In this document: positions 1 to 64,000 of the stretch, in pieces
How positions within the stretch are numbered: position 1 is the stretch's first letter
Layout: each line of letters starts with the position of its first letter
Source of the DNA: an uncultured Alphaproteobacteria bacterium
GTDB taxonomy: Bacteria > Pseudomonadota > Alphaproteobacteria > Rs-D84
Assembly (NCBI GenBank): GCA_944389135.1
Contig: CALXLG010000003.1
Coordinates: 51,488-115,487, forward strand
Length of the DNA stretch: 64,000 nucleotides
Direction: 5' to 3'
Notes under the pieces: model-generated
The model's database searches: none
What the model was told of the DNA's origin: nothing
What the model saw: only the letters and a program-made list of their open reading frames with translations
Program-made: the position numbers and the translations under genes

Positions 1-1670
1 ACATTTATCTGGCAAAGGTAATTCGCGTTGAACCTTCCTTGCAGGCGGCGTTCGTAGATTATGGTACTGGGAAAAACGGTTTCTTGCCGTTCTCGGAAAT
101 TCATCCAGATTATTATCAAGTAACACCAGAACAGAAAAAGAAACTGTTAGAACTGGCGCACGCGAATATCGTTGATGACGACGAAGACCCAGATGATGAA
201 AATGACGAAGTCGCAGAATATGACGACCAAAGTGCTGGGGAAGACAACAAAGAATTCACAAAACGTGCACACGAATTCAAAATTCAAGATGTAATTAAAC
301 CAAAGCAAATATTGCTGGTTCAGGGCGTCAAAGAAGAACGCGGTCAGAAAGGCGCATCTATGACAACTTACTTGTCATTGGCGGGTCGTTTTGCCGTTTT
401 GATGCCAAATTCACGCAAACGTAATAGCTATGGTATTTCTAAGAAAATTTCTGACAAAGCAGAACGTGGCAGATTACGTGAAATTCTGCACGAATTGAAA
501 ATACCAAAAGGTATGACAGTTGTATTACGTACAGCCGCAATGAACGCGGCAGCAGCAGATATTGCCAAAGACTATGATTACCTTGTAAACTTATGGAACG
601 AAATTCGCAAGACAACGCTGGAATCTGTGGCACCAGTTACGATACACACAGAAGACTCGTTATTACGCCGTGTTGTTCGTGATTTCTTAGCCGATAAAGA
701 AGATGTCTTGGTAATTCAAGGCGAAGAAGCGTTTGACGCAGCCAAGCAATATTTTCAACAGATGTACGGGCGCGCACCACGCAAACAACTGATACAATAC
801 AAAGACCCTGCTGTTCCATTAATGGTAAAGGCCGGTGTTGAAAAACAACTGGAGGGTTTGCATGGTCCTTATGTTCAATTGCCATCAGGTGGTTCATTGG
901 TAATTAACCAGACAGAAGCAATGGTAACAATTGACGTAAACTCGTCACGTGCAATTAAAGAAAAAGATATTGAACAAACAGCATTGAACACTAACTTAGA
1001 AGCAGCGGAAGAAATTGCATTGCAACTTCGTCTGCGTGATTTAGCGGGTATAATTGCAATTGACTTCATTGATATGGAAGAAGAAAAAAATAACCGCAAG
1101 TTAGAAATGAAAATGCGCGAAGTTATGAAACGTGACCGGGCACGCACTCAGGTTGCAAAAATAAATAACTTTGGTGTTTTGATGCTATCACGTCAACGCT
1201 TGCGCAGCAGCTTTATGGAATCTTCATACGTTCAGTGCCCACACTGTATGGGTGCTGGCGTTGTCCCAAGCATACAGACAGCGGCAATTATTCTGTTCCG
1301 TCACTTGCAAGAAAAACTGCTTGCGAAAAGTGCACAGAAAATCATAATGACAGTTCCAACAGACGTTGCGATTTACTTACTGAATCACAAGCGCGCAGAA
1401 CTGGCAGCAATGGAATCTGAATTTGAAACAGAAATTGTAATTGTTGGTGATGACAGCTTGATGAATATAGACCAATATTCAATTCAACGCGTTGCACCAG
1501 AACAGAATAAGACTGAAGATTTGTTGGGTGCATATGAACCTTCTACAGATGTGAAGAAGAAAAATGCACAACACGTAGAAGCCCGCAAAACGACAATGAA
1601 CGCACCGCGTCGTCGTCGTAAAAATGACAACAAAAAGAAATCCAGCCTGTGGCACAAATTGGTTGGTTAA
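1..1670 (+). CDS. rne: Ribonuclease E (RNase E/G family), 5' end cut by the window edge
   Basis: The frame is open from nt 3 (IYLAKVIRVEPSLQAAFVDYG, an S1-domain motif). An acidic insert follows. CPHCMGAG matches the Zn-link motif and the C-tail is basic. The stop at 1668-1670 is followed by a hairpin terminator. Confidence 0.85.
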   Translation, partial: IYLAKVIRVEPSLQAAFVDYGTGKNGFLPFSEIHPDYYQVTPEQKKKLLELAHANIVDDDEDPDDENDEVAEYDDQSAGEDNKEFTKRAHEFKIQDVIKPKQILLVQGVKEERGQKGASMTTYLSLAGRFAVLMPNSRKRNSYGISKKISDKAERGRLREILHELKIPKGMTVVLRTAAMNAAAADIAKDYDYLVNLWNEIRKTTLESVAPVTIHTEDSLLRRVVRDFLADKEDVLVIQGEEAFDAAKQYFQQMYGRAPRKQLIQYKDPAVPLMVKAGVEKQLEGLHGPYVQLPSGGSLVINQTEAMVTIDVNSSRAIKEKDIEQTALNTNLEAAEEIALQLRLRDLAGIIAIDFIDMEEEKNNRKLEMKMREVMKRDRARTQVAKINNFGVLMLSRQRLRSSFMESSYVQCPHCMGAGVVPSIQTAAIILFRHLQEKLLAKSAQKIIMTVPTDVAIYLLNHKRAELAAMESEFETEIVIVGDDSLMNIDQYSIQRVAPEQNKTEDLLGAYEPSTDVKKKNAQHVEARKTTMNAPRRRRKNDNKKKSSLWHKLVG

Positions 1671-1671
1671 T

Positions 1672-1698
1672 AAAAAATCCCGCAACTGCGGGATTTTT
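1672..1698. terminator. Bidirectional rho-independent terminator between rne and LRR gene 1
   Basis: The sequence is aaaaa-ATCCCGC-aact-GCGGGAT-ttttt, with an A-run and a T-run on either side of a 7-bp stem. Confidence 0.7.
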
Positions 1699-1706
1699 AT
1701 TTATTT

Positions 1707-2714
1707 TTATCTGACATTCATTTTACCGTTTTTTATACGCATCATCATAATTGCCGAATCCTTTTTATTTTTTAACTTTTTATCCCCAAGTGATTGATTT
1801 TCTATCAAAAACTCGTCACAATCTGTTGGCGCACCTTGTAAAGTTTTTAGTTTATTATTTCTACAATCGTATTTTTTTGCTTTCTTTGGACCGCCAACTA
1901 AACTTTCCAATTTATTGATTGAACAATCAAATTCTTCTACTTCTGTTGGGGAACCTTCTAAACTTTCTATATTAGTATGGCTACACTTATATCTTTTTGC
2001 CTTCTTAGGACCACCAACTAAACTTTCTAATTGATTGACCGAACAATCAAATTCTTCTACTTCTGTTGGGGAACCTTCTAAACTTTCTAAAAAATTCCAA
2101 CTACAATCATATATTTTTGCTTTATTTGGTCCGCCTTTCAAGCTTTCCAAATTATTGAAGAAACAATCAAAATTTTCTACTTCTTTTGGTGCACCTTCTA
2201 AACTTTCTAAAGTATTCCAACCGCAATCATATATTTTTGCCTTATTTGGTCCACCAACTAAACTTTCCAACCAGTTATCATTACAATAAAATTCTTCTAC
2301 AACTTCAGGTGCGCCATTTAATGTTTCTAAAACATTCCGACTACAATTATATCTTTTTGCTTTATTTGGGCCACCTTTCAAACTTTCCAATTTATTGTTA
2401 GAACAATCAAAAGTACCAGAAACTTCTTTTGGGGCCCCCTTTAAAGATTTCAAGTTATTATTACTACAATTAAAATTACCTAAACAAACAACTTTCGATA
2501 AATCTGGTAATTTTTTTAAGCCTAAATTAGATATATCTATATTTCCTTTTATTACAAAGGTTTCGTGTGTGTCTAATTCTCTTAAATCATACCACTTATA
2601 ATCTTGAAAAAACATATACTGATTTTCTCTTATTGCTTTGTTACTTGTACCCCAACGAACAAGCTTTGAAAATAAATTAATACATTTACCTTGAAAATTT
2701 TTATCAGATGACAT
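1707..2714 (-). CDS. Leucine-rich-repeat protein, paralog 1 (11 tandem 20-residue repeats)
   Basis: 335-aa ORF. The repeats follow xNxLESLxG(A/G)PxxxxxFxCx with an exact 20-aa period and alternate between two subtypes (GAPKEVxxFDC and GGPxKAKxYDC). The N-terminal 48 aa are identical to paralog 2. Confidence 0.8.
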   Translation of the reverse strand: MSSDKNFQGKCINLFSKLVRWGTSNKAIRENQYMFFQDYKWYDLRELDTHETFVIKGNIDISNLGLKKLPDLSKVVCLGNFNCSNNNLKSLKGAPKEVSGTFDCSNNKLESLKGGPNKAKRYNCSRNVLETLNGAPEVVEEFYCNDNWLESLVGGPNKAKIYDCGWNTLESLEGAPKEVENFDCFFNNLESLKGGPNKAKIYDCSWNFLESLEGSPTEVEEFDCSVNQLESLVGGPKKAKRYKCSHTNIESLEGSPTEVEEFDCSINKLESLVGGPKKAKKYDCRNNKLKTLQGAPTDCDEFLIENQSLGDKKLKNKKDSAIMMMRIKNGKMNVR

Positions 2715-2773
2715 ATTAAAAACCTTTTTATTTATATGTTAATCACATAATAGACAAAAACATGTTAATGTCA

Positions 2774-2796
2774 ATAAAAAATCGCCTTGCGGCGAC
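2774..2796 (-). terminator. Rho-independent terminator downstream of LRR gene 2
   Basis: The minus strand reads TCGCC-GCAA-GGCGA followed by a T-run. The same hairpin recurs at about 3868, 4033 and 4406. Confidence 0.7.
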
Positions 2797-2807
2797 TTTC
2801 TTTATTT

Positions 2808-3800
2808 TTATCTGACATTCATTTTACCGTTTTTTATCCAAGTCTTCACAACAAAACTTTCTATTTCATCAAGGAACGATATATCTACACAAAACTCGTC
2901 ACAATCTTTTGGGGCACCTTGTAAAGTTTTTAGTTCATTATTTCTACAATCGTATTTTTTTGCTTTCTCAGGACCGCCAACTAAACTTTTCAATACGTTA
3001 TTTTCGCAATTAAATTCTATTACTTTTTTTGGGGCACCTTGTAAAGTTTTTAGTTTATTATTGTAGCAATCGTATATTGCTGCTGTCTTAGGTCCGCAAA
3101 CTAAACTTTCCAATACGTTATTTTTACAATTAAAGTTTATTACTTCTTGGGGGGCACCTTGTAAAGTTTTTAGTTTATTATTGCAGCAATTGTATAATTC
3201 TGCTTTCTTTGGTCCACCAATTAAACTTTCCAATTTATTAGAAGCACAATAAAATTCTTTCACTTCTTTGGGGGCACCTTGTAAAGTTTTTAGTTTATTA
3301 TCGCAGCAATTGTATAATCCTGCTTTCTTTGGTCCGTCAATTAAACTTGTCAATTTATTATTACTACAATCAAATTTTTCTACATCTTCTGGGGCACCCT
3401 GCAAAGTTTCTAAATAATTATAACTACAATCATATATTTTTGCTGTCTTAGGTCCGCCAATCAAACTTTCAGCTCTATTGAAAGAACAATTAAAAGTACC
3501 TAATACCTTTTTTGGCGCACCTTTTAAATTTAGCAGTTGATTATAACTGCAATCAAAGTCCCCCAAACAAACAACATTTGATAAATTTGGTAATTCTTGT
3601 AAACTTAAATTAGATATATTTATATCTACTTTTATTACAAAGGTTCCATATAATACATCTAATTCCCTTAAATCATACCACTTATAATCTTGAAAAAACA
3701 TATACTGATTTTCTCTTATTGCTTTGTTACTTGTACCCCAACGAACAAGCTTTGAAAATAAATTAATACATTTACCTTGAAAATTTTTATCAGATGACAT
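2808..3800 (-). CDS. Leucine-rich-repeat protein, paralog 2 (about 12 tandem 20-residue repeats)
   Basis: 330-aa ORF. It has the same N-terminus (MSSDKNFQGKCINLFSKLVRWGTSNKAIRENQYMFFQDYKWYDLRELD) and C-terminal IKNGKMNVR as paralog 1. The central LRR array is diverged. Confidence 0.8.
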   Translation of the reverse strand: MSSDKNFQGKCINLFSKLVRWGTSNKAIRENQYMFFQDYKWYDLRELDVLYGTFVIKVDINISNLSLQELPNLSNVVCLGDFDCSYNQLLNLKGAPKKVLGTFNCSFNRAESLIGGPKTAKIYDCSYNYLETLQGAPEDVEKFDCSNNKLTSLIDGPKKAGLYNCCDNKLKTLQGAPKEVKEFYCASNKLESLIGGPKKAELYNCCNNKLKTLQGAPQEVINFNCKNNVLESLVCGPKTAAIYDCYNNKLKTLQGAPKKVIEFNCENNVLKSLVGGPEKAKKYDCRNNELKTLQGAPKDCDEFCVDISFLDEIESFVVKTWIKNGKMNVR

Positions 3801-3894
3801 ATTAAAAACCTTTTTATTTATATGTTATATCACATAATAGACAAAAATGCATTAATGTCAATAAAAAAATCGCCTTGCGGCGACTTTCTTTATT

Positions 3895-4640
3895 CTGGGG
3901 CGGATGACCGGATTACTTCGTCACCTTGTAAAATTGTGCTATGCACAAGCGGCGTACTCTCGTCCGCCTTTTTACTGCGGTTCGAACGGCTTCTTCGCCG
4001 GTTCTCATCCTATCCTTTCGCAGAATAAAAAAAATCGCCTTGCGGCGACTTTCTTTATTCTGGGGCGGATGACCGGGACACCTGCGCCCAGCAATTTTAT
4101 TGCCGGGCTTCGTATTGTTCGCTTATCGCACCTAACGGTGCTGCTCACCACTCGTTCGCGTTCGACTTCCCTTCGGTCGTCTTACTGACTCGTATGCGAA
4201 CCTCGGTTCGAACCCGACCCGTCCAAAGTTATAAAAAATACCGGCATAACGCCGGCATTTTTTATAACTGGGGCGGATGACCGGATTACTTCGTCACCTT
4301 GTAAAATTGTGCTATGCACAAGCGGCGTACTCTCGTCCGCCTTTTTACTGCGGTTCGAACGGCTTCTTCGCCGGTTCTCATCCTATCCTTTCGCAGAATA
4401 AAAAAAATCGCCTTGCGGCGACTTTCTTTATTCTGGGGCGGATGACCGGGACACCTGCGCCCAGCAATTTTATTGCCGGGCTTCGTATTGTTCGCTTATC
4501 GCACCTAACGGTGCTGCTCACCACTCGTTCGCGTTCGACTTCCCTTCGGTCGTCTTACTGACTCGTATGCGAACCTCGGTTCGAACCCGACCCGTCCAAA
4601 GTTATAAAAAATACCGGCATAACGCCGGCATTTTTTATAA
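3895..4640 (-). repeat. Two apparently identical 373-bp tandem units abutting tRNA-His, each with two modules that end in a copy of the tRNA-His 3' end plus a terminator
   Basis: ctggggcggatgaccgg occurs at 3895, 4060, 4268, 4433 and, in the real gene, at 4641. The identical ORF-track translations at 3904-4188 and 4277-4561 confirm the 373-bp period. Confidence 0.9.
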
Positions 4641-4641
4641 C

Positions 4642-4719
4642 TGGGGCGGATGACCGGATTCGAACCGGCGACATTTGGTACCACAAACCAACGCTCTAAC
4701 CAGCTGAGCTACATCCGCC
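4642..4719 (-). tRNA. tRNA-His (anticodon GTG) with encoded G-1 and CCA
   Basis: The minus strand reads G-GCGGATG-TA-GCTC-AGCTGGTTA-GAGC-G-TTGGT-TTGTGGT-ACCAA-ATGTC-GCCGG-TTCGAAT-CCGGT-CATCCGC-C-CCA, a full cloverleaf with a G-1:C73 pair. Confidence 0.93.
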
Positions 4720-4734
4720 ATACTCAATTCTTCT

Positions 4735-4810
4735 TGGTGGAGCTGATCAGACTCGAACTGACGACCCCTTGCATGCCATGCAAGTGCTCTACCAACTGAG
4801 CTACAACCCC
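4735..4810 (-). tRNA. tRNA-Ala (anticodon GGC)
   Basis: The minus strand reads GGGGTTG-TA-GCTC-AGTTGGTA-GAGC-A-CTTGC-ATGGCAT-GCAAG-GGGTC-GTCAG-TTCGAGT-CTGAT-CAGCTCC-A-CCA. A G3:U70 pair is present. Confidence 0.93.
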
Positions 4811-4891
4811 CTTGCGTTGCATTATTCTATATTTCTTCTTGCCAAATGTCAAATCAATTTGCTAATCTTTTTACACATAAGGAGATTTACC

Positions 4892-5452
4892 ATGGATTAT
4901 CAATCTTTAAAGGCTGAAGTAGAACAAAAAACCTTGCAAACAATTGACGTTCTGAAAAATGAATATGCCGGTCTGCGTACTGGTCGTGCTTCTATTCATC
5001 TGCTGGATGGTGTTAAAGTTCCAGTTTATGGCGCCGATATGCCAATTAATCAAGTTGCAACTGTCGCAACACCAGATAACCAAACCCTGACTGTTACTGT
5101 TTGGGATATTAATAATGCAGGCGCCGTTGAAAAAGCTATTCGTGATTCAGGGCTGGGCTTAAACCCAATGACTGCGGGCGGTGTAATTCGCTTAAATATG
5201 CCTCCGCTTACAGAAGAACGCCGTAAAGAATTGGTAAAAGTTTCTGGAAAGTATGCAGAAGAAGCTAAAATTTCTATGCGTAACATACGCCAAGACGCGA
5301 TGAGCAAAATTAAACGCGCCGTAACTGATAAAGAAATTTCCGAAGATGACCAGCGTAAATTTGAAGACGATTTACAAAAAGTCTTTGATAAACGCGGGGT
5401 TGAAGTTGACGCACTCGCAAAACAAAAAGAAGCAGACATTATGTCCGTGTAA
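4892..5452 (+). CDS. frr: Ribosome recycling factor
   Basis: The ATG at 4892 follows the RBS aaggag. The 186-aa product has RRF-like sequence (LRTGRAS..., ...PPLTEERRKELVK...). The longer ORF in the track overlaps the tRNA and is not used. Confidence 0.9.
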   Translation: MDYQSLKAEVEQKTLQTIDVLKNEYAGLRTGRASIHLLDGVKVPVYGADMPINQVATVATPDNQTLTVTVWDINNAGAVEKAIRDSGLGLNPMTAGGVIRLNMPPLTEERRKELVKVSGKYAEEAKISMRNIRQDAMSKIKRAVTDKEISEDDQRKFEDDLQKVFDKRGVEVDALAKQKEADIMSV

Positions 5453-5474
5453 CTTTATAAAAATCGGGAAAAAA

Positions 5475-6236
5475 ATGTTTAAACTATTTAAAAAGAAAGC
5501 AGAAAATAAAGCTTGCGATGCCGCAAAAATTCCACAGCATATTGCTTTTATATGTGACGGTAATCGTCGCTGGGCAGAAGCACGTGGTCTGCCACCGCTT
5601 ATGGGACACAAGGCTGGAATTTCTAACTTTGAAAATCTGGTTGATTGGTTCATTGCTCGTGGCGTTTCAACCATTACTTTCTTTATATTTTCTACTGAAA
5701 ACTGGAACAGATCAAAAGAAGAAATTGATTTCTTGATGGACTTGTTCTATACGGAACTAAACAAAAATATGAAGCATGCGCTTGAAAAAAATCTGCGCTA
5801 TCGTGTAATTGGTTCACGTGATAGATTGCCAAAAAAATTAGCAAAACTATGCGATAAGCTGGAAGAGTCTTCTGCAGAAAATACAGCGGGCACTGTTGTA
5901 TTTGCTTTGAATTATGGCGGGCAAGACGAAATAGTTAATGCTGTAAATGATGCAATTGCTGCTGGAAAACCGGTTGATAAAGAAACTTTTGAAACATTCT
6001 TAGATACTGGCGACTTGTTACCAATAGATTTAATGGTTCGCACAAGTAACGAATACAGAATTTCTAACTTCTTGTTGTGGAAGTTGGCTTATGCTGAATT
6101 ATTGTTCTTGCCAGAACATTGGCCAGATTTGGTAAAAAGTGAAAAACTGTGGCAATATACACTGGATGAGTTTGCAAAACGCAACAGAAGATTTGGTGGC
6201 GGTAAAAAAGCAAATTATTCTGGTCGTAAAAAATAA
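5475..6236 (+). CDS. uppS: Undecaprenyl-diphosphate synthase
   Basis: Contains the FICDGNRRWA motif, a RISNFLLW motif, and sits in the frr-uppS-cdsA order. Confidence 0.9.
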   Translation: MFKLFKKKAENKACDAAKIPQHIAFICDGNRRWAEARGLPPLMGHKAGISNFENLVDWFIARGVSTITFFIFSTENWNRSKEEIDFLMDLFYTELNKNMKHALEKNLRYRVIGSRDRLPKKLAKLCDKLEESSAENTAGTVVFALNYGGQDEIVNAVNDAIAAGKPVDKETFETFLDTGDLLPIDLMVRTSNEYRISNFLLWKLAYAELLFLPEHWPDLVKSEKLWQYTLDEFAKRNRRFGGGKKANYSGRKK

Positions 6237-6247
6237 GGTGAAATACT

Positions 6248-6892
6248 ATGTCAGACACAAAAAAAAGAATCATTGTTGGCGCATTAATGGCAGCTGTTGC
6301 CGTTTTGGCGGGTGTTGGGGAATACTTTGGTATACCTGCCGTTAGATATCTTGGGATATTCGTTGTTTTGATGATGATTGTGGAAATGCTTTTATGCATT
6401 ATTCGCACACCAAAAGAAACTTTGAAAAAGAATTGGTTGTCTTTTGGCGGATTTTTTGTCTGGCTGTTTGTTATGTTGGCAGCGGTAAATTATGTTGGTA
6501 CACGCCCATGGATTATGCTGTTGTTGCTATTAATCATAAGCTGCGCTGATATTGGTGCTTGGTTCTTTGGACGCTGGCTGGGTGGCGATAAAATGTGGGA
6601 AAGACTATCCGAACACAAAACTTGGTCTGGTCAAATTGCGGGTATAATATGCGGGACATTTGGTTCTGTAATGTATGGATTGCTGGGCGCAGATATGTTC
6701 ATGCCACAATTAATGTGGATTGGTATAAGCATCGCGTTATTAAGCCAATATGGTGATTTAACTGCCAGCTGGATTAAACGCAAAATGGGCTTAAAAGATT
6801 TTGGGCGTATTTTACCAGGTCATGGTGGAATGCTGGATAGATTTGACGGTTGGATTTATGCCCTGCCTTTAATTTGGCTAATAATGCTATAA
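6248..6892 (+). CDS. cdsA: Phosphatidate cytidylyltransferase
   Basis: Polytopic membrane protein with the signature SWIKRKMGLKDFGRILPGHGGMLDRFDG. Confidence 0.88.
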   Translation: MSDTKKRIIVGALMAAVAVLAGVGEYFGIPAVRYLGIFVVLMMIVEMLLCIIRTPKETLKKNWLSFGGFFVWLFVMLAAVNYVGTRPWIMLLLLLIISCADIGAWFFGRWLGGDKMWERLSEHKTWSGQIAGIICGTFGSVMYGLLGADMFMPQLMWIGISIALLSQYGDLTASWIKRKMGLKDFGRILPGHGGMLDRFDGWIYALPLIWLIML

Positions 6893-6917
6893 AAAATTTT
6901 GAAAGGAACGGAAGGTC

Positions 6918-7976
6918 ATGCAAATAATTTTAACCATAATTGCATTGTTAATAGTATTAGGTGTTGTCGTTTTTGTACACGAATTGGGACATTTTTTAGC
7001 GGCACGTTGGGCGGGCGTAACCGTAAATACTTTTTCTATTGGTTTCGGACCAGCTATAATAAAATGGCACGATAAGAAAGGTACTTTATGGAAATTGGCA
7101 TGCTTGCCTTTGGGTGGTTATGTTTCAATTTACGGTCAAGAAGATATGTTCGACCGAAAAAAATATAATGAACTGCCTGCAGAAAAGAAAAAAGGTCATT
7201 ACTTATCCGCACCTGCATGGAAACAATTTATTATCATTGCTGCCGGTGTGTTTATGAATTTCGTTCTGGCATGGGCAATTTACTCAGCAATATTTATGGC
7301 AAAACCAAAGAATGTACAACTACCAGTTGTCGGACAAGTAATTCAGGAAAGCGTCGCTTTTGATGCAGGTGTAAAACCGGGTGATGTAATTATTCGCATT
7401 GACGATGAAAAAATTACAAACTGGGGCGAACTTATCATTGCAAAAGAACTGGCATCAAATAGGGTTGCAAATGTTTCAATCGTTCGCGGTGAAAAGCTGG
7501 TGCAAGTTCAATTATCCCCTGCTGAAAAATGGGGACTGATTGCAGACGGTAGCAAAACAGAACTTCGTCAACTCGGTTTTTTTGGTGCGTTGCATGCAGG
7601 TGCCAGAGAAACTTATTATCAATCAAAAACCTTGCTGGTTGTATTAAAGCAAATTGTTACAGGTGAACGTTCATCTAAACAGTTAGGTTCTTTCATAACA
7701 ATTGCAGAAGTTTCTGGTAAAGCAATGGCAATGGGATTCTTTGCCTTACTATCAATAATTGCATTGCTATCAGTTAATTTAGGTGTTATAAACTTACTGC
7801 CCTTGCCTGTTCTTGATGGTGGATATTTGTTGATTTTGATAATAGAAGCCGTTACCAGAAGAAAGCTGGGTGGAAAAAGTATGGAAATAGCAATAATTGC
7901 TGGTTGGATTTTCATATTGGCTTTATTTGCACTGACAATGTGGAACGATTTGGCACGAGTATTCGGATTAAATTAA
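6918..7976 (+). CDS. rseP: RIP zinc metalloprotease RseP
   Basis: Contains the HELGH motif, a central PDZ-like segment and the NLLPLPVLDGG motif. Confidence 0.9.
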   Translation: MQIILTIIALLIVLGVVVFVHELGHFLAARWAGVTVNTFSIGFGPAIIKWHDKKGTLWKLACLPLGGYVSIYGQEDMFDRKKYNELPAEKKKGHYLSAPAWKQFIIIAAGVFMNFVLAWAIYSAIFMAKPKNVQLPVVGQVIQESVAFDAGVKPGDVIIRIDDEKITNWGELIIAKELASNRVANVSIVRGEKLVQVQLSPAEKWGLIADGSKTELRQLGFFGALHAGARETYYQSKTLLVVLKQIVTGERSSKQLGSFITIAEVSGKAMAMGFFALLSIIALLSVNLGVINLLPLPVLDGGYLLILIIEAVTRRKLGGKSMEIAIIAGWIFILALFALTMWNDLARVFGLN

Positions 7977-7977
7977 A

Positions 7978-10251
7978 ATGGTAAAAAAGCATAGTTTATA
8001 TTTATTAGCAGGTTCTATTGCGGTTGCACCTTATGCAAATGCTGCAACCGTTTCAAGAATTGACGTCAGTGGGAACAAACGTATGGATGCAGAATCTATA
8101 CGAATTTTATCTGATGTAAAAGTTGGTGAAAATGTCGGTACAGAACGTGCAAATCAAATTGCTAAAAAATTGCAAGAAAGCGGATACTTTTCAAAAATTA
8201 GCGTTCGTATGTCGGGCAATGTATTAAAGATAGATATTCAAGAAGCGCCAACTGTAAACATGGTAACGATTGAAGGAAATGATGAAATATCTACTGATGA
8301 TTTGAAAAAAGAATTACGCTTGAAAGAACGTACATCTTATGATGAATCTGTAATTGGTGCTGATGTACAAAGAATGTTAACGCTTTATCAAAGAAAAGGC
8401 TTCTTTGGTACAAAAATAGAACCTAAAAAAATAGAGCTGGAAGACAATAGAGTCAACGTAGTTTATGAAATTACAGAAGGTCATCCGACTTATATAACCG
8501 ATATTGATTTTGAGGGTAATAAAAAGTTTAGTGATAAAACACTGCGTGGGGAAATCTTATCACGCGAGCATGCGTGGTGGCGTTTTATGACGCAATTTGA
8601 TGTTTTTGACGAAGATAGAATTAAATACGATGAACAAATGTTGCGTCAGTTCTATATGCGCAACGGATACGTTGATATCCAAGTTAAAGATGTTACAGGC
8701 GTTTTTACACCAGACCGTCAATATTATTCTGTAAAATTTACAGTTGATGAAGGTGAAAAATATAAATTTGGTGATTTAAAAATAAACAACCCCTTCCCTG
8801 ACGTGCCAGATGAAGCCCTGTATGACGTTATTGTTATGTCAAAGGGTGACGTATACAATATTGATGAAGTTGATGAAACTATATCGGCTTTACGTGGTGC
8901 GGTTGCAGATTATGGTTATGCGTTTATAAACGTTGAACCAATTCCAACCAAAGATGATAAAAATAAAACAATTGGTCTGGAATTCAAAATTCAGAAAACA
9001 AATCGCGTTTACTTAAATACAATAAACATATTGGGTAATGTCAGAACTTTTGACAGTGTAATTGAACAATTAATACCTATGCGGGCGGGCGACCCATTCT
9101 CGTTACAGACAATTGAAGAAGGTCGTCAGAATTTAATGCGTACCCGCTATTTCAAAGATGTACAGATGGTACCAAGTCGCGTTGCAGATGCAAATATGAT
9201 GAACTTGGACATAAAAGTTGAAGAACAACCAACTGGCGAACTTTCTGGTGGTTTTGGTTGGTCAAACATAAATGGTTTTATGGTTGATGCCGGTATTACA
9301 GAAAGCAACTTTATGGGACGCGGTCAAATTGTACAATTGCGTGGTTCAATTGCGCAATATCAAAAGCAGGCTTTGTTCAGCTTTACAGAACCATACTTAT
9401 TTGGACGCCGGTTGTCTGGTGGGGTTGATGTATCGTATACAATGTATGATTACTCTTCTTTGGGTGGTTTTGGTTATGACCGTGATTCTTTAACTGTATC
9501 TGGCAGAATGGGCTGGAAATTAACAGACCATTGGTCACAAAATGTCAGATTGTCCGCATCATTTGACCAGAATTATGATATTCAATCAGAAACGGGTTGG
9601 CGTGACGCAAATCTTTATACATTAGGTACATACCTAAGATATTATAATTTGGACACTAATTTTGAACAAAATACACACACTGGTGTTGTTGGGAACCTGG
9701 GCATTGCTTATACCGGGTTTGGCGGAACAGAAACTTATATGCGATATAGCGGTGATATTATTGGTATGGTTAAATTCTGGGATGACCGTTGGCAATTACG
9801 CTCTTCATTAGAATTTGGAATTCTGCAATCAATCGGTGGCGACTATATTTCACGTGTATATAGATACTTCCTGGGTGGTGAATCACTTCGTGGTTTTGAT
9901 ATTGCAGGTGTTGGTTCCAGAAACTGGGCGTACACAACTTATTCACTTGGTGGGCTGTGGAAAGTTAATGGTTCAACGCAGTTAAATTTTCCTATATTCA
10001 TACCTGATGAATATCAGATAAAGGGCTTTGTATTCTTTGATTATGGTATCCTAGGTAAACCACCAAAAGAAGAATATTATTACGCAGGCAAGCCTAACTA
10101 TATTGACGATGATTTACGTACATCTGTTGGTGTTGGTATTTACTGGAACACACCAATGGGACCAATGAACTTCAGTTGGGGCTGGCCTTTACGAATGACA
10201 AAATATGATAGGGAACAAAGATTCTTGTTATCATTCGAAACCCAATTCTAA
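7978..10251 (+). CDS. bamA: Outer membrane protein assembly factor BamA
   Basis: 757 aa with a signal peptide, POTRA-like N-terminal repeats, a C-terminal beta-barrel and a terminal F. It follows rseP. Confidence 0.9.
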   Translation: MVKKHSLYLLAGSIAVAPYANAATVSRIDVSGNKRMDAESIRILSDVKVGENVGTERANQIAKKLQESGYFSKISVRMSGNVLKIDIQEAPTVNMVTIEGNDEISTDDLKKELRLKERTSYDESVIGADVQRMLTLYQRKGFFGTKIEPKKIELEDNRVNVVYEITEGHPTYITDIDFEGNKKFSDKTLRGEILSREHAWWRFMTQFDVFDEDRIKYDEQMLRQFYMRNGYVDIQVKDVTGVFTPDRQYYSVKFTVDEGEKYKFGDLKINNPFPDVPDEALYDVIVMSKGDVYNIDEVDETISALRGAVADYGYAFINVEPIPTKDDKNKTIGLEFKIQKTNRVYLNTINILGNVRTFDSVIEQLIPMRAGDPFSLQTIEEGRQNLMRTRYFKDVQMVPSRVADANMMNLDIKVEEQPTGELSGGFGWSNINGFMVDAGITESNFMGRGQIVQLRGSIAQYQKQALFSFTEPYLFGRRLSGGVDVSYTMYDYSSLGGFGYDRDSLTVSGRMGWKLTDHWSQNVRLSASFDQNYDIQSETGWRDANLYTLGTYLRYYNLDTNFEQNTHTGVVGNLGIAYTGFGGTETYMRYSGDIIGMVKFWDDRWQLRSSLEFGILQSIGGDYISRVYRYFLGGESLRGFDIAGVGSRNWAYTTYSLGGLWKVNGSTQLNFPIFIPDEYQIKGFVFFDYGILGKPPKEEYYYAGKPNYIDDDLRTSVGVGIYWNTPMGPMNFSWGWPLRMTKYDREQRFLLSFETQF

Positions 10252-10252
10252 A

Positions 10253-10277
10253 ATTGCGGACACGTCCGCAATTTTTG
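10253..10277 (+). terminator. Rho-independent terminator after bamA
   Basis: TTGCGGAcacGTCCGCAA followed by TTTTT. Confidence 0.65.
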
Positions 10278-10286
10278 CTTTTACAC

Positions 10287-10316
10287 TTGACGCGTTTATT
10301 GTATTTTTCTTATAAT
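10287..10316 (+). promoter_or_regulatory. Sigma70-like promoter for the lipoprotein/VirB8-like operon
   Basis: TTGACG, an 18-nt spacer, then TATAAT. It lies about 24 nt upstream of the RBS gggggaaaag. Confidence 0.5.
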
Positions 10317-10339
10317 TTAATTAATCTAAGGGGGAAAAG

Positions 10340-10486
10340 ATGAAAAAGGTAATTCTTGGCATATTCGTTGCATTGGTATTAGCCGGCTGTGGTCAGATTT
10401 ACGACCGTGAACCAGTTGGTGTCGGTTATGACAATAATGAATTAAAATTAAGCCCTTGCGCCTGCATAATGGTATTTCAGGCTTAA
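10340..10486 (+). CDS. Small lipoprotein (48 aa), VirB7-like in size and position (tentative)
   Basis: This ORF is not in the track. It has a strong RBS and a lipobox (LVLAGC). It is the first gene of a four-gene co-directional set. Confidence 0.55.
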   Translation: MKKVILGIFVALVLAGCGQIYDREPVGVGYDNNELKLSPCACIMVFQA

Positions 10487-10512
10487 CTAAATTTATCGTA
10501 GGGGGGTATTAG

Positions 10513-11214
10513 TTGGAATATCCAAGCGATTTTGAAACGCCGGCATTCCCAGCGGGAAAGCGTATTGCTATATCCCGCTTTATGACTATTGGTGTGTCCG
10601 TTTTATTCTTGCTGATATTATTTATGTGCGGAATTATATTCTGGACATCACGTTCCCAAAGTATTGACCCGTTTATCGTATCAATTGATAATTTAACAGG
10701 GAACTGGACAGTTATAAGTAACTCGCACAACAATGCCCCAATTGAATACTCTGCGTTGCGTTCTTTGCAAGAAGCAGTTGTTGGTAAATTTACTTCAAAT
10801 TGGCTAACAATATCCGCAGACGAAGCAACAAATGAAAAAATATGGAAAACATGCGATAGAGAAACATCTTGCACTGGGGAAAAAGCCCCCGCTTATGGAA
10901 ATAATGAATGTGCTTTGTTTTGTGCAGCTGGGGAAAAGGTTTTCTCTAAATTTGTATATGACATAGTACCAGATTATCAAAATCGTGTGGCTGCTGGGGA
11001 AAGCTGGACAGTTGATAAAGCAACAATTATGATAGAACCAGCAAGTACAATTTCTGAAAACGGCGGAACATGGAGAATACGCGCCAGCATACAATCTAGT
11101 GTATCAGGCGAAATTGATATTATCGCATTTGCAAAAATAACTCGTAATACGCGAACTTATCCGCAAACACTGGGGTATTATGTAGAAGACTTTAACGCAT
11201 ATAAGATAAACTAA
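10513..11214 (+). CDS. Bitopic inner-membrane protein, VirB8/DotI-like (tentative)
   Basis: The TTG start follows the RBS gggggg. It has a short cytoplasmic N-terminus, one TM helix and a periplasmic domain. The C-terminal YPQTLGYYVEDFNAY resembles the VirB8 NPxGFxVxxY motif. Confidence 0.4.
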   Translation: MEYPSDFETPAFPAGKRIAISRFMTIGVSVLFLLILFMCGIIFWTSRSQSIDPFIVSIDNLTGNWTVISNSHNNAPIEYSALRSLQEAVVGKFTSNWLTISADEATNEKIWKTCDRETSCTGEKAPAYGNNECALFCAAGEKVFSKFVYDIVPDYQNRVAAGESWTVDKATIMIEPASTISENGGTWRIRASIQSSVSGEIDIIAFAKITRNTRTYPQTLGYYVEDFNAYKIN

Positions 11215-11855
11215 TGAAAAAACTTATTATGTTTTTTTCTGGGCTTTGTGTTTTAATCCTGACATTCGGGATGCTGTACGTGTCAGGTGCTATATTTGAT
11301 GCAGGGAAAAACTTAACCGTACAGCCGTATTTCTTTCAACCAAATTATTTATCAGAAAACCGAACGGGAACACCGCAAACACCCCAAGATATGGGCGACA
11401 CTAAGTTTATGGAATTGTTGGTAAAGAAATACATAACCGAATATTTTTATGCAATTCCAGATGTTGAAAATATTGCCCGTAGAACAACCGAAAGCAGTAC
11501 TTTGTACCAACTATCTTATCCTGCTGCATTTAAGTATTGGTCTGATACAGAAGCACAAGTAATTCAAAAACTGGCGGAAGAAAAGGCATTACGAACAGTA
11601 AAAATTATAGACGAAATATACAAACCAACAGGAAGTGATTATTGGATAATTAACTATGAACTTACGACATGGGAAAAAACAAACGATTTTAATATACAAC
11701 CAATAAAAACTAGGGGAACATTGTACTTAAAAATTATATATGAACCTGGTATGATTGATACGGTTGAGTCTGAACAAATCTATGACTACTTAAAAAGTGG
11801 CGGCGACCCAGCACCAATCTTTAAGTTTAGAGTTACAGAAGTTGTAGAAGGATAA
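11214..11855 (+). CDS. Second bitopic membrane protein with the same architecture (VirB8-like paralog, tentative)
   Basis: Its start overlaps the previous stop (TAATG). It has an N-terminal TM helix and about 180 periplasmic residues. Confidence 0.35.
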   Translation: MKKLIMFFSGLCVLILTFGMLYVSGAIFDAGKNLTVQPYFFQPNYLSENRTGTPQTPQDMGDTKFMELLVKKYITEYFYAIPDVENIARRTTESSTLYQLSYPAAFKYWSDTEAQVIQKLAEEKALRTVKIIDEIYKPTGSDYWIINYELTTWEKTNDFNIQPIKTRGTLYLKIIYEPGMIDTVESEQIYDYLKSGGDPAPIFKFRVTEVVEG

Positions 11856-11858
11856 TAA

Positions 11859-12641
11859 ATGAAAAAAAGTGTTGCTAAAATTTTATTTGTTTTATTTGCC
11901 ACAAATGCAATACCTGCAATTGCAGCAACTGACGAATTTGATTTTAGTAATATCGCCATTACAGAAAGTGGTGATGCAAATTTAACTACTGGTTCTGTAG
12001 TTTTGAATCCAGATACATTTCCTGCAAACGTCAGTAATTTTGATATTGCAGGCATAATGCTGGGGATGTCTTTTGAAGATGTTGAAATACAGTTTTTCAA
12101 ATCAAAAGGTTTATATTCCCCACGGGAAAAAGACAGTATCATTTATACGATACAAAAAGATTGGAAATATAACTTAGATTATGAATGCAGACAGCAAGGT
12201 ATTGTTGCACCCGCAGAATTAGAACAATGTATAAACACGCTGGCAAAAAATCGTGGCTTGTTATATGCATCAGAAGTTCATCTGGTACGCGAAAACACCG
12301 GTGAAACAATTACTGTTTATTTTACCAGTAATGCAACAGATAATTTGGTATGGAAAGTCGTTTACAATAACGATGTAAATGAATTAGAAGGTGCACATGA
12401 AAAGTTTGAAAATCAACGTCAGAAAAAAATATTAGTTTTTTGGCAAAATGTTTTGGATAAATATGGTGCACCAAATTCTGGGGCGGATAAATGGATATCT
12501 TCTGGCAATGCCTATGACCCAATGATGACAGCATATTATGGTTCATTAGAACTGGTTGATATGGGGCGAAATGCGTCTGACGTTGCTAAAAACATTCAAC
12601 AAGCGCGTGAAAACTTTTGGTCGAAACCATACGCATTTTAA
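11859..12641 (+). CDS. Secreted protein of unknown function
   Basis: 260 aa with a signal peptide (...AIPAIAATDE). It starts 3 nt after the previous stop. Confidence 0.6.
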   Translation: MKKSVAKILFVLFATNAIPAIAATDEFDFSNIAITESGDANLTTGSVVLNPDTFPANVSNFDIAGIMLGMSFEDVEIQFFKSKGLYSPREKDSIIYTIQKDWKYNLDYECRQQGIVAPAELEQCINTLAKNRGLLYASEVHLVRENTGETITVYFTSNATDNLVWKVVYNNDVNELEGAHEKFENQRQKKILVFWQNVLDKYGAPNSGADKWISSGNAYDPMMTAYYGSLELVDMGRNASDVAKNIQQARENFWSKPYAF

Positions 12642-12699
12642 ATTATAAAAGTTTATACATTTCTCTTTACAATTAAGATTAAGAATTCTAGAATACGAA

Positions 12700-12920
12700 T
12701 GGATTTCAATAGGGATTGAAGTTCGGGACTTAGAAACTCCCTGAATTTATGTCCGATGCGAAAGCATCGTTATCTTTGAAATGATGCTCTCGCATCGTTA
12801 AACCCGCACAAATGGTCGGGAAGCCGTTGGTTATACAACAGGGCTTATCCGAAGACCAATCGGGGTCATCTGACATAAATGACGTTTCTAACTTCCCGAC
12901 CGCCAAATTTATGGGCGGTT
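12700..12920 (-). ncRNA. Candidate structured RNA element, copy 1 (homologous to 45994-46165)
   Basis: It lies in a 410-nt intergenic gap. Its nested helices, in plus coordinates, are 12899-12904/12914-12919, 12814-12823/12892-12901, 12824-12831/12855-12863 and 12865-12869/12879-12883. The loop motif CCTGTTGTATA is shared with copy 2. Confidence 0.45.
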
Positions 12921-13052
12921 CTTCTTTACCTTTGTTTTCTGAAAATAACCCTAAGTGGTGGATGCGTACGTCATATAACGAAAGCGTATGGAATTGGGAA
13001 AAAGTATTCTGATTGTTTGAACATCCACCACCAAAAAACATAAGGTGAAAAA

Positions 13053-14144
13053 ATGCCAAAAGTATCTATAATTGTTCCTTGTTATAACGTATCACCATAT
13101 CTGGAAAGATGCCTTGACAGCCTTATCCAACAAAATTTAAAAGATATAGAAATAATTTGCATTGATGATAAATCAACGGATAACACTTTAAAAATTTTGC
13201 ATAAATATGCAAAAATAGATTCAAGAATAAAACTTATAGAATTTGAAAAGAACACAGGTGTTGCAATTGCTAGAAATTCAGGTCTTAGAATTGCAAAAGG
13301 TGAATATATCGGTTTTGTTGACCCAGATGATTATGTTGATTTAGATTTTTATGAAAAGTTATATAATGTTGCGAAATCTAGTAAGGCTGACTTTATAAAA
13401 GGTAATGTAATTTCTGTAAACAATAATACCAAAGACATTTCTATAGACAAAAAAATGGAAAATATAGAAAAGCATATCTCTAATTTTTCTAGCGCATTTT
13501 GGTCTGCTATATATAGAAAAGATTTTTTAGAAAAAAATAAAATTCTTTTTCCCCCGGATATAATAACATCTCAAGACGCTGTTTTTTTAGCCCAAGTCGG
13601 ATTAAAGGCAAAAAAAATTAAACTGGTTTACGATACTTATTATCACTATTTCTATCAAAGACCCGGTTCTTTAGATTCTCAATTCTTGCCTCATGAAAAA
13701 GCGGAATCTAAATATAAAGCATTCTGTATAAACATAAACCTAATAGAAAATTCAAAACTATCCGAAGACGATATGAAATTATTTATAGATACTCATGTCT
13801 TATCACATGTTATATATGAAATCTATAAAGACTTTGAATTAGACAGCGACAGAAAAAAGTTTTTTGATTTATTAGTAAATTTAAATAAAAAATATAATTT
13901 AAAGAGATTCTTAACATTACGTTTAGGTAAAAGAAAGTTCAAAAACGTTTTGTATAATGATTATACTAATTTTAGTTTAGCAAAAAAATCTAGAATTTAT
14001 TTATTTGATTTTATACCAATAATTTTAATAAAAACAATTGGATACAACAAAGAAATTAAATTATTTGATTTCTTACCTATATTGAAAATTTCTTATAACA
14101 AAGTATTTTTATTCAATTTTATTTTAATTCTTAAAATAAGGTAA
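13053..14144 (+). CDS. Family-2 glycosyltransferase
   Basis: The N-terminus VSIIVPCYNVSPYLERCLDSLIQQ...ICIDDKSTD...FVDPDD is a typical GT2 (GT-A) signature. The coding sequence is very AT-rich. Confidence 0.8.
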   Translation: MPKVSIIVPCYNVSPYLERCLDSLIQQNLKDIEIICIDDKSTDNTLKILHKYAKIDSRIKLIEFEKNTGVAIARNSGLRIAKGEYIGFVDPDDYVDLDFYEKLYNVAKSSKADFIKGNVISVNNNTKDISIDKKMENIEKHISNFSSAFWSAIYRKDFLEKNKILFPPDIITSQDAVFLAQVGLKAKKIKLVYDTYYHYFYQRPGSLDSQFLPHEKAESKYKAFCININLIENSKLSEDDMKLFIDTHVLSHVIYEIYKDFELDSDRKKFFDLLVNLNKKYNLKRFLTLRLGKRKFKNVLYNDYTNFSLAKKSRIYLFDFIPIILIKTIGYNKEIKLFDFLPILKISYNKVFLFNFILILKIR

Positions 14145-14148
14145 AAAC

Positions 14149-15594
14149 ATGAAAAGAAAATATGACTATATAATATCTTTAGGTGAAAAATGTTTTATTG
14201 CGCAAACACTACATTTTATAGGAGCTAGAAAATTCTCGTCACCTTTTGATTGGGTTGGAATACATGAATTTACCAAAAACTCCTGCGTTGTTGGCAGAAT
14301 AAATTTAATATTAAATAATTTTAAGAACTTTTTTGATAAAAAAGAAGATTTTATACCACTTTATAATGGAGAATCGTATTTTTTTGTAAATAAAAACACA
14401 GGATTCGCCTTTAGACATGAATTTGTTGACCTTGATGATTTTGATAAAAATTTTGACCTTATAAAAGAAAAGTATGACAGAAGATGTAAAAGATTAATTG
14501 AGATACTTCAATCTAATAAAAAAATTTTATTTGTTTATTCCAGCAGTCTTTTCCCCATAAACGATAAAAAACAAGTAATAGAAGCAATTAATTTATTAAA
14601 CAAAAAATTTAATACAAATAAAATTGATTTATTGATAGTTGAAAGTAACAAAAATTTAAATAGACAAAACAACATTAAATATAAAAAGATAAACTCTAAT
14701 ATAATTTGGGTATCTGGTGTAGATTTATATAAACCAGTTTCAAACAAATCACCAGAATATTATATTAAAACCTTATCTAAAATTATAAAAACAAAGGCAG
14801 AAATTAAACCGGACAATGTTCAAACAATAATATCTTTAACAAGTTTCCCCGCCCGAATAAATAATATTCATATAGTTATAAAATCTTTGTTAAAGCAATC
14901 TGTAAAACCAGATAAAATTGTTCTTTACTTATCAGAACAAGAATTTCCTAAAAAAGAAATTCCTACTAATTTACAAAATCTTATCGGACCTATATTTGAA
15001 GTTAAATTTGTAAAAGAAAACTATAAATCATATAATAAACTAATTTATGCAATTAAAGACTTTCCAAATTCAAATATAGTAACTGTGGACGATGATATTT
15101 TATATCCTAAAAATTTATTATCAACTTTATTAAAAGAGCATAAAAAAAATCCAAAAACTATTTGCGCCCACAGAATAAGGAAAATAAATATACAAAATGA
15201 AGTTATAATGCCTTATAGAACATGGAAACTATTCGAAAAAAGAAGTCTTGTTTCAAAACCACTTAAGCCCGACTTTAAAAATTTCTTCTGTGGCGTTGGT
15301 GGTGTTTTATATCCACCCAGGTCTTTACATCCAGATGTTTTAAACTGCGATAAATTTTTAAAATTATGTGCACACCAAGATGATGTTTGGTTCTGGGCTA
15401 TGGCAGTAAAAAACAACTATAAAATATCTGTAACCCGTTTCGGATATAATCTTTTTAAACGAACGATACAATCTTTACAAGAGGTTGGTTTATGGAATAC
15501 AATAAATAGTAATAATACAGAAAGCCCCAATAATAAAGCAATAGAAGCAGTATTAAAAGAATACCCTGAAATAAGAAAGAAAATAGTGGCATAA
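14149..15594 (+). CDS. Two-domain protein: N-terminal DUF1796-like (papain-fold-like) domain plus a C-terminal glycosyltransferase-like domain
   Basis: The N-terminus ISLGEKCFIAQTLHFIGARKFSSPFDWV resembles DUF1796. The C-terminal half contains VTVDDDILYP (a DxD-type motif). The coding sequence is very AT-rich. Confidence 0.5.
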   Translation: MKRKYDYIISLGEKCFIAQTLHFIGARKFSSPFDWVGIHEFTKNSCVVGRINLILNNFKNFFDKKEDFIPLYNGESYFFVNKNTGFAFRHEFVDLDDFDKNFDLIKEKYDRRCKRLIEILQSNKKILFVYSSSLFPINDKKQVIEAINLLNKKFNTNKIDLLIVESNKNLNRQNNIKYKKINSNIIWVSGVDLYKPVSNKSPEYYIKTLSKIIKTKAEIKPDNVQTIISLTSFPARINNIHIVIKSLLKQSVKPDKIVLYLSEQEFPKKEIPTNLQNLIGPIFEVKFVKENYKSYNKLIYAIKDFPNSNIVTVDDDILYPKNLLSTLLKEHKKNPKTICAHRIRKINIQNEVIMPYRTWKLFEKRSLVSKPLKPDFKNFFCGVGGVLYPPRSLHPDVLNCDKFLKLCAHQDDVWFWAMAVKNNYKISVTRFGYNLFKRTIQSLQEVGLWNTINSNNTESPNNKAIEAVLKEYPEIRKKIVA

Positions 15595-15607
15595 AAAGCC
15601 ACTATTT

Positions 15608-16114
15608 TTATGCGGAATACCCATAAACAGACCAATTAACAAATATTTGATTAGTGTTTCCTCCTATATTTCTTACCCCCAATTCTACACTAGAAATACT
15701 TCTTGGACCAGAATTTCCCATTAGTCTTGTATACGAACTGTTACTAAATGGTGTTACTTGAACAGAATAATTTGTATTCAACATATTTAAGCTAAATACG
15801 GCGGTTAAATTCTTTGCGACGCCATCTGCTAAGTTTCCAAAACTTATTGTCCCCCCCTGCTCTACCCAGCCGCTTTTGTACTTGCGGTACCAACTGCTGC
15901 CGTCAGCCGCACGCCAAGTCTCTATAACATAATCTGCTGTATTTATGTCTGATGGTATATCGCTCTTCTTCGCTAATATTGTACCCCCTACTGTCTCGCC
16001 ATCATGAACACGTAACGTTTTGTTCGTCGTGTCCATCGTTATTTCTCCAATCACTCCTGTAAATTCTTCGTGCTCAACAGCACTGCCACGACGTATTTGT
16101 ATCTGTCTGGACAT
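15608..16114 (-). CDS. Phage tail-fibre-like protein (receptor-binding tip)
   Basis: The N-terminus IQIRRGSAVEHEEFTGVIGEITMDTTNKTLRVHDGETVGG matches the common fibre/Mtd-type N-terminal motif. The C-terminal SWYRKYKSGWVEQGG... resembles Gp53-like fibre tips. Confidence 0.7.
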   Translation of the reverse strand: MSRQIQIRRGSAVEHEEFTGVIGEITMDTTNKTLRVHDGETVGGTILAKKSDIPSDINTADYVIETWRAADGSSWYRKYKSGWVEQGGTISFGNLADGVAKNLTAVFSLNMLNTNYSVQVTPFSNSSYTRLMGNSGPRSISSVELGVRNIGGNTNQIFVNWSVYGYSA

Positions 16115-16173
16115 TTTTACTCCTTATATATATACGATACGTTTTCTGATTGTTTGAATTGAATTTCCTTGTT

Positions 16174-16527
16174 ATGATTAACACTATGAATTCTTATAAC
16201 ATCGGTGTTTTTTCAGAACTAATTGCATGTGCTTATTTAATTCTACACGGGTTTCGTATAGTGAAAAGACGATATATTACGGGACGTCTTACTAATCGCG
16301 CAGAAATTGATATCATCGCAAAGAAAAAAGACCTTTTAATATTCGTCGAAGTTAAAAGACGTTCCAATACAACAGAAGCTTTTAATGCTATAACCAGTGC
16401 ACAGATAAAAAGACTTCGCACCGCAGCAGAAACTTATATTTTACAAAAAAATTGGCGTGGCAACGCCAGATTTGATGCGATAATCATAACGCCTAAAAAA
16501 CTTCAATGGATTAAGGGCGCTATATAA
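16174..16527 (+). CDS. yraN: YraN-family (UPF0102) endonuclease-like protein
   Basis: EIDIIAKKKDLLIFVEVKRR and ...ARFDAIII... form the PD-(D/E)xK-like pattern typical of YraN. Confidence 0.75.
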   Translation: MINTMNSYNIGVFSELIACAYLILHGFRIVKRRYITGRLTNRAEIDIIAKKKDLLIFVEVKRRSNTTEAFNAITSAQIKRLRTAAETYILQKNWRGNARFDAIIITPKKLQWIKGAI

Positions 16528-16588
16528 GCTTGCATATAATTTCGTTTTTTTATAATATATAAATACACCGATTAAAAAGGAGATATGT

Positions 16589-16738
16589 ATGAAAAAAATT
16601 ATGTTGGCTTTGTTTGCTGTTTTAACATTGGCTGCTTGCACAGGTTCATATAAGCAAGGTAATTGTGAATATGATTTCTTGTTACATAAAGATATTTCTA
16701 TTTCTAAAATTATCGGCAACGCAACAGGTGGTTGCTAA
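16589..16738 (+). CDS. Small lipoprotein (49 aa)
   Basis: This ORF is not in the track. It has the RBS aaaggag and a lipobox (LTLAAC), and a bidirectional terminator follows at 16744-16776. Confidence 0.5.
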   Translation: MKKIMLALFAVLTLAACTGSYKQGNCEYDFLLHKDISISKIIGNATGGC

Positions 16739-16772
16739 AGAACAAAAAAATCCCGCAAAATGCGGGATTTTT

Positions 16773-17033
16773 TTATTTTATTACCGCTGTCTTAATTAAT
16801 GATACATCGTCTTTGATACCGTCAATTTTTATCTGTAATTGCCCAATACCCGTTTCTAAAATTGTTGTCCTGTTTTCCAGCGTTGTAATTCTATGATCTG
16901 CACGTTCTAATTCCGCCAGTGATGAATCTTGACGTGCAACCCAATATATCATGCCAGCGACAAAGGCGATTAAGAACCAACTATCTCTTAAGAAGTCAAT
17001 AATTCCCATCGCTCCGTTTTGAGTTTGCATCAC
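16773..17033 (-). CDS. Membrane-anchored coiled-coil protein (phage cluster)
   Basis: 86 aa with one TM helix (WFLIAFVAGMIYWV) followed by a heptad-rich tail. It overlaps the upstream ORF by 4 nt. Confidence 0.5.
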   Translation of the reverse strand: MMQTQNGAMGIIDFLRDSWFLIAFVAGMIYWVARQDSSLAELERADHRITTLENRTTILETGIGQLQIKIDGIKDDVSLIKTAVIK

Positions 17034-17221
17034 TTTCCCCGCTGTATCAGAGTTTCAATCTGATGTACAAGAGCTCTTTGTGCTTCTAGACCACGCAATT
17101 CTGAATCACTGGCGTTGGGTCCCAGAACACGCTCTATTGTTATACGCCGCAAATGCGCCAATACTGCTGCACCAGCAGCAGTTGAAAATGTACGCGCATA
17201 ATTTTGTTCAACTTCTTTCAT
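17030..17221 (-). CDS. Small phage-associated protein
   Basis: 63 aa, located immediately downstream of the portal gene. The function was not recognised with certainty. Confidence 0.45.
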   Translation of the reverse strand: MKEVEQNYARTFSTAAGAAVLAHLRRITIERVLGPNASDSELRGLEAQRALVHQIETLIQRGK

Positions 17222-17236
17222 ATCTTTCCCCTTTGC

Positions 17237-18460
17237 TTACAAAACTGTTTCTTCTATGGCCATTTGCGCTATTGGTGCGATATACTTTAATTCCGCATCA
17301 CTATGCAAAGATATTTTTTCTATCACCCCACGACGAGATAAAATCTGTAACCCACGTTCACACAAAGGTCTGATAAATTCATGCAACAGTCTGCCGTATG
17401 TTGCACCAAGTATTCTTACCATATCTGCATTACGTGCCATGATTTCAGTTGCGGTCATTTCTTTTTCAGACAACAAACCAAGTCTATCCGCCAGCAACGC
17501 ATGACGAATACGTTCACGCAAGTCTTTCAATATAATTTGTGATACATCAAAGTCTGCGCCAGAAGATAACGGGGTTAAGCCCGAACTACCTACCGCCTTT
17601 GGTATTATTGCCCCAGGTGTTAAATTAATGTTTGATAAGTTTATAACACCGTCATCATCTGCCTGCCATATACCAGAAACAGCGATTGTTGCGTTTTTTA
17701 ATACTAGTTCTACAACTTTATTTGCGGTCTTGATATCTGGCAAAGCACGCAATACTGGGCCACGTCCGTATAGTTCACCACTGGCAACCGACCAACGAAA
17801 AACTAAGTAAGGGTTCGTTTCAAAAGTACCAGTAGAAATAATATTGTTTTCAATATTTCCACCGACATCCAACCACGCAGTAAAATCTTTACCAACCAAG
17901 CTTTGTACTAATTTCAAAGGCATTTCTGGGTCTTTCTTTATTGCATCACGAATATCTGCAGGTGGTGTCCAAGAAGGATATTTCTCAATAACTTCACGCG
18001 CGGGCATTGAAGTAGTATGAAATATCGCATTCGGTAAAATTGCAATATCTTTCATCGGAATTGCGGTAAAAGAAAATGCGGAATCTGCCCCGATTGGATT
18101 TTCTGACATAAACAGACACGCCGTCCCCAGAATTACTAAATCTAAATAACATTGGTGTATGGTTGTATAGAAATTAGAATCGTTAAGGTTTGCACGTAAT
18201 GCCGCAGTTGCAGAAACAGCATCAGGCGAATCCTCACTTTCAGGTATCAAAGATATCCATAAAGATTCTGGTGGCGTCAACAAAGAATACATTGATGCGG
18301 CTAAATTATCTACGGCATCTGCAGCGGTCGCATCAAACAAAGTTGCGGCATCATCGTCTGCCGTTGGCATGGTATAACGCAATGCACTGTCCCACCTATT
18401 TAACCAAGGTGCACGTAAATCCAGCGCACGACGGTACATTTGTTGTAAATTATTTTGCAT
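17237..18460 (-). CDS. Phage portal (head-to-tail connector)-like protein
   Basis: 407 aa, directly downstream of the terminase nuclease half. Its size, its position and the N-terminal MYRRALDLRAPWLNRWDSALRYTMP resemble podovirus connector proteins. Confidence 0.6.
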   Translation of the reverse strand: MQNNLQQMYRRALDLRAPWLNRWDSALRYTMPTADDDAATLFDATAADAVDNLAASMYSLLTPPESLWISLIPESEDSPDAVSATAALRANLNDSNFYTTIHQCYLDLVILGTACLFMSENPIGADSAFSFTAIPMKDIAILPNAIFHTTSMPAREVIEKYPSWTPPADIRDAIKKDPEMPLKLVQSLVGKDFTAWLDVGGNIENNIISTGTFETNPYLVFRWSVASGELYGRGPVLRALPDIKTANKVVELVLKNATIAVSGIWQADDDGVINLSNINLTPGAIIPKAVGSSGLTPLSSGADFDVSQIILKDLRERIRHALLADRLGLLSEKEMTATEIMARNADMVRILGATYGRLLHEFIRPLCERGLQILSRRGVIEKISLHSDAELKYIAPIAQMAIEETVL

Positions 18461-18481
18461 ATAGTTTGCTCCTTTATTAAG

Positions 18482-19330
18482 TTATAACTTAAAGTCTGTA
18501 TTCGCTGTAAACGGCCTTATTCCTTGTCCTAATGGCCGCACAGGAATTGGGGTTGTTGCGATGGCACCTGCAACTGCATCTAAACCATCGTCATGACCTG
18601 TTGCGCCAACAGGTGACCAACCCAACATTTCTGATAACAGTGGCGTTGATTGAACACGCCGATGCGCATATAATCGCCCCGTTGTCAAAATAGGTTCTAT
18701 TGTTTCTAAAATTCGGGTTTCTTTTTTTGTGTGATTTAATATTTTTTGAATCTGTACTTGAATACCCCGCTGCTGCGTGATTGTACGCATAATTTCTGGC
18801 AACGCATTACCCATACCATTTGTTTCTATACAAATACGATGTAATAAATGTTTTGATAAGAAATCTAAAACCATCTCGCATTGTCTTGCCAGGGGGTGTG
18901 CTTCTTCGTCTGATACCAACAAGTACTTAACATCATGTATGAAAAAACGTTTGTTTTTATCGTCACGATAAATTAATACGCAAACACTGCCGTCAGCTTT
19001 CTTGCGCCCAGAAGATGGGTCCCAATAGGCTGTAACCCCTGTTATTAAAGCGTCTCCTATTTTAGATGTACGAAAATCAAAATCATTGTCATATAAATGT
19101 AAAGAATCGGGGTCTAAGCGGGCTCTGTCTGGAGCAACGAAATTTAACATCATTTGTGCAGAAAAGTATCTATCGCCAACAGTTGCCCGTAATTCTTCTA
19201 TTTTTTCAATTGGAAAAAGTTCCGGCCAAGCTGGTGCACCGTCTGAATCAATAATTGGTATACGTAATTCTTCATAACCGATTAAAAAAGGCGTTGAAAA
19301 AGCAAAATTTTTATATACTATATCTGACAT
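18482..19330 (-). CDS. Terminase large subunit, C-terminal nuclease half only
   Basis: The product starts MSDIVYKNF. It contains AYWDPSSG, ETNGMGNALPE and GHDDGLDAVAGA, the RNase-H-like terminase nuclease acidic motifs. It has no ATPase motifs. Confidence 0.8.
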   Translation of the reverse strand: MSDIVYKNFAFSTPFLIGYEELRIPIIDSDGAPAWPELFPIEKIEELRATVGDRYFSAQMMLNFVAPDRARLDPDSLHLYDNDFDFRTSKIGDALITGVTAYWDPSSGRKKADGSVCVLIYRDDKNKRFFIHDVKYLLVSDEEAHPLARQCEMVLDFLSKHLLHRICIETNGMGNALPEIMRTITQQRGIQVQIQKILNHTKKETRILETIEPILTTGRLYAHRRVQSTPLLSEMLGWSPVGATGHDDGLDAVAGAIATTPIPVRPLGQGIRPFTANTDFKL

Positions 19331-20882
19331 GGACTTTACTCCCAAAACTTTGCCAACGAACCTAGAAGCAGAACAAGCTGTATTGGCTGCAGTTCTAATG
19401 AACAATCGTGCGTTGGAAAAAGTTTCTGAATTTCTGCGTCCTGAACACTTCTCTCACCCAGCACACCAAGAAATCTATAAGCTTGCTGAAAAGCAATTTT
19501 CTGCCGGAATACCATTTGATATAATTACCGCTAAAAATTACCTTGACCAGCAAGGTGTTTTAGAATCCGTTGGTGGCGTAGATTATTTAACTCAGTTATC
19601 CAGCGCAGGTGCAACAGTTGTTAACGTTGAACAGTATGGACGCATTGTTTATGATAACGCTTTACGTCGTGATTTAATAAATTTAGGTCAATCAATTACT
19701 GATGCTGCATTTATTGAAGATTTAGACAATCCTGTTTCTGCACAAATAGAAACAGCGGAACAAAAATTGTTTGAAATGGCGTCAGCAGGAGTTTCTGAAA
19801 AAGAGGTTTCTTCTATTGCCACAGCTCTGCAAAGCGCACTACAAGAAGCTGAAATTGCCTATAAAGCCGACGGAAAGTTATCTGGTCTTACGACTGGTTT
19901 AACTGCACTTGATAAATCTATTAGTGGTTTGCATCATTCTGACTTAATCATCATTGCAGGTCGTCCAGCAATGGGAAAAACAACACTGGCAATGAATATC
20001 GCTTTTAACGCAGCAAATGCTATTTTATACGGGCGCGCAAACGAAAAGTATAAAGGTGCAGTAGCGTTTTTCAGTCTTGAAATGTCCGCATCTCAGTTAG
20101 CTGCCCGTGTATTGTCTTCACAATCTAAGGTTCCTGCCTCTGCCATGCGTGAAGGAACTTTGACGGATGAAGATTTTCTAAAAATGTCGCAATACTCCGC
20201 AGCTATTGGCAGAGTGCCATTGTATATTGACGATACCCCAGGTATGTCTGTACCAATGATACGAACACGCGCCAGAAGATTGGCTAGGAAATGCGGTGGT
20301 ATCGCTCTTATAGTGATTGACTATTTACAGCTGATGACATCACCTGGTGGCAAGCGAAATGATAACCGCGTTCAAGAAATATCCGAAATTACACGTGGTT
20401 TAAAAATGCTGGCCAAAGAATTAGATGTACCTGTAATAGCCTTGTCCCAGTTATCTCGTAGTGTAGAATCACGCGATGACAAACGACCACAACTGGCCGA
20501 CCTTCGTGAATCTGGTTCTATTGAACAAGACGCAGATATTGTTATGTTTACATACCGCGAAGAATACTATCTTGAGAATCGCGACCCGTCACAAAGAATT
20601 TCTGGTAATGCAAACGAAAAAATCATTGAAAGCTATCAAAAACGTTTGGAACGTGCACGTGGCAAGGCCGATGTTATTATCGGTAAAAACCGACACGGCA
20701 GACCAGAAACTGTTCACTTGGCATTCTTTGGCGATTATAGCTTGTTTGATAACTTGGACGAAATGGAAGGACGCACTGCAGATGAATTCTCAGGTAATAC
20801 AATGCCAACCACCTCTTTACCAACAGATGAAATTCCAGAAGCAATTGACCCTGACGCAATTCCAGACGATATGCCTTTGTAA
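19329..20882 (+). CDS. dnaB: Replicative DNA helicase DnaB
   Basis: Contains NLEAEQAVLAAVLMNN, the Walker A motif GRPAMGKTTLA, IDYLQLM and an acidic C-tail. Its ATG overlaps the opposite-strand TerL-C ATG in the palindrome CATG. Confidence 0.9.
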   Translation: MDFTPKTLPTNLEAEQAVLAAVLMNNRALEKVSEFLRPEHFSHPAHQEIYKLAEKQFSAGIPFDIITAKNYLDQQGVLESVGGVDYLTQLSSAGATVVNVEQYGRIVYDNALRRDLINLGQSITDAAFIEDLDNPVSAQIETAEQKLFEMASAGVSEKEVSSIATALQSALQEAEIAYKADGKLSGLTTGLTALDKSISGLHHSDLIIIAGRPAMGKTTLAMNIAFNAANAILYGRANEKYKGAVAFFSLEMSASQLAARVLSSQSKVPASAMREGTLTDEDFLKMSQYSAAIGRVPLYIDDTPGMSVPMIRTRARRLARKCGGIALIVIDYLQLMTSPGGKRNDNRVQEISEITRGLKMLAKELDVPVIALSQLSRSVESRDDKRPQLADLRESGSIEQDADIVMFTYREEYYLENRDPSQRISGNANEKIIESYQKRLERARGKADVIIGKNRHGRPETVHLAFFGDYSLFDNLDEMEGRTADEFSGNTMPTTSLPTDEIPEAIDPDAIPDDMPL

Positions 20883-20949
20883 TATTTTGTGCTTGCTAAA
20901 CTCCTAAAAATTGACTAATATTTTGTCAAGTAATTCAAGGAGATTTGCG

Positions 20950-21954
20950 ATGGCCCAAGAAGAAATAATTTTTCCTAATAACATCAGAAACATTCGTCTT
21001 GCCAATGGTATGAAAATGACTGAATTGGCGCGTCAGGCAAATTTATCTTTGTCTGCTGTTTCAAAAATTGAAAAAGGCGTACGTCGCTTAAATCAAAAGC
21101 AACTATTAAACATCTGTAATATTTTGGGTTGCAAATTATCCGATATCTTTATAAAAGAATCAGATGCTGTTGCAACACAATGGCAAGATGAAATCAAACG
21201 CCGTATGAGCGACAATGAAAACAATGGCTTAAAAATATTTGGCAGTGGGTTACGCAAAATACGTCAGCAAGCAGGTAAAACTATCGCCCAGGCGGCAAAA
21301 GAAGCCGGTATGACATTGTCCGTTTATCATAAAATTGAGGTCGGACAACGTGAAATTTACCAAGATGAAATTGAACCTTTGGCAAAATCATTTGCTTATA
21401 CAACATCTGAATTATTTGATAAAGTTGCAAATCTTTATAAATCTGGCGAACTTAATAAGCAAATTAATAAGGTTAAAGAGCGCGTAAAATCTGTACTAGT
21501 TCCGGACAACCCTTTATCTGGTATTGATCACAGCAGTTTATACGGTGCAAAGCTTTATGATAGCGCCAGAAAAAAATTAGTACCTGTATTTGGCATGCCA
21601 GAAGGTAAAGCCATAGCATTTAAGAAATCTGATGAAACAATGATTGTTGCACCAATGATGCTAGAAGGCAAAAAAGGTATTTATGCTGTAATACCGAACT
21701 CAAAACGTACTAACGGTTTTATTCCTGAAAAAGCGTATGTTTTTGCTGATTCGTGTGCGACTGTAAATACTGGTGATTTAGCAATCTGTATTGATGCAGA
21801 TTTTGATACTTTGGGCACAGAAGATAAAGCAACAGCTCAAATTGTTAGCGTTCGCCAAGATTCTAAGGGTAAAACATACGGTCAAATTTCTTCTCCGGAA
21901 GAAAAAATTATCGGCAAAACATTACACAAAGTTGTAATGATTGTTATGGAATAA
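20950..21954 (+). CDS. Transcriptional regulator with two XRE-type HTH domains and a CI/LexA-like C-terminal domain (no obvious catalytic Ser-Lys)
   Basis: Two segments of the type IRNIRLANGMKMTELARQANLSLSAVSKIEKG and LRKIRQQAGKTIAQAAKEAGMTLSVYHKIEVG are present. The RBS is aaggag. Confidence 0.7.
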   Translation: MAQEEIIFPNNIRNIRLANGMKMTELARQANLSLSAVSKIEKGVRRLNQKQLLNICNILGCKLSDIFIKESDAVATQWQDEIKRRMSDNENNGLKIFGSGLRKIRQQAGKTIAQAAKEAGMTLSVYHKIEVGQREIYQDEIEPLAKSFAYTTSELFDKVANLYKSGELNKQINKVKERVKSVLVPDNPLSGIDHSSLYGAKLYDSARKKLVPVFGMPEGKAIAFKKSDETMIVAPMMLEGKKGIYAVIPNSKRTNGFIPEKAYVFADSCATVNTGDLAICIDADFDTLGTEDKATAQIVSVRQDSKGKTYGQISSPEEKIIGKTLHKVVMIVME

Positions 21955-21981
21955 TAATTCATATTGCCTAGGGGGGACAAC

Positions 21982-22647
21982 ATGAAAGCGAAAGCCAGTT
22001 TAATTGCACAAAAACTTCTTAACTTATATCGTCAAGAGCATGTAATTTTTGGTGGTTGGGCCGCTGTTAATGAAGTATTCGTAAATGAAGCAACCCCTGA
22101 GGTAATAACCGAATTGCGCGAATTGCCAACAGGAAAATTATTAGCAAAACATATAGAAAATCTTCGCAGTGGCAAAACACCTATGAATTCTATTGAACGC
22201 GACCTACTTCCTTATGGTGGTATGATGGCAGAAACAATTGCAACAATTCCGTTAACGACAGAAGAATGGGCGGAATTAGAACAAGGCATACATAATTTCA
22301 CCCCTGATGAAAACGGTCTAAACGAAATACAACAGTTAAATGTTATCAAAAAGTTTGGCGATCAGTGGTTAGTTGCAATACGTGCAGCAATATCGGCAAA
22401 ACCAGAATTATTGGAAAAATGGTCAGTCATTGCAAAAACATACCGCGCATACTATTTATGGAAAGTGGCAAGCGATATGATTAACCAACCACTTACGGAA
22501 CGCGCACGTGCTCAATTACAAGCAGATATGCCAGAATATGAAACATACCTGCCTATGTTTGGCGAAGCGGGCGTAGAATTGTTAGAAAAATTACGTTCTT
22601 TCATAACCACAATGAAATCGGACAAAGAAGAAAATATTTCTGACTAA
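21982..22647 (+). CDS. Hypothetical protein
   Basis: 221 aa with the RBS gggggg and no recognised motif. It is the last gene of the insert that splits the terminase. Confidence 0.5.
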   Translation: MKAKASLIAQKLLNLYRQEHVIFGGWAAVNEVFVNEATPEVITELRELPTGKLLAKHIENLRSGKTPMNSIERDLLPYGGMMAETIATIPLTTEEWAELEQGIHNFTPDENGLNEIQQLNVIKKFGDQWLVAIRAAISAKPELLEKWSVIAKTYRAYYLWKVASDMINQPLTERARAQLQADMPEYETYLPMFGEAGVELLEKLRSFITTMKSDKEENISD

Positions 22648-23261
22648 CTTTCTGATTTAGTTCTATAAATAGTATCCATCGTATGTGGTGTGCCAATATA
22701 TATCATTGTGCCGGTGGGTGAAAGAATAAAATCAAGCTCTCGTAATTTCTCTCGTAATGTTTCTCGCTTTTGTGCGGTGTTGCAAGTATTTGGGACTTCG
22801 ACGTCATCGCATATAATCAAGTCTGCTCGCATACCTGTAATATTTCCATGAACTCCTTGGCATATTACAGATGGTTCGCGAATTCCAACAGGTCGGTTAA
22901 CAGTTATGCGTCCTTGGGCCCATTCTTTTTTCGCGCTTGGAATTAGCTCTTTACACAGCGGATGATTTTCTAGAATATGCCGAATATGTGCAACCATTCT
23001 AGAAGCCAGCCCGCTTTCAGCAGACAAAATTAAAATTCTTGTTTCTGGATGCAAATATAAAACACATGCAGCGAATATTCCAACCACTGTAGACTTACCT
23101 GAATGTCGGAAAGACATTAACAAACCGCGCTTATTTTTGCCTGTCCATATTGAAACAAGAAAATCCATAATTTTTTTATGATGCGTGGGAGTTTTAAATC
23201 CAAGAATCTCGTTCCAATCATCTAAGAAATTATAGAACTCCGTAATCATCACGTGTTTCAT
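22644..23261 (-). CDS. Terminase large subunit, N-terminal ATPase half only
   Basis: It has Walker A (SFRHSGKST) and Walker B (DLIICDDVE) motifs and the coupling motif IGTP. It stops right after ...MDTIYRTKSES. Confidence 0.8.
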   Translation of the reverse strand: MKHVMITEFYNFLDDWNEILGFKTPTHHKKIMDFLVSIWTGKNKRGLLMSFRHSGKSTVVGIFAACVLYLHPETRILILSAESGLASRMVAHIRHILENHPLCKELIPSAKKEWAQGRITVNRPVGIREPSVICQGVHGNITGMRADLIICDDVEVPNTCNTAQKRETLREKLRELDFILSPTGTMIYIGTPHTMDTIYRTKSES

Positions 23262-23778
23262 TTGGCGCCTGCTCTGTTATGCTGCCATAATCATTTATTA
23301 AATTTGGCAAAGCATTATCTAATACCGATAATAAGTTATTATAAAGCCCTAAAACACTGCCACCAGATAATTTATCTTCTATTAGCTTGACCGTATAATC
23401 TATAAAAGATAATACTTTATCATGTACGTTTGCCCACTCTGAAACATTTATATCTATGTTTTGCAGGTCTTTAAAAGCCTCTAATAAAAAATTAAAATCG
23501 GCGTTTAGTGCTTCGGGGTCTATCTTTGCGGTTGGTTGATAATCAACAACACGCGACAAAGCAATTTGTCTAAAAATATCCACTTTTGTGTTTTCTGCTG
23601 GTGGATTTATAAAAATAACTGTTCCACCAGAAAAATCTTCGTTCGCAACAATGGAACATTCGCCGTTCAAACAAAGCTTATCATCTAGCGCAACACGAAT
23701 GTCTGCTTCTTGAAAAAAAGGAAACGCAAATAAGAACTCTGACGTTACCCCATCAGCAATATAAGAGTTTCTGTACAT
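23230..23778 (-). CDS. T7-type tail-fibre N-terminal (tail-attachment) domain protein
   Basis: The N-terminal YIADGVTSEFLFAFPFFQEADIRVALDD matches the pattern of the podovirus fibre N-terminal domain. At 182 aa it has no long shaft. Confidence 0.6.
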   Translation of the reverse strand: MYRNSYIADGVTSEFLFAFPFFQEADIRVALDDKLCLNGECSIVANEDFSGGTVIFINPPAENTKVDIFRQIALSRVVDYQPTAKIDPEALNADFNFLLEAFKDLQNIDINVSEWANVHDKVLSFIDYTVKLIEDKLSGGSVLGLYNNLLSVLDNALPNLINDYGSITEQAPNETRDDYGVL

Positions 23779-23791
23779 TCCTGCCCCCTTA

Positions 23792-24139
23792 TTAACCGAC
23801 TAAATCATCAAATTTATCCAACAAAGACTGTAATAAGTTTGGTTTTTGTACTTTTATCTTCTTTAACTTTTCAGTTTTAGTACGCTTTTTTTCTTCGTAT
23901 GGTTCGGCCGCTTCTTCTTTTAATCGCTTTAGGACTGCCCCTTCGGTCATGCCTTTACCTGACATACCAGACGCACCATATTTAGCACGTTGCGTGGCTA
24001 ATGTTTTTTTTACTAAATTTGTTTTTTCTTTTTCATCAGCTGCCATATCAGACAGTATCTTCTGTCTTTCTGTTTCGGCTTCTTTTTTTGAATCTTTATA
24101 ATTTAAAATATCTGTTACATCTGAAACTATCTGCCCCAT
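23792..24139 (-). CDS. Lys/Glu-rich small virion-associated-like protein
   Basis: 115 aa, highly charged, located between the tubular-B-like and fibre-N genes. Confidence 0.4.
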   Translation of the reverse strand: MGQIVSDVTDILNYKDSKKEAETERQKILSDMAADEKEKTNLVKKTLATQRAKYGASGMSGKGMTEGAVLKRLKEEAAEPYEEKKRTKTEKLKKIKVQKPNLLQSLLDKFDDLVG

Positions 24140-24155
24140 TTTTTTCTCCCTATGT

Positions 24156-25871
24156 TTAAACTAGGTAATATCCATACATTGTTATCGATAAAACCGTTGT
24201 TGGTAATTGTTCACTGCTTGAAATTGTCCAAGGTGCCGTTATGCAATTCCTTTGGCACCCAAGTAAATTTATTGAAACGTCACCACTATAACCATTGGTA
24301 TCATCTGCGAATATTTCGTTTGGAAAATCTGCTCTGGCCCCGTTTATAAATAAAGACTTTGTATTAAGAACACGTGCAGAAATTTTACGAACTTTTATTT
24401 TATTTGCATTATGACCGGACGCTCTTAAAGGTAAAGCTGAGGCGGTATAAGAAAAGCCATACTTATCCGCATCAATTAACACATCGTCTGAAAATTTTTC
24501 TAGCGAATATTTGCCTTCTCGTAAAACCACGACATATGTATCACCGCTACTTACCGCAACAGATTGAAAATTACCTTGAGTTTTATAAGTTGCCCACGCA
24601 GAAATACCAAGTGCGGAATTTTGATTCAAAACCGCCATATCACCAGATTCCATTACAACAAAAAGCTGTCTTGTTTTATCGTTGTATGCTAAATCTATAG
24701 GATTCTGCATTAAATGCTTTGACAATCCACATAAATCTGTCGCATTATAATTTTCACCAAGCTGGTCTAAACTTAATTCACGAATATCTTTTTTACTGCC
24801 AGATATAAAAACTGTCGCACCTTCAATTTTTTGTGGTGGCAAGTAACGTGTTGCTACACTGCCTACAGATGTGTGCTGCTTTATGTCCACAACAGACGGA
24901 GTTAAGGGCTTACTTGAAATTGCCCATTCACCAGCAGATGTAAGTATTTGTAAATTATCGCTACTTACAACAGTACATATCTGTTGACGTTGTTGTGATA
25001 GTAAAGTTATAAAAATTGCTTCATCATCTAAGCCGGTTCCAACATTAAAATTATTATGCCGACCGACCTGCGATAGCCAGACACCACTTGGCCAAGAACG
25101 TGAACCACCAAAAACTAATCTGTCTTGATGAAATGTGATACTGCAAGGCCAGCCTCTGCGTTTACTAAATGCCGCTTCGCGCCAATCAGAAACGGGTTCT
25201 GCCGGTACAGTATACGTACCATTCACATAAGCTTTTACTACTTTCGCACTTATATATTCAGAAATAAGCCATTGCTTACCTAGCAATAAAAAACGACCGT
25301 CTTTATCGTCAGGTGTCCAATAATCAACGTTTGTCGTAAACGTTGCAAAATTATTTCCAGAATCACTTGCAGTAACGGTTATTTTAATGTCTTCTGTATC
25401 ATCAAAACGCATAAACGGTATATTTACAGTCATATCCGAATCGTTACGCGCAAAATCAAACTTTGATAACTCAAAATCATTCCCAACTTTTTTCAGTGTA
25501 TAAGGCTGAAAATCTGGATGCACAAAAATCATCGTACCAAAGCGTTGCGCATATTGAAGTTTTGCTAAATCGTTAAAGCTCCATGGACTTATCAAGTCTT
25601 TTATTCTTTGCCCGTCAAAGTAAATCAATATATGCTGATTAATTAATACCAATAAATAATTTTCTGTTTCACTTACTGAAAAATCTATTAATCTTGCATT
25701 ATCAGACAGGCTTGCAACACTTTTTAGTCCACGTCTGCGAGATAAACCACCGCCTGCAAGAACGTCCATATTTTCTAACTTTGAAAGTCCATTGGTATTA
25801 TCACGTGCAAAAAATTCAGGTGCAACTTCGCCATCTGCAAAAGAATTCTGTGTTTTTATAAAATCTCCCAT
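24156..25871 (-). CDS. Tail tubular protein B (nozzle)-like protein
   Basis: 571 aa. The call rests on its position after the adaptor-like gene and its large beta-rich sequence, i.e. mainly on synteny with T7-like order. Confidence 0.5.
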   Translation of the reverse strand: MGDFIKTQNSFADGEVAPEFFARDNTNGLSKLENMDVLAGGGLSRRRGLKSVASLSDNARLIDFSVSETENYLLVLINQHILIYFDGQRIKDLISPWSFNDLAKLQYAQRFGTMIFVHPDFQPYTLKKVGNDFELSKFDFARNDSDMTVNIPFMRFDDTEDIKITVTASDSGNNFATFTTNVDYWTPDDKDGRFLLLGKQWLISEYISAKVVKAYVNGTYTVPAEPVSDWREAAFSKRRGWPCSITFHQDRLVFGGSRSWPSGVWLSQVGRHNNFNVGTGLDDEAIFITLLSQQRQQICTVVSSDNLQILTSAGEWAISSKPLTPSVVDIKQHTSVGSVATRYLPPQKIEGATVFISGSKKDIRELSLDQLGENYNATDLCGLSKHLMQNPIDLAYNDKTRQLFVVMESGDMAVLNQNSALGISAWATYKTQGNFQSVAVSSGDTYVVVLREGKYSLEKFSDDVLIDADKYGFSYTASALPLRASGHNANKIKVRKISARVLNTKSLFINGARADFPNEIFADDTNGYSGDVSINLLGCQRNCITAPWTISSSEQLPTTVLSITMYGYYLV

Positions 25872-25887
25872 ACCGACTACCCCCAGA

Positions 25888-26406
25888 TTAAAAACGCGCG
25901 TTGATTAAAGAAAAACTTTCTATGTCTTGATTGATTGACGTTGTACTGTCTATAAATTTCGCAGATTGCATTTCTGTTTCATATAAAGCGGCAAGCATTC
26001 TAAATACACTTTGCTCGCCAATAAGTGGTATACAAAATTCCATTGCTAACTTAGTCGCAGCCAGTGAAACAAAATAACTAGGGAAGTTTTCAACAGGAAC
26101 CTTTGTTATCGCCAAAATAGAAATCTTTTCTTCTGCAGAAATAATTTTATTTCCGATAATTTCCCCATTGCATTTCAAAACACGCAAACAATCAATTGGT
26201 ATTAAAAAGTCTCCGTCCGATGTTTTTGTAAGCTCATATTTTTTACATGCAAAGCGCCACGGATGCGAAGACAGCAAGGTATCTATTACTGGGTCAAACA
26301 AAGTCCTACTAAGTTGCGCAGCCGGTGTATCATCTACAAGAGACTGAATAGATTTCTCGCCCAGCTTTAATAACGCCATAGAACATAAATCTATTTTCGT
26401 AATCAT
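25888..26406 (-). CDS. Tail tubular protein A / adaptor-like protein
   Basis: The N-terminus IDLCSMALLKLGEKSIQSLVDDTPAAQLSRTLFDPVIDTLLSSHPWRFA follows the N-terminal pattern I associate with podovirus gp11-like adaptors. Confidence 0.55.
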   Translation of the reverse strand: MITKIDLCSMALLKLGEKSIQSLVDDTPAAQLSRTLFDPVIDTLLSSHPWRFACKKYELTKTSDGDFLIPIDCLRVLKCNGEIIGNKIISAEEKISILAITKVPVENFPSYFVSLAATKLAMEFCIPLIGEQSVFRMLAALYETEMQSAKFIDSTTSINQDIESFSLINARF

Positions 26407-26462
26407 ATTATGCCCCTTATTGCTAAAAATAAAGGCGACATAAAAATGTCGCCTTGGTTTTA

Positions 26463-26690
26463 TTATGCTAAATCAGCAACACTAACATTGCCAGAAACAG
26501 CAACTTTTTTAATAGAAGTATTATCAGACGCATTTATGATTACGATATCACCTGTATTCATTAACGTCTTTACACCATCAAAATAACCAGCCGTTGTAAT
26601 CGCTGTTAACGTTTCGTTTGCAGAATAATGCCACAAAGTAAAACCATTGGCATATGCAATAACAGATAAATTTTTATTCTGAAAAGCCAT
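26463..26690 (-). CDS. Small phage structural-cluster protein
   Basis: 75 aa, directly downstream of the capsid gene, which makes a decoration or cement role possible. Confidence 0.4.
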   Translation of the reverse strand: MAFQNKNLSVIAYANGFTLWHYSANETLTAITTAGYFDGVKTLMNTGDIVIINASDNTSIKKVAVSGNVSVADLA

Positions 26691-26723
26691 TATATAATCC
26701 TTTTATTTCGGTTTTAATTTGTT

Positions 26724-27545
26724 TTATTGATTGTCCAAGCATTTAACACGTACAATGCCATCATTATCAATCAATACTGCACCTTGTGACATGCTGTTGC
26801 TGATAAAGTGCGCAGCACGTTCACCATGCCAAGAAATATCTGTTTTAACTTCTTGACCGCATGCATGACCAACGCTGGTTGCGTGATAAATAAAGCAATC
26901 ACGGTTATCTTCTGTTAAAGGCAAGCCGTTATGCAAAACCCAAGTAATACCTAACCATTTCTTAGAAGCACCACCTGATACCAACGGCAAATCATTACCT
27001 ACGTAATCTGCAGAAACAAATTCGTCCATTGACAACAGTTCATTCCATTGATGAACACCAACAACAGCAAATCTACGACCGTCATCAGGAACATCTTTTT
27101 CATTTAATGCCTCTACTGCAGATAAAATCAAATCTTTTGTAAGACCAGTGCTATAATCACCAACAGAGTTTGTTGCTTTGCTCATTGCAGAGATAATTAA
27201 TTCATCAGTTTTACGCCCAAGCGCATATGCACCAGCAGATGCAACTACACGACGTTCATCAACGTTTGTCTTTAATTCATCCAATGCATCAACCCAATCA
27301 CCTGCATAATAATCTTGCAATATACATTCAACAGGTTCATGGTTTAAGTTCATAACAGGAACTATCCCATGACGAGATTTTGTACTGGCCGTACCACGAC
27401 CAACTTTTTGGAAAGTTGTTGAAGCACCAACAACACCGGACTTACTACGAACAGTTGCACGTAGTTTTGTCCCCATTTGCTGATACGCCAAATGTACATC
27501 GGCTTCGAATTGTTTCACGAAGACCTGATCTATGGAAACAGACAT
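26724..27545 (-). CDS. Major capsid protein-like
   Basis: 273 aa. The N-terminus VFVKQFEADVHLAYQQMGTKLRATVR is a pattern I recall from podovirus capsid families. The gene follows the scaffold gene. Confidence 0.6.
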   Translation of the reverse strand: MSVSIDQVFVKQFEADVHLAYQQMGTKLRATVRSKSGVVGASTTFQKVGRGTASTKSRHGIVPVMNLNHEPVECILQDYYAGDWVDALDELKTNVDERRVVASAGAYALGRKTDELIISAMSKATNSVGDYSTGLTKDLILSAVEALNEKDVPDDGRRFAVVGVHQWNELLSMDEFVSADYVGNDLPLVSGGASKKWLGITWVLHNGLPLTEDNRDCFIYHATSVGHACGQEVKTDISWHGERAAHFISNSMSQGAVLIDNDGIVRVKCLDNQ

Positions 27546-27788
27546 ATATTATTCCTTTTTATAATCAAGTGAATTTAATGCGTATAAATAACGCGGCTAA
27601 AATTTTGTATCATGGTTATGCGCTTTAACGCGCCAATATACAAAATACCAAGGTCCTAAAAAGGATTGTCTTGAGAAATTCTTAGTCATACTAAACAAAA
27701 ACATATGACTAAAAATTTCAAAAAATAAAACCGCATAAAAATGCGGCTGTATAGAAAAAGTAAATCCCCGCAATTGCGAGGATTTATA

Positions 27789-28082
27789 TTATTTTTTCTT
27801 TGCACATGCTTTCTTAGCAACTGGTTTTTTTACAGCTACTTTTTTTGCACATACTTTTTTTGCTGCTGGTTTCGCTGCTACTTTTTTTACAGCTACTTTC
27901 TTTGCAACTGGTTTTTTTGCAACAACTTTTTTTGCAGCTGGTTTTGCAGCTACTTTCTTTGCAGCTGGCTTTGCAGCTGGTTTCTTTGCAGCTGGTTTAG
28001 CTGCTGCTTTTTTTGCAACCGGTTTTGCAGCTGGTTTTGCAGCTGGTTTCTTTGCGGCTGGCTTCAAGAATGAAAATGCCAT
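27789..28082 (-). CDS. Lys/Ala-rich histone-H1-like (AKKPAAKPAAK repeat) basic protein
   Basis: The ATG at 28082 follows the RBS aggaga. About 85 aa consist of (A/V)AKKPAAKP-type repeats. The gene has its own flanking terminators at 27741-27788. Confidence 0.7.
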   Translation of the reverse strand: MAFSFLKPAAKKPAAKPAAKPVAKKAAAKPAAKKPAAKPAAKKVAAKPAAKKVVAKKPVAKKVAVKKVAAKPAAKKVCAKKVAVKKPVAKKACAKKK

Positions 28083-28185
28083 TCTTCTCTCCTTTTTATT
28101 TTTTGGATAGAACAAATTTGTTTTGTTCTTACTTTATATTTTATATGAAACAAAAATATTAGTAAAGAAGAAAGTGCATTTTTTT

Positions 28186-28842
28186 CTATGAATATAATTT
28201 TTTAAAACCATTTTCTATCTTTCTAACATACTCTGGATCTTGGTCGCGCCAATATTTTGGATCTTGCATCATGCGTCTTAAATCATTATCTGTTAAATTT
28301 TTTGATGCGAAATCATCTGTACGAACACTTGGTTCCATTGATTGCATCATTTTGTAGACACCTTGAATTCCCTGGGCTGTAGAACACAACTCTTCAAAAG
28401 CATTTGCAGGTAAATATTTTTCACCAAATGATTTTATTGCATGCAATGCTTCATTCATTTTTTCTTCACCACCAAAAAAATTTTTTAATTCCATAATTTC
28501 TTTATTTTCATTTTGCACATTAAATAAATCTGAAATTATTGGTGATAAATAATCTTCTGCAAGTTTATAAATTTTTTCAACCTGCGAAGATGTTAAACCA
28601 ATTTCAAAAAATTTATTACGCAAATCTTCATCATCAAACATCGGATTTGCAGGATATGCATCTGCGCTTTCTGGGACACCAATTGCGCGATAAAATTTTG
28701 TGCGTGTTTCTTTGTCTGCATCATCAGCAGGTACAGAAATCATCGTTCCAATCTTTTTTTCTAATTCAGAATAAGATTTTAATAATGCATTTGTATTTAA
28801 AGTTCCGTCTTCATTTAGAAATTTTTCTGGAATTTTTTCCAT
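28186..28842 (-). CDS. Phage scaffolding (capsid assembly) protein-like
   Basis: The product starts MEKIPEKFLNEDGTLNTNALLKSYSELEKKIG, a typical scaffold N-terminus, and is acidic and helical. The longer track ORF has an implausible hydrophobic extension. Confidence 0.55.
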   Translation of the reverse strand: MEKIPEKFLNEDGTLNTNALLKSYSELEKKIGTMISVPADDADKETRTKFYRAIGVPESADAYPANPMFDDEDLRNKFFEIGLTSSQVEKIYKLAEDYLSPIISDLFNVQNENKEIMELKNFFGGEEKMNEALHAIKSFGEKYLPANAFEELCSTAQGIQGVYKMMQSMEPSVRTDDFASKNLTDNDLRRMMQDPKYWRDQDPEYVRKIENGFKKLYS

Positions 28843-29032
28843 TTCGTCTTCCTTTTGTTTCGCTTGATTTACGCAGAAAATAAATTCCGCCCAAAGTAAA
28901 GATTGCTTGCAACATTGTAAATATATCTGTGTCACCAACCAGATATGCACCAATAGCAGATAATATACCAACACCTGATATTATATAAGTTCTATGACCT
29001 GCTAAAAAACCACCTTTGATAATTTTATTCAT
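28811..29032 (-). CDS. Holin-like small membrane protein
   Basis: 73 aa with two TM segments and a basic C-tail. It lies immediately downstream of the cell-wall hydrolase gene. Confidence 0.5.
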   Translation of the reverse strand: MNKIIKGGFLAGHRTYIISGVGILSAIGAYLVGDTDIFTMLQAIFTLGGIYFLRKSSETKGRRNGKNSRKISK

Positions 29033-29041
29033 CTCAAAATC

Positions 29042-29443
29042 CTATGCATAAAAAAGCAAACCGTCTATATCGGCAACATATCCAATTGATTGCGCCCATA
29101 TCGGCATTTCTTCTGCATGATGAAAACGTGTGGCACCATTACAAGCATCAATTAAACCACCTTTTATCATTCTGCTTACTACACGCAAGCACATTTGAAA
29201 ACCACGACTATTTATATCTATGTCTGCAATTTTTTCTTTATTTCTTAATGCTGGAAATATATCTGCATCGTTTGCAATGTCTTCAAAAGTTCTACCACTA
29301 CGACAAGATATATTTTTTATCATTGATGTAATAGCTTCTACTGCAGGCAAAGATATAGCACGTGTTTCTGAATAAACAACGCGCGCAATTTTATATGTTA
29401 TTCTTTTATTTTCATCTGTGTTTTTTATCAGTTCCAATTGCAT
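29042..29443 (-). CDS. SleB-type cell wall hydrolase (endolysin-like)
   Basis: The sequence IARVVYSETRA...NGATRFHH...W...IG..LFY follows the Hydrolase_2 (SleB) pattern. Confidence 0.65.
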   Translation of the reverse strand: MQLELIKNTDENKRITYKIARVVYSETRAISLPAVEAITSMIKNISCRSGRTFEDIANDADIFPALRNKEKIADIDINSRGFQMCLRVVSRMIKGGLIDACNGATRFHHAEEMPIWAQSIGYVADIDGLLFYA

Positions 29444-29602
29444 CTGACGCCGACCTTTATTTTTGAAAAATAAAAAGCCGCACAAAATGTGCGGCTTAAA
29501 AAAAATCCGTAAAACTTTACGGACACAATCTTTACTGTTTATGTTTTATATAATATCATATTTTACATATTAAGTCAAGTTTTTTATTTTGTTAGTGGCT
29601 TT

Positions 29603-30268
29603 TTATAAAGATATTTCATCACCATATGTTAAAAAATACTCTGCACCTTTTCTTAATATCAAAGCACCGTTTTCATTGATACCAATTAAATCTACTGTAT
29701 CACCACGATATTTTACTTTGCCTTTTAACCCAGTTGCCAAGTCCATCCAACGCGCCCGAACATCTGCAAAATCTTTTTTACGCCATTTATCTAAATTATT
29801 CATCAGTCTTTTTAACACATCAGATTTTTCAACTTTTATATAATTATCCAATTTTGTGGTTTGATAATCTTGAACAGTCGGATTAGATTTAATGTTAATT
29901 CCAATACCAACAACAACATAATTTCCAGAATATTCTGTCAAAGTACCAGATACCTTTTTGTTATCTATTAATATATCATTAGGCCACTTTATTGTCGGTT
30001 TTATTCCAAAACTAATTAAAGTTTCCGCAATTGCGACTGCAACGGTATAAGAAAGTTTTGGGTCGCGCTCTTCTATCTCATAAATAAAGCTGACATATAA
30101 ATTACCATGATGCGAAACCCATTTACGTTTATATCTGCCACGTCCTGCACTTTGTGCTTCTGCCATAACCGCGACATGATCACCTGCCCGCCCACTTGCA
30201 ATTAAGTCCAATGCATATGTCTGGGTACTGGGTATTTTATCAAAAGAAATTAATTTATAGTTTGCCAA
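29603..30268 (-). CDS. birA: Biotin--[acetyl-CoA-carboxylase] ligase, group I (no N-terminal HTH)
   Basis: Contains the motif QSAGRGRYKRKW (GRGRxGRxW). The only start that retains the N-terminal STQ region is the TTG at 30268. Confidence 0.85.
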   Translation of the reverse strand: MANYKLISFDKIPSTQTYALDLIASGRAGDHVAVMAEAQSAGRGRYKRKWVSHHGNLYVSFIYEIEERDPKLSYTVAVAIAETLISFGIKPTIKWPNDILIDNKKVSGTLTEYSGNYVVVGIGINIKSNPTVQDYQTTKLDNYIKVEKSDVLKRLMNNLDKWRKKDFADVRARWMDLATGLKGKVKYRGDTVDLIGINENGALILRKGAEYFLTYGDEISL

Positions 30269-30674
30269 TTATATAAACACCATTTTTATTCTGAATAAAA
30301 TCTTTACCGTAATTTTTTCTTAATTGATATATTGCAGTATCAACAGCGTGCGTAGTCATATTAGGCATATAGCCTAAAACCTTTTTTAATGCATTCAAAG
30401 AAAGCCCACCCGTTTTATATAGCCAAACAACAATCTGCGCCTGTAATTGAGGCAAATAAACTGCTTTGCCGAAAACATCTTGCAATATTTTTGTGTTATC
30501 CAATGCGCTAAGTATAACTGCTTTTAAATCAAGTGCAGAAATAGGGATTTCCAGACTTATATCATCTAAATTAACTTCTGCTGTATCTGGCGCATCCAAG
30601 ACAACCGCGTTCAAATCCGCCAATATATGTCGCCAAACAACATCTGAAGAATATATTCTAATTCCCGTCAGCAT
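30255..30674 (-). CDS. Orphan winged-helix DNA-binding protein (OmpR/PhoB-type effector domain, no receiver)
   Basis: The C-terminal ...THAVDTAIYQLRKNYGKDFIQNKNGVYIIG follows the trans_reg_C pattern. It overlaps birA by 14 nt. Confidence 0.55.
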   Translation of the reverse strand: MLTGIRIYSSDVVWRHILADLNAVVLDAPDTAEVNLDDISLEIPISALDLKAVILSALDNTKILQDVFGKAVYLPQLQAQIVVWLYKTGGLSLNALKKVLGYMPNMTTHAVDTAIYQLRKNYGKDFIQNKNGVYIIGKL

Positions 30675-30760
30675 AAGTCTAAGATTAATAAAAAATATTT
30701 AATTGTCCATAAAAAAAGCCACGACCAAATGCCGTGGCCCTGTATCCAAAACAACAAGAT

Positions 30761-31006
30761 TTATTCACGACCTTGGTTCTGTGGTTCTATAAACTTAGTA
30801 AAATCTTGTATGCTTGCACCCGTAGAAGACAATATCTTTGAAATACTGTTTGTTGACGGCCATCTTGGCTGCCCTTCCTTTGACCAACGTTTGCTTTTAT
30901 TAAACGTTGTTGGATCCAATCCACTACATTTTGCTAATCCGGAACAAGACATTCCGTGTTCTGTTGCAAAGCGTTCTATTGCCCGCCATACATCTTCATG
31001 GGTCAT
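30761..31006 (-). CDS. Small HTH DNA-binding protein (phage-repressor-like N-terminal domain family)
   Basis: The sequence WRAIERFATEHGMSCSGLAKCSGLDPTTFNKSKRWSKEGQPRWPSTNSISKIL is a family pattern conserved in alphaproteobacteria. Confidence 0.65.
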   Translation of the reverse strand: MTHEDVWRAIERFATEHGMSCSGLAKCSGLDPTTFNKSKRWSKEGQPRWPSTNSISKILSSTGASIQDFTKFIEPQNQGRE

Positions 31007-31170
31007 TTTTCTCTCCTCTGGTTAACAATAGCGTCCAAAGCCTTTATATAGAGCTACGACGTTCTACCTATTGTTGATTTTATTCAAGGGGACAAATCTT
31101 ATCAATAAGGACCATTTCCTACAAAAAACAAGCACAAAAAATATACTAAAAATTTTTTTGACAAAAATAC

Positions 31171-31199
31171 TTGACAAATATAAAAATATGTATTACATT
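31171..31199 (+). promoter_or_regulatory. Sigma70-like promoter of the sRNA candidate
   Basis: TTGACA (31171-31176), a 17-nt spacer, then TACATT. A second overlapping TTGACA lies at 31158. Confidence 0.5.
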
Positions 31200-31204
31200 T
31201 CGAT

Positions 31205-31395
31205 TCGTCAAAAGGAAACACCTGATGACTGGTGTGAAAGCACCATGGGGTTCGGGGATTCAGACTCCCTCCTACATTCTCTCTCCTCTGGACTCTGGGC
31301 CCCAAAAACTTAGTTTAGAATGCCCAATTTCTTTTTCTCCTTTCCTTCCTTTCGGGGCATTCGGAAACACCGCCGGAAACGGCGGCGTTTTTTTT
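31205..31395 (+). ncRNA. Candidate trans-acting sRNA with two CU-rich hairpin loops
   Basis: Hairpin 31261-31268/31290-31297 has the loop CUCCUACAUUCUCUCUCCUCU. Hairpin 31318-31325/31355-31362 has the loop ...UUCUCCUUUCCUUCCUUUC.... The terminator is CCGCCG-GAAA-CGGCGG plus T8 (31370-31395). No credible ORF is present. Confidence 0.5.
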
Positions 31396-31405
31396 ATTTC
31401 TTTTT

Positions 31406-32332
31406 TTATTTCTTTTGAAAAACGGAAAATAATTCCCAATGCGAACTGCCAACGAACTGGTCCACTGGGCGCAACTCTTTTAACTCGTAACCACCGCGTA
31501 ATAATATAGCCATATCTCGCTTAAAAGTATCGGGGCTACAAGAAACATATATTATGCGTTTCACATTACTTTTTACTAATTCTTTGCACTGCGCCAACGC
31601 ACCTGCACGTGGTGGGTCCATAACCACACAATCGTATTGTTGCAACATACCAACAGTCAGTGGACTTTTAAATAAATCACGTTTTATACCAGTACCAACA
31701 ATATCAAAACCAGTAGCATTAAGTACAAATGTAAAATTTCCAAGTCCACAAAACAAATCTGCAATTTTATGATACCCTTTTGCAGCATTTACAACCATAT
31801 CTCTTAACTCTTTCTCACTTTGCATTGTTGGTTGTAAAAAAGCACCAGCTGGATATTCAACTTTACGGTCATCAAAACTTATAACAGGCGTTTCTGTTTG
31901 CTTTACAGGCTTGCCGTTCCAAGTAAATCTTATAACAGGCAGGCTTAAAACAGCTTTCTTTAATTCAGTTGAAAAATAAGGCGTATTAGAAGTAACAGCA
32001 ACATCTATTCCGTTATCACATAGCGTTACCAAACAAGCCCCCGCCCCACACCAAGGCAACCTAGCCAGCTTACTTAAAAGACCATTTATTTCCGGCATTA
32101 ATAACGGGCAATTGCTTATCGAAATTATTTTTTTAGAACCTTTCTCATAAAAACCAAAATCACCGTCTGCAAAGGCAAAATCTGCCCTGCGTCTTGTGCC
32201 ACTTTCAGTCCAAAACGGCTCTTTAGTTATAGGTAAATCTTCTATAAGCTTTAGCTTTTCACTGTGATAATTTTGCGCTGTAAAGTCATACTTACAGCCA
32301 CCACACAAACCAAAGAACGGACACTTTCCCAT
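31406..32332 (-). CDS. RNA (uracil-5-)-methyltransferase, RlmD/TrmA family
   Basis: It has an N-terminal Fe-S Cys cluster (CPFFGLCGGCKY), the SAM motif DLFCGLGNF, and MDPPRAG and YVSCSP motifs. Confidence 0.8.
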   Translation of the reverse strand: MGKCPFFGLCGGCKYDFTAQNYHSEKLKLIEDLPITKEPFWTESGTRRRADFAFADGDFGFYEKGSKKIISISNCPLLMPEINGLLSKLARLPWCGAGACLVTLCDNGIDVAVTSNTPYFSTELKKAVLSLPVIRFTWNGKPVKQTETPVISFDDRKVEYPAGAFLQPTMQSEKELRDMVVNAAKGYHKIADLFCGLGNFTFVLNATGFDIVGTGIKRDLFKSPLTVGMLQQYDCVVMDPPRAGALAQCKELVKSNVKRIIYVSCSPDTFKRDMAILLRGGYELKELRPVDQFVGSSHWELFSVFQKK

Positions 32333-32346
32333 ATTAATATATCAAC

Positions 32347-32994
32347 TTAAAAATTTACACGTGCACCGACACGAAACTGATGTGCTGTTGGTGTTAAATC
32401 TGATATTACATCAAACTTTGGGCTAAACATATATAAATATCTATATCCAAAATCTAATGCAAAGTATTCACCTAATTCTACGCCCAGTCCAGCCATAAAA
32501 GATGCAACTGGTGTAATTTTGTTTTCAATACTTACTTCATCAACAGAATTCCACGATATACCAGCACCAATTCCAACATAAGGTACCAAACGCTGGTTAT
32601 AAAATAAGCGATAAAGGTTATCTATTCTTGCGTCAAAAATTGCGTTTACCATTGCAACATCTGATGTCATATCAAAAGCGTTCCATTTCGCAACAGTTCT
32701 GGCATAATTTGCTTCTAACCTAAAAATATCATAAAGGCGAGTACCTGCAACAACATCAAAAGAAGATGCATTTTCACCTTTTAGCTGAACACCACCATCA
32801 TAATAATTATCCCACATAGAAAAGGTGTAATATCCACCAACATAAAAGCGATGCTGTCTGGCAAAGGCTTCGGAATCTTTACCAGTGATTGTTGTTTCTT
32901 CTAACACAACAGACTGTTCTACACGATAAGGAATTTCAGCATGCGCCATTACTGGCAACATTAATAAAACACCAAGTAAAATTTTTGTTTTCAT
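32347..32994 (-). CDS. Outer-membrane beta-barrel protein (OmpA-like/porin family)
   Basis: It has a signal peptide, alternating hydrophobic strands and a C-terminal ...GARVNF. Confidence 0.65.
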   Translation of the reverse strand: MKTKILLGVLLMLPVMAHAEIPYRVEQSVVLEETTITGKDSEAFARQHRFYVGGYYTFSMWDNYYDGGVQLKGENASSFDVVAGTRLYDIFRLEANYARTVAKWNAFDMTSDVAMVNAIFDARIDNLYRLFYNQRLVPYVGIGAGISWNSVDEVSIENKITPVASFMAGLGVELGEYFALDFGYRYLYMFSPKFDVISDLTPTAHQFRVGARVNF

Positions 32995-33015
32995 TTTTTA
33001 ACCCTTATCTTATTT

Positions 33016-33780
33016 TTAGAAATTAACACGGAAAGAAGCAACGATATTGCTAATATTATCAACACCGCCTTCTCTTACATTCCAGCCAAAACCGTTACCT
33101 ATCATCATTTGATATTGATACATGACATCAATTCCAATCAAATCATTTAGCATAACATTAAACCCAAGCGTTGCACGTGGTGCAGCAACAACAAAACCAT
33201 CTGCCCCCGTTTCACCGTCAAATCTGTATTGTCCCAACGCAGCACCAATTCCCATAAATGGAACAAAAGTTCTTCTGGTTGTAATATCACCAGACATAAC
33301 ATAACGTCTTGCAAAATCAAAATACAACATTCCACCAACAGTTTGATATGAAGCCTGCATATCATCTAAACCAGAAAAATTAAATGTAGATTCTTGTAAA
33401 TCAATTTCGGTTCTGACATATGAGGAAAGATTCCACCCTAAACCAATCTGCGTTGTCCAACTGCCCGAGCTTTCATATTCTTTATCACCAATTTTTGCTT
33501 TATCCGTTGCAAAGCCTAGATTAAAACCGCCCCCCGCACGGATATACATAGACGTTGGTATAAACAACTGCATATCTTCATTTGGCACATTATCCGCAGT
33601 CCGATAAACTTCCAACCCCATTTCACCAGAAGCAGCCTCTGGTAAATCGACGTTTTCACGTGCAGAGACCAAATCTAGTCCTTCTATAATTTCTGCTTTA
33701 AACGCATCAGGACTATAACCCGCAAAGACCGGGATTGAAAATGATATCATCAATATGCTTAACAAAGATATTTTCTTCAT
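33016..33780 (-). CDS. Outer-membrane beta-barrel protein, paralog-like
   Basis: It has a signal peptide and a beta-strand pattern, and its C-terminal ...SFRVNF matches the end of its neighbour. Confidence 0.65.
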   Translation of the reverse strand: MKKISLLSILMISFSIPVFAGYSPDAFKAEIIEGLDLVSARENVDLPEAASGEMGLEVYRTADNVPNEDMQLFIPTSMYIRAGGGFNLGFATDKAKIGDKEYESSGSWTTQIGLGWNLSSYVRTEIDLQESTFNFSGLDDMQASYQTVGGMLYFDFARRYVMSGDITTRRTFVPFMGIGAALGQYRFDGETGADGFVVAAPRATLGFNVMLNDLIGIDVMYQYQMMIGNGFGWNVREGGVDNISNIVASFRVNF

Positions 33781-33865
33781 ATTTTTTCACCTGTACTCAT
33801 TATTAATAAATTTTATCATAAAATGAAACTTGATTCCAGCCAGATTTATTCGTACCATATCTCAT

Positions 33866-34690
33866 ATGAAGAAAAACACAGATAAAAAAATAGCTATTAT
33901 TGCCGGTGCATTAGACTTGCCTTTTTTTACGCGCGATGCATTACGTAAAAATGGTTGGGAAGTATATGTTATCGGTCTAAAAAATTTTTATGACGAACAT
34001 CTAAAACCAGATTTAGTTATTAGATTAGGCGGTGGCGGGCGTGCCGCACGTGAATTAAAAAAACGTGGCATACGAAAGATTACTTTCGTTGGGGCATTAG
34101 GGCACCCGAACCTATCAGATATAAGACCTGATTTATGGTCTTTATCTGCGTTAATTAGTATTATGAAACACCAGCGGGGGTATGATTCTATGGCAATCGC
34201 ATTAAATAAAGTTATAGAAAAACGTGGTTTTGAGGTTGTTGCTGCACAAGACGTTGCACCAGAACTGACTTTTGAAAAAGCAGGGGTACAAACAAAAACA
34301 AAACCTAGCGCCAAAGATAAAAAAGATATAGAACGGGCAATAGAAGTGTCACACACAATTGGTAAACAAGACATAGGTGCATCCGTTGTTGTAGACAAGC
34401 AAGTTATCGCTGTAGAAGCAGCCGAAGGTACAGCAAAAATGCTTGAACGCGTAATTTCAATGCGCAAAGGGCACAAAAAAGCAAGCGGTGTTTTTGCAAA
34501 AATGACAAAACCAGGCCAAGACTTACGTATAGATATTCCTGCAATTGGCGTAGAGACAGTAAAAGCAGTAGCGACCGCAAAACTGCGTGGTATTGTTGTT
34601 AACACAAAAACATGCTTTGTCGTTAACAAACCTGCTGTTATAAAACAAGCCGACAAACTTGGTATTTTTATTTTGGCAAAAGACGAATAA
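33866..34690 (+). CDS. lpxI: UDP-2,3-diacylglucosamine pyrophosphatase LpxI (DUF1009 family)
   Basis: KIAIIAGALDLP at the N-terminus, together with ...IGKQDIGASVVV...QVIAVEAAEGT...MLER..., is the typical LpxI pattern. Confidence 0.75.
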   Translation: MKKNTDKKIAIIAGALDLPFFTRDALRKNGWEVYVIGLKNFYDEHLKPDLVIRLGGGGRAARELKKRGIRKITFVGALGHPNLSDIRPDLWSLSALISIMKHQRGYDSMAIALNKVIEKRGFEVVAAQDVAPELTFEKAGVQTKTKPSAKDKKDIERAIEVSHTIGKQDIGASVVVDKQVIAVEAAEGTAKMLERVISMRKGHKKASGVFAKMTKPGQDLRIDIPAIGVETVKAVATAKLRGIVVNTKTCFVVNKPAVIKQADKLGIFILAKDE

Positions 34691-34736
34691 AAAACAAAAA
34701 AACAAGATATAAAAAAACCGGCATTTGCCGGTATTT

Positions 34737-35066
34737 TTATTCTTTAACAATATCTTGTACAGTTACTTTAAATACAACTGCTTTACCAGCCAATTCTGGA
34801 TAATAATTCTGTGGGAAAGTTATATTAACATCACGACTTTCGCCTTTTTCTGCACCAATCAACTGTTCTTCAAAACCTGGAACGAACTGGCCACTACCCA
34901 ACTTTAATGGGAAACCTGTTGCGGTACCACCTTCGAACTGTACCCCATCCATAAAACCTGCAAAATCAATAATTACAGTATCACCATTTTGCGCACCTGC
35001 ATTACTATCACACGCACCCAAAAATATTGCACCGCAAACTGCAACCGCAGACATTAGTTTTTTCAT
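34737..35066 (-). CDS. Lipoprotein consisting of a trigger-factor-type FKBP PPIase domain
   Basis: It has a lipobox (IFLGAC). The rest, DTVIIDFAGFMDGVQFEGGTATGFPLKLGSGQFVPGFEEQLIGAEKGE...ELAGKAVVFKVTV, follows the pattern of the trigger-factor PPIase domain. Confidence 0.7.
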   Translation of the reverse strand: MKKLMSAVAVCGAIFLGACDSNAGAQNGDTVIIDFAGFMDGVQFEGGTATGFPLKLGSGQFVPGFEEQLIGAEKGESRDVNITFPQNYYPELAGKAVVFKVTVQDIVKE

Positions 35067-35089
35067 TATTACCCCCGTTTTTAATTTAA

Positions 35090-35653
35090 TTAATCGTTAT
35101 AAACACATCTAAAACCATATTCACGCATAGTTGCCCCTTCAGACTCTATACGATAATCAAAATACGGTGTTGGACGCATAACTTCAAAAGAAGGTCTGTC
35201 GTATACCATAACTATGCTATCAGCATTACGACCACAAACACGCTTCATTTCATAATCAGCAACTTTTGCCAAAATAGTACGTGCATCGCCATCAACATCC
35301 ATACCGTCCGCATTCTGCATTAAGCGCAAACGCATTTCACGTAAATCTGTATTACCCAGCAATATCTGAACACGAACCATGGTGCCCCTATATTCCTGCC
35401 AACGCGTTTCCATATGCGCAGTATTCCAGCGATTATCACTTTGTTCTTTTTCTTCGGCTGTCTTTGGTTTATACGAATCGATGTTAGAATATTGGTTGTC
35501 TGACTGCATAAAAGTACTTGTACGCTCGTTATACAAAGGCGCGTCTGCACCACCTTGGGCAAAATCTGTTGTGTTATATGGCGCATCTGTATCTGTTGTG
35601 CACGCCCCCAAAACAAAAACTGAGCACAGCACAAAAAGTAATGATTTTTTCAT
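35090..35653 (-). CDS. Lipoprotein of unknown function
   Basis: The product starts MKKSLLFVLCSVFVLGAC (lipobox) and is 187 aa. Confidence 0.55.
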   Translation of the reverse strand: MKKSLLFVLCSVFVLGACTTDTDAPYNTTDFAQGGADAPLYNERTSTFMQSDNQYSNIDSYKPKTAEEKEQSDNRWNTAHMETRWQEYRGTMVRVQILLGNTDLREMRLRLMQNADGMDVDGDARTILAKVADYEMKRVCGRNADSIVMVYDRPSFEVMRPTPYFDYRIESEGATMREYGFRCVYND

Positions 35654-35729
35654 ATTAATCTCTCTTTTTTTTAATTTTATCAAATAAACCTTTTTGATTC
35701 AAGTCAGGATTTATGATAAAATTAGTTTG

Positions 35730-36689
35730 ATGGCAAATGTAGTTTTAGACTCTTTATTAAAACCGCTAGAAGAATTTTACAAACCTTCGTTTGTAGAAGA
35801 GATTGCAATAAACCATGCTGGTGAAGTATGGATGCGATTGCACGGTGCACGTGTTCCTTGGGTTGCATATAATTCAGAAGTATTAACCAAGCAATACTTA
35901 ATTGACTTAATTCATACTGTTGCAAACATTTATGAACGACCGTTTGACCCAGTGCATGGCACGCCAGTTGTTTATGCCACATTACCTGGTAATCACAGAT
36001 TCACAGCAATTGCTGGTCCAAACGTACAATATGATGAAAATGATATAACAGGTGGGGTCGCATTAAATATACGCGGGACCAGTGCCCCAGATACATCTTT
36101 TGCAAACTATCACTTAAAACGCGGTGAAAAATTATTAAAAGTCAAACCACGCGAATCAAAGCGTCCTGATGACCCTTATGACAGGTTAATGACGGCAATA
36201 AATGACGGCAGTCCAATTTTAATAAGTGGTGCAACCGCAACTGGTAAGACAACTTTCTTAAATCATATGTTAAAACTAATTGACCAGAACAGCCGTGTTA
36301 TTACAGTTGAAGACGCACGTGAAATCAAAGTACCACAAAAAAACCGTGTTCACTTCGTTTTATCTAGAACAGAACAAACAAACGACTTTAATTACGCCAG
36401 ATTATTAGATTTGGTCGTACGTATGACACCAGACGTAATAATTGGTGGTGAAATTTCAACTGACAATGCATCTGTTCTGTGGGAAATGTTAGGAACTGGG
36501 CACGACCACTTTTATACAACAATTCATGCAGAAAGTGCCGAAGCAGCATACGCGGCTTTTGCAGACAGAATTTTACATACACAGCCGGCTTATGACCGCA
36601 GTGATTTAATAAAAGAGATGAAAAAGAAAATTCGCGTGGTACAATTATCTCGTGATGGTGCGCTGCGCGCAGTGACGGAAGTTGTATAA
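35730..36689 (+). CDS. VirB11/TrbB-family secretion ATPase (orphan)
   Basis: It has the N-terminus LKPLEEFYKPSFVEEIAINHAGEVWM, the Walker A motif ISGATATGKTTFLN, and ITVEDAREI and His-box-like motifs. Confidence 0.75.
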   Translation: MANVVLDSLLKPLEEFYKPSFVEEIAINHAGEVWMRLHGARVPWVAYNSEVLTKQYLIDLIHTVANIYERPFDPVHGTPVVYATLPGNHRFTAIAGPNVQYDENDITGGVALNIRGTSAPDTSFANYHLKRGEKLLKVKPRESKRPDDPYDRLMTAINDGSPILISGATATGKTTFLNHMLKLIDQNSRVITVEDAREIKVPQKNRVHFVLSRTEQTNDFNYARLLDLVVRMTPDVIIGGEISTDNASVLWEMLGTGHDHFYTTIHAESAEAAYAAFADRILHTQPAYDRSDLIKEMKKKIRVVQLSRDGALRAVTEVV

Positions 36690-36701
36690 AAAGGACAAAA
36701 A

Positions 36702-36896
36702 ATGAATTATCAAGTAAATTATGATTTATCACATGACAGATACGCAAAAATATACGATTCAAAAATAGAAAAAGATTTACAAGAACATGATAAAGAGAAT
36801 ATGTATTTAGCAGAGAAAAAAGAACAAGAACTGTTAAATAGAACTTTTCTTATTGAAAGGATAATAAATTACATAAGTAAAAAACTGCAAAAATAA
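36702..36896 (+). CDS. Small charged hypothetical protein
   Basis: 64 aa, starting 12 nt after the virB11-like stop. A terminator follows at about 36897-36925. Confidence 0.35.
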   Translation: MNYQVNYDLSHDRYAKIYDSKIEKDLQEHDKENMYLAEKKEQELLNRTFLIERIINYISKKLQK

Positions 36897-36923
36897 AAAA
36901 GCCGGATAAAACCGGCTTTTCTT

Positions 36924-37244
36924 TTATTTTAACAATTTTGATTTTAATTTTTCATACTCATCTTTTGTAATCGCTTTGTCTTTATATAGACGAGATAATT
37001 TTTCCAGCTTATCTAAATTATCTACATCTTCAACACAACTACCTTGCCAAATCAAAGATAATATTAAGGCAACAATCCATGTTACGCCAAACAGCACACC
37101 CATCAAAGACAAAATTATAATAGCCGTTTTTTCACCGCCACATATACCACGTGCATTTGCTATCATAATAGGTATGCATAGTATAGATAAGCAAACCATA
37201 ACAAATACAAACATTAATACAAAAGCTAAAAAAATGTCCCCCAT
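36924..37244 (-). CDS. Membrane protein with a C-terminal SHOCT domain
   Basis: It has two or three TM helices. The C-terminal LEKLSRLYKDKAITKDEYEKLKSKLL follows the SHOCT pattern. Confidence 0.6.
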   Translation of the reverse strand: MGDIFLAFVLMFVFVMVCLSILCIPIMIANARGICGGEKTAIIILSLMGVLFGVTWIVALILSLIWQGSCVEDVDNLDKLEKLSRLYKDKAITKDEYEKLKSKLLK

Positions 37245-37301
37245 ATTTTACTCCTTTATACACATATTATAAGAAATCTGATTTTATTTTCAATATGCAG
37301 T

Positions 37302-39515
37302 CTACATAAAATTCTGCGGTCCAACATCTACTTTTACACGAACATTTGCAGGAACTTTTACCTTGGTCAGCCAGTATTTAACCAAAGCTTGAAGGTTAGA
37401 TTTAACATCACCTGTTATTAAAAATCTCATTCTGTACCAATTTCTAATTTGATAGACTTGTGCAGCAATAGGTCCCATAATTTTGGCTCCATTTGCACTT
37501 GGCGCACAATAAGCAAGTTCTTTACAAAACTTATTTAGTACGCTTTCTTTTTGTGCTTCTACAATTACCGCTATCAGCTGACCAAAAGGGGGCATTTTTG
37601 CAGATTTTCTAGCTGCCATATCACCCGCCATAAATTCGTCCCGATTGCCAGCGCAAATTGCCTTTAGTACTGGGTTATCTGGCTGATAGGTTTGCAATAA
37701 AACCCGTCCTGGAAACTCGCCACGCCCTGCCCTGCCTGCCACTTGAAACAACTGCTGAAAAGTGTGTTCTGCCGCACGAAAATCAGTACCGTATAGACCT
37801 GCATCTGCCTCTACCACACCAACCAGTGTTAAGTTGGGGAAATGGTGGCCTTTTGCTAAAATCTGGGTACCAATAACAACATCTATTTCACCAGATTCCA
37901 TTTTATCTACCAGTCTTTCTAATGCCTGCCTTGACAGCATTGTATCACTAGATACCAGCGCAGTTTTAGCTTTTGGAAACTTTATATTAACTTCTTCTTG
38001 AATTTTTTCTAGCCCTACCCCACGCATAGAAACCGTATCACCACATTCTGGACACTTATCAGGCAACGAGGCAGTACGTCCACACATATGACACAATAAC
38101 TTATTCAACCGTTTATGATACGTCATACCGACACTACAATCAGGGCAAGTTGCGACCCAACCACATTTCTTACATTGTACAATCGGTGCAAACCCACGCC
38201 TATTTATAAACAACATCACCTGCTGACCAATTTCTAATGTTTCAGAAATAGCTCTACATAAATCAGGCGACAAGGCCCCATTTTGTTGCACATCTTCTTT
38301 ATTATCGCTTTTAACAACATAAGACTCTGGCTTACTCTGGCGCATATCAATTGTTTCTATCTTCGGCAAAGACGCCCCGCCAAATCGTGATGTTAAGCGT
38401 AATAAATTATACTTACCGTCAGAAACATTCTGCAAAGTTTCTGCGGACGGTGTAGCGCTGGCCAAAACAATAGGAAAACCTGCTATCTTTGCACGTAGAA
38501 CAGCCATATCACGTGCATGATAAATTCCCATATCTTCTTGTTTATATGACGAGTCATGCTCTTCATCCACCACTATCAAGCCCAAATTCTGCCATGGCAA
38601 GAACAACGCACTGCGCGTACCAACCACCATCCGAATATCACCGTTTAAGACCCCACGCCATATTTCACGACGACGAACCGCTGTTAAATTACTGTGCCAC
38701 ACAACGGGCGGCGCCCCAAAACGTTTTTGATAGCGTGCCATAAATTGCGCAGTTAGTGCAATTTCCGGCATCATTAACAAAACAGACTTACCTTGTTTAT
38801 ATGCCCGCCATGCAGAATCAAAATAAACCTGCGTTTTGCCACTGCCTGTTATTCCATCTAGTAAGAACGCAGAAAAGCCACCTTTTTCAATAGACTCGCC
38901 TATTTCTTCGGCTGCAAAGGCTTGCTCTGCATTAAGTTGTACACTGCCAGTGTCTTGATATTGAAAAATAAACTCGTCAGATTTCTTTACCCTGTAATCA
39001 CACGGAACCAATGTTCCATTTTTTATCATAGTTTTAACTACTGCACTGCTAACACGTGCAATATTCTGAACATCTGATGCAGACATCGCATCATTATCAT
39101 TAGAAGCAAACGCATCAAATACCGCCTGTCTTGCATCTGTCATACGTATTTTATCGTCTTTTTTCAATACGTATAATTGTTCTAGCTTTGGTTTAGAAAA
39201 CGCATCTGGAACATTTACTATCAAACGCAACACCGCCCCAGGTGCCATTAATGTCCAATCTGACATTCTTTTTATCCATTGTAAATCATTAACAGATAAC
39301 CCGGACGAAAAAACTTCTGATACATTTCTTATTTTATTATCAGGCAAACCGCTATCACCAATTCCATAAACAACACCTATATAAGACCTATTCATAACCA
39401 ATACGCGTACAAAAGTACCAAGGTTAGCATCCGCAGTTAGCCGGTAATCATAACCTGTATTTATTACGTTCGGAATTAAGACTTTTACAACATCACCTGA
39501 TTTGAACATATCCAC
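37302..39515 (-). CDS. priA: Primosomal protein N' (replication restart helicase PriA)
   Basis: It has Walker A GITGSGKTQVY, VVDEEHD, and Cys clusters CKKCGW..CPDCS...CHMCG..CPECG. Confidence 0.9.
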   Translation of the reverse strand: MDMFKSGDVVKVLIPNVINTGYDYRLTADANLGTFVRVLVMNRSYIGVVYGIGDSGLPDNKIRNVSEVFSSGLSVNDLQWIKRMSDWTLMAPGAVLRLIVNVPDAFSKPKLEQLYVLKKDDKIRMTDARQAVFDAFASNDNDAMSASDVQNIARVSSAVVKTMIKNGTLVPCDYRVKKSDEFIFQYQDTGSVQLNAEQAFAAEEIGESIEKGGFSAFLLDGITGSGKTQVYFDSAWRAYKQGKSVLLMMPEIALTAQFMARYQKRFGAPPVVWHSNLTAVRRREIWRGVLNGDIRMVVGTRSALFLPWQNLGLIVVDEEHDSSYKQEDMGIYHARDMAVLRAKIAGFPIVLASATPSAETLQNVSDGKYNLLRLTSRFGGASLPKIETIDMRQSKPESYVVKSDNKEDVQQNGALSPDLCRAISETLEIGQQVMLFINRRGFAPIVQCKKCGWVATCPDCSVGMTYHKRLNKLLCHMCGRTASLPDKCPECGDTVSMRGVGLEKIQEEVNIKFPKAKTALVSSDTMLSRQALERLVDKMESGEIDVVIGTQILAKGHHFPNLTLVGVVEADAGLYGTDFRAAEHTFQQLFQVAGRAGRGEFPGRVLLQTYQPDNPVLKAICAGNRDEFMAGDMAARKSAKMPPFGQLIAVIVEAQKESVLNKFCKELAYCAPSANGAKIMGPIAAQVYQIRNWYRMRFLITGDVKSNLQALVKYWLTKVKVPANVRVKVDVGPQNFM

Positions 39516-39577
39516 AAAGTACTTGTTTTTTTGATTTTTTTCAATACTATTCTATAACATAATATAAAGAGATATTT

Positions 39578-40288
39578 ATGTGGAAATTATTCTTTGAAAT
39601 TTGTGATTTTTTATGTGTTCTAATTCCAAATAAAAAACTGCGCAATAAAATTCGCACCGAAAACTTATACGATTGGAAAAATAAATATAACGCCTTAAAA
39701 AAGAAATACCCAGAACTTAATTTTAGAAAGACTAAAATGATAAAAGGTGGTTGGAACATCGGCTTTATAGTTGATAAAAAATACGTCTTCAAAATAAGAA
39801 AATCTTTTGATAACTCTTTGCCAACCGATAAAATAGAACGCGAGAAAAGAATAACAGATGCTTTTGCAGGTATATCACCACTAAAAATTCCTAAAATTGA
39901 AATCATAAAAGCTGGTAAATACGTCTTTTTTAAATATGACTTTATCCCAGGCAAAAATTTAAATACTTTTTCATCACATAAAATAAAACAAAACAAAGAA
40001 AAGTGGGGCAAACAACTGGCCGAATTTATATACGCCATACATAATCATAATCCAAAAGAAATAAATGATTTAAAGGGCGAAAATATTGGCGATGGTTGGA
40101 ACCACAACGATATATGCAACAATATCATAGTAAATAAGAAAACTATGAATATCATCGGGATAATTGACTGGGAATATTCCGGATGGGGATTGTTGGAAAC
40201 AGAATTTATAAATTGCGTAAAATTTTCCGAAAAGATTAAATCCTCTGGAATTTTACCAATCATAAAAAACGAATATAAAAAGCTGTAA
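39578..40288 (+). CDS. Aminoglycoside/choline-kinase-type phosphotransferase family protein
   Basis: GWNHNDICNNIIV...IIDWEYSGWG matches the HxDxxxxN...DWE catalytic pattern. The gene is AT-rich. Confidence 0.65.
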   Translation: MWKLFFEICDFLCVLIPNKKLRNKIRTENLYDWKNKYNALKKKYPELNFRKTKMIKGGWNIGFIVDKKYVFKIRKSFDNSLPTDKIEREKRITDAFAGISPLKIPKIEIIKAGKYVFFKYDFIPGKNLNTFSSHKIKQNKEKWGKQLAEFIYAIHNHNPKEINDLKGENIGDGWNHNDICNNIIVNKKTMNIIGIIDWEYSGWGLLETEFINCVKFSEKIKSSGILPIIKNEYKKL

Positions 40289-40362
40289 ACGCCCAACAAA
40301 AGATTGACAAAACCACATATTTGTATATCATAAATTTAGTCTTGTAAAAAAGAGGGCTTTTT

Positions 40363-40914
40363 ATGAACAACAAACGAAATAAAATATCAGCTGCACAGAA
40401 AACATTTTCTGCTTATACAAAATACATAACAGAAGAATTCTTGGAAAAATATGGTGCTTCTTATTCAAATGCAGAAAGCGTAAAAAACACTTGGCGCCAT
40501 AAAACACCATACTATAAAGAAATTGAAGATTTTTTGATTTTTAAGTCAAAAATGTTTATACGCTTGCTTGATACAAGAGATTCTAATTCTACAAACCCAG
40601 AATTTTTAAAAGCTCTGATAGACCTGATATCAGATTATTTATCTGCATATACTCAGAAAAGTTCAGAAAAAATAAAACGGAAAAAAGCAAAAGAACAGCT
40701 TAATCGCATTCTTTACAATCAGTCTGCATATATTCAAACATTATTAGAGAAGCAAGCAATAAACCGCGCAAAACGCAACCACAGACAGACCAAATATATA
40801 CGAGAAACCAGAAGTAAAAAAAGCGAAACACAAAACGCACTACAAAATTTCAACTGCACCAAAAAATTCACCAAAGTACAATTCATTGAAATGTGCTATA
40901 TTAAGAACAAATAA
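40363..40914 (+). CDS. Basic hypothetical protein
   Basis: 183 aa, Lys/Arg-rich, with no recognised motif. Confidence 0.4.
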   Translation: MNNKRNKISAAQKTFSAYTKYITEEFLEKYGASYSNAESVKNTWRHKTPYYKEIEDFLIFKSKMFIRLLDTRDSNSTNPEFLKALIDLISDYLSAYTQKSSEKIKRKKAKEQLNRILYNQSAYIQTLLEKQAINRAKRNHRQTKYIRETRSKKSETQNALQNFNCTKKFTKVQFIEMCYIKNK

Positions 40915-40923
40915 TAATTCTTA

Positions 40924-41814
40924 TTATTTTACGAAAGTCTTTATTTCTTCATCGGCAGTGAACTGTGTTCTAAACCAAGTTCTCTGTCGTTTTGCATATT
41001 GATTGGTTTTTGTAATCCAGTTTTGAATACATTCTTCTTGCGTTATTTCCCCACGCAAAAAAGAACACAACTGATGCGCACCAATTGCACGCATTTCATC
41101 CCAACCTGATTCAATTACAGCACGCGCTTCTGCCATTGCACCACCAGCTAACATTTTTGGTATTCTGTTTGCAATACGCTGACGTAATAAATCTGCCGGC
41201 GGATTTATTAATATTCTGTGTGGTGTTGGAACAATTGCACCAACACGTGGTAAAGACTGCCAATAAGTTATATGCTTGCCTGTTTCAAAAAAAACTTCCA
41301 GCGCACGCGCAACACGTTGTGGGTCTGTTGCCGAAAAGTCATCCGGCAAAAGCTTGCGTGCAGCAATTATATCTTCTTCTGCCAAAGTTCTTGCTTTACT
41401 TCTGCTTTCCTCTGAAACATCTGGCATCGGAGATATACCATTTATAATAGCATTTATATAATAACCCGTTCCACCAACAAATATTGGTGTATAACCAGAT
41501 GCCTTGGCCTTATCATACTCTTGTCGCGCCAAACGCAAATAATCAACAACGCTTATCTGGGTATCCAACGGTAATATAGAAAATAGCCGATATGGTACAC
41601 CCTCTATCTTATCTGTAATTGGCAGACCAGCAAACGGACTAGCAGAGATATTTTCAATACCTTTATAAATTTGAACACTATCGGCATTGATTATAACCCC
41701 ATTTATTTGCTTTGCCAAGTTGTGCGCAAAGTCAGATTTTCCTGACGCTGTTGGTCCTGTAATAATATAAGAATCAAACTTTTCCATTTGCGTAATTATA
41801 GAACACAACGCCAT
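40924..41814 (-). CDS. miaA: tRNA dimethylallyltransferase
   Basis: It has the P-loop ITGPTASGKSD. The alternative ATG at 41787 may be the true start. Confidence 0.85.
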   Translation of the reverse strand: MALCSIITQMEKFDSYIITGPTASGKSDFAHNLAKQINGVIINADSVQIYKGIENISASPFAGLPITDKIEGVPYRLFSILPLDTQISVVDYLRLARQEYDKAKASGYTPIFVGGTGYYINAIINGISPMPDVSEESRSKARTLAEEDIIAARKLLPDDFSATDPQRVARALEVFFETGKHITYWQSLPRVGAIVPTPHRILINPPADLLRQRIANRIPKMLAGGAMAEARAVIESGWDEMRAIGAHQLCSFLRGEITQEECIQNWITKTNQYAKRQRTWFRTQFTADEEIKTFVK

Positions 41815-41913
41815 AAAATCAAGCCCTGTGCAAAGATATAAAAAATAATTGCAGAATCTGGTCAGAGTGCTAAAATACCCCCGTCCAATAAGATAAAAAC
41901 GAAAGGAAAAAAT

Positions 41914-42915
41914 ATGTCAAAAATAAGAGTTGCTATAAACGGTTTCGGGCGTATTGGTCGCTTGGTTTTACGCGCCGCCTTGGAATCAGGTCGTGATGAT
42001 ATTGAATTTGTTGCCGTTAATGATTTAGCACCAGCAGAACAAAATGCATATTTGTTACAATACGATTCTGTTCACGGCAAATTGCCAATGGACGTTAAAC
42101 TAGACGGTGAATATATTTTGGTTGGAAACCAGAAAATTAAATGCATTGCAGAAAAAGACCCAACAAAATTACCATGGGGTGAATTGAATATTGATGTTGT
42201 TATGGAATGCACAGGTATTTTCACAGCAGCAGAAAAAGCAAAAGTTCATTTAGATTGTGGCGCAAAACGCGTATTGGTATCTGCACCATCTGCAGGTGCT
42301 GATAAAACAATCGTATTTGGTGTAAACCAAGATACATTGACATCCGAAGACTTGATAGTATCAAACGCATCTTGCACAACAAACTGCTTGGCACCTGTTG
42401 CAAAAGTATTAGACGACACATTTGGCATTATATCTGGCTGGATGACAACTGTTCACGCTTATACTGGTGACCAACAATTGTTAGACAAAAACCACAAAGA
42501 TTTCCGTCGTGCACGTGCAGCAGGTTTATCAATGATACCAACCAGCACAGGTGCTGCAAAAGCAATTGGTTTGGTATTACCAAAATTAGCTGGCAAACTT
42601 GACGGTATGGCAATTCGCGTACCAACACCAGATGTATCTGTTGTTGAGCTGGTTGTAAACTTGGAAAAATCTGCAACAGTTGAAGCAGTAAATGCAGCAA
42701 TGAAAGCAGCAGAATCAAAGACATTTGGTTATAATGACAAGCCATTGGTATCCGTTGACTTTACAGGCGATGCACACAGTTCAATATTTGACGCATCACA
42801 AACAAAAGTCTTGGAAGATAAACTTGTACACGTAACAGCATGGTACGACAACGAATGGGGTTTCTCAAATCGTATGGGCGACACAGCGGTTGCGATGGGG
42901 AAACTTATAAAATAA
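41914..42915 (+). CDS. gap: Glyceraldehyde-3-phosphate dehydrogenase
   Basis: It contains the NGFGRIGR motif and the active-site motif SNASCTTNCLAP. Confidence 0.92.
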   Translation: MSKIRVAINGFGRIGRLVLRAALESGRDDIEFVAVNDLAPAEQNAYLLQYDSVHGKLPMDVKLDGEYILVGNQKIKCIAEKDPTKLPWGELNIDVVMECTGIFTAAEKAKVHLDCGAKRVLVSAPSAGADKTIVFGVNQDTLTSEDLIVSNASCTTNCLAPVAKVLDDTFGIISGWMTTVHAYTGDQQLLDKNHKDFRRARAAGLSMIPTSTGAAKAIGLVLPKLAGKLDGMAIRVPTPDVSVVELVVNLEKSATVEAVNAAMKAAESKTFGYNDKPLVSVDFTGDAHSSIFDASQTKVLEDKLVHVTAWYDNEWGFSNRMGDTAVAMGKLIK

Positions 42916-42920
42916 GTTAG

Positions 42921-42947
42921 AAAATCCGCCGACTTGGCGGATTTTTT
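42921..42947 (+). terminator. Rho-independent terminator after gap
   Basis: ATCCGCC-gactt-GGCGGAT followed by T6. Confidence 0.7.
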
Positions 42948-43009
42948 AATATTTATAAAAAAAGTCTTGCAATTATGTTTATAACATTATAATATATGGC
43001 TTGCTTTAA

Positions 43010-43087
43010 GGGGTTGTAGCTCAGCTGGTTTAGAGCGTCTGCCTGTCACGCAGAAGGTCGCGGGTTCGAGCCCCGTCAATCCCGCCA
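43010..43087 (+). tRNA. tRNA-Asp (anticodon GTC)
   Basis: The sequence is GGGGTTG-TA-GCTC...TCTGC-CTGTCAC-GCAGA-AGGTC-GCGGG-TTCGAGC-CCCGT-CAATCCC-G-CCA. Confidence 0.9.
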
Positions 43088-43261
43088 GCAATTTCGCACC
43101 GCATGGTGCGTTTTTTATTGACGGGGCGAAGAACCCGTGCGGGTTCGTGTGCGGAGTTGGCGAAAGCGCGCCCCGGCGCGGTTAAGCCTTACCGAGCCGA
43201 AAGGGGCCCGCCATGCCACCAAGGCATGGTGGGAATTTACAACCCCGTCAATCCCGCCAGC
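43071..43261 (+). repeat. 19-bp direct repeat of the tRNA-Asp 3' end flanking a terminator plus a GC-rich ~125-nt module
   Basis: ccccgtcaatcccgccagc occurs at 43071-43089 and 43243-43261. The module starts TTGACGGGG, which is complementary to the CCCCGTCAA of the repeat, and contains GCGGGTTCG, identical to the 5' half of the T-arm. Confidence 0.85.
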
Positions 43262-43396
43262 TATTTAACGTCACTGAAAAATCAGTGACGTTTTTTATTT
43301 AAGAATATTTCCCAAAGAAAACTTTTATAATTATTGATATAATTTATATCGCTGGTATACTTAATTAGCATAAGGAATAAACAAAAGGGGGAAACT

Positions 43397-43861
43397 ATGA
43401 ACATAAAACCATTTGCAATAATTGCTGGCGTCTTGGCATTGGCAGCTTGCAGCGACAACACACCTAATCCAGAAATGTTAAAAGGTGAAAGCTTTGTATC
43501 CGCTGCCGAAGGTACAGATATTACTTTGACATTTGACCCAACAGAAATGCGTGTTAATGGTCAAGTTGTAAATTTATATAACGGCACATATCAAGCAGAA
43601 GGCGACAAGATAACATTTGGGCCAATGGCATCAACAATGATGATGGGTCCAATGAATGCGATGCAAACAGAACAAGATTATTTTCAATTCTTAACAACAG
43701 TTGAAACATATAGCTTAGAAGACGGTCGCTTGACCCTGAAGAATGCAGAAGGCAAAGAAATTGTATTTCAACAGGTAGAAGAAGACCCAACGGTTGTTGT
43801 AGAAGAAACCGAAACAGTTGAAGAAATAGATATGAACGCACCTGTTGCGGCACAAAACTAA
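43397..43861 (+). CDS. META-domain (HslJ-like) lipoprotein
   Basis: It has a lipobox (LALAAC). The sequence ITLTFDPTEMRVNGQVVNLYNGTYQAEGDKITFGPMASTMMMGP...EQDYFQFL follows the META pattern. Confidence 0.65.
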   Translation: MNIKPFAIIAGVLALAACSDNTPNPEMLKGESFVSAAEGTDITLTFDPTEMRVNGQVVNLYNGTYQAEGDKITFGPMASTMMMGPMNAMQTEQDYFQFLTTVETYSLEDGRLTLKNAEGKEIVFQQVEEDPTVVVEETETVEEIDMNAPVAAQN

Positions 43862-43891
43862 AAAAGAAAGATTAACTGGCATTAAAAAGCC

Positions 43892-43920
43892 TTGACAAAG
43901 GTAAAAATGCCAGTTATAAT
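43892..43920 (+). promoter_or_regulatory. Consensus sigma70 promoter upstream of tRNA-Glu
   Basis: TTGACA (43892-43897), a 17-nt spacer, then TATAAT (43915-43920). Confidence 0.7.
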
Positions 43921-43955
43921 TCGGCAGCGTTTTGAGTAAGAAACGCGGCAGTTTT

Positions 43956-44031
43956 GGCCCCATCGTCTAGAGGCCTAGGACACCGCCCTTTCAAGGCGAG
44001 AACACCAGTTCGAATCTGGTTGGGGCTGCCA
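43956..44031 (+). tRNA. tRNA-Glu (anticodon TTC)
   Basis: The sequence is GGCCCCA-TC-GTCT-AGAGGCCTA-GGAC...CCTTTCAAGG...CCAG-TTCGAAT-CTGG-TGGGGCT-G-CCA. A terminator follows at 44038-44064. Confidence 0.9.
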
Positions 44032-44115
44032 AAATAAATAACGACCTTCGGGTCGTTTTTTGTTTTGTTTATCTTAACAACTGTGCTAATATTTTAGTAT
44101 CAACGAGGAATCAAG

Positions 44116-44691
44116 ATGAATCCGATAAAAAAACTACCCAAAGTTATAAAAACTGAACGACTAGAAATGCGACAACTGGACGCTACATCAGAAAATGCAA
44201 AGTTAGTTTTTGATGCGGTAAAAAATGAAAATCCTGATGATTTTTATTATAATCCTATTGCAAAAAACGCCATACCTAAAACATCGTCAGAAATGTTAAA
44301 GAAAATGCAACAAGAAGATGAATACTCAAAATCAACAGGTGCAAATTATTATATATTTCATGACGCTAAACTAATCGGATATCGCAGATTTCATTTCTTT
44401 GACGATGCCACAAAAACACTTCAAATGTCTATAGTATGGTTGGTGCGTTCTGCGTGGGGCAAAGGTTTTGCAAAAGAAACGTCCGATAAAATAGAAGAAA
44501 TTGCTTTTAATATTCTGGGAGCAAATAGAATAACCCGCCAATGCAGCACAGAAAACGTTCGATCTGCAAACTCTATTAAATCATCTGGTTTTCATCTTGA
44601 CGGCGTTTCACGTCAGGGTGGTGTATATCCAGACAATAAAGTATATGACGTTATGTTCTGGTCAAAACTTAAGTCAGAGTATAAAAAATAA
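44116..44691 (+). CDS. GNAT-family N-acetyltransferase (RimJ/RimL-like)
   Basis: 191 aa. The ...WGKGFAKE... segment is typical of the acetyl-CoA binding region. Confidence 0.6.
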   Translation: MNPIKKLPKVIKTERLEMRQLDATSENAKLVFDAVKNENPDDFYYNPIAKNAIPKTSSEMLKKMQQEDEYSKSTGANYYIFHDAKLIGYRRFHFFDDATKTLQMSIVWLVRSAWGKGFAKETSDKIEEIAFNILGANRITRQCSTENVRSANSIKSSGFHLDGVSRQGGVYPDNKVYDVMFWSKLKSEYKK

Positions 44692-44712
44692 AATCCCCAT
44701 TTTGGGGACTTT

Positions 44713-45486
44713 TTAATTTTCTGCGGCTTGTATTTTCTTGCGTAATTCTTTTTCGTTTTCTTTACAATAATTATAAGAGCTTAACATAAAATCTTTCATA
44801 TTTTTGCGATTTATAAATAAATTCTTCATTGTATCAAATAATTGTTCGCCGTTTATTTCCATATTATAAAAATAACTATACGCTATATATTTCGTATCAG
44901 ATGAAATTAAATCTATAAGTTCAGAATTTCTTATTATAGTTTCAACGACTATTTCTGATACAAGCCATTTTAAATGAGGATGTTCATATTCTTCATAATC
45001 ATCGTTAAAATATTTCTGCCAAAAATAAAACCACACAAAATGCGTTATTTCATGCAATGCCGTTTCTATTACACCCTTGGCAGAACTTTTATAGTAAACA
45101 GAAAAATTATTTTCACTTAAATCACGCGGACATACCGGATTCAATCCTACCAAAGCTCGCATATCATTCAAAATAATTTCACAATTTTCACCGAATACTG
45201 CTGTATAAATATTATTTATTCTATCTGATATATCCAACCAATTCTGTTCAAAAATTTTCACAGCAGAATCTATTTCTGTTTCCCTGTTTTCAGCAATTTC
45301 AGACATTTTCTTTCTGATATACTCGCATCTTTCTTCCAGAGAAAGATTATAGCAATATTCGTAATCCAGATCTGGATATTGTTTAAATAAAAGTTTACGC
45401 CACCAAGTAGGAGTATCGTCTTGCTGATGAAATAAGATAAAATCTATATCGTCTTCAAAATTCTTCCTTTCCCATTTCAAATACAT
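44713..45486 (-). CDS. Hypothetical protein with an HExxH motif (putative metallopeptidase)
   Basis: 257 aa. ALHEITHFVW is the only recognisable motif. Confidence 0.4.
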   Translation of the reverse strand: MYLKWERKNFEDDIDFILFHQQDDTPTWWRKLLFKQYPDLDYEYCYNLSLEERCEYIRKKMSEIAENRETEIDSAVKIFEQNWLDISDRINNIYTAVFGENCEIILNDMRALVGLNPVCPRDLSENNFSVYYKSSAKGVIETALHEITHFVWFYFWQKYFNDDYEEYEHPHLKWLVSEIVVETIIRNSELIDLISSDTKYIAYSYFYNMEINGEQLFDTMKNLFINRKNMKDFMLSSYNYCKENEKELRKKIQAAEN

Positions 45487-45600
45487 ATCATAAAGCCTTT
45501 ATTTATATCTTATTCTATACGAATACATACATATTTCAATACTTAAAAAGCATATCACACTGCCAAGATAAAACGACCCTTTCGGGTCGTTTTTTGTTTC

Positions 45601-45969
45601 TTATATACATTTATCAACCGCATACATTGATACACCATCAATAACCGGTTCTTTAACAATAATTCTATAACCCGTTGTGTCCTTGCCACATTCGTCTTTA
45701 ACAATATTTACATAAATATGTTCTTTATCTTCTCTTACATATTCCGAAAAATTCTTTTCACCAAAATCCCCCTCTATAAACATCACATTAGGTGTTTCAC
45801 TTTGAATAACTTCTAATTCGGAAACAATCGGGCATCTTACCAAAGAAGACATTTCACCGTCTGCAACCCATTCACATTCAACGCCAAAGACATCTACTAT
45901 TTTTGTGTTTTCCCCATTACATGCAGCAGATATTAAAATAACAGGTATAACCAATAATAATTTTTTCAT
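45601..45969 (-). CDS. Lipoprotein of unknown function
   Basis: It has a lipobox (LISAAC), is 122 aa, and is followed by a terminator at about 45572-45597. Confidence 0.55.
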   Translation of the reverse strand: MKKLLLVIPVILISAACNGENTKIVDVFGVECEWVADGEMSSLVRCPIVSELEVIQSETPNVMFIEGDFGEKNFSEYVREDKEHIYVNIVKDECGKDTTGYRIIVKEPVIDGVSMYAVDKCI

Positions 45970-45993
45970 ATTTTCTCCTTTATTATAAAAATA

Positions 45994-46165
45994 ACCGCAA
46001 AATTATGCGGTCAGGGAGTTCAAAAATCATATAGGTCAATGACTCTGCTACTTTCGGAATATTCCTGTTGTATAGTAGACAGCTCCCCGACCATAGCCAG
46101 GGATATAACGATGCTTGCGCACCGGACCTATTGGGCTTTTAAAACACCCGAACCAAGAAACCTTA
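45994..46165 (+). ncRNA. Candidate structured RNA element, copy 2 (homologous to 12700-12920 minus strand)
   Basis: Its helices are 45994-45999/46006-46011, 46009-46018/46083-46092 and 46045-46051/46075-46082. It shares CCTGTTGTATA (46064-46074), ATAACGATGC, CCGGAC and CCCGAAC blocks with copy 1. Confidence 0.45.
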
Positions 46166-46240
46166 AGTTCAATATAAACTATATCAATTTTTTACGTTTT
46201 TGGCAAAACTTTTTAACAAACCGCCCATTTGGGCGGTTAT

Positions 46241-48013
46241 TTATATCAACTTTGCTTCTTTTAGTAATTCTTCTAAATACGTTCCTTTTACTTTTTTCAT
46301 TCCTTGCTTTTCTAACAACTTTAATACCCACGGCACATCTACATCCTTTAATTTCTTCCCGTCGTTCAAGTAATAAATACTTTGCAACAACATACGAACA
46401 TCAAAGCATGAATCAAACACTTCTGGTACACCCCGTTCTATACCCAATAAAGTATAAACCGCTTCCATCGCCGTTCTAACAGAGTACTCCGTAGTAAACA
46501 CTGTATCTCTTTCTGTTTCTGCATAATTACCTATAAACGCAAGATTTACAGAACCAGTTGGTACAACCATTGGTCTGTCCCCCAGCGCACGTGGCATAAA
46601 GTATGTCGTTATATATGGCATATGGCTTGGCACAGTATTTGCACCGTTATGTGCAATATCTTCTATATCTTTTTCTGGAACGCCGATATGATATAACCAT
46701 TCTGCACAAAGTTCTGCCCCAGTACAATCTGCTATCTTTTTCTTTACATAATTACCTTCGGTATCTGATAACAAACCGTACGTCCATACTATTATTTCAT
46801 TTGGTTTCTGACTGCGAAAATGTGGCTGACGTGAAATACTGAACCCATACAACCAATTAGAATCTTTTATCGTCACTGGACCACTACTTACAATAGAACC
46901 GCTGTGTGGATTTTTCTTACATATCTTTTCTATATAAGGTACAACCCTATCATCCGTAAGTGTAATAGTTGCAGACATCACCCAATTGGCATCTGGTATA
47001 TTTTCGCAGAATTTTTCTGGACGACCAAACTCTTTGTTTTGCTTTGCTATATTCTTCCACAATTCCCAACTGCCACCAAGTTCATGATGTGTATCTGCTG
47101 GTGTATCGTTATCACCGTATGTCGTACTTTCTGTAATAGACCCATTAGTTACAAAAACTAAATCATCAGGCGTCAAGCTAATCTCTTTACTGCGCCCAGA
47201 TTTTATCATCTCTATTTTCTTTGCAACCTTCTTTTTGGTTTTGCAATCAACTACTACGTTCGTTATACGTGCATCAAAATGGAACTTTACGTTATTTTTT
47301 TCTAACCAACGTACAAGTGGCGTAATTAAAGACTCATACTGATTATATCTTGTGAACTTTAATGCGGACATATCGGCCAGCTTCCCGACATGGTGTATAA
47401 AGCGCAATATATAACGACGCATTTCCATCGCACTGGACCACTTTTCAAACGCAAACATTGTTGCCCAGTATAACCAGAAATTAGATTCAAAGAATTCTTC
47501 TGTAAAGACTTGGTCTATTTGAACATCTTGTAATTTTTCTTCGGGCGTTAAAGCTAAATCTATTAATTCTTTAATTGCCTTTGGTGTCAAAGTTAATTTA
47601 CCGTCATCTTTCATTCGCTTGCCACGCTTTTCAATGGCACGACAATGAGAAAAACTTGGGTCGTCTTTATTCAACCAATAAAACTCATCCAAGACAGAAA
47701 CACTTTCGTCTTCTAAAGAAGGTATAGAACGAAATAAATCCCACAGCGTTTCAAAATGCGCTTCCATTTCGCGACCACCACGAATTATATAACCACGTTG
47801 CGGGTTTAATATACCGTCCATACTGCCACCTGCCAATGACAGCTCTTCAAAAATATGAATTTTATTACCCTTCATCTTACCATCACGAATTAAAAAAACA
47901 GCTGCTGCCAACCCAGCCAAACCACCACCTATTATGTATGCAGATTTTTTCTCTACACCTGCTGGTTTACGAGGATTTGCAAACGCTTCATAATTTCCGT
48001 TGCTGTGATACAT
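46241..48013 (-). CDS. ohyA: Oleate hydratase (MCRA family, FAD-dependent)
   Basis: 590 aa. The N-terminus is [16 protein letters not shown], the FAD motif is [16 protein letters not shown], and the family length fits. Confidence 0.85.
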
Positions 48014-48101
48014 ATTGTCTCTCCTTTGCTATGTACAAAGAAATTTTAATATATAAGAACTTTTTATAACATAGGAGAGAAATCTGCCAAAAAACCAGAA
48101 A

Positions 48102-48129
48102 TTGACAGCGGTAATATTACGAGTATAAT
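48102..48129 (+). promoter_or_regulatory. Near-consensus sigma70 promoter for the small lipoprotein gene
   Basis: TTGACA (48102-48107), a 16-nt spacer, then TATAAT (48124-48129). Confidence 0.6.
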
Positions 48130-48136
48130 AAAAAGT

Positions 48137-48256
48137 ATGAAAAAAACATTCTGGGGTATCTTATTAATAATTACTTTGGCCGTATCTGCATGCGGTGTAA
48201 AATCCGAATTGGCGCGACCAGATGAATCTTTTCCACGTAATTACCCAGTATATTAA
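48137..48256 (+). CDS. Small lipoprotein, LptM/YifL-like (39 aa)
   Basis: This ORF is not in the track. MKKTFWGILLIITLAVSACGVKSELARPDE follows the lipobox-plus-CG.K..L..P pattern. Confidence 0.55.
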   Translation: MKKTFWGILLIITLAVSACGVKSELARPDESFPRNYPVY

Positions 48257-48269
48257 AAGACTGAAATTT

Positions 48270-48354
<85 letters not shown>

Positions 48355-48634
48355 TTGTTTAAACTTTATTGCTGGCTCACATCCAGCGCGTCTACCAATT
48401 TGTTCGCTTTTCGCAACTGTCGTTGCTGCTCACCACTCGTTAGCGCTCGGCTTCGCTTTCGCTTGTCTTGCTTACTCGTATGCGCCATATGCCCTTGTTT
48501 AAACTTTATTGCTGGCTCATATCCAGCGCGTCTACCAATTTGTTCGCTTTTCGCAACTGTCGTTGCTGCTCACCACTCGTTAGCGCTCGGCTTCGCTTTC
48601 GCTTGCCTTGCTTACTCGTATGCGCCATATGCCT
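48355..48634 (-). repeat. Two 140-bp tandem units upstream of tRNA-Leu, each holding nt 1-12 and 13-33 of the tRNA separated by an 81-nt GC-rich core
   Basis: gccatatgccc ends at 48354, 48494 and 48633. atccagcgcgtctaccaattt starts at 48322, 48381 and 48521. The cores lie at 48402-48482 and 48542-48622. Confidence 0.9.
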
Positions 48635-48743
48635 AATAAAAAGCGCATTTAACATAAGCGAACTTAATCTTATTATAAAATTTACTTGATTTCCAGTAAA
48701 ATTTAACATAAAATTTGTCGCAGAATAATAAAAGGTTAATAAA

Positions 48744-48923
48744 ATGGCATCTAAAAAAGGCAGTAAAGAAGTTGTAAAGCTTGAAAACAAAGAAACTGGC
48801 TACTTTTATACAACTACAAAAAACACAAAGTCAGAAAATACAGCTGGCAAAATGAAATTCCGCAAATATGACCCAAAATTACGTAAACACGTGGTCATGA
48901 CAGAAGCGAAAATGCCTCACTAA
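48744..48923 (+). CDS. rpmG: 50S ribosomal protein L33
   Basis: This ORF is not in the track (59 aa). ...YFYTTTKN...KMKFRKYDPKLRKHVVMTEAK follows the L33 pattern. Confidence 0.85.
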   Translation: MASKKGSKEVVKLENKETGYFYTTTKNTKSENTAGKMKFRKYDPKLRKHVVMTEAKMPH

Positions 48924-49018
48924 TATCATAATTAGTTCGGTATTTGTTATTAAAATGTGCCGTTTAGGCACATTTTTATTTCACTTCATAATAAAAACCC
49001 CAGTTTTTGGGGCTTTTA

Positions 49019-51250
49019 TTATTTTCCAAATTTTCCACTTCGCGGAAAACCAACTGGTATTGTACGCCCTTGTGAAGCACGCTTGCCCACCCAAGGTTGC
49101 CAATCTTCCAATTTTGTTGTTCCACGCCCTGTCGTCCATCCAAAACCGTCCGCTGCATTAAAGAACATAACATCCAAAACATACGTTCTTTCTGCATTAT
49201 ATTTCTGTAGTATAACACCTTTACCACGTGTCATTTCTGGTATTTCGGACGTTGCGAATATTAACAATTTATCATTTGAGCCAGATAATGCGATACTATC
49301 ACCTGTAACTGGTACACACATTATTGCAGGATTCTTTGCATCCGTGTTCATTACTTGTTTACCAGTACGTGTCTGTGCCAAGCAATTTTCACCACTTACT
49401 ATAAAACCTGTTCCATGGCGACCAACCAGCAAATATTTTGCACTGGTATCTAAAACAAATGCACTTACAATATTTTCATCTGCCCCGATATCTGCCATCA
49501 TACGAACAGACTCACCAAAACCACGTGCCGAAGGCAACTCGTTCGCAGGTAAAGTAAACATTTTACCACCACTTGCAAATAAGTTTATCTTGTCCGTAGA
49601 CATTGCATGGAATGCAAACAACAATTCATCGCCTTCTTTGAATTTTAAATCAAGGTTATTCAAATCCATATGACCTTTTGCAGCACGTATCCAACCCATT
49701 GCTGATATAATAACTGTTAGCGGTTCTTTTTCTATAAACTCCTCAGCATTAACGATGATTTCTTCTGTCTGTGGCTGCCACTGAGTCCTGCGACGCCCCA
49801 AAGCAGTTTTTTTATCATAACGTTTCTTTATATCCGCAAACCACGCTTTTAACTGTTCGTTCTGCATCTCTTCACTGGCAAGCAAATCTTGCAATTGTTT
49901 TTGTTCCGCCAACAAAGCCGCATCTTCACGACGAATTTCCATTTCTTCCAATTTGCGTAACGAACGCAAACGCGTATTTAATATCGCTTCAACCTGAACT
50001 TCTGTTAAATTAAATTCCGCAATCAAAACAGCCTTGGCATCGTCTTCATTTCTAATTATTTCAATAACTCTATCCAAATTCAGATATACTATTAATAACC
50101 CACCAAGTATTTCTAATCTACGCGCAATATTGCCTAAGCGCCAGTTAGTTCTGCGTATTAAAACATTCTTTTGATGTGCAATAAACTCACGCAGAACATC
50201 ACCAATTCCCATTACACGTGGCGCCCCTTTTGTATCAATGACATTAAAGTTCATATTAAACTTGTATTCCAAGTCCGTCATTGCAAACAAATGCGCCATC
50301 ATCTTATCTGCAGGCACGTTGCGACTTTTTGGTGTAATAACAATTCTTATATCAGTAGTAGATTCGTCTGATATATCGTCTACCAATGGCAACTTTTTTG
50401 CATCAATTAAATTTGCAATCTGCTCTACCAACTTAGATTTAATTATCCCATATGGAATTTCTGTTATAACAACCTGCTCTGCCCCGCGGTCAAGTTTTTC
50501 AACTTCCCATTTTGCACGAATTCTAAATGCACCACGCCCTGTATCGTAATTCTTTACAATTGTGTCAAAAGAATCTATCAGAACACCACCTGTTGGAAAA
50601 TCTGGTCCAATCATTTTCTTCATAATCTGGGCAGTCGTTGCTTCGGGATTATCAACCACCAATGTTAACGCATCACAAACCTCTGCAACATTATGCGTTG
50701 GGATATTAGTCGCCATACCAACCGCAATTCCCATACCACCATTTGCCAACAAATTAGGAAACGCCCCCGGCATAACAACAGGTTCAACCGTTGTGCCATC
50801 AAAATTCGGCATCATATCAACACTATCTTCGTCAATGCCTTCCATAATTAGCATTGCCGCATCTGTCATTTTTGATTCGGTATAACGATATGCAGCCTGT
50901 GGGTCGCCATCAATATTACCAAAGTTCCCCTGACCATCAATTAACGGATATCTTACAGAAAAGTCCTGTGCTAAACGCACCATCGCATCATACACCGAAG
51001 AGTCCCCATGCGGATGATAATGTCCAAGAACATCACCGACAACTGTCGCGCACTTACGAAACGCGGCTGACGGTGACAGTTTCTGACGCAACATAGAATA
51101 TAAAATTCTGCGATGCACGGGCTTTAACCCATCGCGAACATCAGGAAGTGCGCGCGAAACAATCGTGCTGACCGCATAAGACAAATAACGTTCAGACAAA
51201 GCGTCTGACAACTGTTGTGAATCAATTCTTTCTTTAATTTCTTTACTCAT
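49019..51250 (-). CDS. parC: DNA topoisomerase IV subunit A
   Basis: 743 aa. It contains [23 protein letters not shown] and AAYRYTE (the active-site Tyr). Its length fits ParC rather than GyrA. Confidence 0.85.
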
Positions 51251-51586
51251 GATATAGGAAAATTAAAACATTTCTTAAAAAATAACAACAGAAAAAAACA
51301 CATAATCGGTTATCAATTTTATGTAAAAAAATTTTTTCAAAAAAAATAAAAAATTTTTCTTGAAAATTCTTTTTTTAACTTTATATGTATATACAAACTT
51401 TGGTTCCCCGATTCGGGGCGGGCTGCTAAAAAAAATTAGTAAGTCGGGGCAGATTGGTTTTTCCTTTTTGTCTGAATGTACGTTGCAAATTGCTCAGCGC
51501 AAAGAACAAATTAAAAAACAAAAAAACATATAAAAAGCACAACGGTAAAAATCGGTGTGTCTGTTTGATTGCAAAGGAGGAAAAAA

Positions 51587-52291
51587 ATGAATTTTAAACG
51601 CACTATTCCATATTTGATTACCACAAGTGCAATGCTTTTTAGTTTTGTTACAAAAGCAGGTTCTTCAGACAAACCAATTCAAGACTTTGAATCTAAAATC
51701 ATGAAAAAGCAACTAATGAAAACCCCCGATATAAAATCGGATACCACAACATTAAATCTTACCCAAGCCATTATTGATATGACCGTTCAAAATAGTGGTA
51801 TTGTATATACAAAAGCAAATGGGGAACAGGTTTTACGCAGTGGTGGCAGTATAGCTTGGCGTAACAACAACCCTGGGTGTTTAAGATATTCAAAATTTAC
51901 CATTTCAAAAGGTGCGATTGGCAAAGCATACGGTTTCGCGGTTTTCCCCGACGAAGAAACAGGTATGCGTGCAATTGCTGCATTACTACAATCAAATAGT
52001 TATAAAGATTTAAGTATTGCAGAAGCTATATTTAGATATGCACCACCACACGAAAATGACACCGAAAACTATAAAAAACACCTAGAAAAGATGACTGGAC
52101 TGACTGCTGATAAAAAAATATGCACCTTAACAAACGCGGAACTTTCAAAGGTTGTTCAAGCTATACGCAAGGTAGAGGGTTGGCGTCAAGGCACAGAAGT
52201 TCAAATAACACCAGTAAAACCAAAATCTTTCCATGATTTTGATAATGTTTATGCATATACGCGATTTAACAACTTACAAAAAACACTATAA
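51587..52291 (+). CDS. Secreted protein with a conserved C-terminal WRNNNPG...GFAVFPDEETGMRAI domain (paralog of 53891-54916)
   Basis: The ATG at 51587 follows the RBS aaaggagg. It has a signal peptide, and the C-terminal ~130 aa are about half identical to the paralog. Confidence 0.6.
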   Translation: MNFKRTIPYLITTSAMLFSFVTKAGSSDKPIQDFESKIMKKQLMKTPDIKSDTTTLNLTQAIIDMTVQNSGIVYTKANGEQVLRSGGSIAWRNNNPGCLRYSKFTISKGAIGKAYGFAVFPDEETGMRAIAALLQSNSYKDLSIAEAIFRYAPPHENDTENYKKHLEKMTGLTADKKICTLTNAELSKVVQAIRKVEGWRQGTEVQITPVKPKSFHDFDNVYAYTRFNNLQKTL

Positions 52292-52315
52292 AAAATGCGC
52301 CTTGGGCGCGTTTTT

Positions 52316-52591
52316 TTAATTTAATTTATTCTTTATTTCACGAATGCGAGCTAAAATTTCTTTTAATTCAGCCTCGGTCGCGGCAGGTGCTGGTCTATTA
52401 TGAACCTCATCTGCTAAGACAATGCAAAGTGTTGCCAACAAAGACGTTTCTGGCAAAGGTCCTATTTTATCCAGTATTTCACGCGCGCGGGCATCAACCA
52501 TTTTTCCTAGTTCTATCAAACGAGATTCCTGCCCGTCTTCGCATCCCATGGGATATGATTTATTAACAATAGGTATAGATACTACACTCAT
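52316..52591 (-). CDS. zapA: Cell division protein ZapA
   Basis: 91 aa. SIPIVNKSYPMGCEDGQESRLIELGKMVDARAREI follows the ZapA pattern. Confidence 0.65.
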   Translation of the reverse strand: MSVVSIPIVNKSYPMGCEDGQESRLIELGKMVDARAREILDKIGPLPETSLLATLCIVLADEVHNRPAPAATEAELKEILARIREIKNKLN

Positions 52592-52797
52592 TTCATCTTC
52601 TTTAATATTGAAATAGATTGTTCTATCATTTCTGTGGCACGTGCATTCTTTTCACGCAGATTCTTTACCTGTTCGGTCAAAATAGCAACTTCTAAATCAG
52701 TTTGCTTACCTGCATTAACTGCAACGGCGCGTAACCGACCCGCCTGTTCTTCCAAAGCATTTAACTCTTGAAAAATTTGCTGCTTTACATCTGCCAT
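52588..52797 (-). CDS. Small coiled-coil protein upstream of zapA (ZapB/DUF4164-like)
   Basis: The product starts MADVKQQIF, is 69 aa and helical, and overlaps zapA by 4 nt. Confidence 0.5.
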   Translation of the reverse strand: MADVKQQIFQELNALEEQAGRLRAVAVNAGKQTDLEVAILTEQVKNLREKNARATEMIEQSISILKKMK

Positions 52798-52880
52798 ATT
52801 ATTAATATTAAGATATTTTTTATATGCGTTCAACACTAAAATGTGATATAATATCGACATCTAGTGGGGGATTTATTTCT

Positions 52881-53873
52881 ATGAAAACTAAAATCATATA
52901 TATTTCTGGCAACGAAGTCTTTGATATGACTGATATTCGGGCCGCTTTTGAAGAAGTTAGAAATACTTTAGGACTTGGGGCAGATACCGTTTTATTCGGT
53001 GTTCCTGTTGATAGTGATGATGCTTTGGTAAGCTCTGCGCCACAAACAACAAGCAATGATGAAGCACGCACAGAACCTGCAACTGTTATAGCAGAATCTG
53101 AAGAAATTATTGATACAGATTTCGTGGAAGAACCTGTTGTTGAAGTACCCCAAGAAAAAAAGCCTAAAAAGGCGTCTGCTAAGAAATCTCGTGAAATTGC
53201 AGAAAAGAAAGAAGAAAAAACAGTAGAAGTAAAAGAAACAATTGAAAATCAACCAGAAGAAACTTCAGATAATACATCCGAAGAAAAAATTATTCCCATA
53301 TTGTCAGTACTTGCTACAAAAAAAGAAGAACCAGAAGACTTGCAGCCAGAAATAACAGATGAAAAAGATACTGACGCTGAAACAAACGTTTTTTCTGAGA
53401 CAGAACCAGTAGTCCAAGAAGAAATCCAATCTGTTACTATCGAAGATATGATTAATGATGAGGCACCAAGTGAACCAATAGAAAAAACATTGGAACAATT
53501 GTTGGAAAGTATGACACCATTACGCGAAGATATGCCCGAAGAACACATCTCTGAAACAGAAGATGAAGCGGTAACAGAAGAACAAGAAGAACCTGTAATA
53601 AACATGGAAGATGAAATAGCCACAGACAATACAGATGCAACGCTTGAACAACTGGCGGCAGAATTTGCGGAAACAGAAGATACAATTCCTGTTGCCCCCC
53701 AAACAGAAAACCACAGCAAAATCGGTAAATTAAAAAATATTTTACCATTTAAAAAAGCAAAACGTGAAGACACTGGTTTAATGGGTGATTTGTTTGGTTG
53801 GGCCGGTATTGCCGCCAATGACGATGACTTTACAATGCCAGGTTTCTTTACAAACGCTGCATCTAAGAAATAG
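52881..53873 (+). CDS. Highly acidic (Glu/Asp/Thr-rich) low-complexity protein
   Basis: The ATG at 52881 follows the RBS gtggggga. It has a structured ~45-aa N-terminus, about 250 aa of acidic low complexity, and the C-terminal motif GLMGDLFGWAGIAANDDDFTMPGFF. Confidence 0.55.
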   Translation: MKTKIIYISGNEVFDMTDIRAAFEEVRNTLGLGADTVLFGVPVDSDDALVSSAPQTTSNDEARTEPATVIAESEEIIDTDFVEEPVVEVPQEKKPKKASAKKSREIAEKKEEKTVEVKETIENQPEETSDNTSEEKIIPILSVLATKKEEPEDLQPEITDEKDTDAETNVFSETEPVVQEEIQSVTIEDMINDEAPSEPIEKTLEQLLESMTPLREDMPEEHISETEDEAVTEEQEEPVINMEDEIATDNTDATLEQLAAEFAETEDTIPVAPQTENHSKIGKLKNILPFKKAKREDTGLMGDLFGWAGIAANDDDFTMPGFFTNAASKK

Positions 53874-53890
53874 GTAAAATATGAGTTCTA

Positions 53891-54916
53891 ATGAATATAG
53901 ACACAATTCTTAGACTATTAAAAAACGCTGGTTTTAACGTCATTAATTGGGACGGGGACTTTCTATATCTAGAAGACCCGTCTTGTATATTACGCAGCTT
54001 TGAAACATTTATTGAATATGCATGGATTGTAATTACTTGTATCACTGGTTTATTGCTGTTTGGCTGGGCAATATCAATGATACGTGGGGCAAAAAACGAT
54101 ATTTTTACAAATTTACGAACGCTTATAATAATGTTTGGTGTTTTATCAGCCGCAATACCAATAGTTAATACTATCTGGGGTGATGATTTATTTGCTAGTG
54201 GTTGCAGAACTATAACCGTACCAATTGCAGAAGTTAATGAAATACTTAACGCAAGAAAACTGAAACTATCAGACCAAGACGAATATAACCTGTACGAAGA
54301 ATTTGATATTTATGATTCTGGCGTTTCTTATGATATGCAACAACCGCATGAAATACCATATGCACAGGCGCCATTAATTGCACCGGATGTTCCGGTCGAT
54401 ATAAACACAACTGTTTCTGAAGACACGAATACTTTCAGACGTGACCCACGAACAACAACCTATTCAAACAGCCGCCCAAACCGCGCTACAGAAATGTCAA
54501 AAGATGTAGTTTATACGCATACAGACGGCACAACACAACGAAGAACCGGTGGAACACGTGCCTGGCGTAATATGAACCCTGGAAATATAAGATACAGTGA
54601 TTTTTCTCGTCGTATGGGGGCAATCGGGGAAGCCGGTGGCTTCGCCGTTTTCCCAGATGAAGAAACAGGTATGCGCGCAATCGAGACCTTATTAAGAACA
54701 GAAACATATAACAAGCTTACCATTGCAGGCGCAATCAGCAGATATGCACCGCCGTCTGAAAATAATACTGCGGGCTATCATAAAAAGATACAAGACCTGA
54801 CAGGACTATCAATTAACAAAAGAATGCGTGATTTAACAGACGCAGAAATTAGTCGCGTTGCCAGCGCAATTCGTACAATAGAAGGTTGGAAACCTGGGCA
54901 AATAATATATGAATAA
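53891..54916 (+). CDS. Membrane protein with a C-terminal WRNMNPG...GFAVFPDEETGMRAI domain (paralog of 51587-52291)
   Basis: It has two TM helices in the N-terminal half and the conserved ~130-aa domain at the C-terminus. Confidence 0.6.
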   Translation: MNIDTILRLLKNAGFNVINWDGDFLYLEDPSCILRSFETFIEYAWIVITCITGLLLFGWAISMIRGAKNDIFTNLRTLIIMFGVLSAAIPIVNTIWGDDLFASGCRTITVPIAEVNEILNARKLKLSDQDEYNLYEEFDIYDSGVSYDMQQPHEIPYAQAPLIAPDVPVDINTTVSEDTNTFRRDPRTTTYSNSRPNRATEMSKDVVYTHTDGTTQRRTGGTRAWRNMNPGNIRYSDFSRRMGAIGEAGGFAVFPDEETGMRAIETLLRTETYNKLTIAGAISRYAPPSENNTAGYHKKIQDLTGLSINKRMRDLTDAEISRVASAIRTIEGWKPGQIIYE

Positions 54917-54928
54917 GGACGCAAGCAA

Positions 54929-55558
54929 ATGATTGCAAAAAATACAAATTACGAAAGAGGCTCTGCCATATTAACAATCTTATTAATAATAATGGTAGTT
55001 GTAATTGGCTTTCTGATTTATTTATTGGCTGGTGGCAGTATACCTAAAGCAACTAAGACCGTTGGCGTAGAATCACCAACAATGGAAATCTCGGCATCAA
55101 AAACAGAAAACGAACAATTTTCAGACGGTCTTACCAACCTCGTTTCTTCAAAAAAGTTTAATTTAAATGAATTCGGCGAAGGAATTGCAGAACAAAACAT
55201 ATATGAATACGATATAAATAACGATGGGAAAAAAGACAGAATTACACGAACAAAAAACGAAAATGGAACACCTCACTTTTATTATGAATACAAAATAGAA
55301 TTAAATAAAAACGGGTCTTTTGTTGATATAACACCTGAGGGTTTTCGAACAACAGAAGGTGCAGAATGCGCGCTGCAGAAATTACAATTTGTATTCAAAC
55401 CAGATTTTAAGGTAATAAAAATTTCACGCGATTGGAAAGATTCTTGGGACACACCAAGTCTTGCCATACAAACAACGTATAATTTTTCAGACGGTAAAAT
55501 AATATCAACATCCGAAAAAGAACTACAAACAATATGTGATGTATCTGAATTATTTTAA
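54929..55558 (+). CDS. N-terminally anchored protein with a PilX/TadG-like hydrophobic N-terminus and a DxDxDG-like loop
   Basis: It contains NYERGSAILTILLIIMVVVIGF and YDINNDGKKDRI. It is 209 aa. Confidence 0.4.
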   Translation: MIAKNTNYERGSAILTILLIIMVVVIGFLIYLLAGGSIPKATKTVGVESPTMEISASKTENEQFSDGLTNLVSSKKFNLNEFGEGIAEQNIYEYDINNDGKKDRITRTKNENGTPHFYYEYKIELNKNGSFVDITPEGFRTTEGAECALQKLQFVFKPDFKVIKISRDWKDSWDTPSLAIQTTYNFSDGKIISTSEKELQTICDVSELF

Positions 55559-56230
55559 TAAATATAAATTACGTGCAGAATAAACTATTCCACCAGATAC
55601 AACATAATGGTCATACAACTCAATATCTAATGAAGTTAACACATCTTGTACTTGAGTGGTTAATTTTATGTCATCACTTGAAAAAGAAGTATTTGATGTC
55701 GGATGATTATGCAACAAAAGCACATATCTTGCATTAAGGTCTAATGCACGCTTTACAATTTCACGTGGATATACAGCTGCCCAATCAATTGTACCTATGC
55801 TATGTAAATCATCTGCCAACAAATGCATTCTGGCGTCAAAATATAAAACATGAAATTCTTCAACATTTTTACCTGCTAATAATAATTTACAATAATTAGC
55901 AAGTACTTTCTCATCATGAAAAACAGGTGCTTCATCAAGCTGTGCTTTATAACCTGATATCATAATACTATGAACCAGCTTTATAAAAATTGCTGTATTT
56001 TTACCAATACCTTTATATTCTGTTAATTTTTCTAGCGGTGCCGTTAAAACTTGTGAAATACTGCCGAATTTTGCCAGCAAACCACGCGCCAGCGGTCTGA
56101 CATCACGTCTTGGGATAACAAAACTTAATAATAATTCTAGCTTCTCGTAATCAGTAAGCTTATTATCCAGAAATTTCTGACGCAATCTTTCCCTGTGTCC
56201 TAAGTGAAAATTTAAATCTTCTGATTTCAC
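55550..56230 (-). CDS. radC: RadC-family (JAB/MPN) protein
   Basis: It has an N-terminal HhH region (LTDYEKLELLL) and the motif LLLHNHPTSNTSFSSDD. Confidence 0.85.
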   Translation of the reverse strand: MKSEDLNFHLGHRERLRQKFLDNKLTDYEKLELLLSFVIPRRDVRPLARGLLAKFGSISQVLTAPLEKLTEYKGIGKNTAIFIKLVHSIMISGYKAQLDEAPVFHDEKVLANYCKLLLAGKNVEEFHVLYFDARMHLLADDLHSIGTIDWAAVYPREIVKRALDLNARYVLLLHNHPTSNTSFSSDDIKLTTQVQDVLTSLDIELYDHYVVSGGIVYSARNLYLLK

Positions 56231-56249
56231 AACGGACCCCCATTTACAA

Positions 56250-57011
56250 TTAGCACATTTTTTCAGTAAATATAATTACGCCGTCTTCGGTTATACCCAA
56301 AGTGTGTTCCCATTGCGCCGACAAACCACCGTCTATTGTTCTTGCTGTCCAACCATCTGGGTCAATTTTACATTCTGGCCTGCCAGTATTAATCATTGGC
56401 TCTATAGTAAATACCAACCCTGGTACCATTTTTATTTTATCATATGCCTTATCATAAAAATGACAAATCTGCGGCTCATCATGCATAACTTTACCTATAC
56501 CATGGCCAACAAAGTCTCTGGAAATAGAAAAACCATGTGGTTTTACAACAGCTTCTATTGTCTTGCCTATTTCTGACAACGGAACCCCCGGCGCGCAAAC
56601 TGCAATGGCCGCATTCAAGGCATCTTGACACGTCTGAACTAATTCACATGCTTTTGGGGAAACATTGCCAATCATAAACATACGTGAAGAATCACCATGA
56701 AAGCCCTTATACTCTGCTGTTAAATCAACATTAACAATATCGCCATCTTTCAATATAACATCGTCGCTTGGTATTCCGTGCACAATAACATCATTTACAG
56801 ATGTACAAATATTTTTTGGATACCCTTGATACCCCAAATCAGAAGAACGTGCCCCGTTTTCTTTCAAAAAAGCCGCAACCATTCTATCAATTTCACCAGT
56901 AGAAATTCCGGCTTTTATATAAGGCGTAATATAATCAAAACAACGTGCAACCAAATCACCGACAACACGCAATCTTTTGAAATCTTTTGGGGCATAAACA
57001 GAAGCTAGCAT
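56250..57011 (-). CDS. map: Type I methionine aminopeptidase
   Basis: It shows the MetAP fold pattern (VIVHGIP, DIVNVDL, GHGIG, FTIEP, QWEHT). The ATG at 57011 is preferred over the upstream start at 57050, which overlaps holA. Confidence 0.88.
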   Translation of the reverse strand: MLASVYAPKDFKRLRVVGDLVARCFDYITPYIKAGISTGEIDRMVAAFLKENGARSSDLGYQGYPKNICTSVNDVIVHGIPSDDVILKDGDIVNVDLTAEYKGFHGDSSRMFMIGNVSPKACELVQTCQDALNAAIAVCAPGVPLSEIGKTIEAVVKPHGFSISRDFVGHGIGKVMHDEPQICHFYDKAYDKIKMVPGLVFTIEPMINTGRPECKIDPDGWTARTIDGGLSAQWEHTLGITEDGVIIFTEKMC

Positions 57012-57015
57012 TTTA

Positions 57016-58005
57016 TTATTTCCTTCTTTTAATAGATAATTTAGCGGCACGAACGGCCAACTTTAAAGCAAAATCTCGTAATAAAATTTCAGACGGCATA
57101 CCTGTTGTACGCAATTGCTTTTCTAGCTCGTTCAAGCGAACTAATACTGCCGTAATTTCAGACTCTGGCCATATCTTAATTGCCATATTAAACTTTTCTG
57201 CAACTTTCCAGAAAAGTCTTGGCAACTGCCCCTCAACAACTGCCGTTAATAATTTCTTAAAGTGTATATCCAACATTCTGACCAGCATATTTGGTTCAAC
57301 ATTATCATACAACAATCTGTCCAAAGCCATCATTGTTTGCTGAATATGCCCCGCTGTCAAAGAATATAAAAAGTCATCAGTATCTGCAGCACCAGTATCT
57401 GGCAAACACTTTTCAACATCTTCTAGTTCAACTATTTTTTTATCATCAACGTACAGTGCTATTTTTGCCAAGAACCCGCGGGTAATCCCCCTATCACCAC
57501 CAAGATGCGATGTCATATACGCCATTGCATCTGGCGTAATTTGCTGTATACCCGCTGCTGCAGAAAGTTCTTTCCTAATTATATTCGCCAAAGAACGCGC
57601 ATCATCTGTATAACATGGCAAGGCAGCAATATTTTCACCACTTTCAAATAAAGACCGCAACCCACCACCAGAACGCAAATCCCCAGCTGTCACAATAACT
57701 GTTGCGCACAAACCATTATGATTTATTAAACTTGCAATATTTTTAGCGTCGCTGTCACCAGCATTGGATATCAAAATAAGTTTGCGACCACCAAACATTG
57801 ACGGACTGCAAGCCTCTGCAAATAAAGCATCTTGCTTGTCCCGCAATTCGTCTGAATCTAAGGCAAAAAGATTATCCCTGTCTATTTCTAATTTTTCAAC
57901 GGCTTTATCACACAGTTCGTCTACCTGCCCTGCATCTTGCCCATAAATTAACACAGCTTTGATGCGCTCAATTCCGCTATTAAAATCTGCTTCTTTCCAC
58001 TTCAT
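57016..58005 (-). CDS. holA: DNA polymerase III subunit delta
   Basis: 329 aa. The N-terminal ...VLIYGQDAGQVDE... is clamp-loader-like, and the gene overlaps lptE by 4 nt in the conserved lptE-holA order. Confidence 0.65.
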   Translation of the reverse strand: MKWKEADFNSGIERIKAVLIYGQDAGQVDELCDKAVEKLEIDRDNLFALDSDELRDKQDALFAEACSPSMFGGRKLILISNAGDSDAKNIASLINHNGLCATVIVTAGDLRSGGGLRSLFESGENIAALPCYTDDARSLANIIRKELSAAAGIQQITPDAMAYMTSHLGGDRGITRGFLAKIALYVDDKKIVELEDVEKCLPDTGAADTDDFLYSLTAGHIQQTMMALDRLLYDNVEPNMLVRMLDIHFKKLLTAVVEGQLPRLFWKVAEKFNMAIKIWPESEITAVLVRLNELEKQLRTTGMPSEILLRDFALKLAVRAAKLSIKRRK

Positions 58006-58487
58006 TTTTTGTCGGCACCACCATTTTCATAACGATATGTCTCTGCAATCGTTCTGGTTCCTATTTTATCTGCCAAAACTTTTATCGTATTCTGAACGGC
58101 ATTATTATAAGATGCATTTGCTGCAACAAGATAACGCACAAAAGAATACGATTCAGATGCAGCTTCACGCCCCTTGGCAATTTCTTTACCATCAACAGTT
58201 AACACATAATCCGCATTTAATACAATTTCTTGCCAAGTTGCATCACCTGTTGACTCCAGTGCTTTATATTGAGTTTCAGGAACATGCAAATTAACAGTAA
58301 GCGTATACTTTGCATTTGCTTCCCTTTGACCGCCAAATTTAGCATTTAAACTATTACGCAGCTCTATGCCATTAATACCACTTATTGGCGCAACGTATAT
58401 ATCTGTATCCTGCCCGTAAAACATAGGCTTAAAACCGCATGCCGATAAAACGAAACAAAGGAATAAAATTATTTTTTTCATATTCAA
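58002..58487 (-). CDS. lptE: LPS-assembly lipoprotein LptE
   Basis: It has a lipobox (VLSACGFKPMF). Its size and its position upstream of holA fit LptE. Confidence 0.65.
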   Translation of the reverse strand: MNMKKIILFLCFVLSACGFKPMFYGQDTDIYVAPISGINGIELRNSLNAKFGGQREANAKYTLTVNLHVPETQYKALESTGDATWQEIVLNADYVLTVDGKEIAKGREAASESYSFVRYLVAANASYNNAVQNTIKVLADKIGTRTIAETYRYENGGADKK

Positions 58488-58549
58488 ACCGTTTTCCTAT
58501 TGCATTTTATCCTTATATTACCTAGACTTTTAATAAATCGCAAGAGGGA

Positions 58550-59791
58550 ATGATGAATATTTTTATTATGATGTTAGTAGCTATATTCATGTTGGGCTTT
58601 TATGTTATCAACAGCCCCAGTCAACGCGTTCCCGAACAAGAAACAGAATACGCGATAAACAAATCTGATTTACGCTCTATTGCCGAATGCGCTGTTGCAA
58701 AGCACAACGCACAAATTAAGGGGTACGACTTTCAAGATATTTGCATTGAACAAAACGAAATCAAAAGTCAATTTGTTTGCTTAAACTCTAGTATGCGAAT
58801 AACCTCTTGTGAAATGGTCAGGAATAAAAAGCCGGATTACAGTTATATCATAACTACTACCAAACCACTTGCTGGTGATAACTATAACAATATGCTTGAA
58901 ATAATTGAGCAATACTTTCCAGACACAGGGGCTTTTGGTATCTTGCTAGATAATAAAATTATGTCTGGTAATCAATCAAACGCCAACACTATTCCCAAAG
59001 CAATTATTGACGAGTTAGAACTAGAAAGTGGGCAGTTAATTTATTTTACTCAGTATGAATTACCTGACACAGAAACAGAATTCGCCACTCCTTCTGAAAC
59101 AGAATTAAATTGCCCTGTTGGCACTGTAAAAACATACAGATTTAGCCGTTGGCAATGCATCCCATACAACACTAAGACAGATTGTGGGGGTGATACTATA
59201 TGGGATTCGGATTTAATGGAATGCGTTGCAGACGAATCAAAAAAGCCTTTGTGTGCTTCGCAACAAACTGCAGTATTAGTTGATAGCGTGTGGGAATGCG
59301 TTAACCCGTTCCCAGAAAAAGTTTGCCCTAATAACATGGTTGCGAAATTAAATTATGCAACTTTGGAATGGGAATGTGTCGCAGACCCTAATTCAATAGA
59401 GACTGTAAAAAAATGTCAAAATGTAACCCAAGGGGCAATATACGGTGGAATTGGTTCTACTGTGCGCGTACCATCAAATTCTTGTACAGATTGTGAAAAA
59501 ATGTTAACTGACCCAGAAACATGCGTTTCAATATGTGTCCCAGACCCCAGTAAAGTAAATTCACCTAGTTGCTATCCAGGAGACGTAAAAGCATGTAGTG
59601 GAAATTCAAAAGCTTTATACTTTGGCTTCCCCAGCTATTCATATGCAGCAAATGTTGAAGAAATAAAAGATAAAAACCTGCAACTAGATAGAAAGCACTC
59701 GCAAAATAGAAAATTTAATTGTTTAGATTGTGGGGACGGCGAAATAGACGAAGCAAGGTCTTTTCCACCATACATTGCCAACTGCAAATAA
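58550..59791 (+). CDS. Cys-rich repeat protein with an N-terminal hydrophobic anchor
   Basis: 413 aa. The N-terminus is MMNIFIMMLVAIFMLGFYV. The C-terminal half has recurring W(Q/E)C(I/V) modules (RWQCIP, LMECVAD, VWECVNP, EWECVAD) and about 25 Cys. Confidence 0.5.
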   Translation: MMNIFIMMLVAIFMLGFYVINSPSQRVPEQETEYAINKSDLRSIAECAVAKHNAQIKGYDFQDICIEQNEIKSQFVCLNSSMRITSCEMVRNKKPDYSYIITTTKPLAGDNYNNMLEIIEQYFPDTGAFGILLDNKIMSGNQSNANTIPKAIIDELELESGQLIYFTQYELPDTETEFATPSETELNCPVGTVKTYRFSRWQCIPYNTKTDCGGDTIWDSDLMECVADESKKPLCASQQTAVLVDSVWECVNPFPEKVCPNNMVAKLNYATLEWECVADPNSIETVKKCQNVTQGAIYGGIGSTVRVPSNSCTDCEKMLTDPETCVSICVPDPSKVNSPSCYPGDVKACSGNSKALYFGFPSYSYAANVEEIKDKNLQLDRKHSQNRKFNCLDCGDGEIDEARSFPPYIANCK

Positions 59792-59812
59792 AAAGCGCCT
59801 TGTGGCGCGCTT

Positions 59813-60358
59813 TTATTTTTCTAGTGCTTTTATTTCTGAAAGAATTCTGGCTGCTTGTAAAGACAAATCGTTATACTCTGCATCAAATTTTTGCAAATCA
59901 TTTTCAGCTTGCGCGTATACTTCCGCACTTCTTTCCAATTTATCCATATTTATTTCACAAGCAAACATATTATCTTCTAGTTTAGATAACTTTGATTCTA
60001 GCTGTGCATATTCTTCTTGCAGGGCGTTTATCTTTGGCTTATGAACAACTTCTTTATATTTTTTATAAAAACTTTCTGCACTGGATAATTCTTCTTTGAC
60101 TTTTTCTATACCTGATTTAAAACCTTGCAAAGAATTAATTTTATCCTCATATTCTGAAATATCGTGTCGCGCATCCATAACTTCTTCACGGTCATGGCGA
60201 TTCCTTTCAATATAGCCCTGCAAATCAATAATTGCACGTTGGAATTGCGCAATCTTTTCATCGGCTTCTTGTGCCTTTTGCTTTTTTTGTTTTAGCTCTG
60301 GCACTTTTTTATCAACCACACCTTTTAATATACCAAAAATATTTTGAACATTTTTCAT
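59813..60358 (-). CDS. Coiled-coil protein of unknown function
   Basis: The ATG at 60358 follows the RBS aggtgg. The product is heptad-rich and charged. The terminator at 59789-59815 is shared. Confidence 0.45.
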   Translation of the reverse strand: MKNVQNIFGILKGVVDKKVPELKQKKQKAQEADEKIAQFQRAIIDLQGYIERNRHDREEVMDARHDISEYEDKINSLQGFKSGIEKVKEELSSAESFYKKYKEVVHKPKINALQEEYAQLESKLSKLEDNMFACEINMDKLERSAEVYAQAENDLQKFDAEYNDLSLQAARILSEIKALEK

Positions 60359-60446
60359 ATAAACCACCTATTAATACATAATATACCATTTTTTATAAAA
60401 GTATCATATAAAAAAATCTGGGGATATAACCCCAGATTTATCCTAA

Positions 60447-62039
60447 TTATTCACCTTGACTGTGATGAACAAATTCACCCCTGTCCAACATTTCACGAAC
60501 AGCAAAATGCTTTATCTTCTTTGCAGAAGTCTGTGGCAATTCTTCTTCTGTTATTGCGAAATGCTTTACCCATTTATAAGGCGCAATTTTTAAGTTAGAT
60601 GCTTTTAATAACATCGCAACTTTTGCAACTGTTGTGCCTGGTTTTACTTGGAATACCGCAAAAGGTACAATTTTACCTTTTATAACATATTCAAAGACCG
60701 CTGCAGCCAAAATATCTTCGTTCTGCAAATATAAGTCTTCCAATTCATCTGGGTATACGTTTTTACCGCTATCTAAAACAATTACTTGTTTTTTGCGTCC
60801 TTTTACAATCAAGCGCCCGTATTTATCTAGCTTGCCCAGATCACCTGTTTTAAACCAACCGTTTTCAAACGCGGCTGCATTAGCCTCATCGTTTTCAACG
60901 TATCCCGGCATAACCAGATTACCACGAACCCAAATTTCACCGATACCATGCTTATCAGGATTATGAATTTCTATTTCATTACCTGGCAACGGTCCCGCAT
61001 AATGCATTGAACCATCAGGCATACGAAATGCGAAATTAAAGTTCGCAGGTCCTGTTGTTTCTGTTAACCCGTAACAATCACCAACTACAAAGCCCAAATT
61101 TTCAAAAAACTTTCTAATAGAAGGTTTTAACGTTGCCCCAGCAGATACCAAAACTTTTGTATTTCCACCAAACAAATCGTGAACAGGTTTAGTTACTTTA
61201 TTCACCAACCAACCCATACCAATCGAACGTAAAACCGTTCGTAAAGAAACAACTACACGCATTAATGTATAAACGTGCTTTTCTTTGGCGGCTGCTACAA
61301 TTTTCTTATAGAAAGCCTCCCAGATACGTGGAACTGCTGGTATAACTTCTGGTCTAAATTCTTGGAAGTCTTTCAAGAATTCGCGCGGGTTTAAAATTGG
61401 TTGTAACAGCAATTTACCTTCCAATACTAACGGTGCAATAATATTAATAACCACACCATATATATGATATAAAGGCAAAAAACCATAAAAAGTATATCCT
61501 GGATGTATTACAGGTTTATAAAACAAAGCCCCCTGCCCCAGCGATAAAATATTGTCATGCGTTAACCCAACAACTTTTGGATTTCCTGTTGAACCAGACG
61601 TAAAAGATAACATTGCAATATCTTCACGTGTTGCATCAGCCACAACAAATTCACTTTCATCGGTATCATCAGGCGTTTCAATGTCGTACATTTTTGGCCC
61701 GCCTTCTATGAAATAGTTCTTTTGTGCCAATGCAAGTTTACAATCGGTGCGCTTCATCATATTCAGATGTTCTGTTTGAGACAAACCTGTATCTAACATC
61801 AAAACACGCGCCCCCTGTGAAGTAATTGCAAAATAAGACTTTATAAATTCAGGTGTATTGCCAGATAAAATTGCAACTGTATCACCCTTTTTTATACCGA
61901 ACTTTTTTGCTAGTAAAACAGCACGCTGCTTTACTTTTCTTAATAAATCTGCATACGTTTCATTCTGTCTGACAAAGAAAATACGGTCTTTGTTCTGAGA
62001 ACAAACGTCCTGCAACATTTCATATATGTTTTTCATCAT
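60447..62039 (-). CDS. AMP-dependent synthetase/ligase (long-chain fatty-acid--CoA ligase-like)
   Basis: It has the AMP-binding motif SFTSGSTGNPKVV and a GWFKTGDLG motif. It is 530 aa. Confidence 0.8.
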   Translation of the reverse strand: MMKNIYEMLQDVCSQNKDRIFFVRQNETYADLLRKVKQRAVLLAKKFGIKKGDTVAILSGNTPEFIKSYFAITSQGARVLMLDTGLSQTEHLNMMKRTDCKLALAQKNYFIEGGPKMYDIETPDDTDESEFVVADATREDIAMLSFTSGSTGNPKVVGLTHDNILSLGQGALFYKPVIHPGYTFYGFLPLYHIYGVVINIIAPLVLEGKLLLQPILNPREFLKDFQEFRPEVIPAVPRIWEAFYKKIVAAAKEKHVYTLMRVVVSLRTVLRSIGMGWLVNKVTKPVHDLFGGNTKVLVSAGATLKPSIRKFFENLGFVVGDCYGLTETTGPANFNFAFRMPDGSMHYAGPLPGNEIEIHNPDKHGIGEIWVRGNLVMPGYVENDEANAAAFENGWFKTGDLGKLDKYGRLIVKGRKKQVIVLDSGKNVYPDELEDLYLQNEDILAAAVFEYVIKGKIVPFAVFQVKPGTTVAKVAMLLKASNLKIAPYKWVKHFAITEEELPQTSAKKIKHFAVREMLDRGEFVHHSQGE

Positions 62040-62405
62040 AACCTATTTACCCTTGGTTTCGGTTAAATCAAATCTAGACCACCATGGTCTAAACACAGTT
62101 AAAGTATACACCGTTTTTCATCGGAAAAACAACCTATTTAACAAAACAAGAAAAAATGAAACCAAAAAGCACTTTTTGTCAATATATAGACAACGATTCG
62201 TTATTTTTTATCTATATTTTGTATTTTTATAAAAAAACGAATCTTTTATTCATAAAAAATTAATATATTTACAGTACAAAAATACGTTTGGTGTCTTGTC
62301 TTTATAAGCCGATTGTCTTCCTAAGCCTTGAAAAGTGGGCTGTTCAAAAAGTAAAGCAAAAAATGCAAAAAAATTTTATTTTTAATTATTGATAGAGAAT
62401 CGGTT

Positions 62406-62421
62406 ATACTATATATTGTAA
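62406..62421 (+). promoter_or_regulatory. NrdR box 1 (candidate)
   Basis: atACTATATATTGTaa fits the NrdR-box consensus acaCwAtATaTwGtgt in about 13 of 16 positions. Confidence 0.55.
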
Positions 62422-62438
62422 TCAAATCAACAAACAAA

Positions 62439-62454
62439 CTACTATATATTGTAT
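62439..62454 (+). promoter_or_regulatory. NrdR box 2 (candidate)
   Basis: ctACTATATATTGTat has a 12-nt core identical to box 1. It lies 33 bp downstream of box 1, about three helical turns, and 25 nt before the nrdD ATG. Confidence 0.55.
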
Positions 62455-62478
62455 TTTTAAGAATTTCGGAGTTAAGCC

Positions 62479-64000
62479 ATGTCTATGACATCAGAAGAAA
62501 ATAAAATACAGATAATTCTTACACTTAGCACCAAGCTGAAGGTTGTGCAAAAGCGTTCTGGTGAAACTGTCCCATTTGATGCTAAAAAGATATTTGATGC
62601 AATAAAGAAGGCTGTTGCGGTTACCAAAGAAATAACAGACGAGCAAGTAGCACATATTACCCAAAATGTTCTACAAAAACTGGAAGCAAAATTTATTGAT
62701 AAAACACCAACTGTTGAAAACGTTCAAGAAACAGTTATTGAATCTTTGATGGATGCCAAAGCTTATAAAACAGCGGAAGCTTATATAATTTATCGCCAGA
62801 AACGTACTGAGATTCGTGATTCTTATGTAGATGCTGTTGAAGTCATAGAAGGTTATGTTGGCGGTTCAAATTGGCGCATAAAAGAAAATGCAAATATTGG
62901 TTATTCTATTGGTGGTTTAATTTTACGTACAAGTGAAAGAGTAACTGCAGAATATTGGCTGAACTTGTACCCAAAAGAAATCGCAGAAGCACATAAAAAT
63001 GCTGCCATTCATATTCACGACTTAGGTTGGCTGACAGGTTATTGTGCAGGTTGGTCTTTGCGTGAATTATTATACGAAGGTTTTAATGGCGTTCCTGGTT
63101 ATTTACAGTGTGGACCTGCAAAACATATGGCAACGGCAATTTCACATATGGTGAATTTCTTGGGCACCCTGCAGAATGAATTCGCAGGCGCACAGGCTTT
63201 CTCATCAGTTGACACATATCTTGCACCATATGTAAGAATTGATAACTTATCTTATGCAGATGTAAAAAATTCAATGCAGACGCTTATCTTTAACTGCGCA
63301 GTTCCTTGTCGTTGGGGTACACAAACACCGTTTATTAACTTTACATTTGACTGGACTTGCCCAGAAGACTTAAAGAAACAACGTCCTTTTGTTGGTGGAA
63401 AGCAGGTAGACTTTACATACGGTGATTTACAAGCAGAAATGGATATGATTAATAAGGCTTTCTTGGAAGTTATGACCGAAGGTGATGCTCAAGGACGCCC
63501 ATTTACATTTCCAATTCCAACATACAATATAACTAATGATTTTCCTTGGAACCACCCAAATGTAAAACCATTATTTGATTTGGCCGCAAAATACGGGATA
63601 CCAAATTTCCAAAATTTCTTAAATTCTGATTTAAACCCAACAGACGTTCGCTCTATGTGTTGCAGATTGCGTCTTGATGTCCGCGAACTATTAAAGCGTG
63701 GTGGTGGTTTGTTTGGTTCTGCAGAAAAGACAGGTTCTATCGGTGTTGTTACAATTAACCTGTCAAGACTGGGTTATACACACAAAGGCGATAGAGATGG
63801 CCTATTTACAGAACTAAAGCGTTTATTAGAAATGGGGCGTGATTCTTTGGAAATTAAGCGTCGTATAATAACAAAGAATATGGAACGTGGATTATACCCG
63901 TTTACAAAACGTTATTTGGGTAATTGGAATCATCACTTTTCAACAATTGGTGTAAATGGTGCAAACGAAATGGTTCGTAATTTTACAAACGACAAAGAAA
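62479..64000 (+). CDS. nrdD: Anaerobic ribonucleoside-triphosphate reductase (class III), 3' end beyond the window
   Basis: This ORF is not in the track because it has no stop in the window. It has an N-terminal ATP-cone (KVVQKRSGETVPFDAKKIFDAIKKA) and the SMCCRLRLD motif. Confidence 0.85.
   Translation, partial: MSMTSEENKIQIILTLSTKLKVVQKRSGETVPFDAKKIFDAIKKAVAVTKEITDEQVAHITQNVLQKLEAKFIDKTPTVENVQETVIESLMDAKAYKTAEAYIIYRQKRTEIRDSYVDAVEVIEGYVGGSNWRIKENANIGYSIGGLILRTSERVTAEYWLNLYPKEIAEAHKNAAIHIHDLGWLTGYCAGWSLRELLYEGFNGVPGYLQCGPAKHMATAISHMVNFLGTLQNEFAGAQAFSSVDTYLAPYVRIDNLSYADVKNSMQTLIFNCAVPCRWGTQTPFINFTFDWTCPEDLKKQRPFVGGKQVDFTYGDLQAEMDMINKAFLEVMTEGDAQGRPFTFPIPTYNITNDFPWNHPNVKPLFDLAAKYGIPNFQNFLNSDLNPTDVRSMCCRLRLDVRELLKRGGGLFGSAEKTGSIGVVTINLSRLGYTHKGDRDGLFTELKRLLEMGRDSLEIKRRIITKNMERGLYPFTKRYLGNWNHHFSTIGVNGANEMVRNFTNDKE

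Follow-up and report, generated by a model that had tools for sequence, protein, structure and literature searches.

A tandem array of probable RtT-type tRNA-operon repeat modules behind the tRNA-His gene of an uncultured alphaproteobacterium

The analysis covered a stretch of 64,000 nucleotides (64 kb; hereafter the window) from an uncultured alphaproteobacterium, in which the minus strand carries a short tRNA operon followed by an array of repeated DNA. A sigma-70-like promoter (TTGACA-17-TAGAAT; 4824..4852), the sole promoter-like site upstream of the array on this strand in the promoter scan, precedes tRNA-Ala(GGC), the first gene of the operon (4735..4810), and tRNA-His(GTG) (4642..4718), in which G-1, C73 and CCA are encoded; both genes were identified by ARAGORN and Rfam. 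Behind tRNA-His, the same strand holds a hairpin/terminator with 19-nt arms and a T run (T1; 4600..4640), a proximal module A of 164 nt (4434..4597), a hairpin/terminator of a second type (T2; 4393..4432), and a proximal module B of 120 nt (4269..4388). According to TRF and the repeat families, the succession is then repeated as a second T1 hairpin (4227..4267), a distal module A (4061..4224), a second T2 hairpin (4020..4059) and a distal module B (3896..4015), the distal modules being the same in sequence as their proximal counterparts. A T2-type hairpin (3861..3894) ends the array, and the promoter of LRR gene 2 is next (3834-3861).

The 17-mer CCGGTCATCCGCCCCAG, read on the minus strand, occurs at 3895, 4060, 4268, 4433 and 4641, the last copy being the 3' end of tRNA-His, whereas none is expected from 100 shuffles. 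A preliminary description had reported the gene copy and four further copies, together with a perfect tandem array of 373-bp units holding two different modules of about 165 and about 130 nt. The count agrees, and TRF returned a period of 373 over 3895-4660 with 2.05 copies (2.1 by TRF), 100% matches and no indels; the two module types are also present, at the 164 and 120 nt given above. The exact twofold copy number is taken as assembled and may be a product of the assembly.

The repeated tail is derived from nt 58-76 of tRNA-His plus a G, and its identity to the tRNA extends over 20 nt in the B tails and 17 nt in the A tails. The leader of module A is an inverted, diverged repeat of the tRNA-His T-arm and acceptor 3' strand; it is followed by the string GAACCGAGGTTCG, an A-type core in the order CATACGAGT-hairpin-AACGAGTGGTGAGC-hairpin-GCGAAC, an extra hairpin and the tail. 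Module B consists of the leader GGATGA, complementary to its own tail, followed by GAGAACCGG, a folded body, GACGAAGTAAT and the tail; the complementarity of GGATGAgaaCCGG and CCGGTCATCC and the T-arm-like strings described earlier were found on reading the sequence. The G+C content of modules A and B is about 50-55%; the adjacent LRR genes have about 30%, and the rest of the neighborhood about 35-45%. Both modules fold more stably than their shuffled versions (z = -2.9 for module A and z = -3.6 for module B).

A G+C hairpin and a T run stand behind every tail, in both orientations, in agreement with the earlier view that each module end has its own terminator. The accompanying statement that module B is followed by the T1 type holds for the internal copy (4227-4267) and fails for the last one (3896), behind which T2 is found (3861-3894), and the sharing of T2 between module A and LRR gene 2 is borne out by a T2-like hairpin behind that gene at 2775-2806. 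The promoter/terminator scan detected no promoter-like site within the His array; since each unit has a good intrinsic terminator and there is no internal promoter, expression of the distal His units may be low. Protein coding was also considered and rejected: the 94-aa ORFs on the plus strand (3904-4188 and 4277-4561) are antisense and cross both modules and terminators, and module lengths vary by 1 nt across species (164/165, 151/152), so the modules encode no conserved protein.

Within the 64-kb window, such elements were found at three tRNA genes only. The second is tRNA-Asp(GTC) (43010..43087, plus strand; ARAGORN), which together with its terminator is followed by a type C module (43117..43259, plus strand; fold z = -4.0). 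The leader of this module, ATTGACGGGG, is the exact complement of its tail CCCCGTCAAT and is followed by GAAGAACCCGTGCGGGTTCG; the tail equals the 3' end of tRNA-Asp over 16-18 nt, a second terminator comes next, and the core also occurs in tRNA-His modules of other species. The third gene, tRNA-Leu(TAG) (48270..48354, minus strand; ARAGORN), carries its elements on the 5' side, as two tandem 140-bp units (48355..48634, minus strand) that are partial tRNA-Leu copies with an A-type core. Each unit comprises nt 1-12 of the tRNA, the core, nt 13-43 with an altered anticodon loop, and 16 nt of the native upstream flank, and the cores (48402-48482 and 48542-48622) lie in the D-loop of the partial copies at GGCG^AAAT. 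A promoter-like site (TTTACT-17-TATAAT; 48672..48700, minus strand; promoter scan) lies upstream of this array, and neither a promoter-like nor a terminator-like site was seen between the array and tRNA-Leu. As the A-type core copies thus lie between the sole promoter-like site and tRNA-Leu with no intervening terminator, the gene layout suggests that the units would be transcribed together with tRNA-Leu. A 5' array was also found at tRNA-Ser, and both the Leu and the Ser arrays copy the 5' half of the tRNA. We know of no described E. coli counterpart of these 5'-side arrays.

The 3'-side modules are tripartite: the 3' third of the tRNA appears first, as an inverted copy bearing a GAGAAC motif, a folded, variable core comes next, and nt 58-76 are then repeated in direct orientation. 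The helix formed by leader and tail is genuine, its sequence following the identity of the tRNA. In His type B, GCGGATGA pairs with TCATCCGC; in His type C, GGGCGG and CGGAC pair with GTCCG and CCGCCC; at tRNA-Asp, ATTGACGGGG pairs with CCCCGTCAAT; at tRNA-Tyr of E. coli, GGGGAAGGA pairs with TCCTTCCCC, and the tRNA-Gln element (locus L311) obeys the same rule. The B copy of the window is without two outer acceptor pairs found in other species, its helix being cut to 6 + 4 bp, and in another multi-copy array, from an independent assembly (L028), the distal B tails are decayed with their bodies intact. Therefore, the tRNA-like end is not always maintained.

Many Candidatus Enterousia species have types A and B behind tRNA-His, at 75-97% identity, with a number and order that vary by species (A only, B only, A-B, B-A, 4 x B). 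In Enterousia, the elements were found at tRNA genes only and at the same locus in many species. The module interiors are conserved above the adjacent essential genes, since module A bodies are 94-97% identical, as against 79-83% for frr DNA and 81-86% for rne DNA. The changes that do occur tend to preserve pairing: in type A, both sides have changed in 13 of 44 pairs, compared with 6.5 +/- 1.6 in shuffles (none of 500 reaching 13) and 0-5 in controls with slid pairing, and in type B this is the case for 8 pairs, compared with 2.6 +/- 1.2 in shuffles (0/500). The cores are also mosaic, with parts of different types joined in three loci (L036, L030 and L040).

The closest likeness to this anatomy was found in RtT RNA (rttR; RF00391), the product of 178-bp repeats in the tyrT operon of E. 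coli. Known since the tyrT locus was first sequenced, RtT is annotated in thousands of enterobacterial genomes and has so far been treated as an enterobacterial curiosity. It is encoded by the repeat units of the operon and processed from the tyrT transcript, with no established function (PMC3318445, PMC7542023, each citing Bosl and Kersten 1991), and its structure has covariation support and a tandem-GA motif (PMC8250186). Like the modules, RtT comes directly after a tRNA gene and shares its strand, with trailer and module forming tandem units, and its tail copies the last 19 nt of the tRNA (A58-A76), ending in AATCCTTCCCCCACCACCA, where the modules copy 17-20 nt (His) or 16-18 nt (Asp). Its 5' segment is complementary to its tail, as in the modules, and its leader is an inverted tRNA copy with the same change of ATTCGAAC to ATGAGAAC. 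Both have GAGAAC and a GGUUCG element after the closing helix, the AUGAGAAC motif as well as a palindrome derived from the T-stem of their tRNA, a GA-rich 3' part that ends in AAUCC, a length of about 120-165 nt, and covarying hairpins. Unlike RtT, which belongs to tRNA-Tyr, the modules accompany tRNA-His and tRNA-Asp and come from an alphaproteobacterium; their cores differ from that of RtT and are more varied (types A, B and C and mosaics), and each module unit has its own intrinsic terminator.

Model searches gave a weaker signal than this comparison of anatomy. The Rfam RtT model, which has a gathering threshold of 45 bits and scores the E. coli RtT copies at 121-134 bits, had no match at E <= 10 on window positions 3700-4900 or on six related loci, and nhmmer sequence profiles of modules and RtT gave no significant match in either direction. 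A covariance model built from Enterousia type B alone ranked the three annotated RtT copies as its best matches in the E. coli locus, over full length and on the right strand, at marginal E values of 0.12-0.23 in a 90-kb search. Because these matches are marginal, the shared design could be convergent rather than the result of common descent.

Other RNA identities were searched for and set aside. Rfam, both at the gathering threshold and at E <= 10, reported tRNAs only, apart from a sub-threshold match to STnc430 that is driven by the tail plus terminator. The modules resemble tmRNA, YrlA/Y RNA and viral tRNA-like domains in that an acceptor/T-stem-like helix and a 3' CCA close a larger RNA, and they differ from them in having no intact T-loop and often missing outer acceptor pairs; ARAGORN and Rfam gave no tmRNA, YrlA or tRNA match at the modules. 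In particular, no tmRNA, including the two-piece alphaproteobacterial form, was reported by ARAGORN, and the module ends have His or Asp rather than Ala identity. A group I or other tRNA-gene intron was rejected, as tRNA-His is intact and terminated, no Intron_gpI match was obtained, and the exon-side junction base is G, not U. A hammerhead-like core was rejected on reading the sequence, the GUGGUGA...GAA segment having neither the invariant C3 nor A6. A retroviral-type primer-binding site, with the leader as complement of the tRNA 3' end and the tail as nt 58-76, was abandoned as a general explanation, since it is the 5' half of the tRNA that the Leu and Ser arrays copy.

We favor, with confidence somewhat above even, the reading of the array as RtT-type tRNA-operon repeat modules in tandem, not as a series of integration scars; the modules are most likely RtT-type, probably mobile, tRNA-operon RNA modules. 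Each would be a fold-back derivative of the neighboring tRNA gene, ordered on the tRNA strand as terminator hairpin, leader, short T-stem palindrome, core and tail. The leader would represent the inverted T-arm and acceptor 3' strand with its T-loop part changed to GAGAAC, the core a variable, G+C-rich and hairpin-rich insert, and the tail a direct copy of nt 58-76, that is, the end of the T-loop, the T-stem 3' strand, the acceptor 3' strand, the discriminator and CCA. In the RNA, leader and tail are predicted to pair into a minihelix of acceptor/T-stem type that encloses the core. By analogy with E. coli RtT, we infer that the modules are transcribed within the tRNA precursor, which for the His and Asp modules would require terminator read-through and for the tRNA-Leu units would follow from the gene layout, and that they are excised and trimmed by tRNA-processing enzymes recognizing the minihelix and the CCA end. 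The cores may act as modular mobile or recombining units, with G^AA as their exact point of entry into partial tRNA copies, be it in the D-, anticodon- or T-loop. The size of an array would shift by unequal recombination between the repeated tail-plus-terminator segments, which may account for the perfect 2 x 373 bp duplication. The preliminary description had proposed expressed RNAs that mimic a tRNA 3' minihelix, and had called them decoys. Of this proposal, the mimicry is supported by the helix that tracks tRNA identity and by the RtT-like design; the His modules, with no internal promoter and with a terminator behind each unit, are candidates for expression, and "decoy" is a label, not a finding.

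The first reading offered in the same description was serial footprints of a T-arm-targeting integrase, with the LRR genes as possible cargo of the same events. In its ordinary form, this would make the repeats attL/attR remnants of islands or prophages that integrated serially at tRNA-His and lost their interiors, and we consider it improbable. Direct repeats of a tRNA 3' end are the classic mark of integration, known integrative elements supply a new tRNA 3' end plus a terminator, and, as at att sites, the repeats begin in or near the T-loop, form tandem arrays at one tRNA gene and adjoin a hypervariable slot. The slot between rne and tRNA-His indeed differs in cargo among species, with LRR genes here, a 2.2-kb insert encoding an HNH-domain protein in one relative (L012), and lysozyme-like and phage-like genes adjoining the modules in another (L030). 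However, the inserts of these two relatives interrupt modules and are not bounded by them, and nothing ties the LRR genes mechanistically to the modules. Domain searches of the window ORFs of at least 120 aa detected no integrase, resolvase or transposase, nor did those of the variable segment next to tRNA-His in related species, and no integrase was found on a viral contig carrying the att core. A phage attP was likewise rejected from IMG/VR scans with two core 14/15-mers and the 17-mer. The 17-mer matched 3 viral contigs only, all by chance within unrelated G+C-rich coding DNA, and the scans gave one true relative (L133, in host flank) with the rest chance matches; the serine recombinase of L133 is part of a separate prophage on the opposite side of tRNA-Ser. 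Between the repeats lie conserved, structured segments of 120-165 nt, and since these interiors exceed frr and rne DNA in conservation and show compensatory changes, the modules are not decaying scars. Integration also leaves the inverted tRNA-end copy unexplained, as it does the recurrence of the same design with related cores at tRNA-Asp, -Gln and -Val and at E. coli tRNA-Tyr.

A stronger competitor, though still one we judge rather unlikely, treats the modules as MITE-, REP- or PATE-type DNA elements that are mobile but non-autonomous and have no RNA function of their own, moved in trans by some enzyme, perhaps as folded single strands, so that tRNA-like hairpin loops would be safe insertion sites and covariation would reflect a requirement for structure in the DNA. 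Termite-gut metagenome contigs carry the A-type core at about 15 distinct intergenic sites, and in one locus (L324) a complete core breaks the hairpin loop of another exactly at GCG^AAA with no target duplication. Every core junction is G^AA, in the T-loop (His, Asp, Gln, Val, Tyr), the anticodon loop (Ser) or the D-loop (Leu). A dispersed and self-nested core fits a selfish mobile element as well as a functional RNA, the mosaic cores point the same way, and the high likeness of bodies between species relative to coding DNA would equally be given by recent spread. REP/BIME, PATE and MITE repeats share with the modules small size, high G+C, hairpins, mosaic structure, intergenic position, multiple copies in some genomes, nested insertion and compensatory stem changes. 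Against this, neither the window nor the immediate surroundings of any copy yielded a transposase, recombinase or reverse transcriptase, no RAYT/TnpA-type gene was seen, and there are no terminal inverted repeats with target duplication. Known MITE, REP or IS200-type insertion features neither leaders and tails matched to a tRNA nor a linked duplication of a promoter or terminator, and the Enterousia elements are capped with tRNA-derived ends and confined to tRNA genes, at one locus across many species.

Even less probable than the integration remnants are neutral by-products of hairpin-driven replication errors, in which an inverted-then-direct duplication would arise from switches of template at the terminator hairpin and at the T-arm palindrome, the twofold repeat being very recent or an assembly artefact. 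The direct-inverted-direct layout, with junctions at two natural palindromes (terminator and T-arm), the 100% identity of the duplication and the breaking of many short-read MAG contigs near the tRNA-His locus would suit such a process. It does not explain the conserved cores, the covariation, the shared GAGAAC change or the recurrence across phyla, and multi-copy arrays occur in independent assemblies too, e.g., L028.

Returning to RtT-type modules, we suggest tentatively, as a possibility short of an even chance, that the His and Asp modules, the Leu and Ser 5' arrays and E. coli RtT form one undescribed class built on a structured element of about 80-100 nt. This element would insert exactly at G^AA in the D-, anticodon- or T-loop of a tRNA gene copy and in its own hairpin loop, its insertion being coupled to a partial tRNA duplication (on the 3' side, inverted plus direct) that keeps the tRNA intact, and the RNAs so produced would pass through the tRNA-processing machinery and could mimic tRNA ends. 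A literature search for the core sequence and similar arrays returned nothing relevant.

In the present data, the RtT design appears on other tRNAs in a reduced gut alphaproteobacterium, and the variable cores also occupy D- and anticodon-loops in partial copies of tRNAs, while unrelated bacteria carry them as dispersed repeats. Such arrays disrupt short-read assembly and can be mistaken for att sites in genomic-island prediction. If the interpretation is true, RtT would be one member of a widespread modular family tied to tRNA genes, and many natural variants would be available to probe its conserved parts, namely GAGAAC, the GGUGAGC...GCGAAC tandem-GA element and the tRNA-matched helix. The mobility of the element and the identity of its mover would then become testable questions.

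The 17-mer CCGGTCATCCGCCCCAG was found on the minus strand at 3895, 4060, 4268, 4433 and 4641, the last copy being the 3' end of tRNA-His(GTG) (4642-4718, minus strand), which agrees with the gene and four further copies counted in the preliminary description; shuffling gave 0 matches in 100 trials. Tandem Repeats Finder recovered the perfect 2 x 373 bp tandem claimed there (period 373, 2.1 copies, 100% identity, span 3895-4660). Together with tRNA-Ala(GGC) (4735-4810, minus strand), tRNA-His was called by both ARAGORN and Rfam. On the tRNA strand, tRNA-His is followed by T1, the proximal module A (4597-4434), T2, the proximal module B (4388-4269), T1, the distal module A (4224-4061), T2, the distal module B (4015-3896), T2 and the LRR gene promoter, T1 and T2 being two hairpin types. 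A hairpin with a T run stands behind every tail, as had been proposed, and the assignment of T1 to module B holds for the internal copy, whereas the last copy carries a T2-type hairpin instead. The modules have a G+C content of ~50-55%, against ~30% in the adjacent LRR genes and ~35-45% in other nearby sequence, and they fold more stably than shuffles (z = -2.9 and -3.6). Sigma-70-like promoters on the tRNA strand were located only upstream of tRNA-Ala and of LRR gene 2. The LRR-repeat genes at 1707-2714 and 2808-3800 (minus strand), whose LRR units are encoded by internal 60/120-nt repeats, form a tandem duplication (1707-3868) that takes in the promoter region, a T2-like hairpin and a 170-nt stretch of 99% identity.

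The locus was compared across species using 80 loci fetched via the neighbouring frr gene. The window comes from Candidatus Enterousia, a gut alphaproteobacterium whose genome is small. In many of the species compared, tRNA-His is followed downstream by 1-4 additional copies of its tail, and the inter-tail sequences belong to three recurring types (A, B and C) and to mosaics, namely a B body behind an A leader (L036), an A body behind a B leader (L030) and a first half of C joined to a second half of A (L040). Module number and order vary between species: A only, B only, A-B, B-A or four times B. In this last locus (L028, 5098-5590), the four tandem bodies are identical, but divergence is seen in the three distal tails (CCGGGCAGAAGCCCCAG and, after it, CCGGGTAGAAGTTTCAAA). 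Between rne and tRNA-His there are as few as 245 nt (one module) and as many as 3.6 kb. The additional genes in this gap code for surface-repeat proteins, AlgX/MBOAT acyltransferases, an LPG-synthase-like protein and RNase PH, none being a recombinase; different species carry different surface-protein or acyltransferase genes in this slot. A second variable slot may exist between tRNA-Ala and tRNA-His, where the spacer measures 16 nt in the window and 640 nt to 2.4 kb in L003, L015, L021 and L059, the L059 spacer containing a cysteinyl-tRNA-synthetase-like ORF. Directly behind tRNA-Ala, many Enterousia species (L044 5493-5575; L047, L048, L054, L074) have a ~80-nt tRNA-Ala-like element that lacks the D-arm and has a mutated anticodon arm but keeps an intact T-arm, acceptor 3' strand and CCA; in L024 (1-150) it is in tandem up to the contig end.

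All module types share a common plan: terminator hairpin, leader, T-stem palindrome, core and tail. The leader is an inverted copy of the tRNA T-arm and acceptor 3' strand. In L059, L070 and L076 the T-arm of tRNA-His is reproduced without change in reverse complement (ACCGGATTCGAACCGGC); most copies have A(T)GAGAACC in place of ATTCGAACC in the T-loop part. Behind the leader, the T-stem 5' strand and the first part of the T-loop recur in direct orientation (..GGTTCG), forming a short palindrome with it, and behind the variable core follow AAT and the remaining tRNA to CCA (nt 58-76). As predicted from these sequences, the leader pairs with the tail in the RNA and the pairing tracks tRNA identity: GCGGATGA with TCATCCGC in His type B, GGGCGG and CGGAC with GTCCG and CCGCCC in His type C, and ATTGACGGGG with CCCCGTCAAT in the tRNA-Asp module.

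Between species, module bodies resemble one another more closely than do the adjacent essential genes: A is 94-97% identical, compared with 79-83% for frr DNA and 81-86% for rne DNA. Type A (11 sequences) has 44 predicted pairs, of which 13 show two-sided changes that keep the pairing, whereas shuffles gave 6.5 +/- 1.6 such changes (0 of 500 reaching 13) and a control with partners slid by 1-3 columns gave 0-5. This covariation is confined to two hairpins; the leader-tail helix and the GUUCGC/GCGAAC helix are invariant within the type. For type B (14 sequences, structure made by hand), 8 two-sided changes were obtained versus 2.6 +/- 1.2, a value reached in 0 of 500 shuffles. Plus-strand ORFs over the modules were rejected as coding, module lengths varying by single nucleotides between species.

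Among known elements RtT, the RNA of the repeats behind E. coli tRNA-Tyr, comes closest; three annotated copies of it were examined in a tyrT locus. Passages in PMC3318445, PMC7542023 and bioRxiv 10.1101/2024.07.17.603846 describe rttR as encoded in the tyrT operon repeat units, processed from the tyrT transcript and possibly related to the amino-acid starvation response, with no assigned function; in the first two, Bosl and Kersten 1991 is cited for it. Covariation support and a tandem-GA motif have been reported for RtT (PMC8250186). RtT ends in AATCCTTCCCCCACCACCA, that is, nt 58-76 of tRNA-Tyr, just as the modules end in nt 58-76 of their own tRNA, and starts with GGGGAAGGA, the complement of its tail, as the modules start with a leader pairing with theirs. 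Next comes TGAGAAC, an inverted T-loop with the TC-to-GA change also present in the modules, and a palindrome from the tRNA-Tyr T-stem (GAACCTT..AAGGTTC). The GA-rich 3' part ..GAAGGGCGAAGCGCGCAGCGCTGAGTAATCC resembles ..CAAGGTGATGAAGCGCAGCGAAATAATCC of type B, and the Rfam consensus structure is closed by a leader-tail helix, as in the modules. The modules fall outside family RF00391, whose model gave no match to them at E <= 10, and nhmmer profiles of modules and RtT run in both directions gave nothing significant. With a covariance model from type B alone, the three E. coli RtT copies were the best matches in the tyrT locus, aligned over their full length and in the right orientation, though at E values no better than 0.12-0.23 (90-kb search). 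On these results the modules are best regarded as RtT-like by design, with common descent from RtT-type ancestors a possibility.

Two other tRNAs of the window carry related elements. Behind tRNA-Asp (43010-43087) a G+C-rich type C module of 143 nt (43117-43259; region 43088-43300; fold z = -4.0) stands between two terminators; its core matches tRNA-His modules in other Enterousia species and its ends match tRNA-Asp. Upstream of tRNA-Leu(TAG) (48270-48354, minus strand) lie two tandem 140-bp units (region 48355-48700; 98% identity, Tandem Repeats Finder), each composed of tRNA nt 1-12, an A-type core, nt 13-43 and a 16-nt native upstream flank, so that the core sits in the D-loop at GGCG^AAAT. 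Since the sole promoter-like site precedes the array and nothing terminator-like was found between array and gene, the cores must, judging from this layout, be part of the tRNA-Leu precursor, and the arrangement is the best indication in this analysis that cores are transcribed.

A gapped pattern from the A-type core, run against metagenomes, yielded 42 loci. In ~20 of them, a truncated tRNA-Ser(TGA) copy that keeps the 5' part stands directly upstream of the intact gene, and the core interrupts its anticodon loop after G35 (CTTG^AAAA), sometimes in tandem or beside other core types; L133, a viral-collection match of this kind, lies in host DNA flanking a prophage that has a large serine recombinase. 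The complete 3' design occurs behind tRNA-Gln (L311) or tRNA-Val (L303), and further cores lie upstream of tRNA-Ser(CGA) or tRNA-Leu(CAG). Four matches in G+C-rich coding DNA look like chance. About 15 termite-gut contigs have a compact core in unrelated intergenic regions; in L292-L333 it adjoins CCTGCCCCCTTGCGGGGCGGG and GGGGTGGGGG...CCCCCACCCC hairpins. In L324 (1-200), the hairpin loop of one core is split by another complete core exactly at GCG^AAA, and G^AA was observed at all readable junctions.

The suggestion that the array is more than an att scar was supported, and its explanation as serial integrase footprints was not. No integrase, resolvase or transposase domain was detected in window ORFs of at least 120 aa, nor an integrase in the rne/tRNA-His gap of relatives, and the 17-mer is on three viral contigs only, within unrelated coding DNA. 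Larger inserts in relatives interrupt modules instead of being flanked by them: in L012 (3478-5657) a 2.2-kb insert occupies a module A hairpin loop, and in L030 a 1.6-kb lysozyme-like segment splits an A tail and phage-like genes abut a truncated third module. An integration scar is improbable. The L012 insert, which may be defence-type cargo, codes for two proteins. The larger (432 aa) combines predicted membrane segments and a Gly/Ser-rich stretch with a weak HNH domain at its C-terminus; the smaller (208 aa) has no Pfam match. The window itself has T7-like phage structural genes dispersed among cellular genes, dnaB included, between 15.6 and 29 kb (15611-28842). They code for a Mtd_N-domain protein, a portal (head-tail connector), a capsid protein, a capsid assembly (scaffold) protein and a terminase in fragments, which dnaB and an HTH gene separate. 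No integrase is present in the region, and the genes may represent a phage, domesticated or decayed, or else a gene-transfer-agent-like cluster. Directly next to the tRNA-His modules of L030 stands a portal gene of this family.

A purely selfish mobile DNA repeat, the chief rival reading, is a real though rather unlikely alternative. Against an RNA role of the His array in particular speak the terminators that separate the units and the fact that some tails have decayed. The best-supported account, which we favour with some reserve, is that the array consists of structured, tRNA-capped modules of the RtT type. By analogy with RtT, the modules would probably be transcribed with the tRNA operon and processed, while the cores would behave as mobile or recombining units and the size of the array may shift by unequal recombination between the tail-plus-terminator repeats.

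Follow-up and report, generated by a model that had tools for sequence, protein, structure and literature searches.

Two diverged sRNA-Xcc1-type elements in a gut Rs-D84 alphaproteobacterium: candidate attenuating leaders with locus-specific long-range pairings

The 64-kb stretch of Rs-D84 DNA that was analysed, here called the window, carries two diverged intergenic copies of an element that, by sequence and predicted structure, are clear if divergent relatives of sRNA-Xcc1 (RF02221). In the branch of the family to which the window belongs, the element is most likely a transcription-attenuating leader. We place at about 0.55 the probability that each copy forms part of a self-contained leader transcription unit, which would choose between folds and in this way set the level of readthrough into the gene behind it.

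When 12700-12920 (−) and 45994-46165 (+) were aligned globally, 127 of 171 ungapped columns were identical. A sequence-only reading of the window, which had described two diverged intergenic copies, quoted strings that are all present where it placed them on the strands it read. The similarity it saw is real, and its by-eye estimate of ~60-65% identity is replaced by 74% of ungapped columns, or ~57% of the longer sequence. Within the 64 kb there are exactly two occurrences of the core motif TATACAACAGGnnTwTyCCGAA, against 0.02 expected from shuffles. A covariance model built solely from Rs-D84-type homologues of the window's branch located elsewhere (R1) gave two family matches in the window, copy 2 at 112.9 bits (E = 5e-28) and copy 1 at 96.5 bits (E = 1e-23). 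Two further R1 matches, the next-best at 29454-29569 (25.9 bits) and one at 30695-30774, were rejected as third copies because in each the terminator hairpin alone aligns. Each copy is a predicted structured RNA of ~230-250 nt, copy 1 probably extending from ~12697 to ~12927 (+) and copy 2 from ~46170 to ~45985 (−).

Both copies match the RF02221 model from position 1 to position 87 of 87: copy 1 at 12814-12909 (+) with 37.1 bits (E = 9e-5 per 801 nt), and copy 2 at 46002-46091 (−) with 39.7 bits (E = 2e-5 per 801 nt). The gathering score of this family is 53 bits, and a default Rfam scan of the window is blank because both copies fall below it; at that score there was likewise no RF02221 match among 18 related loci. 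The sequence-only reading had placed the element in no known RNA family and had proposed the Rfam scan. The scan at its default setting bears this out, and the sub-threshold, full-length matches overturn it. Because the RF02221 match explains both copies, an outcome which that reading had itself named as speaking against novelty, the claim of a new family shrinks, on present comparisons, to one of a divergent branch or new variant of sRNA-Xcc1. A transitive Rfam link through GC-richer relatives was abandoned, since 0 of 18 related loci reached the gathering score, and reciprocal model matches were used instead. R1 detects bona fide RF02221 loci at 24-46 bits, scoring 46.2 (L240), 45.0 (L132), 33.9 (L242) and 24.2 bits (L241) at the RF02221 positions; in L239 its match (28.6 bits, 1707-1815) lies downstream of the RF02221 match at 1485-1570. 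The RF02221 model scores bona fide loci at 56-75 bits, the five named here at 56-73 bits, and L132 is found by both models.

The features shared with sRNA-Xcc1 include a closing helix around two hairpins, a loop composed of AUACAA(y)A, a 3-bp mini-hairpin and GAA, the matched strand, a position directly upstream of a gene, and an upstream complementarity to two variable segments, x and y. The ~20-nt P2 loop hardly changes between Proteobacteria and Rs-D84. The window's branch differs in its low-GC host lineage (Rs-D84), in the make-up of its 5′ domain (H1 with a GGGA loop, H2, and H3 of the form CGGUGC...GCAUCG), in the presence of strand A, and in carrying a separate canonical terminator hairpin. 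It also shows no repeat of the address where ribosomes would bind, has multiplied to about one copy in every 30-60 kb, and precedes glycosyltransferase, lipoprotein and many other genes, not those for KilA-N, Bro-N, ORF6N or SymE proteins.

The evidence points to the plus strand as the RNA strand of copy 1 and the minus strand as that of copy 2, since predicted promoters, predicted terminators and G·U counts all agree. Among 74 homologues, a −10 box (TAnAAT), often with a −35 element (TTGnnn), is aligned ~8 nt upstream of H1, and the promoter class is predicted to be sigma-70-like. The predicted terminator helix covaries family-wide, with two-sided changes in 5 of 6 pairs; that of copy 1 shares 3 nt with the 3′ strand of P1, and its 9-nt loop made it invisible to a simple terminator scanner with a loop limit of 8. 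These assignments reverse the sequence-only reading, which had copy 1 of its new RNA family read from the minus strand and copy 2 from the plus strand, with the ACCGCC hairpin first. Its error is understandable, as Watson-Crick helices are identical on both strands and a comparison of two copies is blind to strand. On the opposite strand, its 5′ hairpin is followed by a U-run and is therefore best read as an intrinsic terminator, its "downstream blocks" turn out to be the 5′ domain of the RNA, and the overlap it noticed between the first hairpin and the closing helix corresponds to the 2-3 nt that the 3′ strand of P1 shares with the terminator. The family alignment of 74 homologues contains ~168 G·U cells that would become A·C mismatches on the strand it chose, and the promoters, the RF02221 and R1 matches and the downstream genes all lie on the other one. 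We give that version next to no chance. The features of both copies are collected in Table 1.

Table 1. Predicted features of the two elements and the genes that follow them
Feature	Coordinates	Strand	Remarks
Copy 1 promoter-like site	12666-12694	+	TTTACA, 17-nt spacer, TAGAAT; consensus scan 10/12
Copy 1 predicted start	~12697-12702	+	from promoter-like site
Copy 1 H1 hairpin	12702-12723	+	GAUUUCAAU-AGGGA-UUGAAGUU, GGGA loop
Copy 1 H2 hairpin	12725-12741	+	loop contains address site x
Copy 1 address site x	12730-12737	+	UUAGAAAC, in H2 loop
Copy 1 address site y	12746-12753	+	UUUAUGUC, complement of P3 loop
Copy 1 H3	12754-12769	+	CGAUGC-GAAA-GCAUCG, GUUA next
Copy 1 H3′ (duplicate of H3)	12783-12796	+	GUUA next
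Copy 1 strand A	12803-12809	+	CCCGCAC; putative alternative helix with P1 5′ strand, one bulged C
Copy 1 sRNA-Xcc1-like three-way junction	12814-12901	+	RF02221 match, R1 96.5 bits, covariation
Copy 1 P1	12814-12823 / 12892-12901	+	
Copy 1 P2	12824-12831 / 12855-12863	+	
Copy 1 conserved loop	12832-12853	+	UAUACAACAGGGCUUAUCCGAA
Copy 1 P3	12865-12883	+	y′ GACAUAAA at 12872-12879
Copy 1 x′	12884-12891	+	GUUUCUAA
Copy 1 intrinsic terminator	12899-12927	+	ACCGCC-AAAUUUAUG-GGCGGU then UCUUCUUU
Gene after copy 1: family-2 glycosyltransferase	13053-14144	+	Pfam PF00535, E 1e-39; 125 nt past U-run
Copy 2 promoter-like site	46178-46206	−	TTGCCA, 17-nt spacer, (TG)TATAGT; 10/12, extended −10 TG
Copy 2 predicted start	~46170	−	from promoter-like site
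Copy 2 5′ domain	46096-46170	−	H1, H2, H3, strand A
Copy 2 H1 (degenerate)	46150-46170	−	
Copy 2 H2	46133-46149	−	x UAAAA at 46137-46141
Copy 2 address site y	46125-46131	−	AUAGGUC
Copy 2 H3	46109-46124	−	CGGUGC-GCAA-GCAUCG
Copy 2 strand A	46096-46102	−	CCCUGGC
Copy 2 sRNA-Xcc1-like three-way junction	46009-46092	−	RF02221 match, R1 112.9 bits
Copy 2 P1	46083-46092 / 46009-46018	−	
Copy 2 P2	46075-46082 / 46045-46051	−	
Copy 2 conserved loop	46053-46074	−	
Copy 2 P3	46026-46043	−	y′ GACCUAU at 46031-46037
Copy 2 x′	~46021-46025	−	UUUUG
Copy 2 intrinsic terminator	45985-46013	−	UGACCGCA-UAAUUU-UGCGGUUA then UUUUUAU; scan: 8 pairs + T-run
Gene after copy 2: 122-aa protein	45601-45969	−	signal peptide, lipobox-like N-terminus (MKKLLLVIPVILISAAC...)

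The search for homologues that the sequence-only reading had proposed yielded more than 100 further loci in gut Rs-D84 / Ca. Enterousia alphaproteobacteria, with several per genome. Its central observation, that helices are kept by compensatory substitutions, held when 74 non-redundant homologues and 27 nested pairs were used for the covariance model and covariation analysis it had also suggested. The cells of these pairs were 96.7% paired, as opposed to 38-47% when partners were slid by 1-3 columns, and both sides had changed in 146 cells compared with 13-41 in the slid controls; none of 500 shuffles equalled any observed covariation measure. H1 showed compensatory changes at 8 of its 9 predicted pairs. 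H3 is present twice in copy 1 and in many homologues, and once in copy 2.

Comparison across loci shows that two hypervariable segments of the 3′ domain, one in the P3 loop (y′) and one in the junction that follows P3 (x′), have predicted pairing partners ~85-100 nt upstream. For y:y′, an exact complement of 7-10 nt occurs at a fixed position in 85 of 100 loci, and its mean length is 8.2 nt within a locus and 5.3 nt between mismatched loci. In most homologues the x:x′ complement lies ~10 nt to the 5′ side of y, with corresponding means of 6.6 and 5.3 nt. The address sequences vary among paralogues and also among syntenic orthologues of copy 1. This putative long-range pairing is newly described here and lies outside the Rfam RF02221 model. 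The edges of the helices, which might have distinguished RNA-RNA from RNA-DNA pairing by G·U versus A·C, end abruptly with no excess of G·U and were uninformative in this respect.

The analysis further shows that two predicted helices, A:B and P1 (B:C), are mutually exclusive and that both covary. Position 7 of GUCGGGN pairs in standard fashion with its partner in A in 51 of 60 cases, by five pair types, and P1 has two-sided changes at 3 pairs. Strand A of copy 1 was spotted by eye, with one bulged C, and had been missed by the scripted pattern. In nested folding, the combination of long-range helix, A:B and full terminator is favoured: P1 is found in 0 of 71 minimum-free-energy folds, and forcing it costs ~14 kcal/mol on average in this comparison, which leaves out pseudoknots. 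The minimum-free-energy fold of copy 2 includes the y:y′ helix, the A:B hairpin and the full terminator. In the consensus fold, P1 (7 pairs) and the terminator (6 pairs) are compatible side by side, and formation of P1 therefore need not weaken the terminator. We also considered pairing of a third segment, z (GUUCGGGG), with the 3′ strand of P1. The complementarity is conserved, and 92 of 2000 shuffles were as good, so that covariation is non-significant in this test, which used a MAFFT alignment with one subgroup misaligned; z pairing is retained as a possibility. A kissing interaction between the GGGA loop of H1 and the terminator loop, which reads UCC in 37 of 74 homologues, was rejected as weak (own 3.7, other 3.1) and is absent from both window copies.

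The element is tightly linked to the gene downstream, in a predicted layout of promoter, leader, terminator and gene. A same-strand Shine-Dalgarno sequence and ORF start lie at most 40 nt after the U-run at 83 of 93 distinct loci (89%), at a median distance of 21.5 nt. Copy 2 fits this pattern, with AAGGAG 7 nt before an ATG that is located 15 nt past the U-run; its 122-aa product has no Pfam match. In copy 1, as in its orthologues, the gene is 125-134 nt away. The copy 1 locus is syntenic with L060 and L029, three species in all. Genes neighbouring the elements in the window encode the GT2 protein, an MCRA oleate hydratase, the 122-aa protein and a protein of 260 aa that likewise matches nothing in Pfam. 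Across loci the downstream genes are very diverse and give no obvious common signal. By a crude heuristic, 32% of downstream proteins have a signal peptide versus 16% of all ORFs, which is suggestive. Modules of ~290 bp that are 94-99% identical occur in unrelated contexts in nine species; their homology ends sharply against unrelated flanks, at positions that vary by tens of bases. A phage origin was also considered and dropped: a BLAST search of the phage collection with a window copy found nothing, and among 120 viral loci retrieved by means of the short core pattern a single one was a true member.

A precedent for variable segments of this kind is found in phages. The c4 RNA of phage P1 is a leader-encoded antisense RNA with a1b1 and a2b2 sites, and the CI RNA of P4 provides a case of RNA-dependent termination. 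Accepted RF02221 members resemble c4 (phages P1/P7, RF01695) in several respects. The structured RNA is situated in the leader of the operon that is controlled, upstream of an antirepressor-type gene, and two short variable segments are complementary to an upstream site pair. In the RF02221 loci a second pair of sites, at the downstream gene's ribosome-binding site, is complementary to these segments as well. Upstream x and y were present in 6 of 6 accepted loci examined, and in 5 of the 6 the address was repeated downstream at the ribosome-binding site or start codon (for example, CCAAGCAGAGG in L241 and UCACAAAG+GAGG in L240) of genes for ORF6N, KilA-N, Bro-N or putative antirepressor proteins. 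The downstream site pair is present in these proteobacterial and phage relatives and absent from the window copies. In the window's branch, where 72 loci were compared, complements to the address in the vicinity of the ribosome-binding site averaged 4.9 nt both within a locus and between loci. Neither window copy has an address complement of at least 7 nt within ~90 nt downstream of the terminator, and no y′ complement was found over ~210 nt. A c4-type downstream target in the window's branch was accordingly rejected, with two tests giving no excess over mismatched loci. Because there is no such excess near the ribosome-binding site, a c4-type translational block cannot simply be transferred to this branch. 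c4-family models gave no match at E≤10 in either 801-nt window region and none at E≤0.01 in an Stx-type phage locus, and we regard c4 as analogous and not as a demonstrated homologue. Both the c4 motif and the c4-a1b1 motif of Weinberg et al. 2010 are listed in PMC2864571. IsrK is a related RNA, and in a Xylella prophage C4, IsrK and sRNA-Xcc1 lie side by side.

Taking these features together, our preferred reading is that of a fold-switching leader. A sigma-70-type promoter would be followed by a 5′ domain of ~110-120 nt (H1, H2, H3 and sometimes H3′), a ~90-nt junction homologous to sRNA-Xcc1 (RF02221), an intrinsic terminator and the gene. At the level of the family, the device would work like c4 of phage P1, with y′ and x′ pairing with the upstream y and x in their own transcript; in proteobacterial and phage members, a further copy of x-y covers the Shine-Dalgarno sequence or start codon of the KilA-N/Bro-N/ORF6N/antirepressor-type gene. 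In the window's branch, where the downstream repeat is missing, a terminator would separate the RNA from the gene and strand A would pair with the 5′ strand of P1. Fold I would consist of the long-range x-y:y′-x′ helix, the A:B hairpin and the full terminator, and fold II of the P1/P2/P3 junction, the balance between them setting transcription readthrough into the gene. A candidate trigger is the terminated RNA of the same locus, which would use its private address to act in trans, as P4 CI RNA does; another is a factor with affinity for the invariant UAUACAACAGG-loop-CCGAA element. We infer both that termination is the regulated step and what might trigger it.

The same layout is compatible with other devices. 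Terminator riboswitches and attenuators likewise have a promoter, a structured leader, an intrinsic terminator and a gene close behind, with competing helices that covary and many copies per genome before varied genes. In a classical riboswitch or protein-sensing attenuator, a ligand or protein would bind the three-way junction together with the invariant apical element of P2 (UAUACAACAGG-loop-CCGAA), and binding would stabilise P1 against A:B and alter termination, the long-range pairings serving as scaffolding. The order of parts at 83 of 93 loci, covariation of both exclusive helices (A:B and B:C) and a 20-nt loop almost unchanged between Proteobacteria and Rs-D84 would all suit such a sensor, as would many copies per genome before diverse genes, a pattern known for second-messenger riboswitches. 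We nevertheless consider this reading unlikely. The locus-specific, hypervariable long-range helices are unusual for ligand pockets, and the recurrence of the variable segments at the ribosome-binding site of true RF02221 loci points to an antisense logic and away from pure scaffolding. In addition, closing helix and terminator overlap by only 2-3 nt in the window's branch, P1 and the terminator are compatible, the downstream genes suggest no ligand, and no Rfam riboswitch matched the window copies in gathering or relaxed scans.

sRNA-Xcc1 itself has been published as a trans-acting sRNA, an 88-nt RNA of Xanthomonas campestris that ends at P1 and the U-run as defined by Northern blot and RACE (PMC2996969; also Chen et al. 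2011, going by its title as cited in PMC12189769). The mapped 5′ end in Xanthomonas is the first base of P1, which is at most a hint that the leader transcript might be processed by RNase P, as expected of a c4-type RNA. If the window copies were free-standing trans-acting sRNA genes of this sort, proximity to a gene would be incidental or a promoter/terminator effect. The published 88-nt RNA, the element's own promoter, an efficient-looking terminator and the ~290-bp modules, 94-99% identical in unrelated contexts in nine species, favour this explanation, which we nonetheless judge to be quite improbable. At 89% of loci the start codon follows the U-run so closely (median 21.5 nt) that there is no room for another promoter, the 88-nt part is preceded by the 5′ domain and the two address pairings, which are conserved, and RF02221 loci carry the address again at the neighbouring gene's ribosome-binding site. 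Function at the level of DNA, as a MITE-like mobile promoter, an integron-cassette site or an orphan IS110/IS1111 guide RNA whose complementarities recognise DNA, is less probable still, and we give it only a slight chance. It would draw on reports of sRNA-Xcc1 in integron cassettes, transposons, plasmids and phages, on the sharp homology ends of near-identical modules between unrelated flanks, and on address pairings that stop abruptly with no G·U excess at their edges. Yet neither copy adjoins a recombinase or transposase, module ends vary by tens of bases and on reading show no terminal repeats, copy 1 is syntenic in three species, and just one of the 120 viral loci that carry the pattern is a true member. 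Furthermore, the nested helices use ~168 G·U cells that are meaningful solely in RNA of the corrected strand. An IS110/IS1111 bridge or seek RNA, considered on account of the integron link, was rejected since no DEDD-type recombinase adjoins either copy.

The fold-switching leader also bears on how the family as a whole is understood. Annotation of sRNA-Xcc1 is routine in Xanthomonas, Xylella, Aeromonas, Haemophilus and Stx phages, and the RNA has been discussed in connection with virulence, yet we know of no mechanism for it. More tentatively than for the window's branch, and with the odds somewhat against it, sRNA-Xcc1-type RNAs may be two-domain, self-addressed leader riboregulators with a private x-y address, which were rewired to a terminator and amplified in Rs-D84. 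If so, they would not be simple 88-nt trans-acting sRNAs: the hypervariable two-part address of each locus would be read by its own RNA, and in phages and mobile elements that address would also lie across the ribosome-binding site of an antirepressor-type gene, as in c4. An address of this kind, which recurs both upstream and where ribosomes bind the adjacent antirepressor-type gene and which forms the hypervariable part of the RNA, provides a concrete, testable model for sRNA-Xcc1. In the reduced (<1 Mb) genomes of gut Rs-D84, rewired to a terminator and in an estimated 15-30 copies (a rough figure), the device would exert locus-specific control, possibly autoregulation, over ~2-3% of genes, many of them encoding envelope proteins, with a near-identical module reused before unrelated genes across species. 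It would be an unusually economical form of regulation if one leader design served dozens of genes in a genome of <1 Mb that has few regulators. For annotation, the Rfam RF02221 model covers just the 3′ third of the element, and more than 100 gut alphaproteobacterial loci, as well as both loci in the window, escape standard Rfam annotation. Finally, the occurrence of identical leader modules before different lipoprotein genes hints at a cassette-like exchange of surface genes.

The sequence-only reading had described two diverged intergenic copies of one element, and on reading the two stretches all the strings it quoted are present. Global alignment of 12700-12920 (minus strand) with 45994-46165 (plus strand) gives 127 identities in 171 ungapped columns (74%), and the core TATACAACAGGnnTwTyCCGAA is found at two places, no more, in the whole window, against 0.02 occurrences expected from shuffles; the resemblance is real and far beyond chance. 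The strand proposed for both copies has to be reversed. The hairpin that had been placed 5′ is an intrinsic terminator, because the U-run comes after it on the other strand. Sigma-70-like promoters precede both copies and align with a -10 box conserved across 74 homologues, about 168 G·U cells of the family alignment become A·C mismatches if read on the strand first proposed, and the genes downstream of the RNA share the strand of the matches to RF02221 (Rfam sRNA-Xcc1). These four independent lines agree with the strand of the RF02221 matches. What had been called downstream blocks is the conserved 5′ domain of the RNA read backwards, and the element is about twice the length first reported. 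At 46219-46238 a perfect 8-bp hairpin, AACCGCCC-AUUU-GGGCGGUU, separates the copy 2 promoter from the end of the gene for MCRA (oleate hydratase; 46241-48013, minus strand); it probably ends MCRA transcription and insulates the copy 2 leader.

Features of the two copies, other Rfam features of the window, and downstream repeats at accepted RF02221 loci
Feature	Position	Strand	Detail
Copy 1, RF02221 match	12814-12909	+	37.1 bits, E 9e-5, whole model
Copy 2, RF02221 match	46002-46091	-	39.7 bits, E 2e-5, whole model
Copy 1, sigma-70-like promoter	12666-12694	+	10/12
Copy 2, sigma-70-like promoter	46206-46178	-	10/12
Copy 1, y : y′			UUUAUGUC : GACAUAAA
Copy 1, x : x′			UUAGAAAC : GUUUCUAA
Copy 2, y : y′			AUAGGUC : GACCUAU
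Copy 2, x : x′			UAAAA : UUUUG
tRNA genes	4645-4718, 4738-4810, 48273-48354	-	Rfam gathering score
tRNA genes	43010-43084, 43956-44028	+	Rfam gathering score
L241 downstream repeat			CCAAGCAGAGG, directly before start
L240 downstream repeat			UUGAAC ... UCACAAAG + GAGG
L132 downstream repeat			UUCGAA ... UUGCGAG + G
L242 downstream repeat			UGAACAC, on ATG

At default thresholds the Rfam scan returned five tRNAs and nothing else in the window, and neither copy reaches the RF02221 gathering score of 53 bits. The sequence-only reading could not place the element in any RNA family; in an E-value-threshold scan both copies match RF02221 over its full length. Model R1, a covariance model built without any proteobacterial sequence from A2 (a MAFFT alignment of 74 non-redundant 3′ halves from the window's branch), detects the loci L240, L241, L242 and L132 at their RF02221 positions (24-46 bits), and at L239 gives a 28.6-bit match downstream of the RF02221 match. 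All five lie above the RF02221 gathering score (56-73 bits); a Stx-type phage locus, L243, scores 74.5 bits with RF02221. Because R1 finds loci that pass this score, the window elements form a divergent branch of RF02221, itself a mechanistically orphan family, and no separate family.

The RNAalifold consensus of A2 contains 27 pairs, in the closing helix P1, P2, a 3-bp stem inside the conserved loop, P3 and the terminator. Cells are paired in 96.7% of cases, compared with 38-47% with slid partners, and 0 of 500 shuffles reached any of the observed pairing measures. The proposal that helices are kept by compensatory substitutions is borne out across the 74 homologues (146 two-sided cells versus 13-41 in slid controls). 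That both loci are structured RNAs, with the strand reversed from the proposal, is strongly supported. The Xcc1-like part is preceded by a conserved 5′ domain consisting of hairpin H1 (GGGA loop), H2, a linker, H3 and strand A, right before P1, with covariation seen across the family in H1 and H2. H3 (CGGUGC-loop-GCAUCG, then GUUA) is duplicated in many homologues, copy 1 included. As GAUGC-loop-GCAUC followed by GUUA, it stands twice in tandem in copy 1 (12754-12769, 12783-12796) and once in copy 2, single and double forms both being common among homologues; since its stem sequence is conserved, the repeated hairpin might be bound by a protein. UCC is present in 37 of the 74 terminator loops of A2 (e.g. 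AAUUCC, AUCCC), in neither window copy, and can base-pair with the near-invariant GGGA(A/U) loop of H1 (alignment A3); complementarity between the two loops gives a weak signal (own 3.7 nt, other 3.1 nt).

Two long-range pairings join the domains. At 85 of 100 loci an exact 7-10-nt complement (y) to the P3 loop (y′) stands at a fixed place directly 5′ of H3, and the junction after P3 (x′) has a 6-8-nt complement (x) within the H2 loop, about 10 nt upstream of y. Within a locus the mean match is 8.2 nt (y) or 6.6 nt (x), versus 5.3 nt in each case with the 5′ domains of other loci. The address sequences vary among paralogues and among the syntenic orthologues of copy 1, with complementarity maintained.

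Strand A (consensus CCCUGAC) pairs with the P1 5′ strand, GUCGGGG, in an alternative helix, A:B. At the variable seventh position, 51 of 60 cases give a standard pair with the strand A partner (G:C 38, A:U 6, U:A 3, U:G 3, C:G 1), and this position covaries with the P1 3′ strand too, which argues that the mutually exclusive helices A:B and P1 are both under selection. In nested-only folding of 71 full-length leaders, which ignores pseudoknots, the long-range helix, A:B and the full terminator were favoured every time, and forcing P1 cost a mean of about 14 kcal/mol. An antiterminator role for P1 is therefore an inference: the folding omits pseudoknots, and the 7-bp P1 and the 6-bp terminator are compatible side by side in the consensus fold.

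A same-strand ORF with a Shine-Dalgarno motif begins within 40 nt of the U-run at 83 of 93 distinct loci (median 21.5 nt). Copy 2 fits this rule, its gene starting 15 nt past the U-run; in copy 1 and its orthologues the interval is 125-134 nt. The genes are very diverse, encoding among others glycosyltransferases, lipoproteins, secreted Cys-rich, membrane and nuclease-like proteins and one HTH protein, and by a crude test 32% of the products have hydrophobic N-terminal segments versus 16% of all ORFs. The copy 1 operon (13053-15594) encodes a GT2 glycosyltransferase, then a 481-aa protein joining a DUF1796 papain-like peptidase domain to a GT2 domain; GT2 genes also follow the leaders of L002, L014, L060, L070, L072, L084, L085 and L100.

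At accepted RF02221 loci, upstream x and y complements are present in 6 of 6 cases; in 5 of the 6 they reappear further down, covering the Shine-Dalgarno or start codon of the gene that follows. Genes bearing the downstream repeat code for an annotated antirepressor or for proteins of the ORF6N, KilA-N or Bro-N type. An address pair lying upstream and repeated at the downstream ribosome-binding site or start recalls phage P1 c4 RNA, with its a1b1 and a2b2 sites. Motifs for both c4 and c4-a1b1 are listed in PMC2864571. The likeness is one of mechanism, not membership, because no c4 model matches the regions of the window copies or the Stx-type phage locus. As further genes next to sRNA-Xcc1, the literature names symE (Xanthomonas cassettes) and one of ORF6N type (APSE phages); no description of the upstream-plus-RBS layout for this RNA was found in the literature searched, outside which Chen et al. 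2011 lies. At L240, L242, L132, L241 and L239 a conserved hairpin followed by 6-7 U (e.g. CCUACG-CCCGUCAGC-CGUAG-UUUUUUU-AUGCCC) lies between y and P1; it looks like an in-leader terminator and, in these proteobacterial and phage loci, recalls the RNA-dependent premature termination of P4.

In contrast to these loci, the window's branch has a canonical terminator where the downstream repeat would be, together with strand A, and downstream complements to x′ and y′ alike are not in excess (own 4.9 nt, other 4.9 nt). The best-supported reading is that its RNA is a leader that would pick one of two folds and so set the amount of readthrough. One candidate trigger is the terminated RNA of the same locus, which would work through its private address as P4 CI does; another is a factor binding the invariant P2 apical element. 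The analysis yields a proposed mechanism, open to testing, for the whole family. A few loci of this branch carry address-like complements by the start codon, about 18-29 nt past the terminator in L012 (AGCAAUC and AUCAAUG overlapping the ATG), at about +30 in L064 and at about +32-46 in L079, and may be intermediates between the c4-like and terminator layouts.

A pattern scan, one genome per species, found at least 118 loci, mostly in gut alphaproteobacterial MAGs labelled Candidatus Enterousia, "Rickettsiales" or uncultured Alphaproteobacteria; one genome frequently contributes several contigs among the matches listed. The order Rs-D84 includes these gut organisms, whose genomes are about 0.75-1.0 Mb (PMC12306168). 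Judged by sequence, the window is assigned to this group: L079 has an MCRA protein 85% identical to that of the window, and L060 and L029, where the RNA occupies the same place, have proteins sharing 73-74% identity with the one encoded upstream of copy 1. R1 finds exactly two copies in the window (112.9 and 96.5 bits) and, within the 8 kb flanking fetched loci, about 14 more; as a rough estimate, a density of about one copy per 30-60 kb gives 15-30 per genome of such size. Nine species-level genomes (L005, L017, L018, L033, L058, L074, L080, L103 and L106) share a promoter-to-terminator leader module that is about 290 bp long and 94-99% identical among them. It spans about -172 to +115/150 from the P1 start and carries one and the same hypervariable address. 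Homology ends sharply on both sides, and the downstream genes are unrelated, encoding mainly lipoprotein or signal-peptide proteins of 109-462 aa, which suggests either that genes are swapped, cassette-like, downstream of a conserved leader or that the module is mobile. Tandem copies about 220-390 nt apart on one strand occur in L111 (2537-2663 and 2927-3063, minus) and L239 (1485-1570 and 1707-1815, plus), recalling the five-copy array, with a spacing of about 381 nt, reported from a Xylella fastidiosa genomic island (PMC12189769).

Follow-up and report, generated by a model that had tools for sequence, protein, structure and literature searches.

A conserved T7-like particle locus in 'Candidatus Enterousia' as a candidate gene transfer agent

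'Candidatus Enterousia' (order Rs-D84), an uncultured gut alphaproteobacterium whose genome measures about 0.9 Mb, carries a locus of about 14 kb (positions 15608-29443) with a T7-type set of virion, packaging and lysis genes. A first-pass annotation of the window (the whole stretch of DNA analysed, 64 kb) had offered two readings of this locus, a domesticated particle resembling a gene transfer agent (GTA) or an old prophage relic, and we asked which of them holds. All of the open reading frames (ORFs) on that earlier list are present and match their labels, through Pfam or PHROG matches and in some cases from sequence (Table 1), and the two core-type genes said to lie inside the cluster, yraN (PF02021) and dnaB (NF006606), were both confirmed. 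The position of yraN is unchanged in other species. The dnaB product is of the cellular type: NF006606 scored above its cutoff and the phage_DnaB model fell under its own. Pfam scans of the large ORFs over the 64-kb window detected no integrase, excisionase or polymerase, and neither a small terminase nor a large internal virion protein could be recognised in it, which agrees with the modules previously listed as missing. An att-like direct repeat flanking the cluster was not found, and the loci of other species likewise yielded neither an integrase nor att sites. Features absent from the first-pass annotation are the histone-H1-like gene, the double-HTH regulator, the 221-aa gene, the DUF4223 lipoprotein and the Bbp19-like gene.

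Table 1. Features of the Enterousia particle locus, in window coordinates
Feature	Position	Strand	Basis or remark
Fibre-tip / receptor-binding protein, Mtd_N family, 168 aa	15608..16114	-	PF18454, E 2e-13
yraN, UPF0102 nuclease-like, host-type, interleaved	16183..16527	+	PF02021, E 7e-20
Small lipoprotein DUF4223, interleaved	16589..16738	+	lipobox LAAC; PF13978 on orthologues
Bidirectional hairpin terminator closing TerL-C-portal operon	16744..16774	.	14-bp stem, T and A runs either side
86-aa protein, N-terminal TM helix and coiled coil	16773..17033	-	sequence
Bbp19-like small virion-module protein	17030..17221	-	PF25181 on orthologues
Portal, T7-type (head-tail connector)	17237..18460	-	PF12236, E 7e-81
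TerL C-terminal polypeptide (TerL-C), 282 aa: remaining ATPase domain and RNase-H-like nuclease	18482..19330	-	PF22530, PF17289
dnaB, cellular-type replicative helicase	19350..20882	+	NF006606, 619 bits vs cutoff 540
Regulator: paired Xre-type HTH domains plus a conserved C-terminal domain of unassigned fold	20950..21954	+	PF01381 x2
221-aa all-alpha protein, convergent with TerL-N	21982..22647	+	
TerL N-terminal polypeptide (TerL-N), 205 aa: Walker A, Walker B and catalytic Glu, motif III	22644..23261	-	
Short fibre, T7 gp17-type N-terminal tail-attachment domain	23230..23778	-	phrog_1640, E 1e-10
115-aa charged helical protein (u115)	23792..24139	-	transitive link to phrog_418
Nozzle, T7 gp12-like tail protein	24156..25871	-	phrog_376, E 5e-81; dN/dS 0.12
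Adaptor, T7 gp11-like tail protein	25888..26406	-	phrog_394, E 1e-33
Hairpin terminator past capsid and 75-aa genes	26432..26455	.	10-bp stem, then T run
75-aa protein 3' of capsid gene	26463..26690	-	phrog_18004, E 2e-12
Major capsid protein	26724..27545	-	PF19821, E 2e-72
Conserved inverted repeat (hairpin) upstream of capsid gene	27682..27712	-	
Histone-H1-like Lys/Ala/Pro-rich protein, 97 aa	27789..28082	-	sequence
Scaffolding protein, T7-type	28186..28842	-	PF05396, E 7e-10; 218 aa as called in loci
Holin-like protein, two TM helices and basic tail	28811..29032	-	sequence
Endolysin-like cell-wall hydrolase, SleB / Hydrolase_2-like	29042..29443	-	phrog_938, E 4e-8
Control region ahead of lysin start codon	29475..29578	-	promoter and two terminators

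The locus is widespread in the lineage. An identical capsid protein was found in 72 blocks of the assembly collection, with the same synteny on 6/6 of the contigs inspected among them, and a one-genome-per-species collection gave 333 confirmed stretches, labelled Ca. Enterousia and uncultured Alphaproteobacteria. We read 80 species-representative loci, a lower bound on the related species that carry the set. Orthologous loci are present, syntenic and intact in these genomes, with identical gene order across the full-length loci; in one locus, L066, a deletion spans the adaptor into TerL-N. The base composition had been judged by eye to resemble the flanking core genes rather than the AT-rich islets, and the averages bear this out: mean GC and GC3 are 0.37 and 0.26 for the phage-like genes and 0.39 and 0.30 for core genes, as against a mean of 0.25 for the adjoining glycosyltransferase islet. 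The locus is thus ameliorated to its host.

In order to gauge constraint, we compared the locus genes with their neighbours. No stop codons were found in the capsid, portal, nozzle, adaptor, TerL-N or TerL-C genes of 69-80 species. The dN/dS values, which are rough because dS (about 1.2-1.3) is close to saturation, lie between 0.06 and 0.31, the same range as flanking core genes (dnaB, 0.07; birA, 0.15; rlmD, 0.15). They are 0.06 for the capsid (87-100% identity, 86 loci), 0.07 for the portal (median identity between species, 85%), 0.11 for TerL-N, 0.19 for TerL-C and 0.31 for the lysin. Median identity of the capsid is 89%, against 69% for birA, and the capsid is also more conserved than rlmD and lpxI. 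Divergence of the locus tracks that of core genes (Mantel r = 0.84; 0/999 permutations as high). These data show that the locus is constrained as strongly as neighbouring housekeeping genes, at a fixed chromosomal place, and diverges with its host. Such conservation shows selection for some function, not for gene transfer in particular.

The terminase gene is cut cleanly into two ORFs about 12 residues past ATPase motif III, and all catalytic ATPase and nuclease motifs are retained. TerL-N aligns to T7 gp19 residues 33-216, up to its own last residue, and TerL-C starts with MSDIVYK at 19330; joined, the two give a one-piece alignment to T7-like TerLs over 94-96% of the length. Across 79 species the TerL-N motifs FRHSGKST, ICDDVEVPN and IGTPH show little or no variation, and across 74 the TerL-C motifs WDP, IETNG and HDDGLDA show none. 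Between the halves lie dnaB, which is head-to-head with TerL-C (about 20-70 nt separate the start codons), the double-HTH regulator and the 221-aa gene on the opposite strand. The 221-aa protein had no match in Pfam, PHROG or PDB, is lineage-restricted (just 47 representative clusters among 1.8 billion proteins) and gave a single-sequence AF2 model with a pLDDT of 57.

Several smaller virion genes can be placed through relatives. The Bbp19-like protein is 48% identical to its homologue in pelagiphage Hodr, and the 75-aa protein, kept in related phages, has a homologue at the equivalent position in Hodr and in MT838907. The 115-aa protein is 27-34% identical to a 146-aa protein encoded 3' of the nozzle gene in a cluster of the Acetobacteraceae, which matches phrog_418 ('internal virion protein', E 4e-8); by this purely transitive link it is probably a small internal virion (gp14-like) protein. 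An ORF equivalent to the histone-H1-like gene lies between scaffold and capsid in 67/67 loci; the Hodr product encoded at this place is not rich in Lys. The Enterousia protein is a candidate DNA-condensing or internal head protein. The short fibre gene is absent from 20/80 loci, where u115 abuts TerL-N. The fibre-tip gene is syntenic in other species and adjoins a strain-variable glycosyltransferase islet. Residues 1-84 of the tip are conserved (0.62-0.89 per 14-residue block) and residues 85-168 are hypervariable (0.26-0.42). Its AF2 model (pLDDT 91.5) found its best fold matches in R-pyocin fibre tips, BPP-1 Mtd and lectins. Neither the reverse transcriptase nor the template repeat of a diversity-generating retroelement was seen in the window, and the variation resembles allelic exchange between strains.

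The lysis genes comprise the endolysin-like protein, on which PF07486 (Hydrolase_2) is weak in Enterousia and clear on the Acetobacteraceae homologue, and a protein kept in 73 loci that is predicted to act as a holin. The 86-aa protein (kept in 72 loci; dN/dS 0.14) is a candidate spanin or holin-type lysis accessory protein. Ahead of the lysin gene, a promoter (TTGACT-17-TATTAT, 29578-29550), whose hexamers are conserved in 40 aligned species, is followed 3' by two terminators, each a hairpin with a T run (29524-29505; 29497-29475). The repeat upstream of the capsid gene reads TTAGTCATA-N13-TATGACTAA in the window; a perfect inverted repeat with the core TCAGTC..GACTGA is present in 71/76 loci, with many two-sided (compensatory) variants. 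The double-HTH regulator (median identity 82%; dN/dS 0.08) has PHROG repressor-family matches, and an S24 signal was looked for in it and not found. We regard it as a candidate repressor or controller of the locus.

The particle gene set is conserved as tightly as housekeeping genes and is therefore a strong candidate T7-like GTA of a new type. On balance we favour the reading that the locus encodes a phage-derived, vertically inherited, host-controlled, short-tailed T7-like particle released by lysis, a candidate GTA (viriform) of an undescribed lineage. The GTA-like alternative of the first-pass annotation is supported: of the outcomes named there as refuting it, lost or pseudogenised orthologous loci were looked for in the 80 genomes, and an integrase or att sites in the window and the loci, and neither outcome was seen. 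Transfer activity itself is inferred. In most cells, the repressor-type double-HTH protein and the promoter-terminator leader, of antitermination type, would silence the late genes. In a few cells, portal, scaffold and capsid protein would assemble into procapsids, and the TerL halves would associate into a putative packaging motor. The motor would operate without a recognisable small terminase and so take up chromosomal DNA irrespective of sequence. The adaptor, nozzle and short fibre would finish the particle together with the variable lectin-like tip; holin and endolysin would then release it. The tip may bind a surface glycan of related cells, which fits the position of its gene beside the glycosyltransferase islet. 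Only the small gp14-like internal protein is left, the gp15/gp16-like proteins being gone, and so the DNA probably reaches only the periplasm; recipient uptake functions would be needed, as with RcGTA. For a lineage with so small a genome, the likely benefit is recombination. If the head is T=7-like, as in relatives of 34 kb, the particle could hold the whole 14-kb locus, and the criterion that a GTA is too small for its own genes may then fail.

A less probable reading, which we nevertheless take seriously, is that the particle is domesticated and functional in a role other than gene exchange. It might serve in killing or adhesion, carry DNA or protein out of the cell, or act on the animal host or neighbouring microbes. 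What the conservation demonstrates is selection rather than function, neither large ejection proteins nor a recognisable small terminase is present, a quarter of the species read (20/80) do without the short fibre, and George et al. voiced the same doubt on RcGTA-type clusters of endosymbionts (PMC9254644). However, the strict conservation of the TerL ATPase and nuclease motifs and of the portal is difficult to account for without DNA packaging, and the variable lectin-like tip and the variable surface-glycan islet beside its gene are in keeping with recognition of related cells. We consider it unlikely that the locus is a still-propagating mobile element, that is, a satellite or defective prophage borrowing replication and integration from a helper phage. 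IMG/VR catalogues many copies as viral contigs, related sets whose genes are arranged as in phages are found on contigs of different composition (MT838907, L147, L148 and L149), and the Acetobacteraceae counterpart encodes an S24 repressor of CI/LexA type; however, the Enterousia locus keeps the same site and gene order across 80 species loci, encloses core genes, lacks integrase and att repeats, follows core genes in divergence and its host in composition, and shows flat metagenome read depth together with its flanks. Neutral decay of an old prophage, the relic of the first-pass annotation, is very improbable and was rejected: autonomy modules are lost, TerL is interrupted, L066 has its deletion and the Acetobacteraceae cluster has a broken TerL in one genome and no lysin in one, but the 80 loci are syntenic with intact ORFs, stop codons are lacking despite near-saturated synonymous divergence, dN/dS is 0.06-0.31, the catalytic TerL residues are invariant and the capsid outdoes birA, rlmD and lpxI in conservation.

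The literature searched is in line with the earlier remark that the known GTAs are not described as T7-like, and it yielded no description of the Enterousia locus. Like RcGTA, the locus is a chromosomal set of phage-derived head, tail and lysis genes with no replication or integration module, some of them intermixed with host genes or scattered between them. The two also share vertical inheritance, purifying selection and retention even in very small alphaproteobacterial genomes; RcGTA-type clusters in reduced alphaproteobacterial symbionts are under purifying selection (PMC9254644). Delivery of DNA to the periplasm is the likely common logic. Ancestry and architecture, in contrast, are entirely different: Enterousia has a PF12236 portal, PF05396 scaffold, PF19821 capsid and gp11/gp12-like adaptor and nozzle, pointing to a short tail, has TerL split in two genes, and lacks a prohead protease, tail tube and tape measure. 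BaGTA of Bartonella is likewise a conserved phage-derived particle locus of a low-GC, host-associated alphaproteobacterium; by its published description, the basis of this comparison, it differs in gene sizes and set, with a portal gene of 1863 nt, a TerL gene of 1344 nt and a separate run-off replication region (PMC3610622). The fibre tip has the Mtd N-terminal domain of BPP-1 and a C-terminal fold nearest R1/R2 pyocin fibre tips and lectins, but, at 168 aa, is much shorter.

Also related are the marine T7-like podophages Hodr (Pelagibacter phage EXVC031P) and Methylophilales phage MEP301, with genomes of about 34-35 kb. They have homologues, for the most part in collinear order, of the Enterousia capsid (46%), portal (33-37%), Bbp19, scaffold, 75-aa protein, nozzle, fibre N-domain and lysin. 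These phages devote about 15 kb to early and replication genes, have two large internal virion proteins (783 and 1247 aa) that Enterousia lacks, and encode an unsplit TerL, which in Hodr has no detectable similarity to that of Enterousia; compared with theirs, the gene order of Enterousia is a circular permutation and takes in host genes. A cluster of about 13 kb in the Acetobacteraceae (Roseomonas, Pseudoroseomonas/Teichococcus, Muricoccus, Siccirubricoccus and Humitalea), for which no description was found, is homologous at 28-59% identity in portal, scaffold, capsid, adaptor, nozzle, small internal protein, fibre N-domain, TerL and Hydrolase_2 lysin. It differs in its unsplit TerL, portal-first order, full-length 760-aa fibre and S24 repressor, in lacking dnaB, the Lys-rich protein gene and the Mtd_N tip gene, and in its hosts, with about 72% GC and genomes of 3.7-6 Mb. 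No integrase or replication genes were found near it. The Acetobacteraceae cluster occupies a common chromosomal site with the same flanks across genera, lysS and mprF on those flanks fall short of its capsid in conservation, and its hosts in the Roseomonas group are cultivable.

All of the open reading frames (ORFs) listed for this cluster in the first-pass annotation were present, and the identities proposed for them held when they were examined with Pfam, PHROG and the sequence itself. A Pfam scan of the window identified an Mtd_N fiber-tip protein, a T7-type portal (PF12236), a capsid protein (PF19821), a T7 scaffold (PF05396) and both pieces of the large terminase, TerL-N and TerL-C. The adaptor, nozzle, fiber N-domain, 75-aa protein and endolysin were identified with PHROG, and a two-TM holin-like protein and a TM-plus-coiled-coil protein were read from the sequence. 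Core-type genes are interleaved with these, as had been described: by Pfam and NCBIfam, yraN and dnaB sit within the cluster, together with a DUF4223 lipoprotein gene. An opposite-strand block inside the cluster comprises dnaB and the genes for a double-HTH regulator and a 221-aa unknown protein (u227); the dnaB product passed the cutoff of the cellular replicative-helicase model but not that of the phage DnaB model. Overlooked in the first reading was a Lys/Ala-rich histone H1-like gene, which separates scaffold from capsid in every one of 67 loci. Its Lys/Ala/Pro-rich product has a species-dependent length, and no such protein occupies that position in the Pelagibacter phage EXVC031P Hodr.

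Pfam scans of the large ORFs found no integrase or polymerase in the window, in agreement with the first-pass annotation, and the PHROG scan of the window recognized no small terminase. RNA polymerase, DNA polymerase, primase-helicase and gp15/gp16-like core proteins were absent from both the window and the 80 related loci considered below, and no att-like repeats flanked the cluster, where only short repeats at chance level were seen. In the same Pfam scans, the remaining large ORFs of the window had core functions only, among them RNase E/G, uppS, cdsA, rseP, birA, an rlmD-type 23S rRNA methyltransferase, lpxI, miaA, gap and topoisomerase subunit A, with BamA and PriA added from orthologue records. 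The base composition of the cluster, previously judged by eye, is that of the core genes and differs from that of the neighboring glycosyltransferase islet (25% GC).

The window comes from the chromosome of an alphaproteobacterium with low GC. Relatives of the capsid protein lie on contigs from human and animal gut sources, filed under the names "Candidatus Enterousia," "uncultured Alphaproteobacteria," or "uncultured Rickettsiales" and including one closed genome of 958 kb. Enterousia has been published as a member of the uncultured order Rs-D84 with genomes below ~1 Mb, and phage genes are not mentioned there. In a collection of one genome per species, 333 capsid relatives were confirmed, and we read the best 80 of these with 10-kb flanks. 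Synteny, which the first-pass annotation had proposed to compare across relatives, was strict: in every full-length locus among the 80, gene order and orientation were identical, running birA, lysin, holin, scaffold, Lys-rich gene, capsid, 75-aa gene, adaptor, nozzle, 115-aa gene, the fiber N-domain gene (where present), TerL-N, u227-HTH-dnaB on the other strand, TerL-C, portal, Bbp19 and an 86-aa gene. Shorter gene patterns are accounted for by contig ends. There were two real differences between loci: the fiber N-domain gene is missing in 20 of the 80, and in a single locus, L066, a deletion, reflecting either decay or misassembly, leaves half of the adaptor gene fused with TerL-N. The contigs of L066 and of a second locus, L058, are filed in Bacteroides fragilis and Muribaculaceae bins and are probably mis-binned Enterousia DNA.

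No stop codons interrupt the capsid, portal, nozzle, adaptor, TerL-N or TerL-C genes in 69 to 80 species. The proposed measurement of dN/dS (pairwise Nei-Gojobori) gave values that are rough because dS is near saturation, but whose direction is not in doubt: the genes of the locus fall between 0.06 and 0.31, indicating purifying selection, with capsid at 0.06, portal at 0.07, the TerL pieces, nozzle, adaptor and fiber N-domain at 0.11 to 0.19, and lysin at 0.31, compared with 0.07 for dnaB and 0.12 to 0.15 for lpxI, birA and rlmD. Median identity across species was 89% for the capsid versus 69% for birA and 65% for rlmD, and distances between the phage-like proteins followed core-gene distances (Mantel r = 0.84, 0 of 999 permutations). 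Depth was flat in metagenome assemblies of unknown kind from public runs, among which no RNA-Seq or virome libraries were found.

Purifying selection by itself would fit a circulating phage equally well. The case for domestication comes from its combination with a fixed site, internal host genes, the lack of mobility genes, host-like composition and codivergence. An inducible or intact prophage was rejected, as there is no integrase or recombinase, there are no att repeats, and presence does not vary among relatives. A tailocin was dismissed because capsid, portal, scaffold and TerL are kept and are the most conserved genes in the locus.

The two terminase ORFs divide a single enzyme. TerL-N (205 aa) contains Walker A, Walker B with the catalytic glutamate, and motif III, and TerL-C (282 aa) contains the remainder of the ATPase domain and the RNase H-like nuclease; the catalytic motifs are invariant or nearly so in 74 to 79 species. 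When concatenated, the two pieces aligned with T7-like large terminases as one segment over 94 to 96% of their length, and TerL-N matched residues 33 to 216 of T7 gp19, up to its own final residue. Since TerL-N aligns to its last residue and TerL-C from the next collinear segment, nothing is missing or duplicated, and intein halves would have no space. Interruption of TerL by an intein or intron was therefore rejected; searches of the window and of the 270-nt spacer in the related contig L146 with Rfam also revealed no intron. More than 80 independent assemblies show the split arrangement, which is thus not an assembly artifact.

In Enterousia, three opposite-strand genes occupy the gap between the halves; TerL-N and u227 have overlapping stop codons, and TerL-C and dnaB start head to head with 20 to 70 nt between them. 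In L146 (38% GC; capsid 68% identical), the cut in TerL falls at the same position; between the halves there is only the non-coding spacer, with a perfect TTGACA-17-TATAAT in it, and TerL is followed by a host ABC-F gene instead of the portal. In contig L144 (51% GC), dnaB and an 834-aa gene, both in opposite orientation, come between TerL-N and TerL-C, with the split at the same residue and the portal not nearby. As the portal is not adjacent in either contig, the cluster is more dispersed there. TerL is unsplit in relatives with the phage gene order (L147 and L148) and in high-GC relatives. From these sequences, we infer that TerL was first split into two adjacent genes and that host genes entered the gap afterwards; the two polypeptides would act together. 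A literature search found no precedent for a naturally split TerL, which is an additional unusual feature beside the GTA-like locus. Cut within the ATPase domain and kept in at least 80 species, this two-gene TerL is a natural experiment on the packaging motor.

The 221-aa protein of the TerL gap had no Pfam, PHROG or PDB-profile match. An exhaustive HMMER search yielded 47 representative clusters in all, and no informative domain was present in the nine checked, longest members included; an AF2 model from the single sequence reached a pLDDT of 57, too poor for a structure search. For the C-terminal part of the double-HTH protein, an S24 (LexA/CI) domain was considered and rejected, as it had no Pfam or BLASTP support and the candidate serine is not conserved. 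A conserved sigma-70-type promoter lies directly after birA, followed by two hairpin terminators ahead of the lysin start, at 29475-29524, and further terminator hairpins lie after the capsid-75-aa pair and at the end of the portal operon. The capsid gene is preceded at ~170 nt by a long inverted repeat in 71 of 76 loci, in which many two-sided substitutions preserve pairing (same position, L007 to L086). This element may act as an operator, or as a hairpin for RNA processing or stability; its half-site matched elsewhere in the window at chance level only.

The tip protein combines a conserved N-terminal anchor with a hypervariable C-terminal half, and a confident model of it resembles R-type pyocin fiber tips, BPP-1 Mtd and lectins. 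Its gene adjoins the glycosyltransferase islet, which varies by species and is missing from other strains in metagenomes. Islet and tip gene together look like a swappable cassette specifying a surface glycan plus a matching receptor-binding protein. Elsewhere in the window, the VirB8-like and T2SS/T4SS-type ATPase genes may be secretion or DNA-uptake remnants, which could bear on uptake by recipients.

Positions of features in the window and in three related contigs
Feature	Sequence	Position	Strand	Remark
Second AT-rich stretch	Window	1707-3800		GC 0.30-0.32; two ~330-aa ORFs without Pfam match
VirB8-like gene and two conserved unknown genes	Window	10513-12641		Adjoin bamA
18-nt direct repeat, two copies	Window	13004-13021 and 16141-16158		94% identical; flank islet and tip gene
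Cassette region bracketed by repeat	Window	13004-16158
Glycosyltransferase islet	Window	13053-15594		GC 0.25
Edge of depth loss	Window	16170		Depth falls to ~0 to the left in four metagenome runs
TerL-C start	Window	19330	-
dnaB start	Window	19350 or 19398	+
Inverted repeat upstream of capsid	Window	27682-27712	-
Histone H1-like (Lys-rich) gene	Window	27789-28082	-	97 aa; 12- and 15-nt periodic repeats
T2SS/T4SS-type ATPase gene	Window	35694-36689		Near priA
Adaptor-TerL-N fusion	L066	11187-11977
Split TerL region	L146	8179-9925
Split TerL region	L144	4731-10749

Dozens of 10- to 12-kb "viral" contigs in IMG/VR (L093 to L143) are pieces of the Enterousia locus, and in many the cut coincides exactly with the capsid start; filing a chromosomal locus as viral contigs inflates virus counts and creates spurious host links. 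IMG/VR also holds contigs of ~12 to 13 kb and 58 to 74% GC with portal, scaffold, capsid, adaptor, nozzle, fiber and an unsplit TerL. With a high-GC capsid as the protein query, matches at 75 to 86% identity were obtained in named isolates, all of them Acetobacteraceae (Roseomonas, Pseudoroseomonas/Teichococcus, Muricoccus, Siccirubricoccus, Humitalea, Caldovatus and others). This cluster is recorded for five isolate genomes (L173 to L177) and for L150, L158, L161 to L164, L167 and L171. In the five genomes it begins with a divergent S24 repressor and two or three small genes, continues with portal, scaffold, capsid, adaptor, nozzle, a 146-aa gene, a 760-aa fiber and a 114-aa gene, and ends with TerL, a small gene and a Hydrolase_2 lysin; integrase and replication genes are absent up to 10 kb from it. 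The left flank of this ~13-kb cluster, lysS-mprF, is common to three genera, as is the right flank, DUF952, to three. Capsid identity is 79 to 83%, versus 62 to 71% for lysS and 61 to 62% for mprF. As exceptions, TerL is seemingly broken in one genome and the lysin is missing in one. A cluster of T7-like structural genes with an S24 repressor appears to be undescribed so far in Acetobacteraceae. In a rough capsid tree, the low-GC split-TerL loci form one clade (70% bootstrap), with the phage-order contigs beside it, and the high-GC loci form another (75%); single or multiple domestications are possible.

The locus thus consists of chromosomal phage-derived structural genes with no modules of their own for replication, integration or a lysogeny switch (Pfam, PHROG and NCBIfam), and it is inherited vertically under purifying selection (synteny of 80 loci, dN/dS and Mantel test), both traits of gene transfer agents (GTAs). 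We hypothesize that a GTA is the nearest known thing by function. What is established of such a mechanism is that the genes for head, portal, packaging enzyme, short tail, receptor binding and lysis form a complete set and are under constraint. In the remainder, rare, lytic particle production would be governed by the double-HTH protein and by read-through at the leader terminators; the two-piece TerL would load chromosomal DNA without a specificity subunit, and the Lys-rich protein may condense it; the tip would bind a surface glycan on kin cells; and DNA delivery would stop at the periplasm, because gp15/gp16-type proteins are gone.

We tentatively propose, with somewhat less than even confidence, a second, unrecognized alphaproteobacterial GTA family derived from T7-like podophages, fixed in Rs-D84/Enterousia and with a related form in free-living, cultivable Acetobacteraceae; the Enterousia motor would be a natural two-piece TerL whose halves are parted by the essential dnaB, so that the particle genes are locked in the core genome. 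GTAs have further independent origins besides RcGTA and BaGTA. To our knowledge, no short-tailed GTA was known before, and a T7-like one would be the first and, if true, a new GTA origin. The literature searched, in which not every journal was covered, contained nothing on a GTA of Enterousia, Rs-D84 or Roseomonas or on a T7-like GTA. The locus is fixed in widespread uncultured gut bacteria with ~0.9-Mb genomes, is among their best-conserved gene sets, and bears on how reduced-genome symbionts go on recombining. The homologous cluster in cultivable Roseomonas-group bacteria, such as Pseudoroseomonas cervicalis, opens the particle hypothesis to direct test.

The closest cultured phages are ~34- to 35-kb podophages of Pelagibacter and Methylophilales (capsid 46% and portal 33 to 37% identical). 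The gene order in Hodr is TerL, portal, Bbp19, scaffold, capsid, 75-aa homologue, adaptor, nozzle, two large internal proteins (783 and 1247 aa) and fiber, after which come ~15 kb of early genes. Compared with Hodr, the Enterousia set is circularly permuted, and neither the early genes nor the two large internal proteins occur in it; it spans 13.9 kb, and genomes of 34 kb are found in related phages whose capsid proteins are just as long. Weak similarity links the 115-aa protein that follows the nozzle to the 146-aa protein in the same position of the Acetobacteraceae cluster, which matches a PHROG of internal virion proteins. By this link, which is transitive only, a small gp14-like internal protein is probably retained. 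The locus shares the virion module of autonomous T7-like podoviruses (portal, scaffold, capsid, adaptor, nozzle, fiber N-domain and TerL), but their polymerases, primase-helicase and gp15/gp16-like proteins are not matched here. The GTAs named in two published accounts are RcGTA and the unrelated Bartonella BaGTA (PMC9254644, PMC3610622). BaGTA, by its published description, is set apart by genes of other size and content (PMC3610622). The RcGTA-like (HK97/siphovirus-type) kit is absent, with no protease or tail-tube match; the locus has a PF12236 portal, PF05396 scaffold and PF19821 capsid instead, and gp11/gp12-like adaptor and nozzle in place of RcGTA-type tail tube, tape measure and distal tail genes. 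Its T7-type portal, scaffold, capsid and tail therefore place it outside the RcGTA family. For setting, RcGTA is nevertheless the closest precedent, as clusters of that type are retained under purifying selection in the reduced genomes of alphaproteobacterial endosymbionts (PMC9254644).
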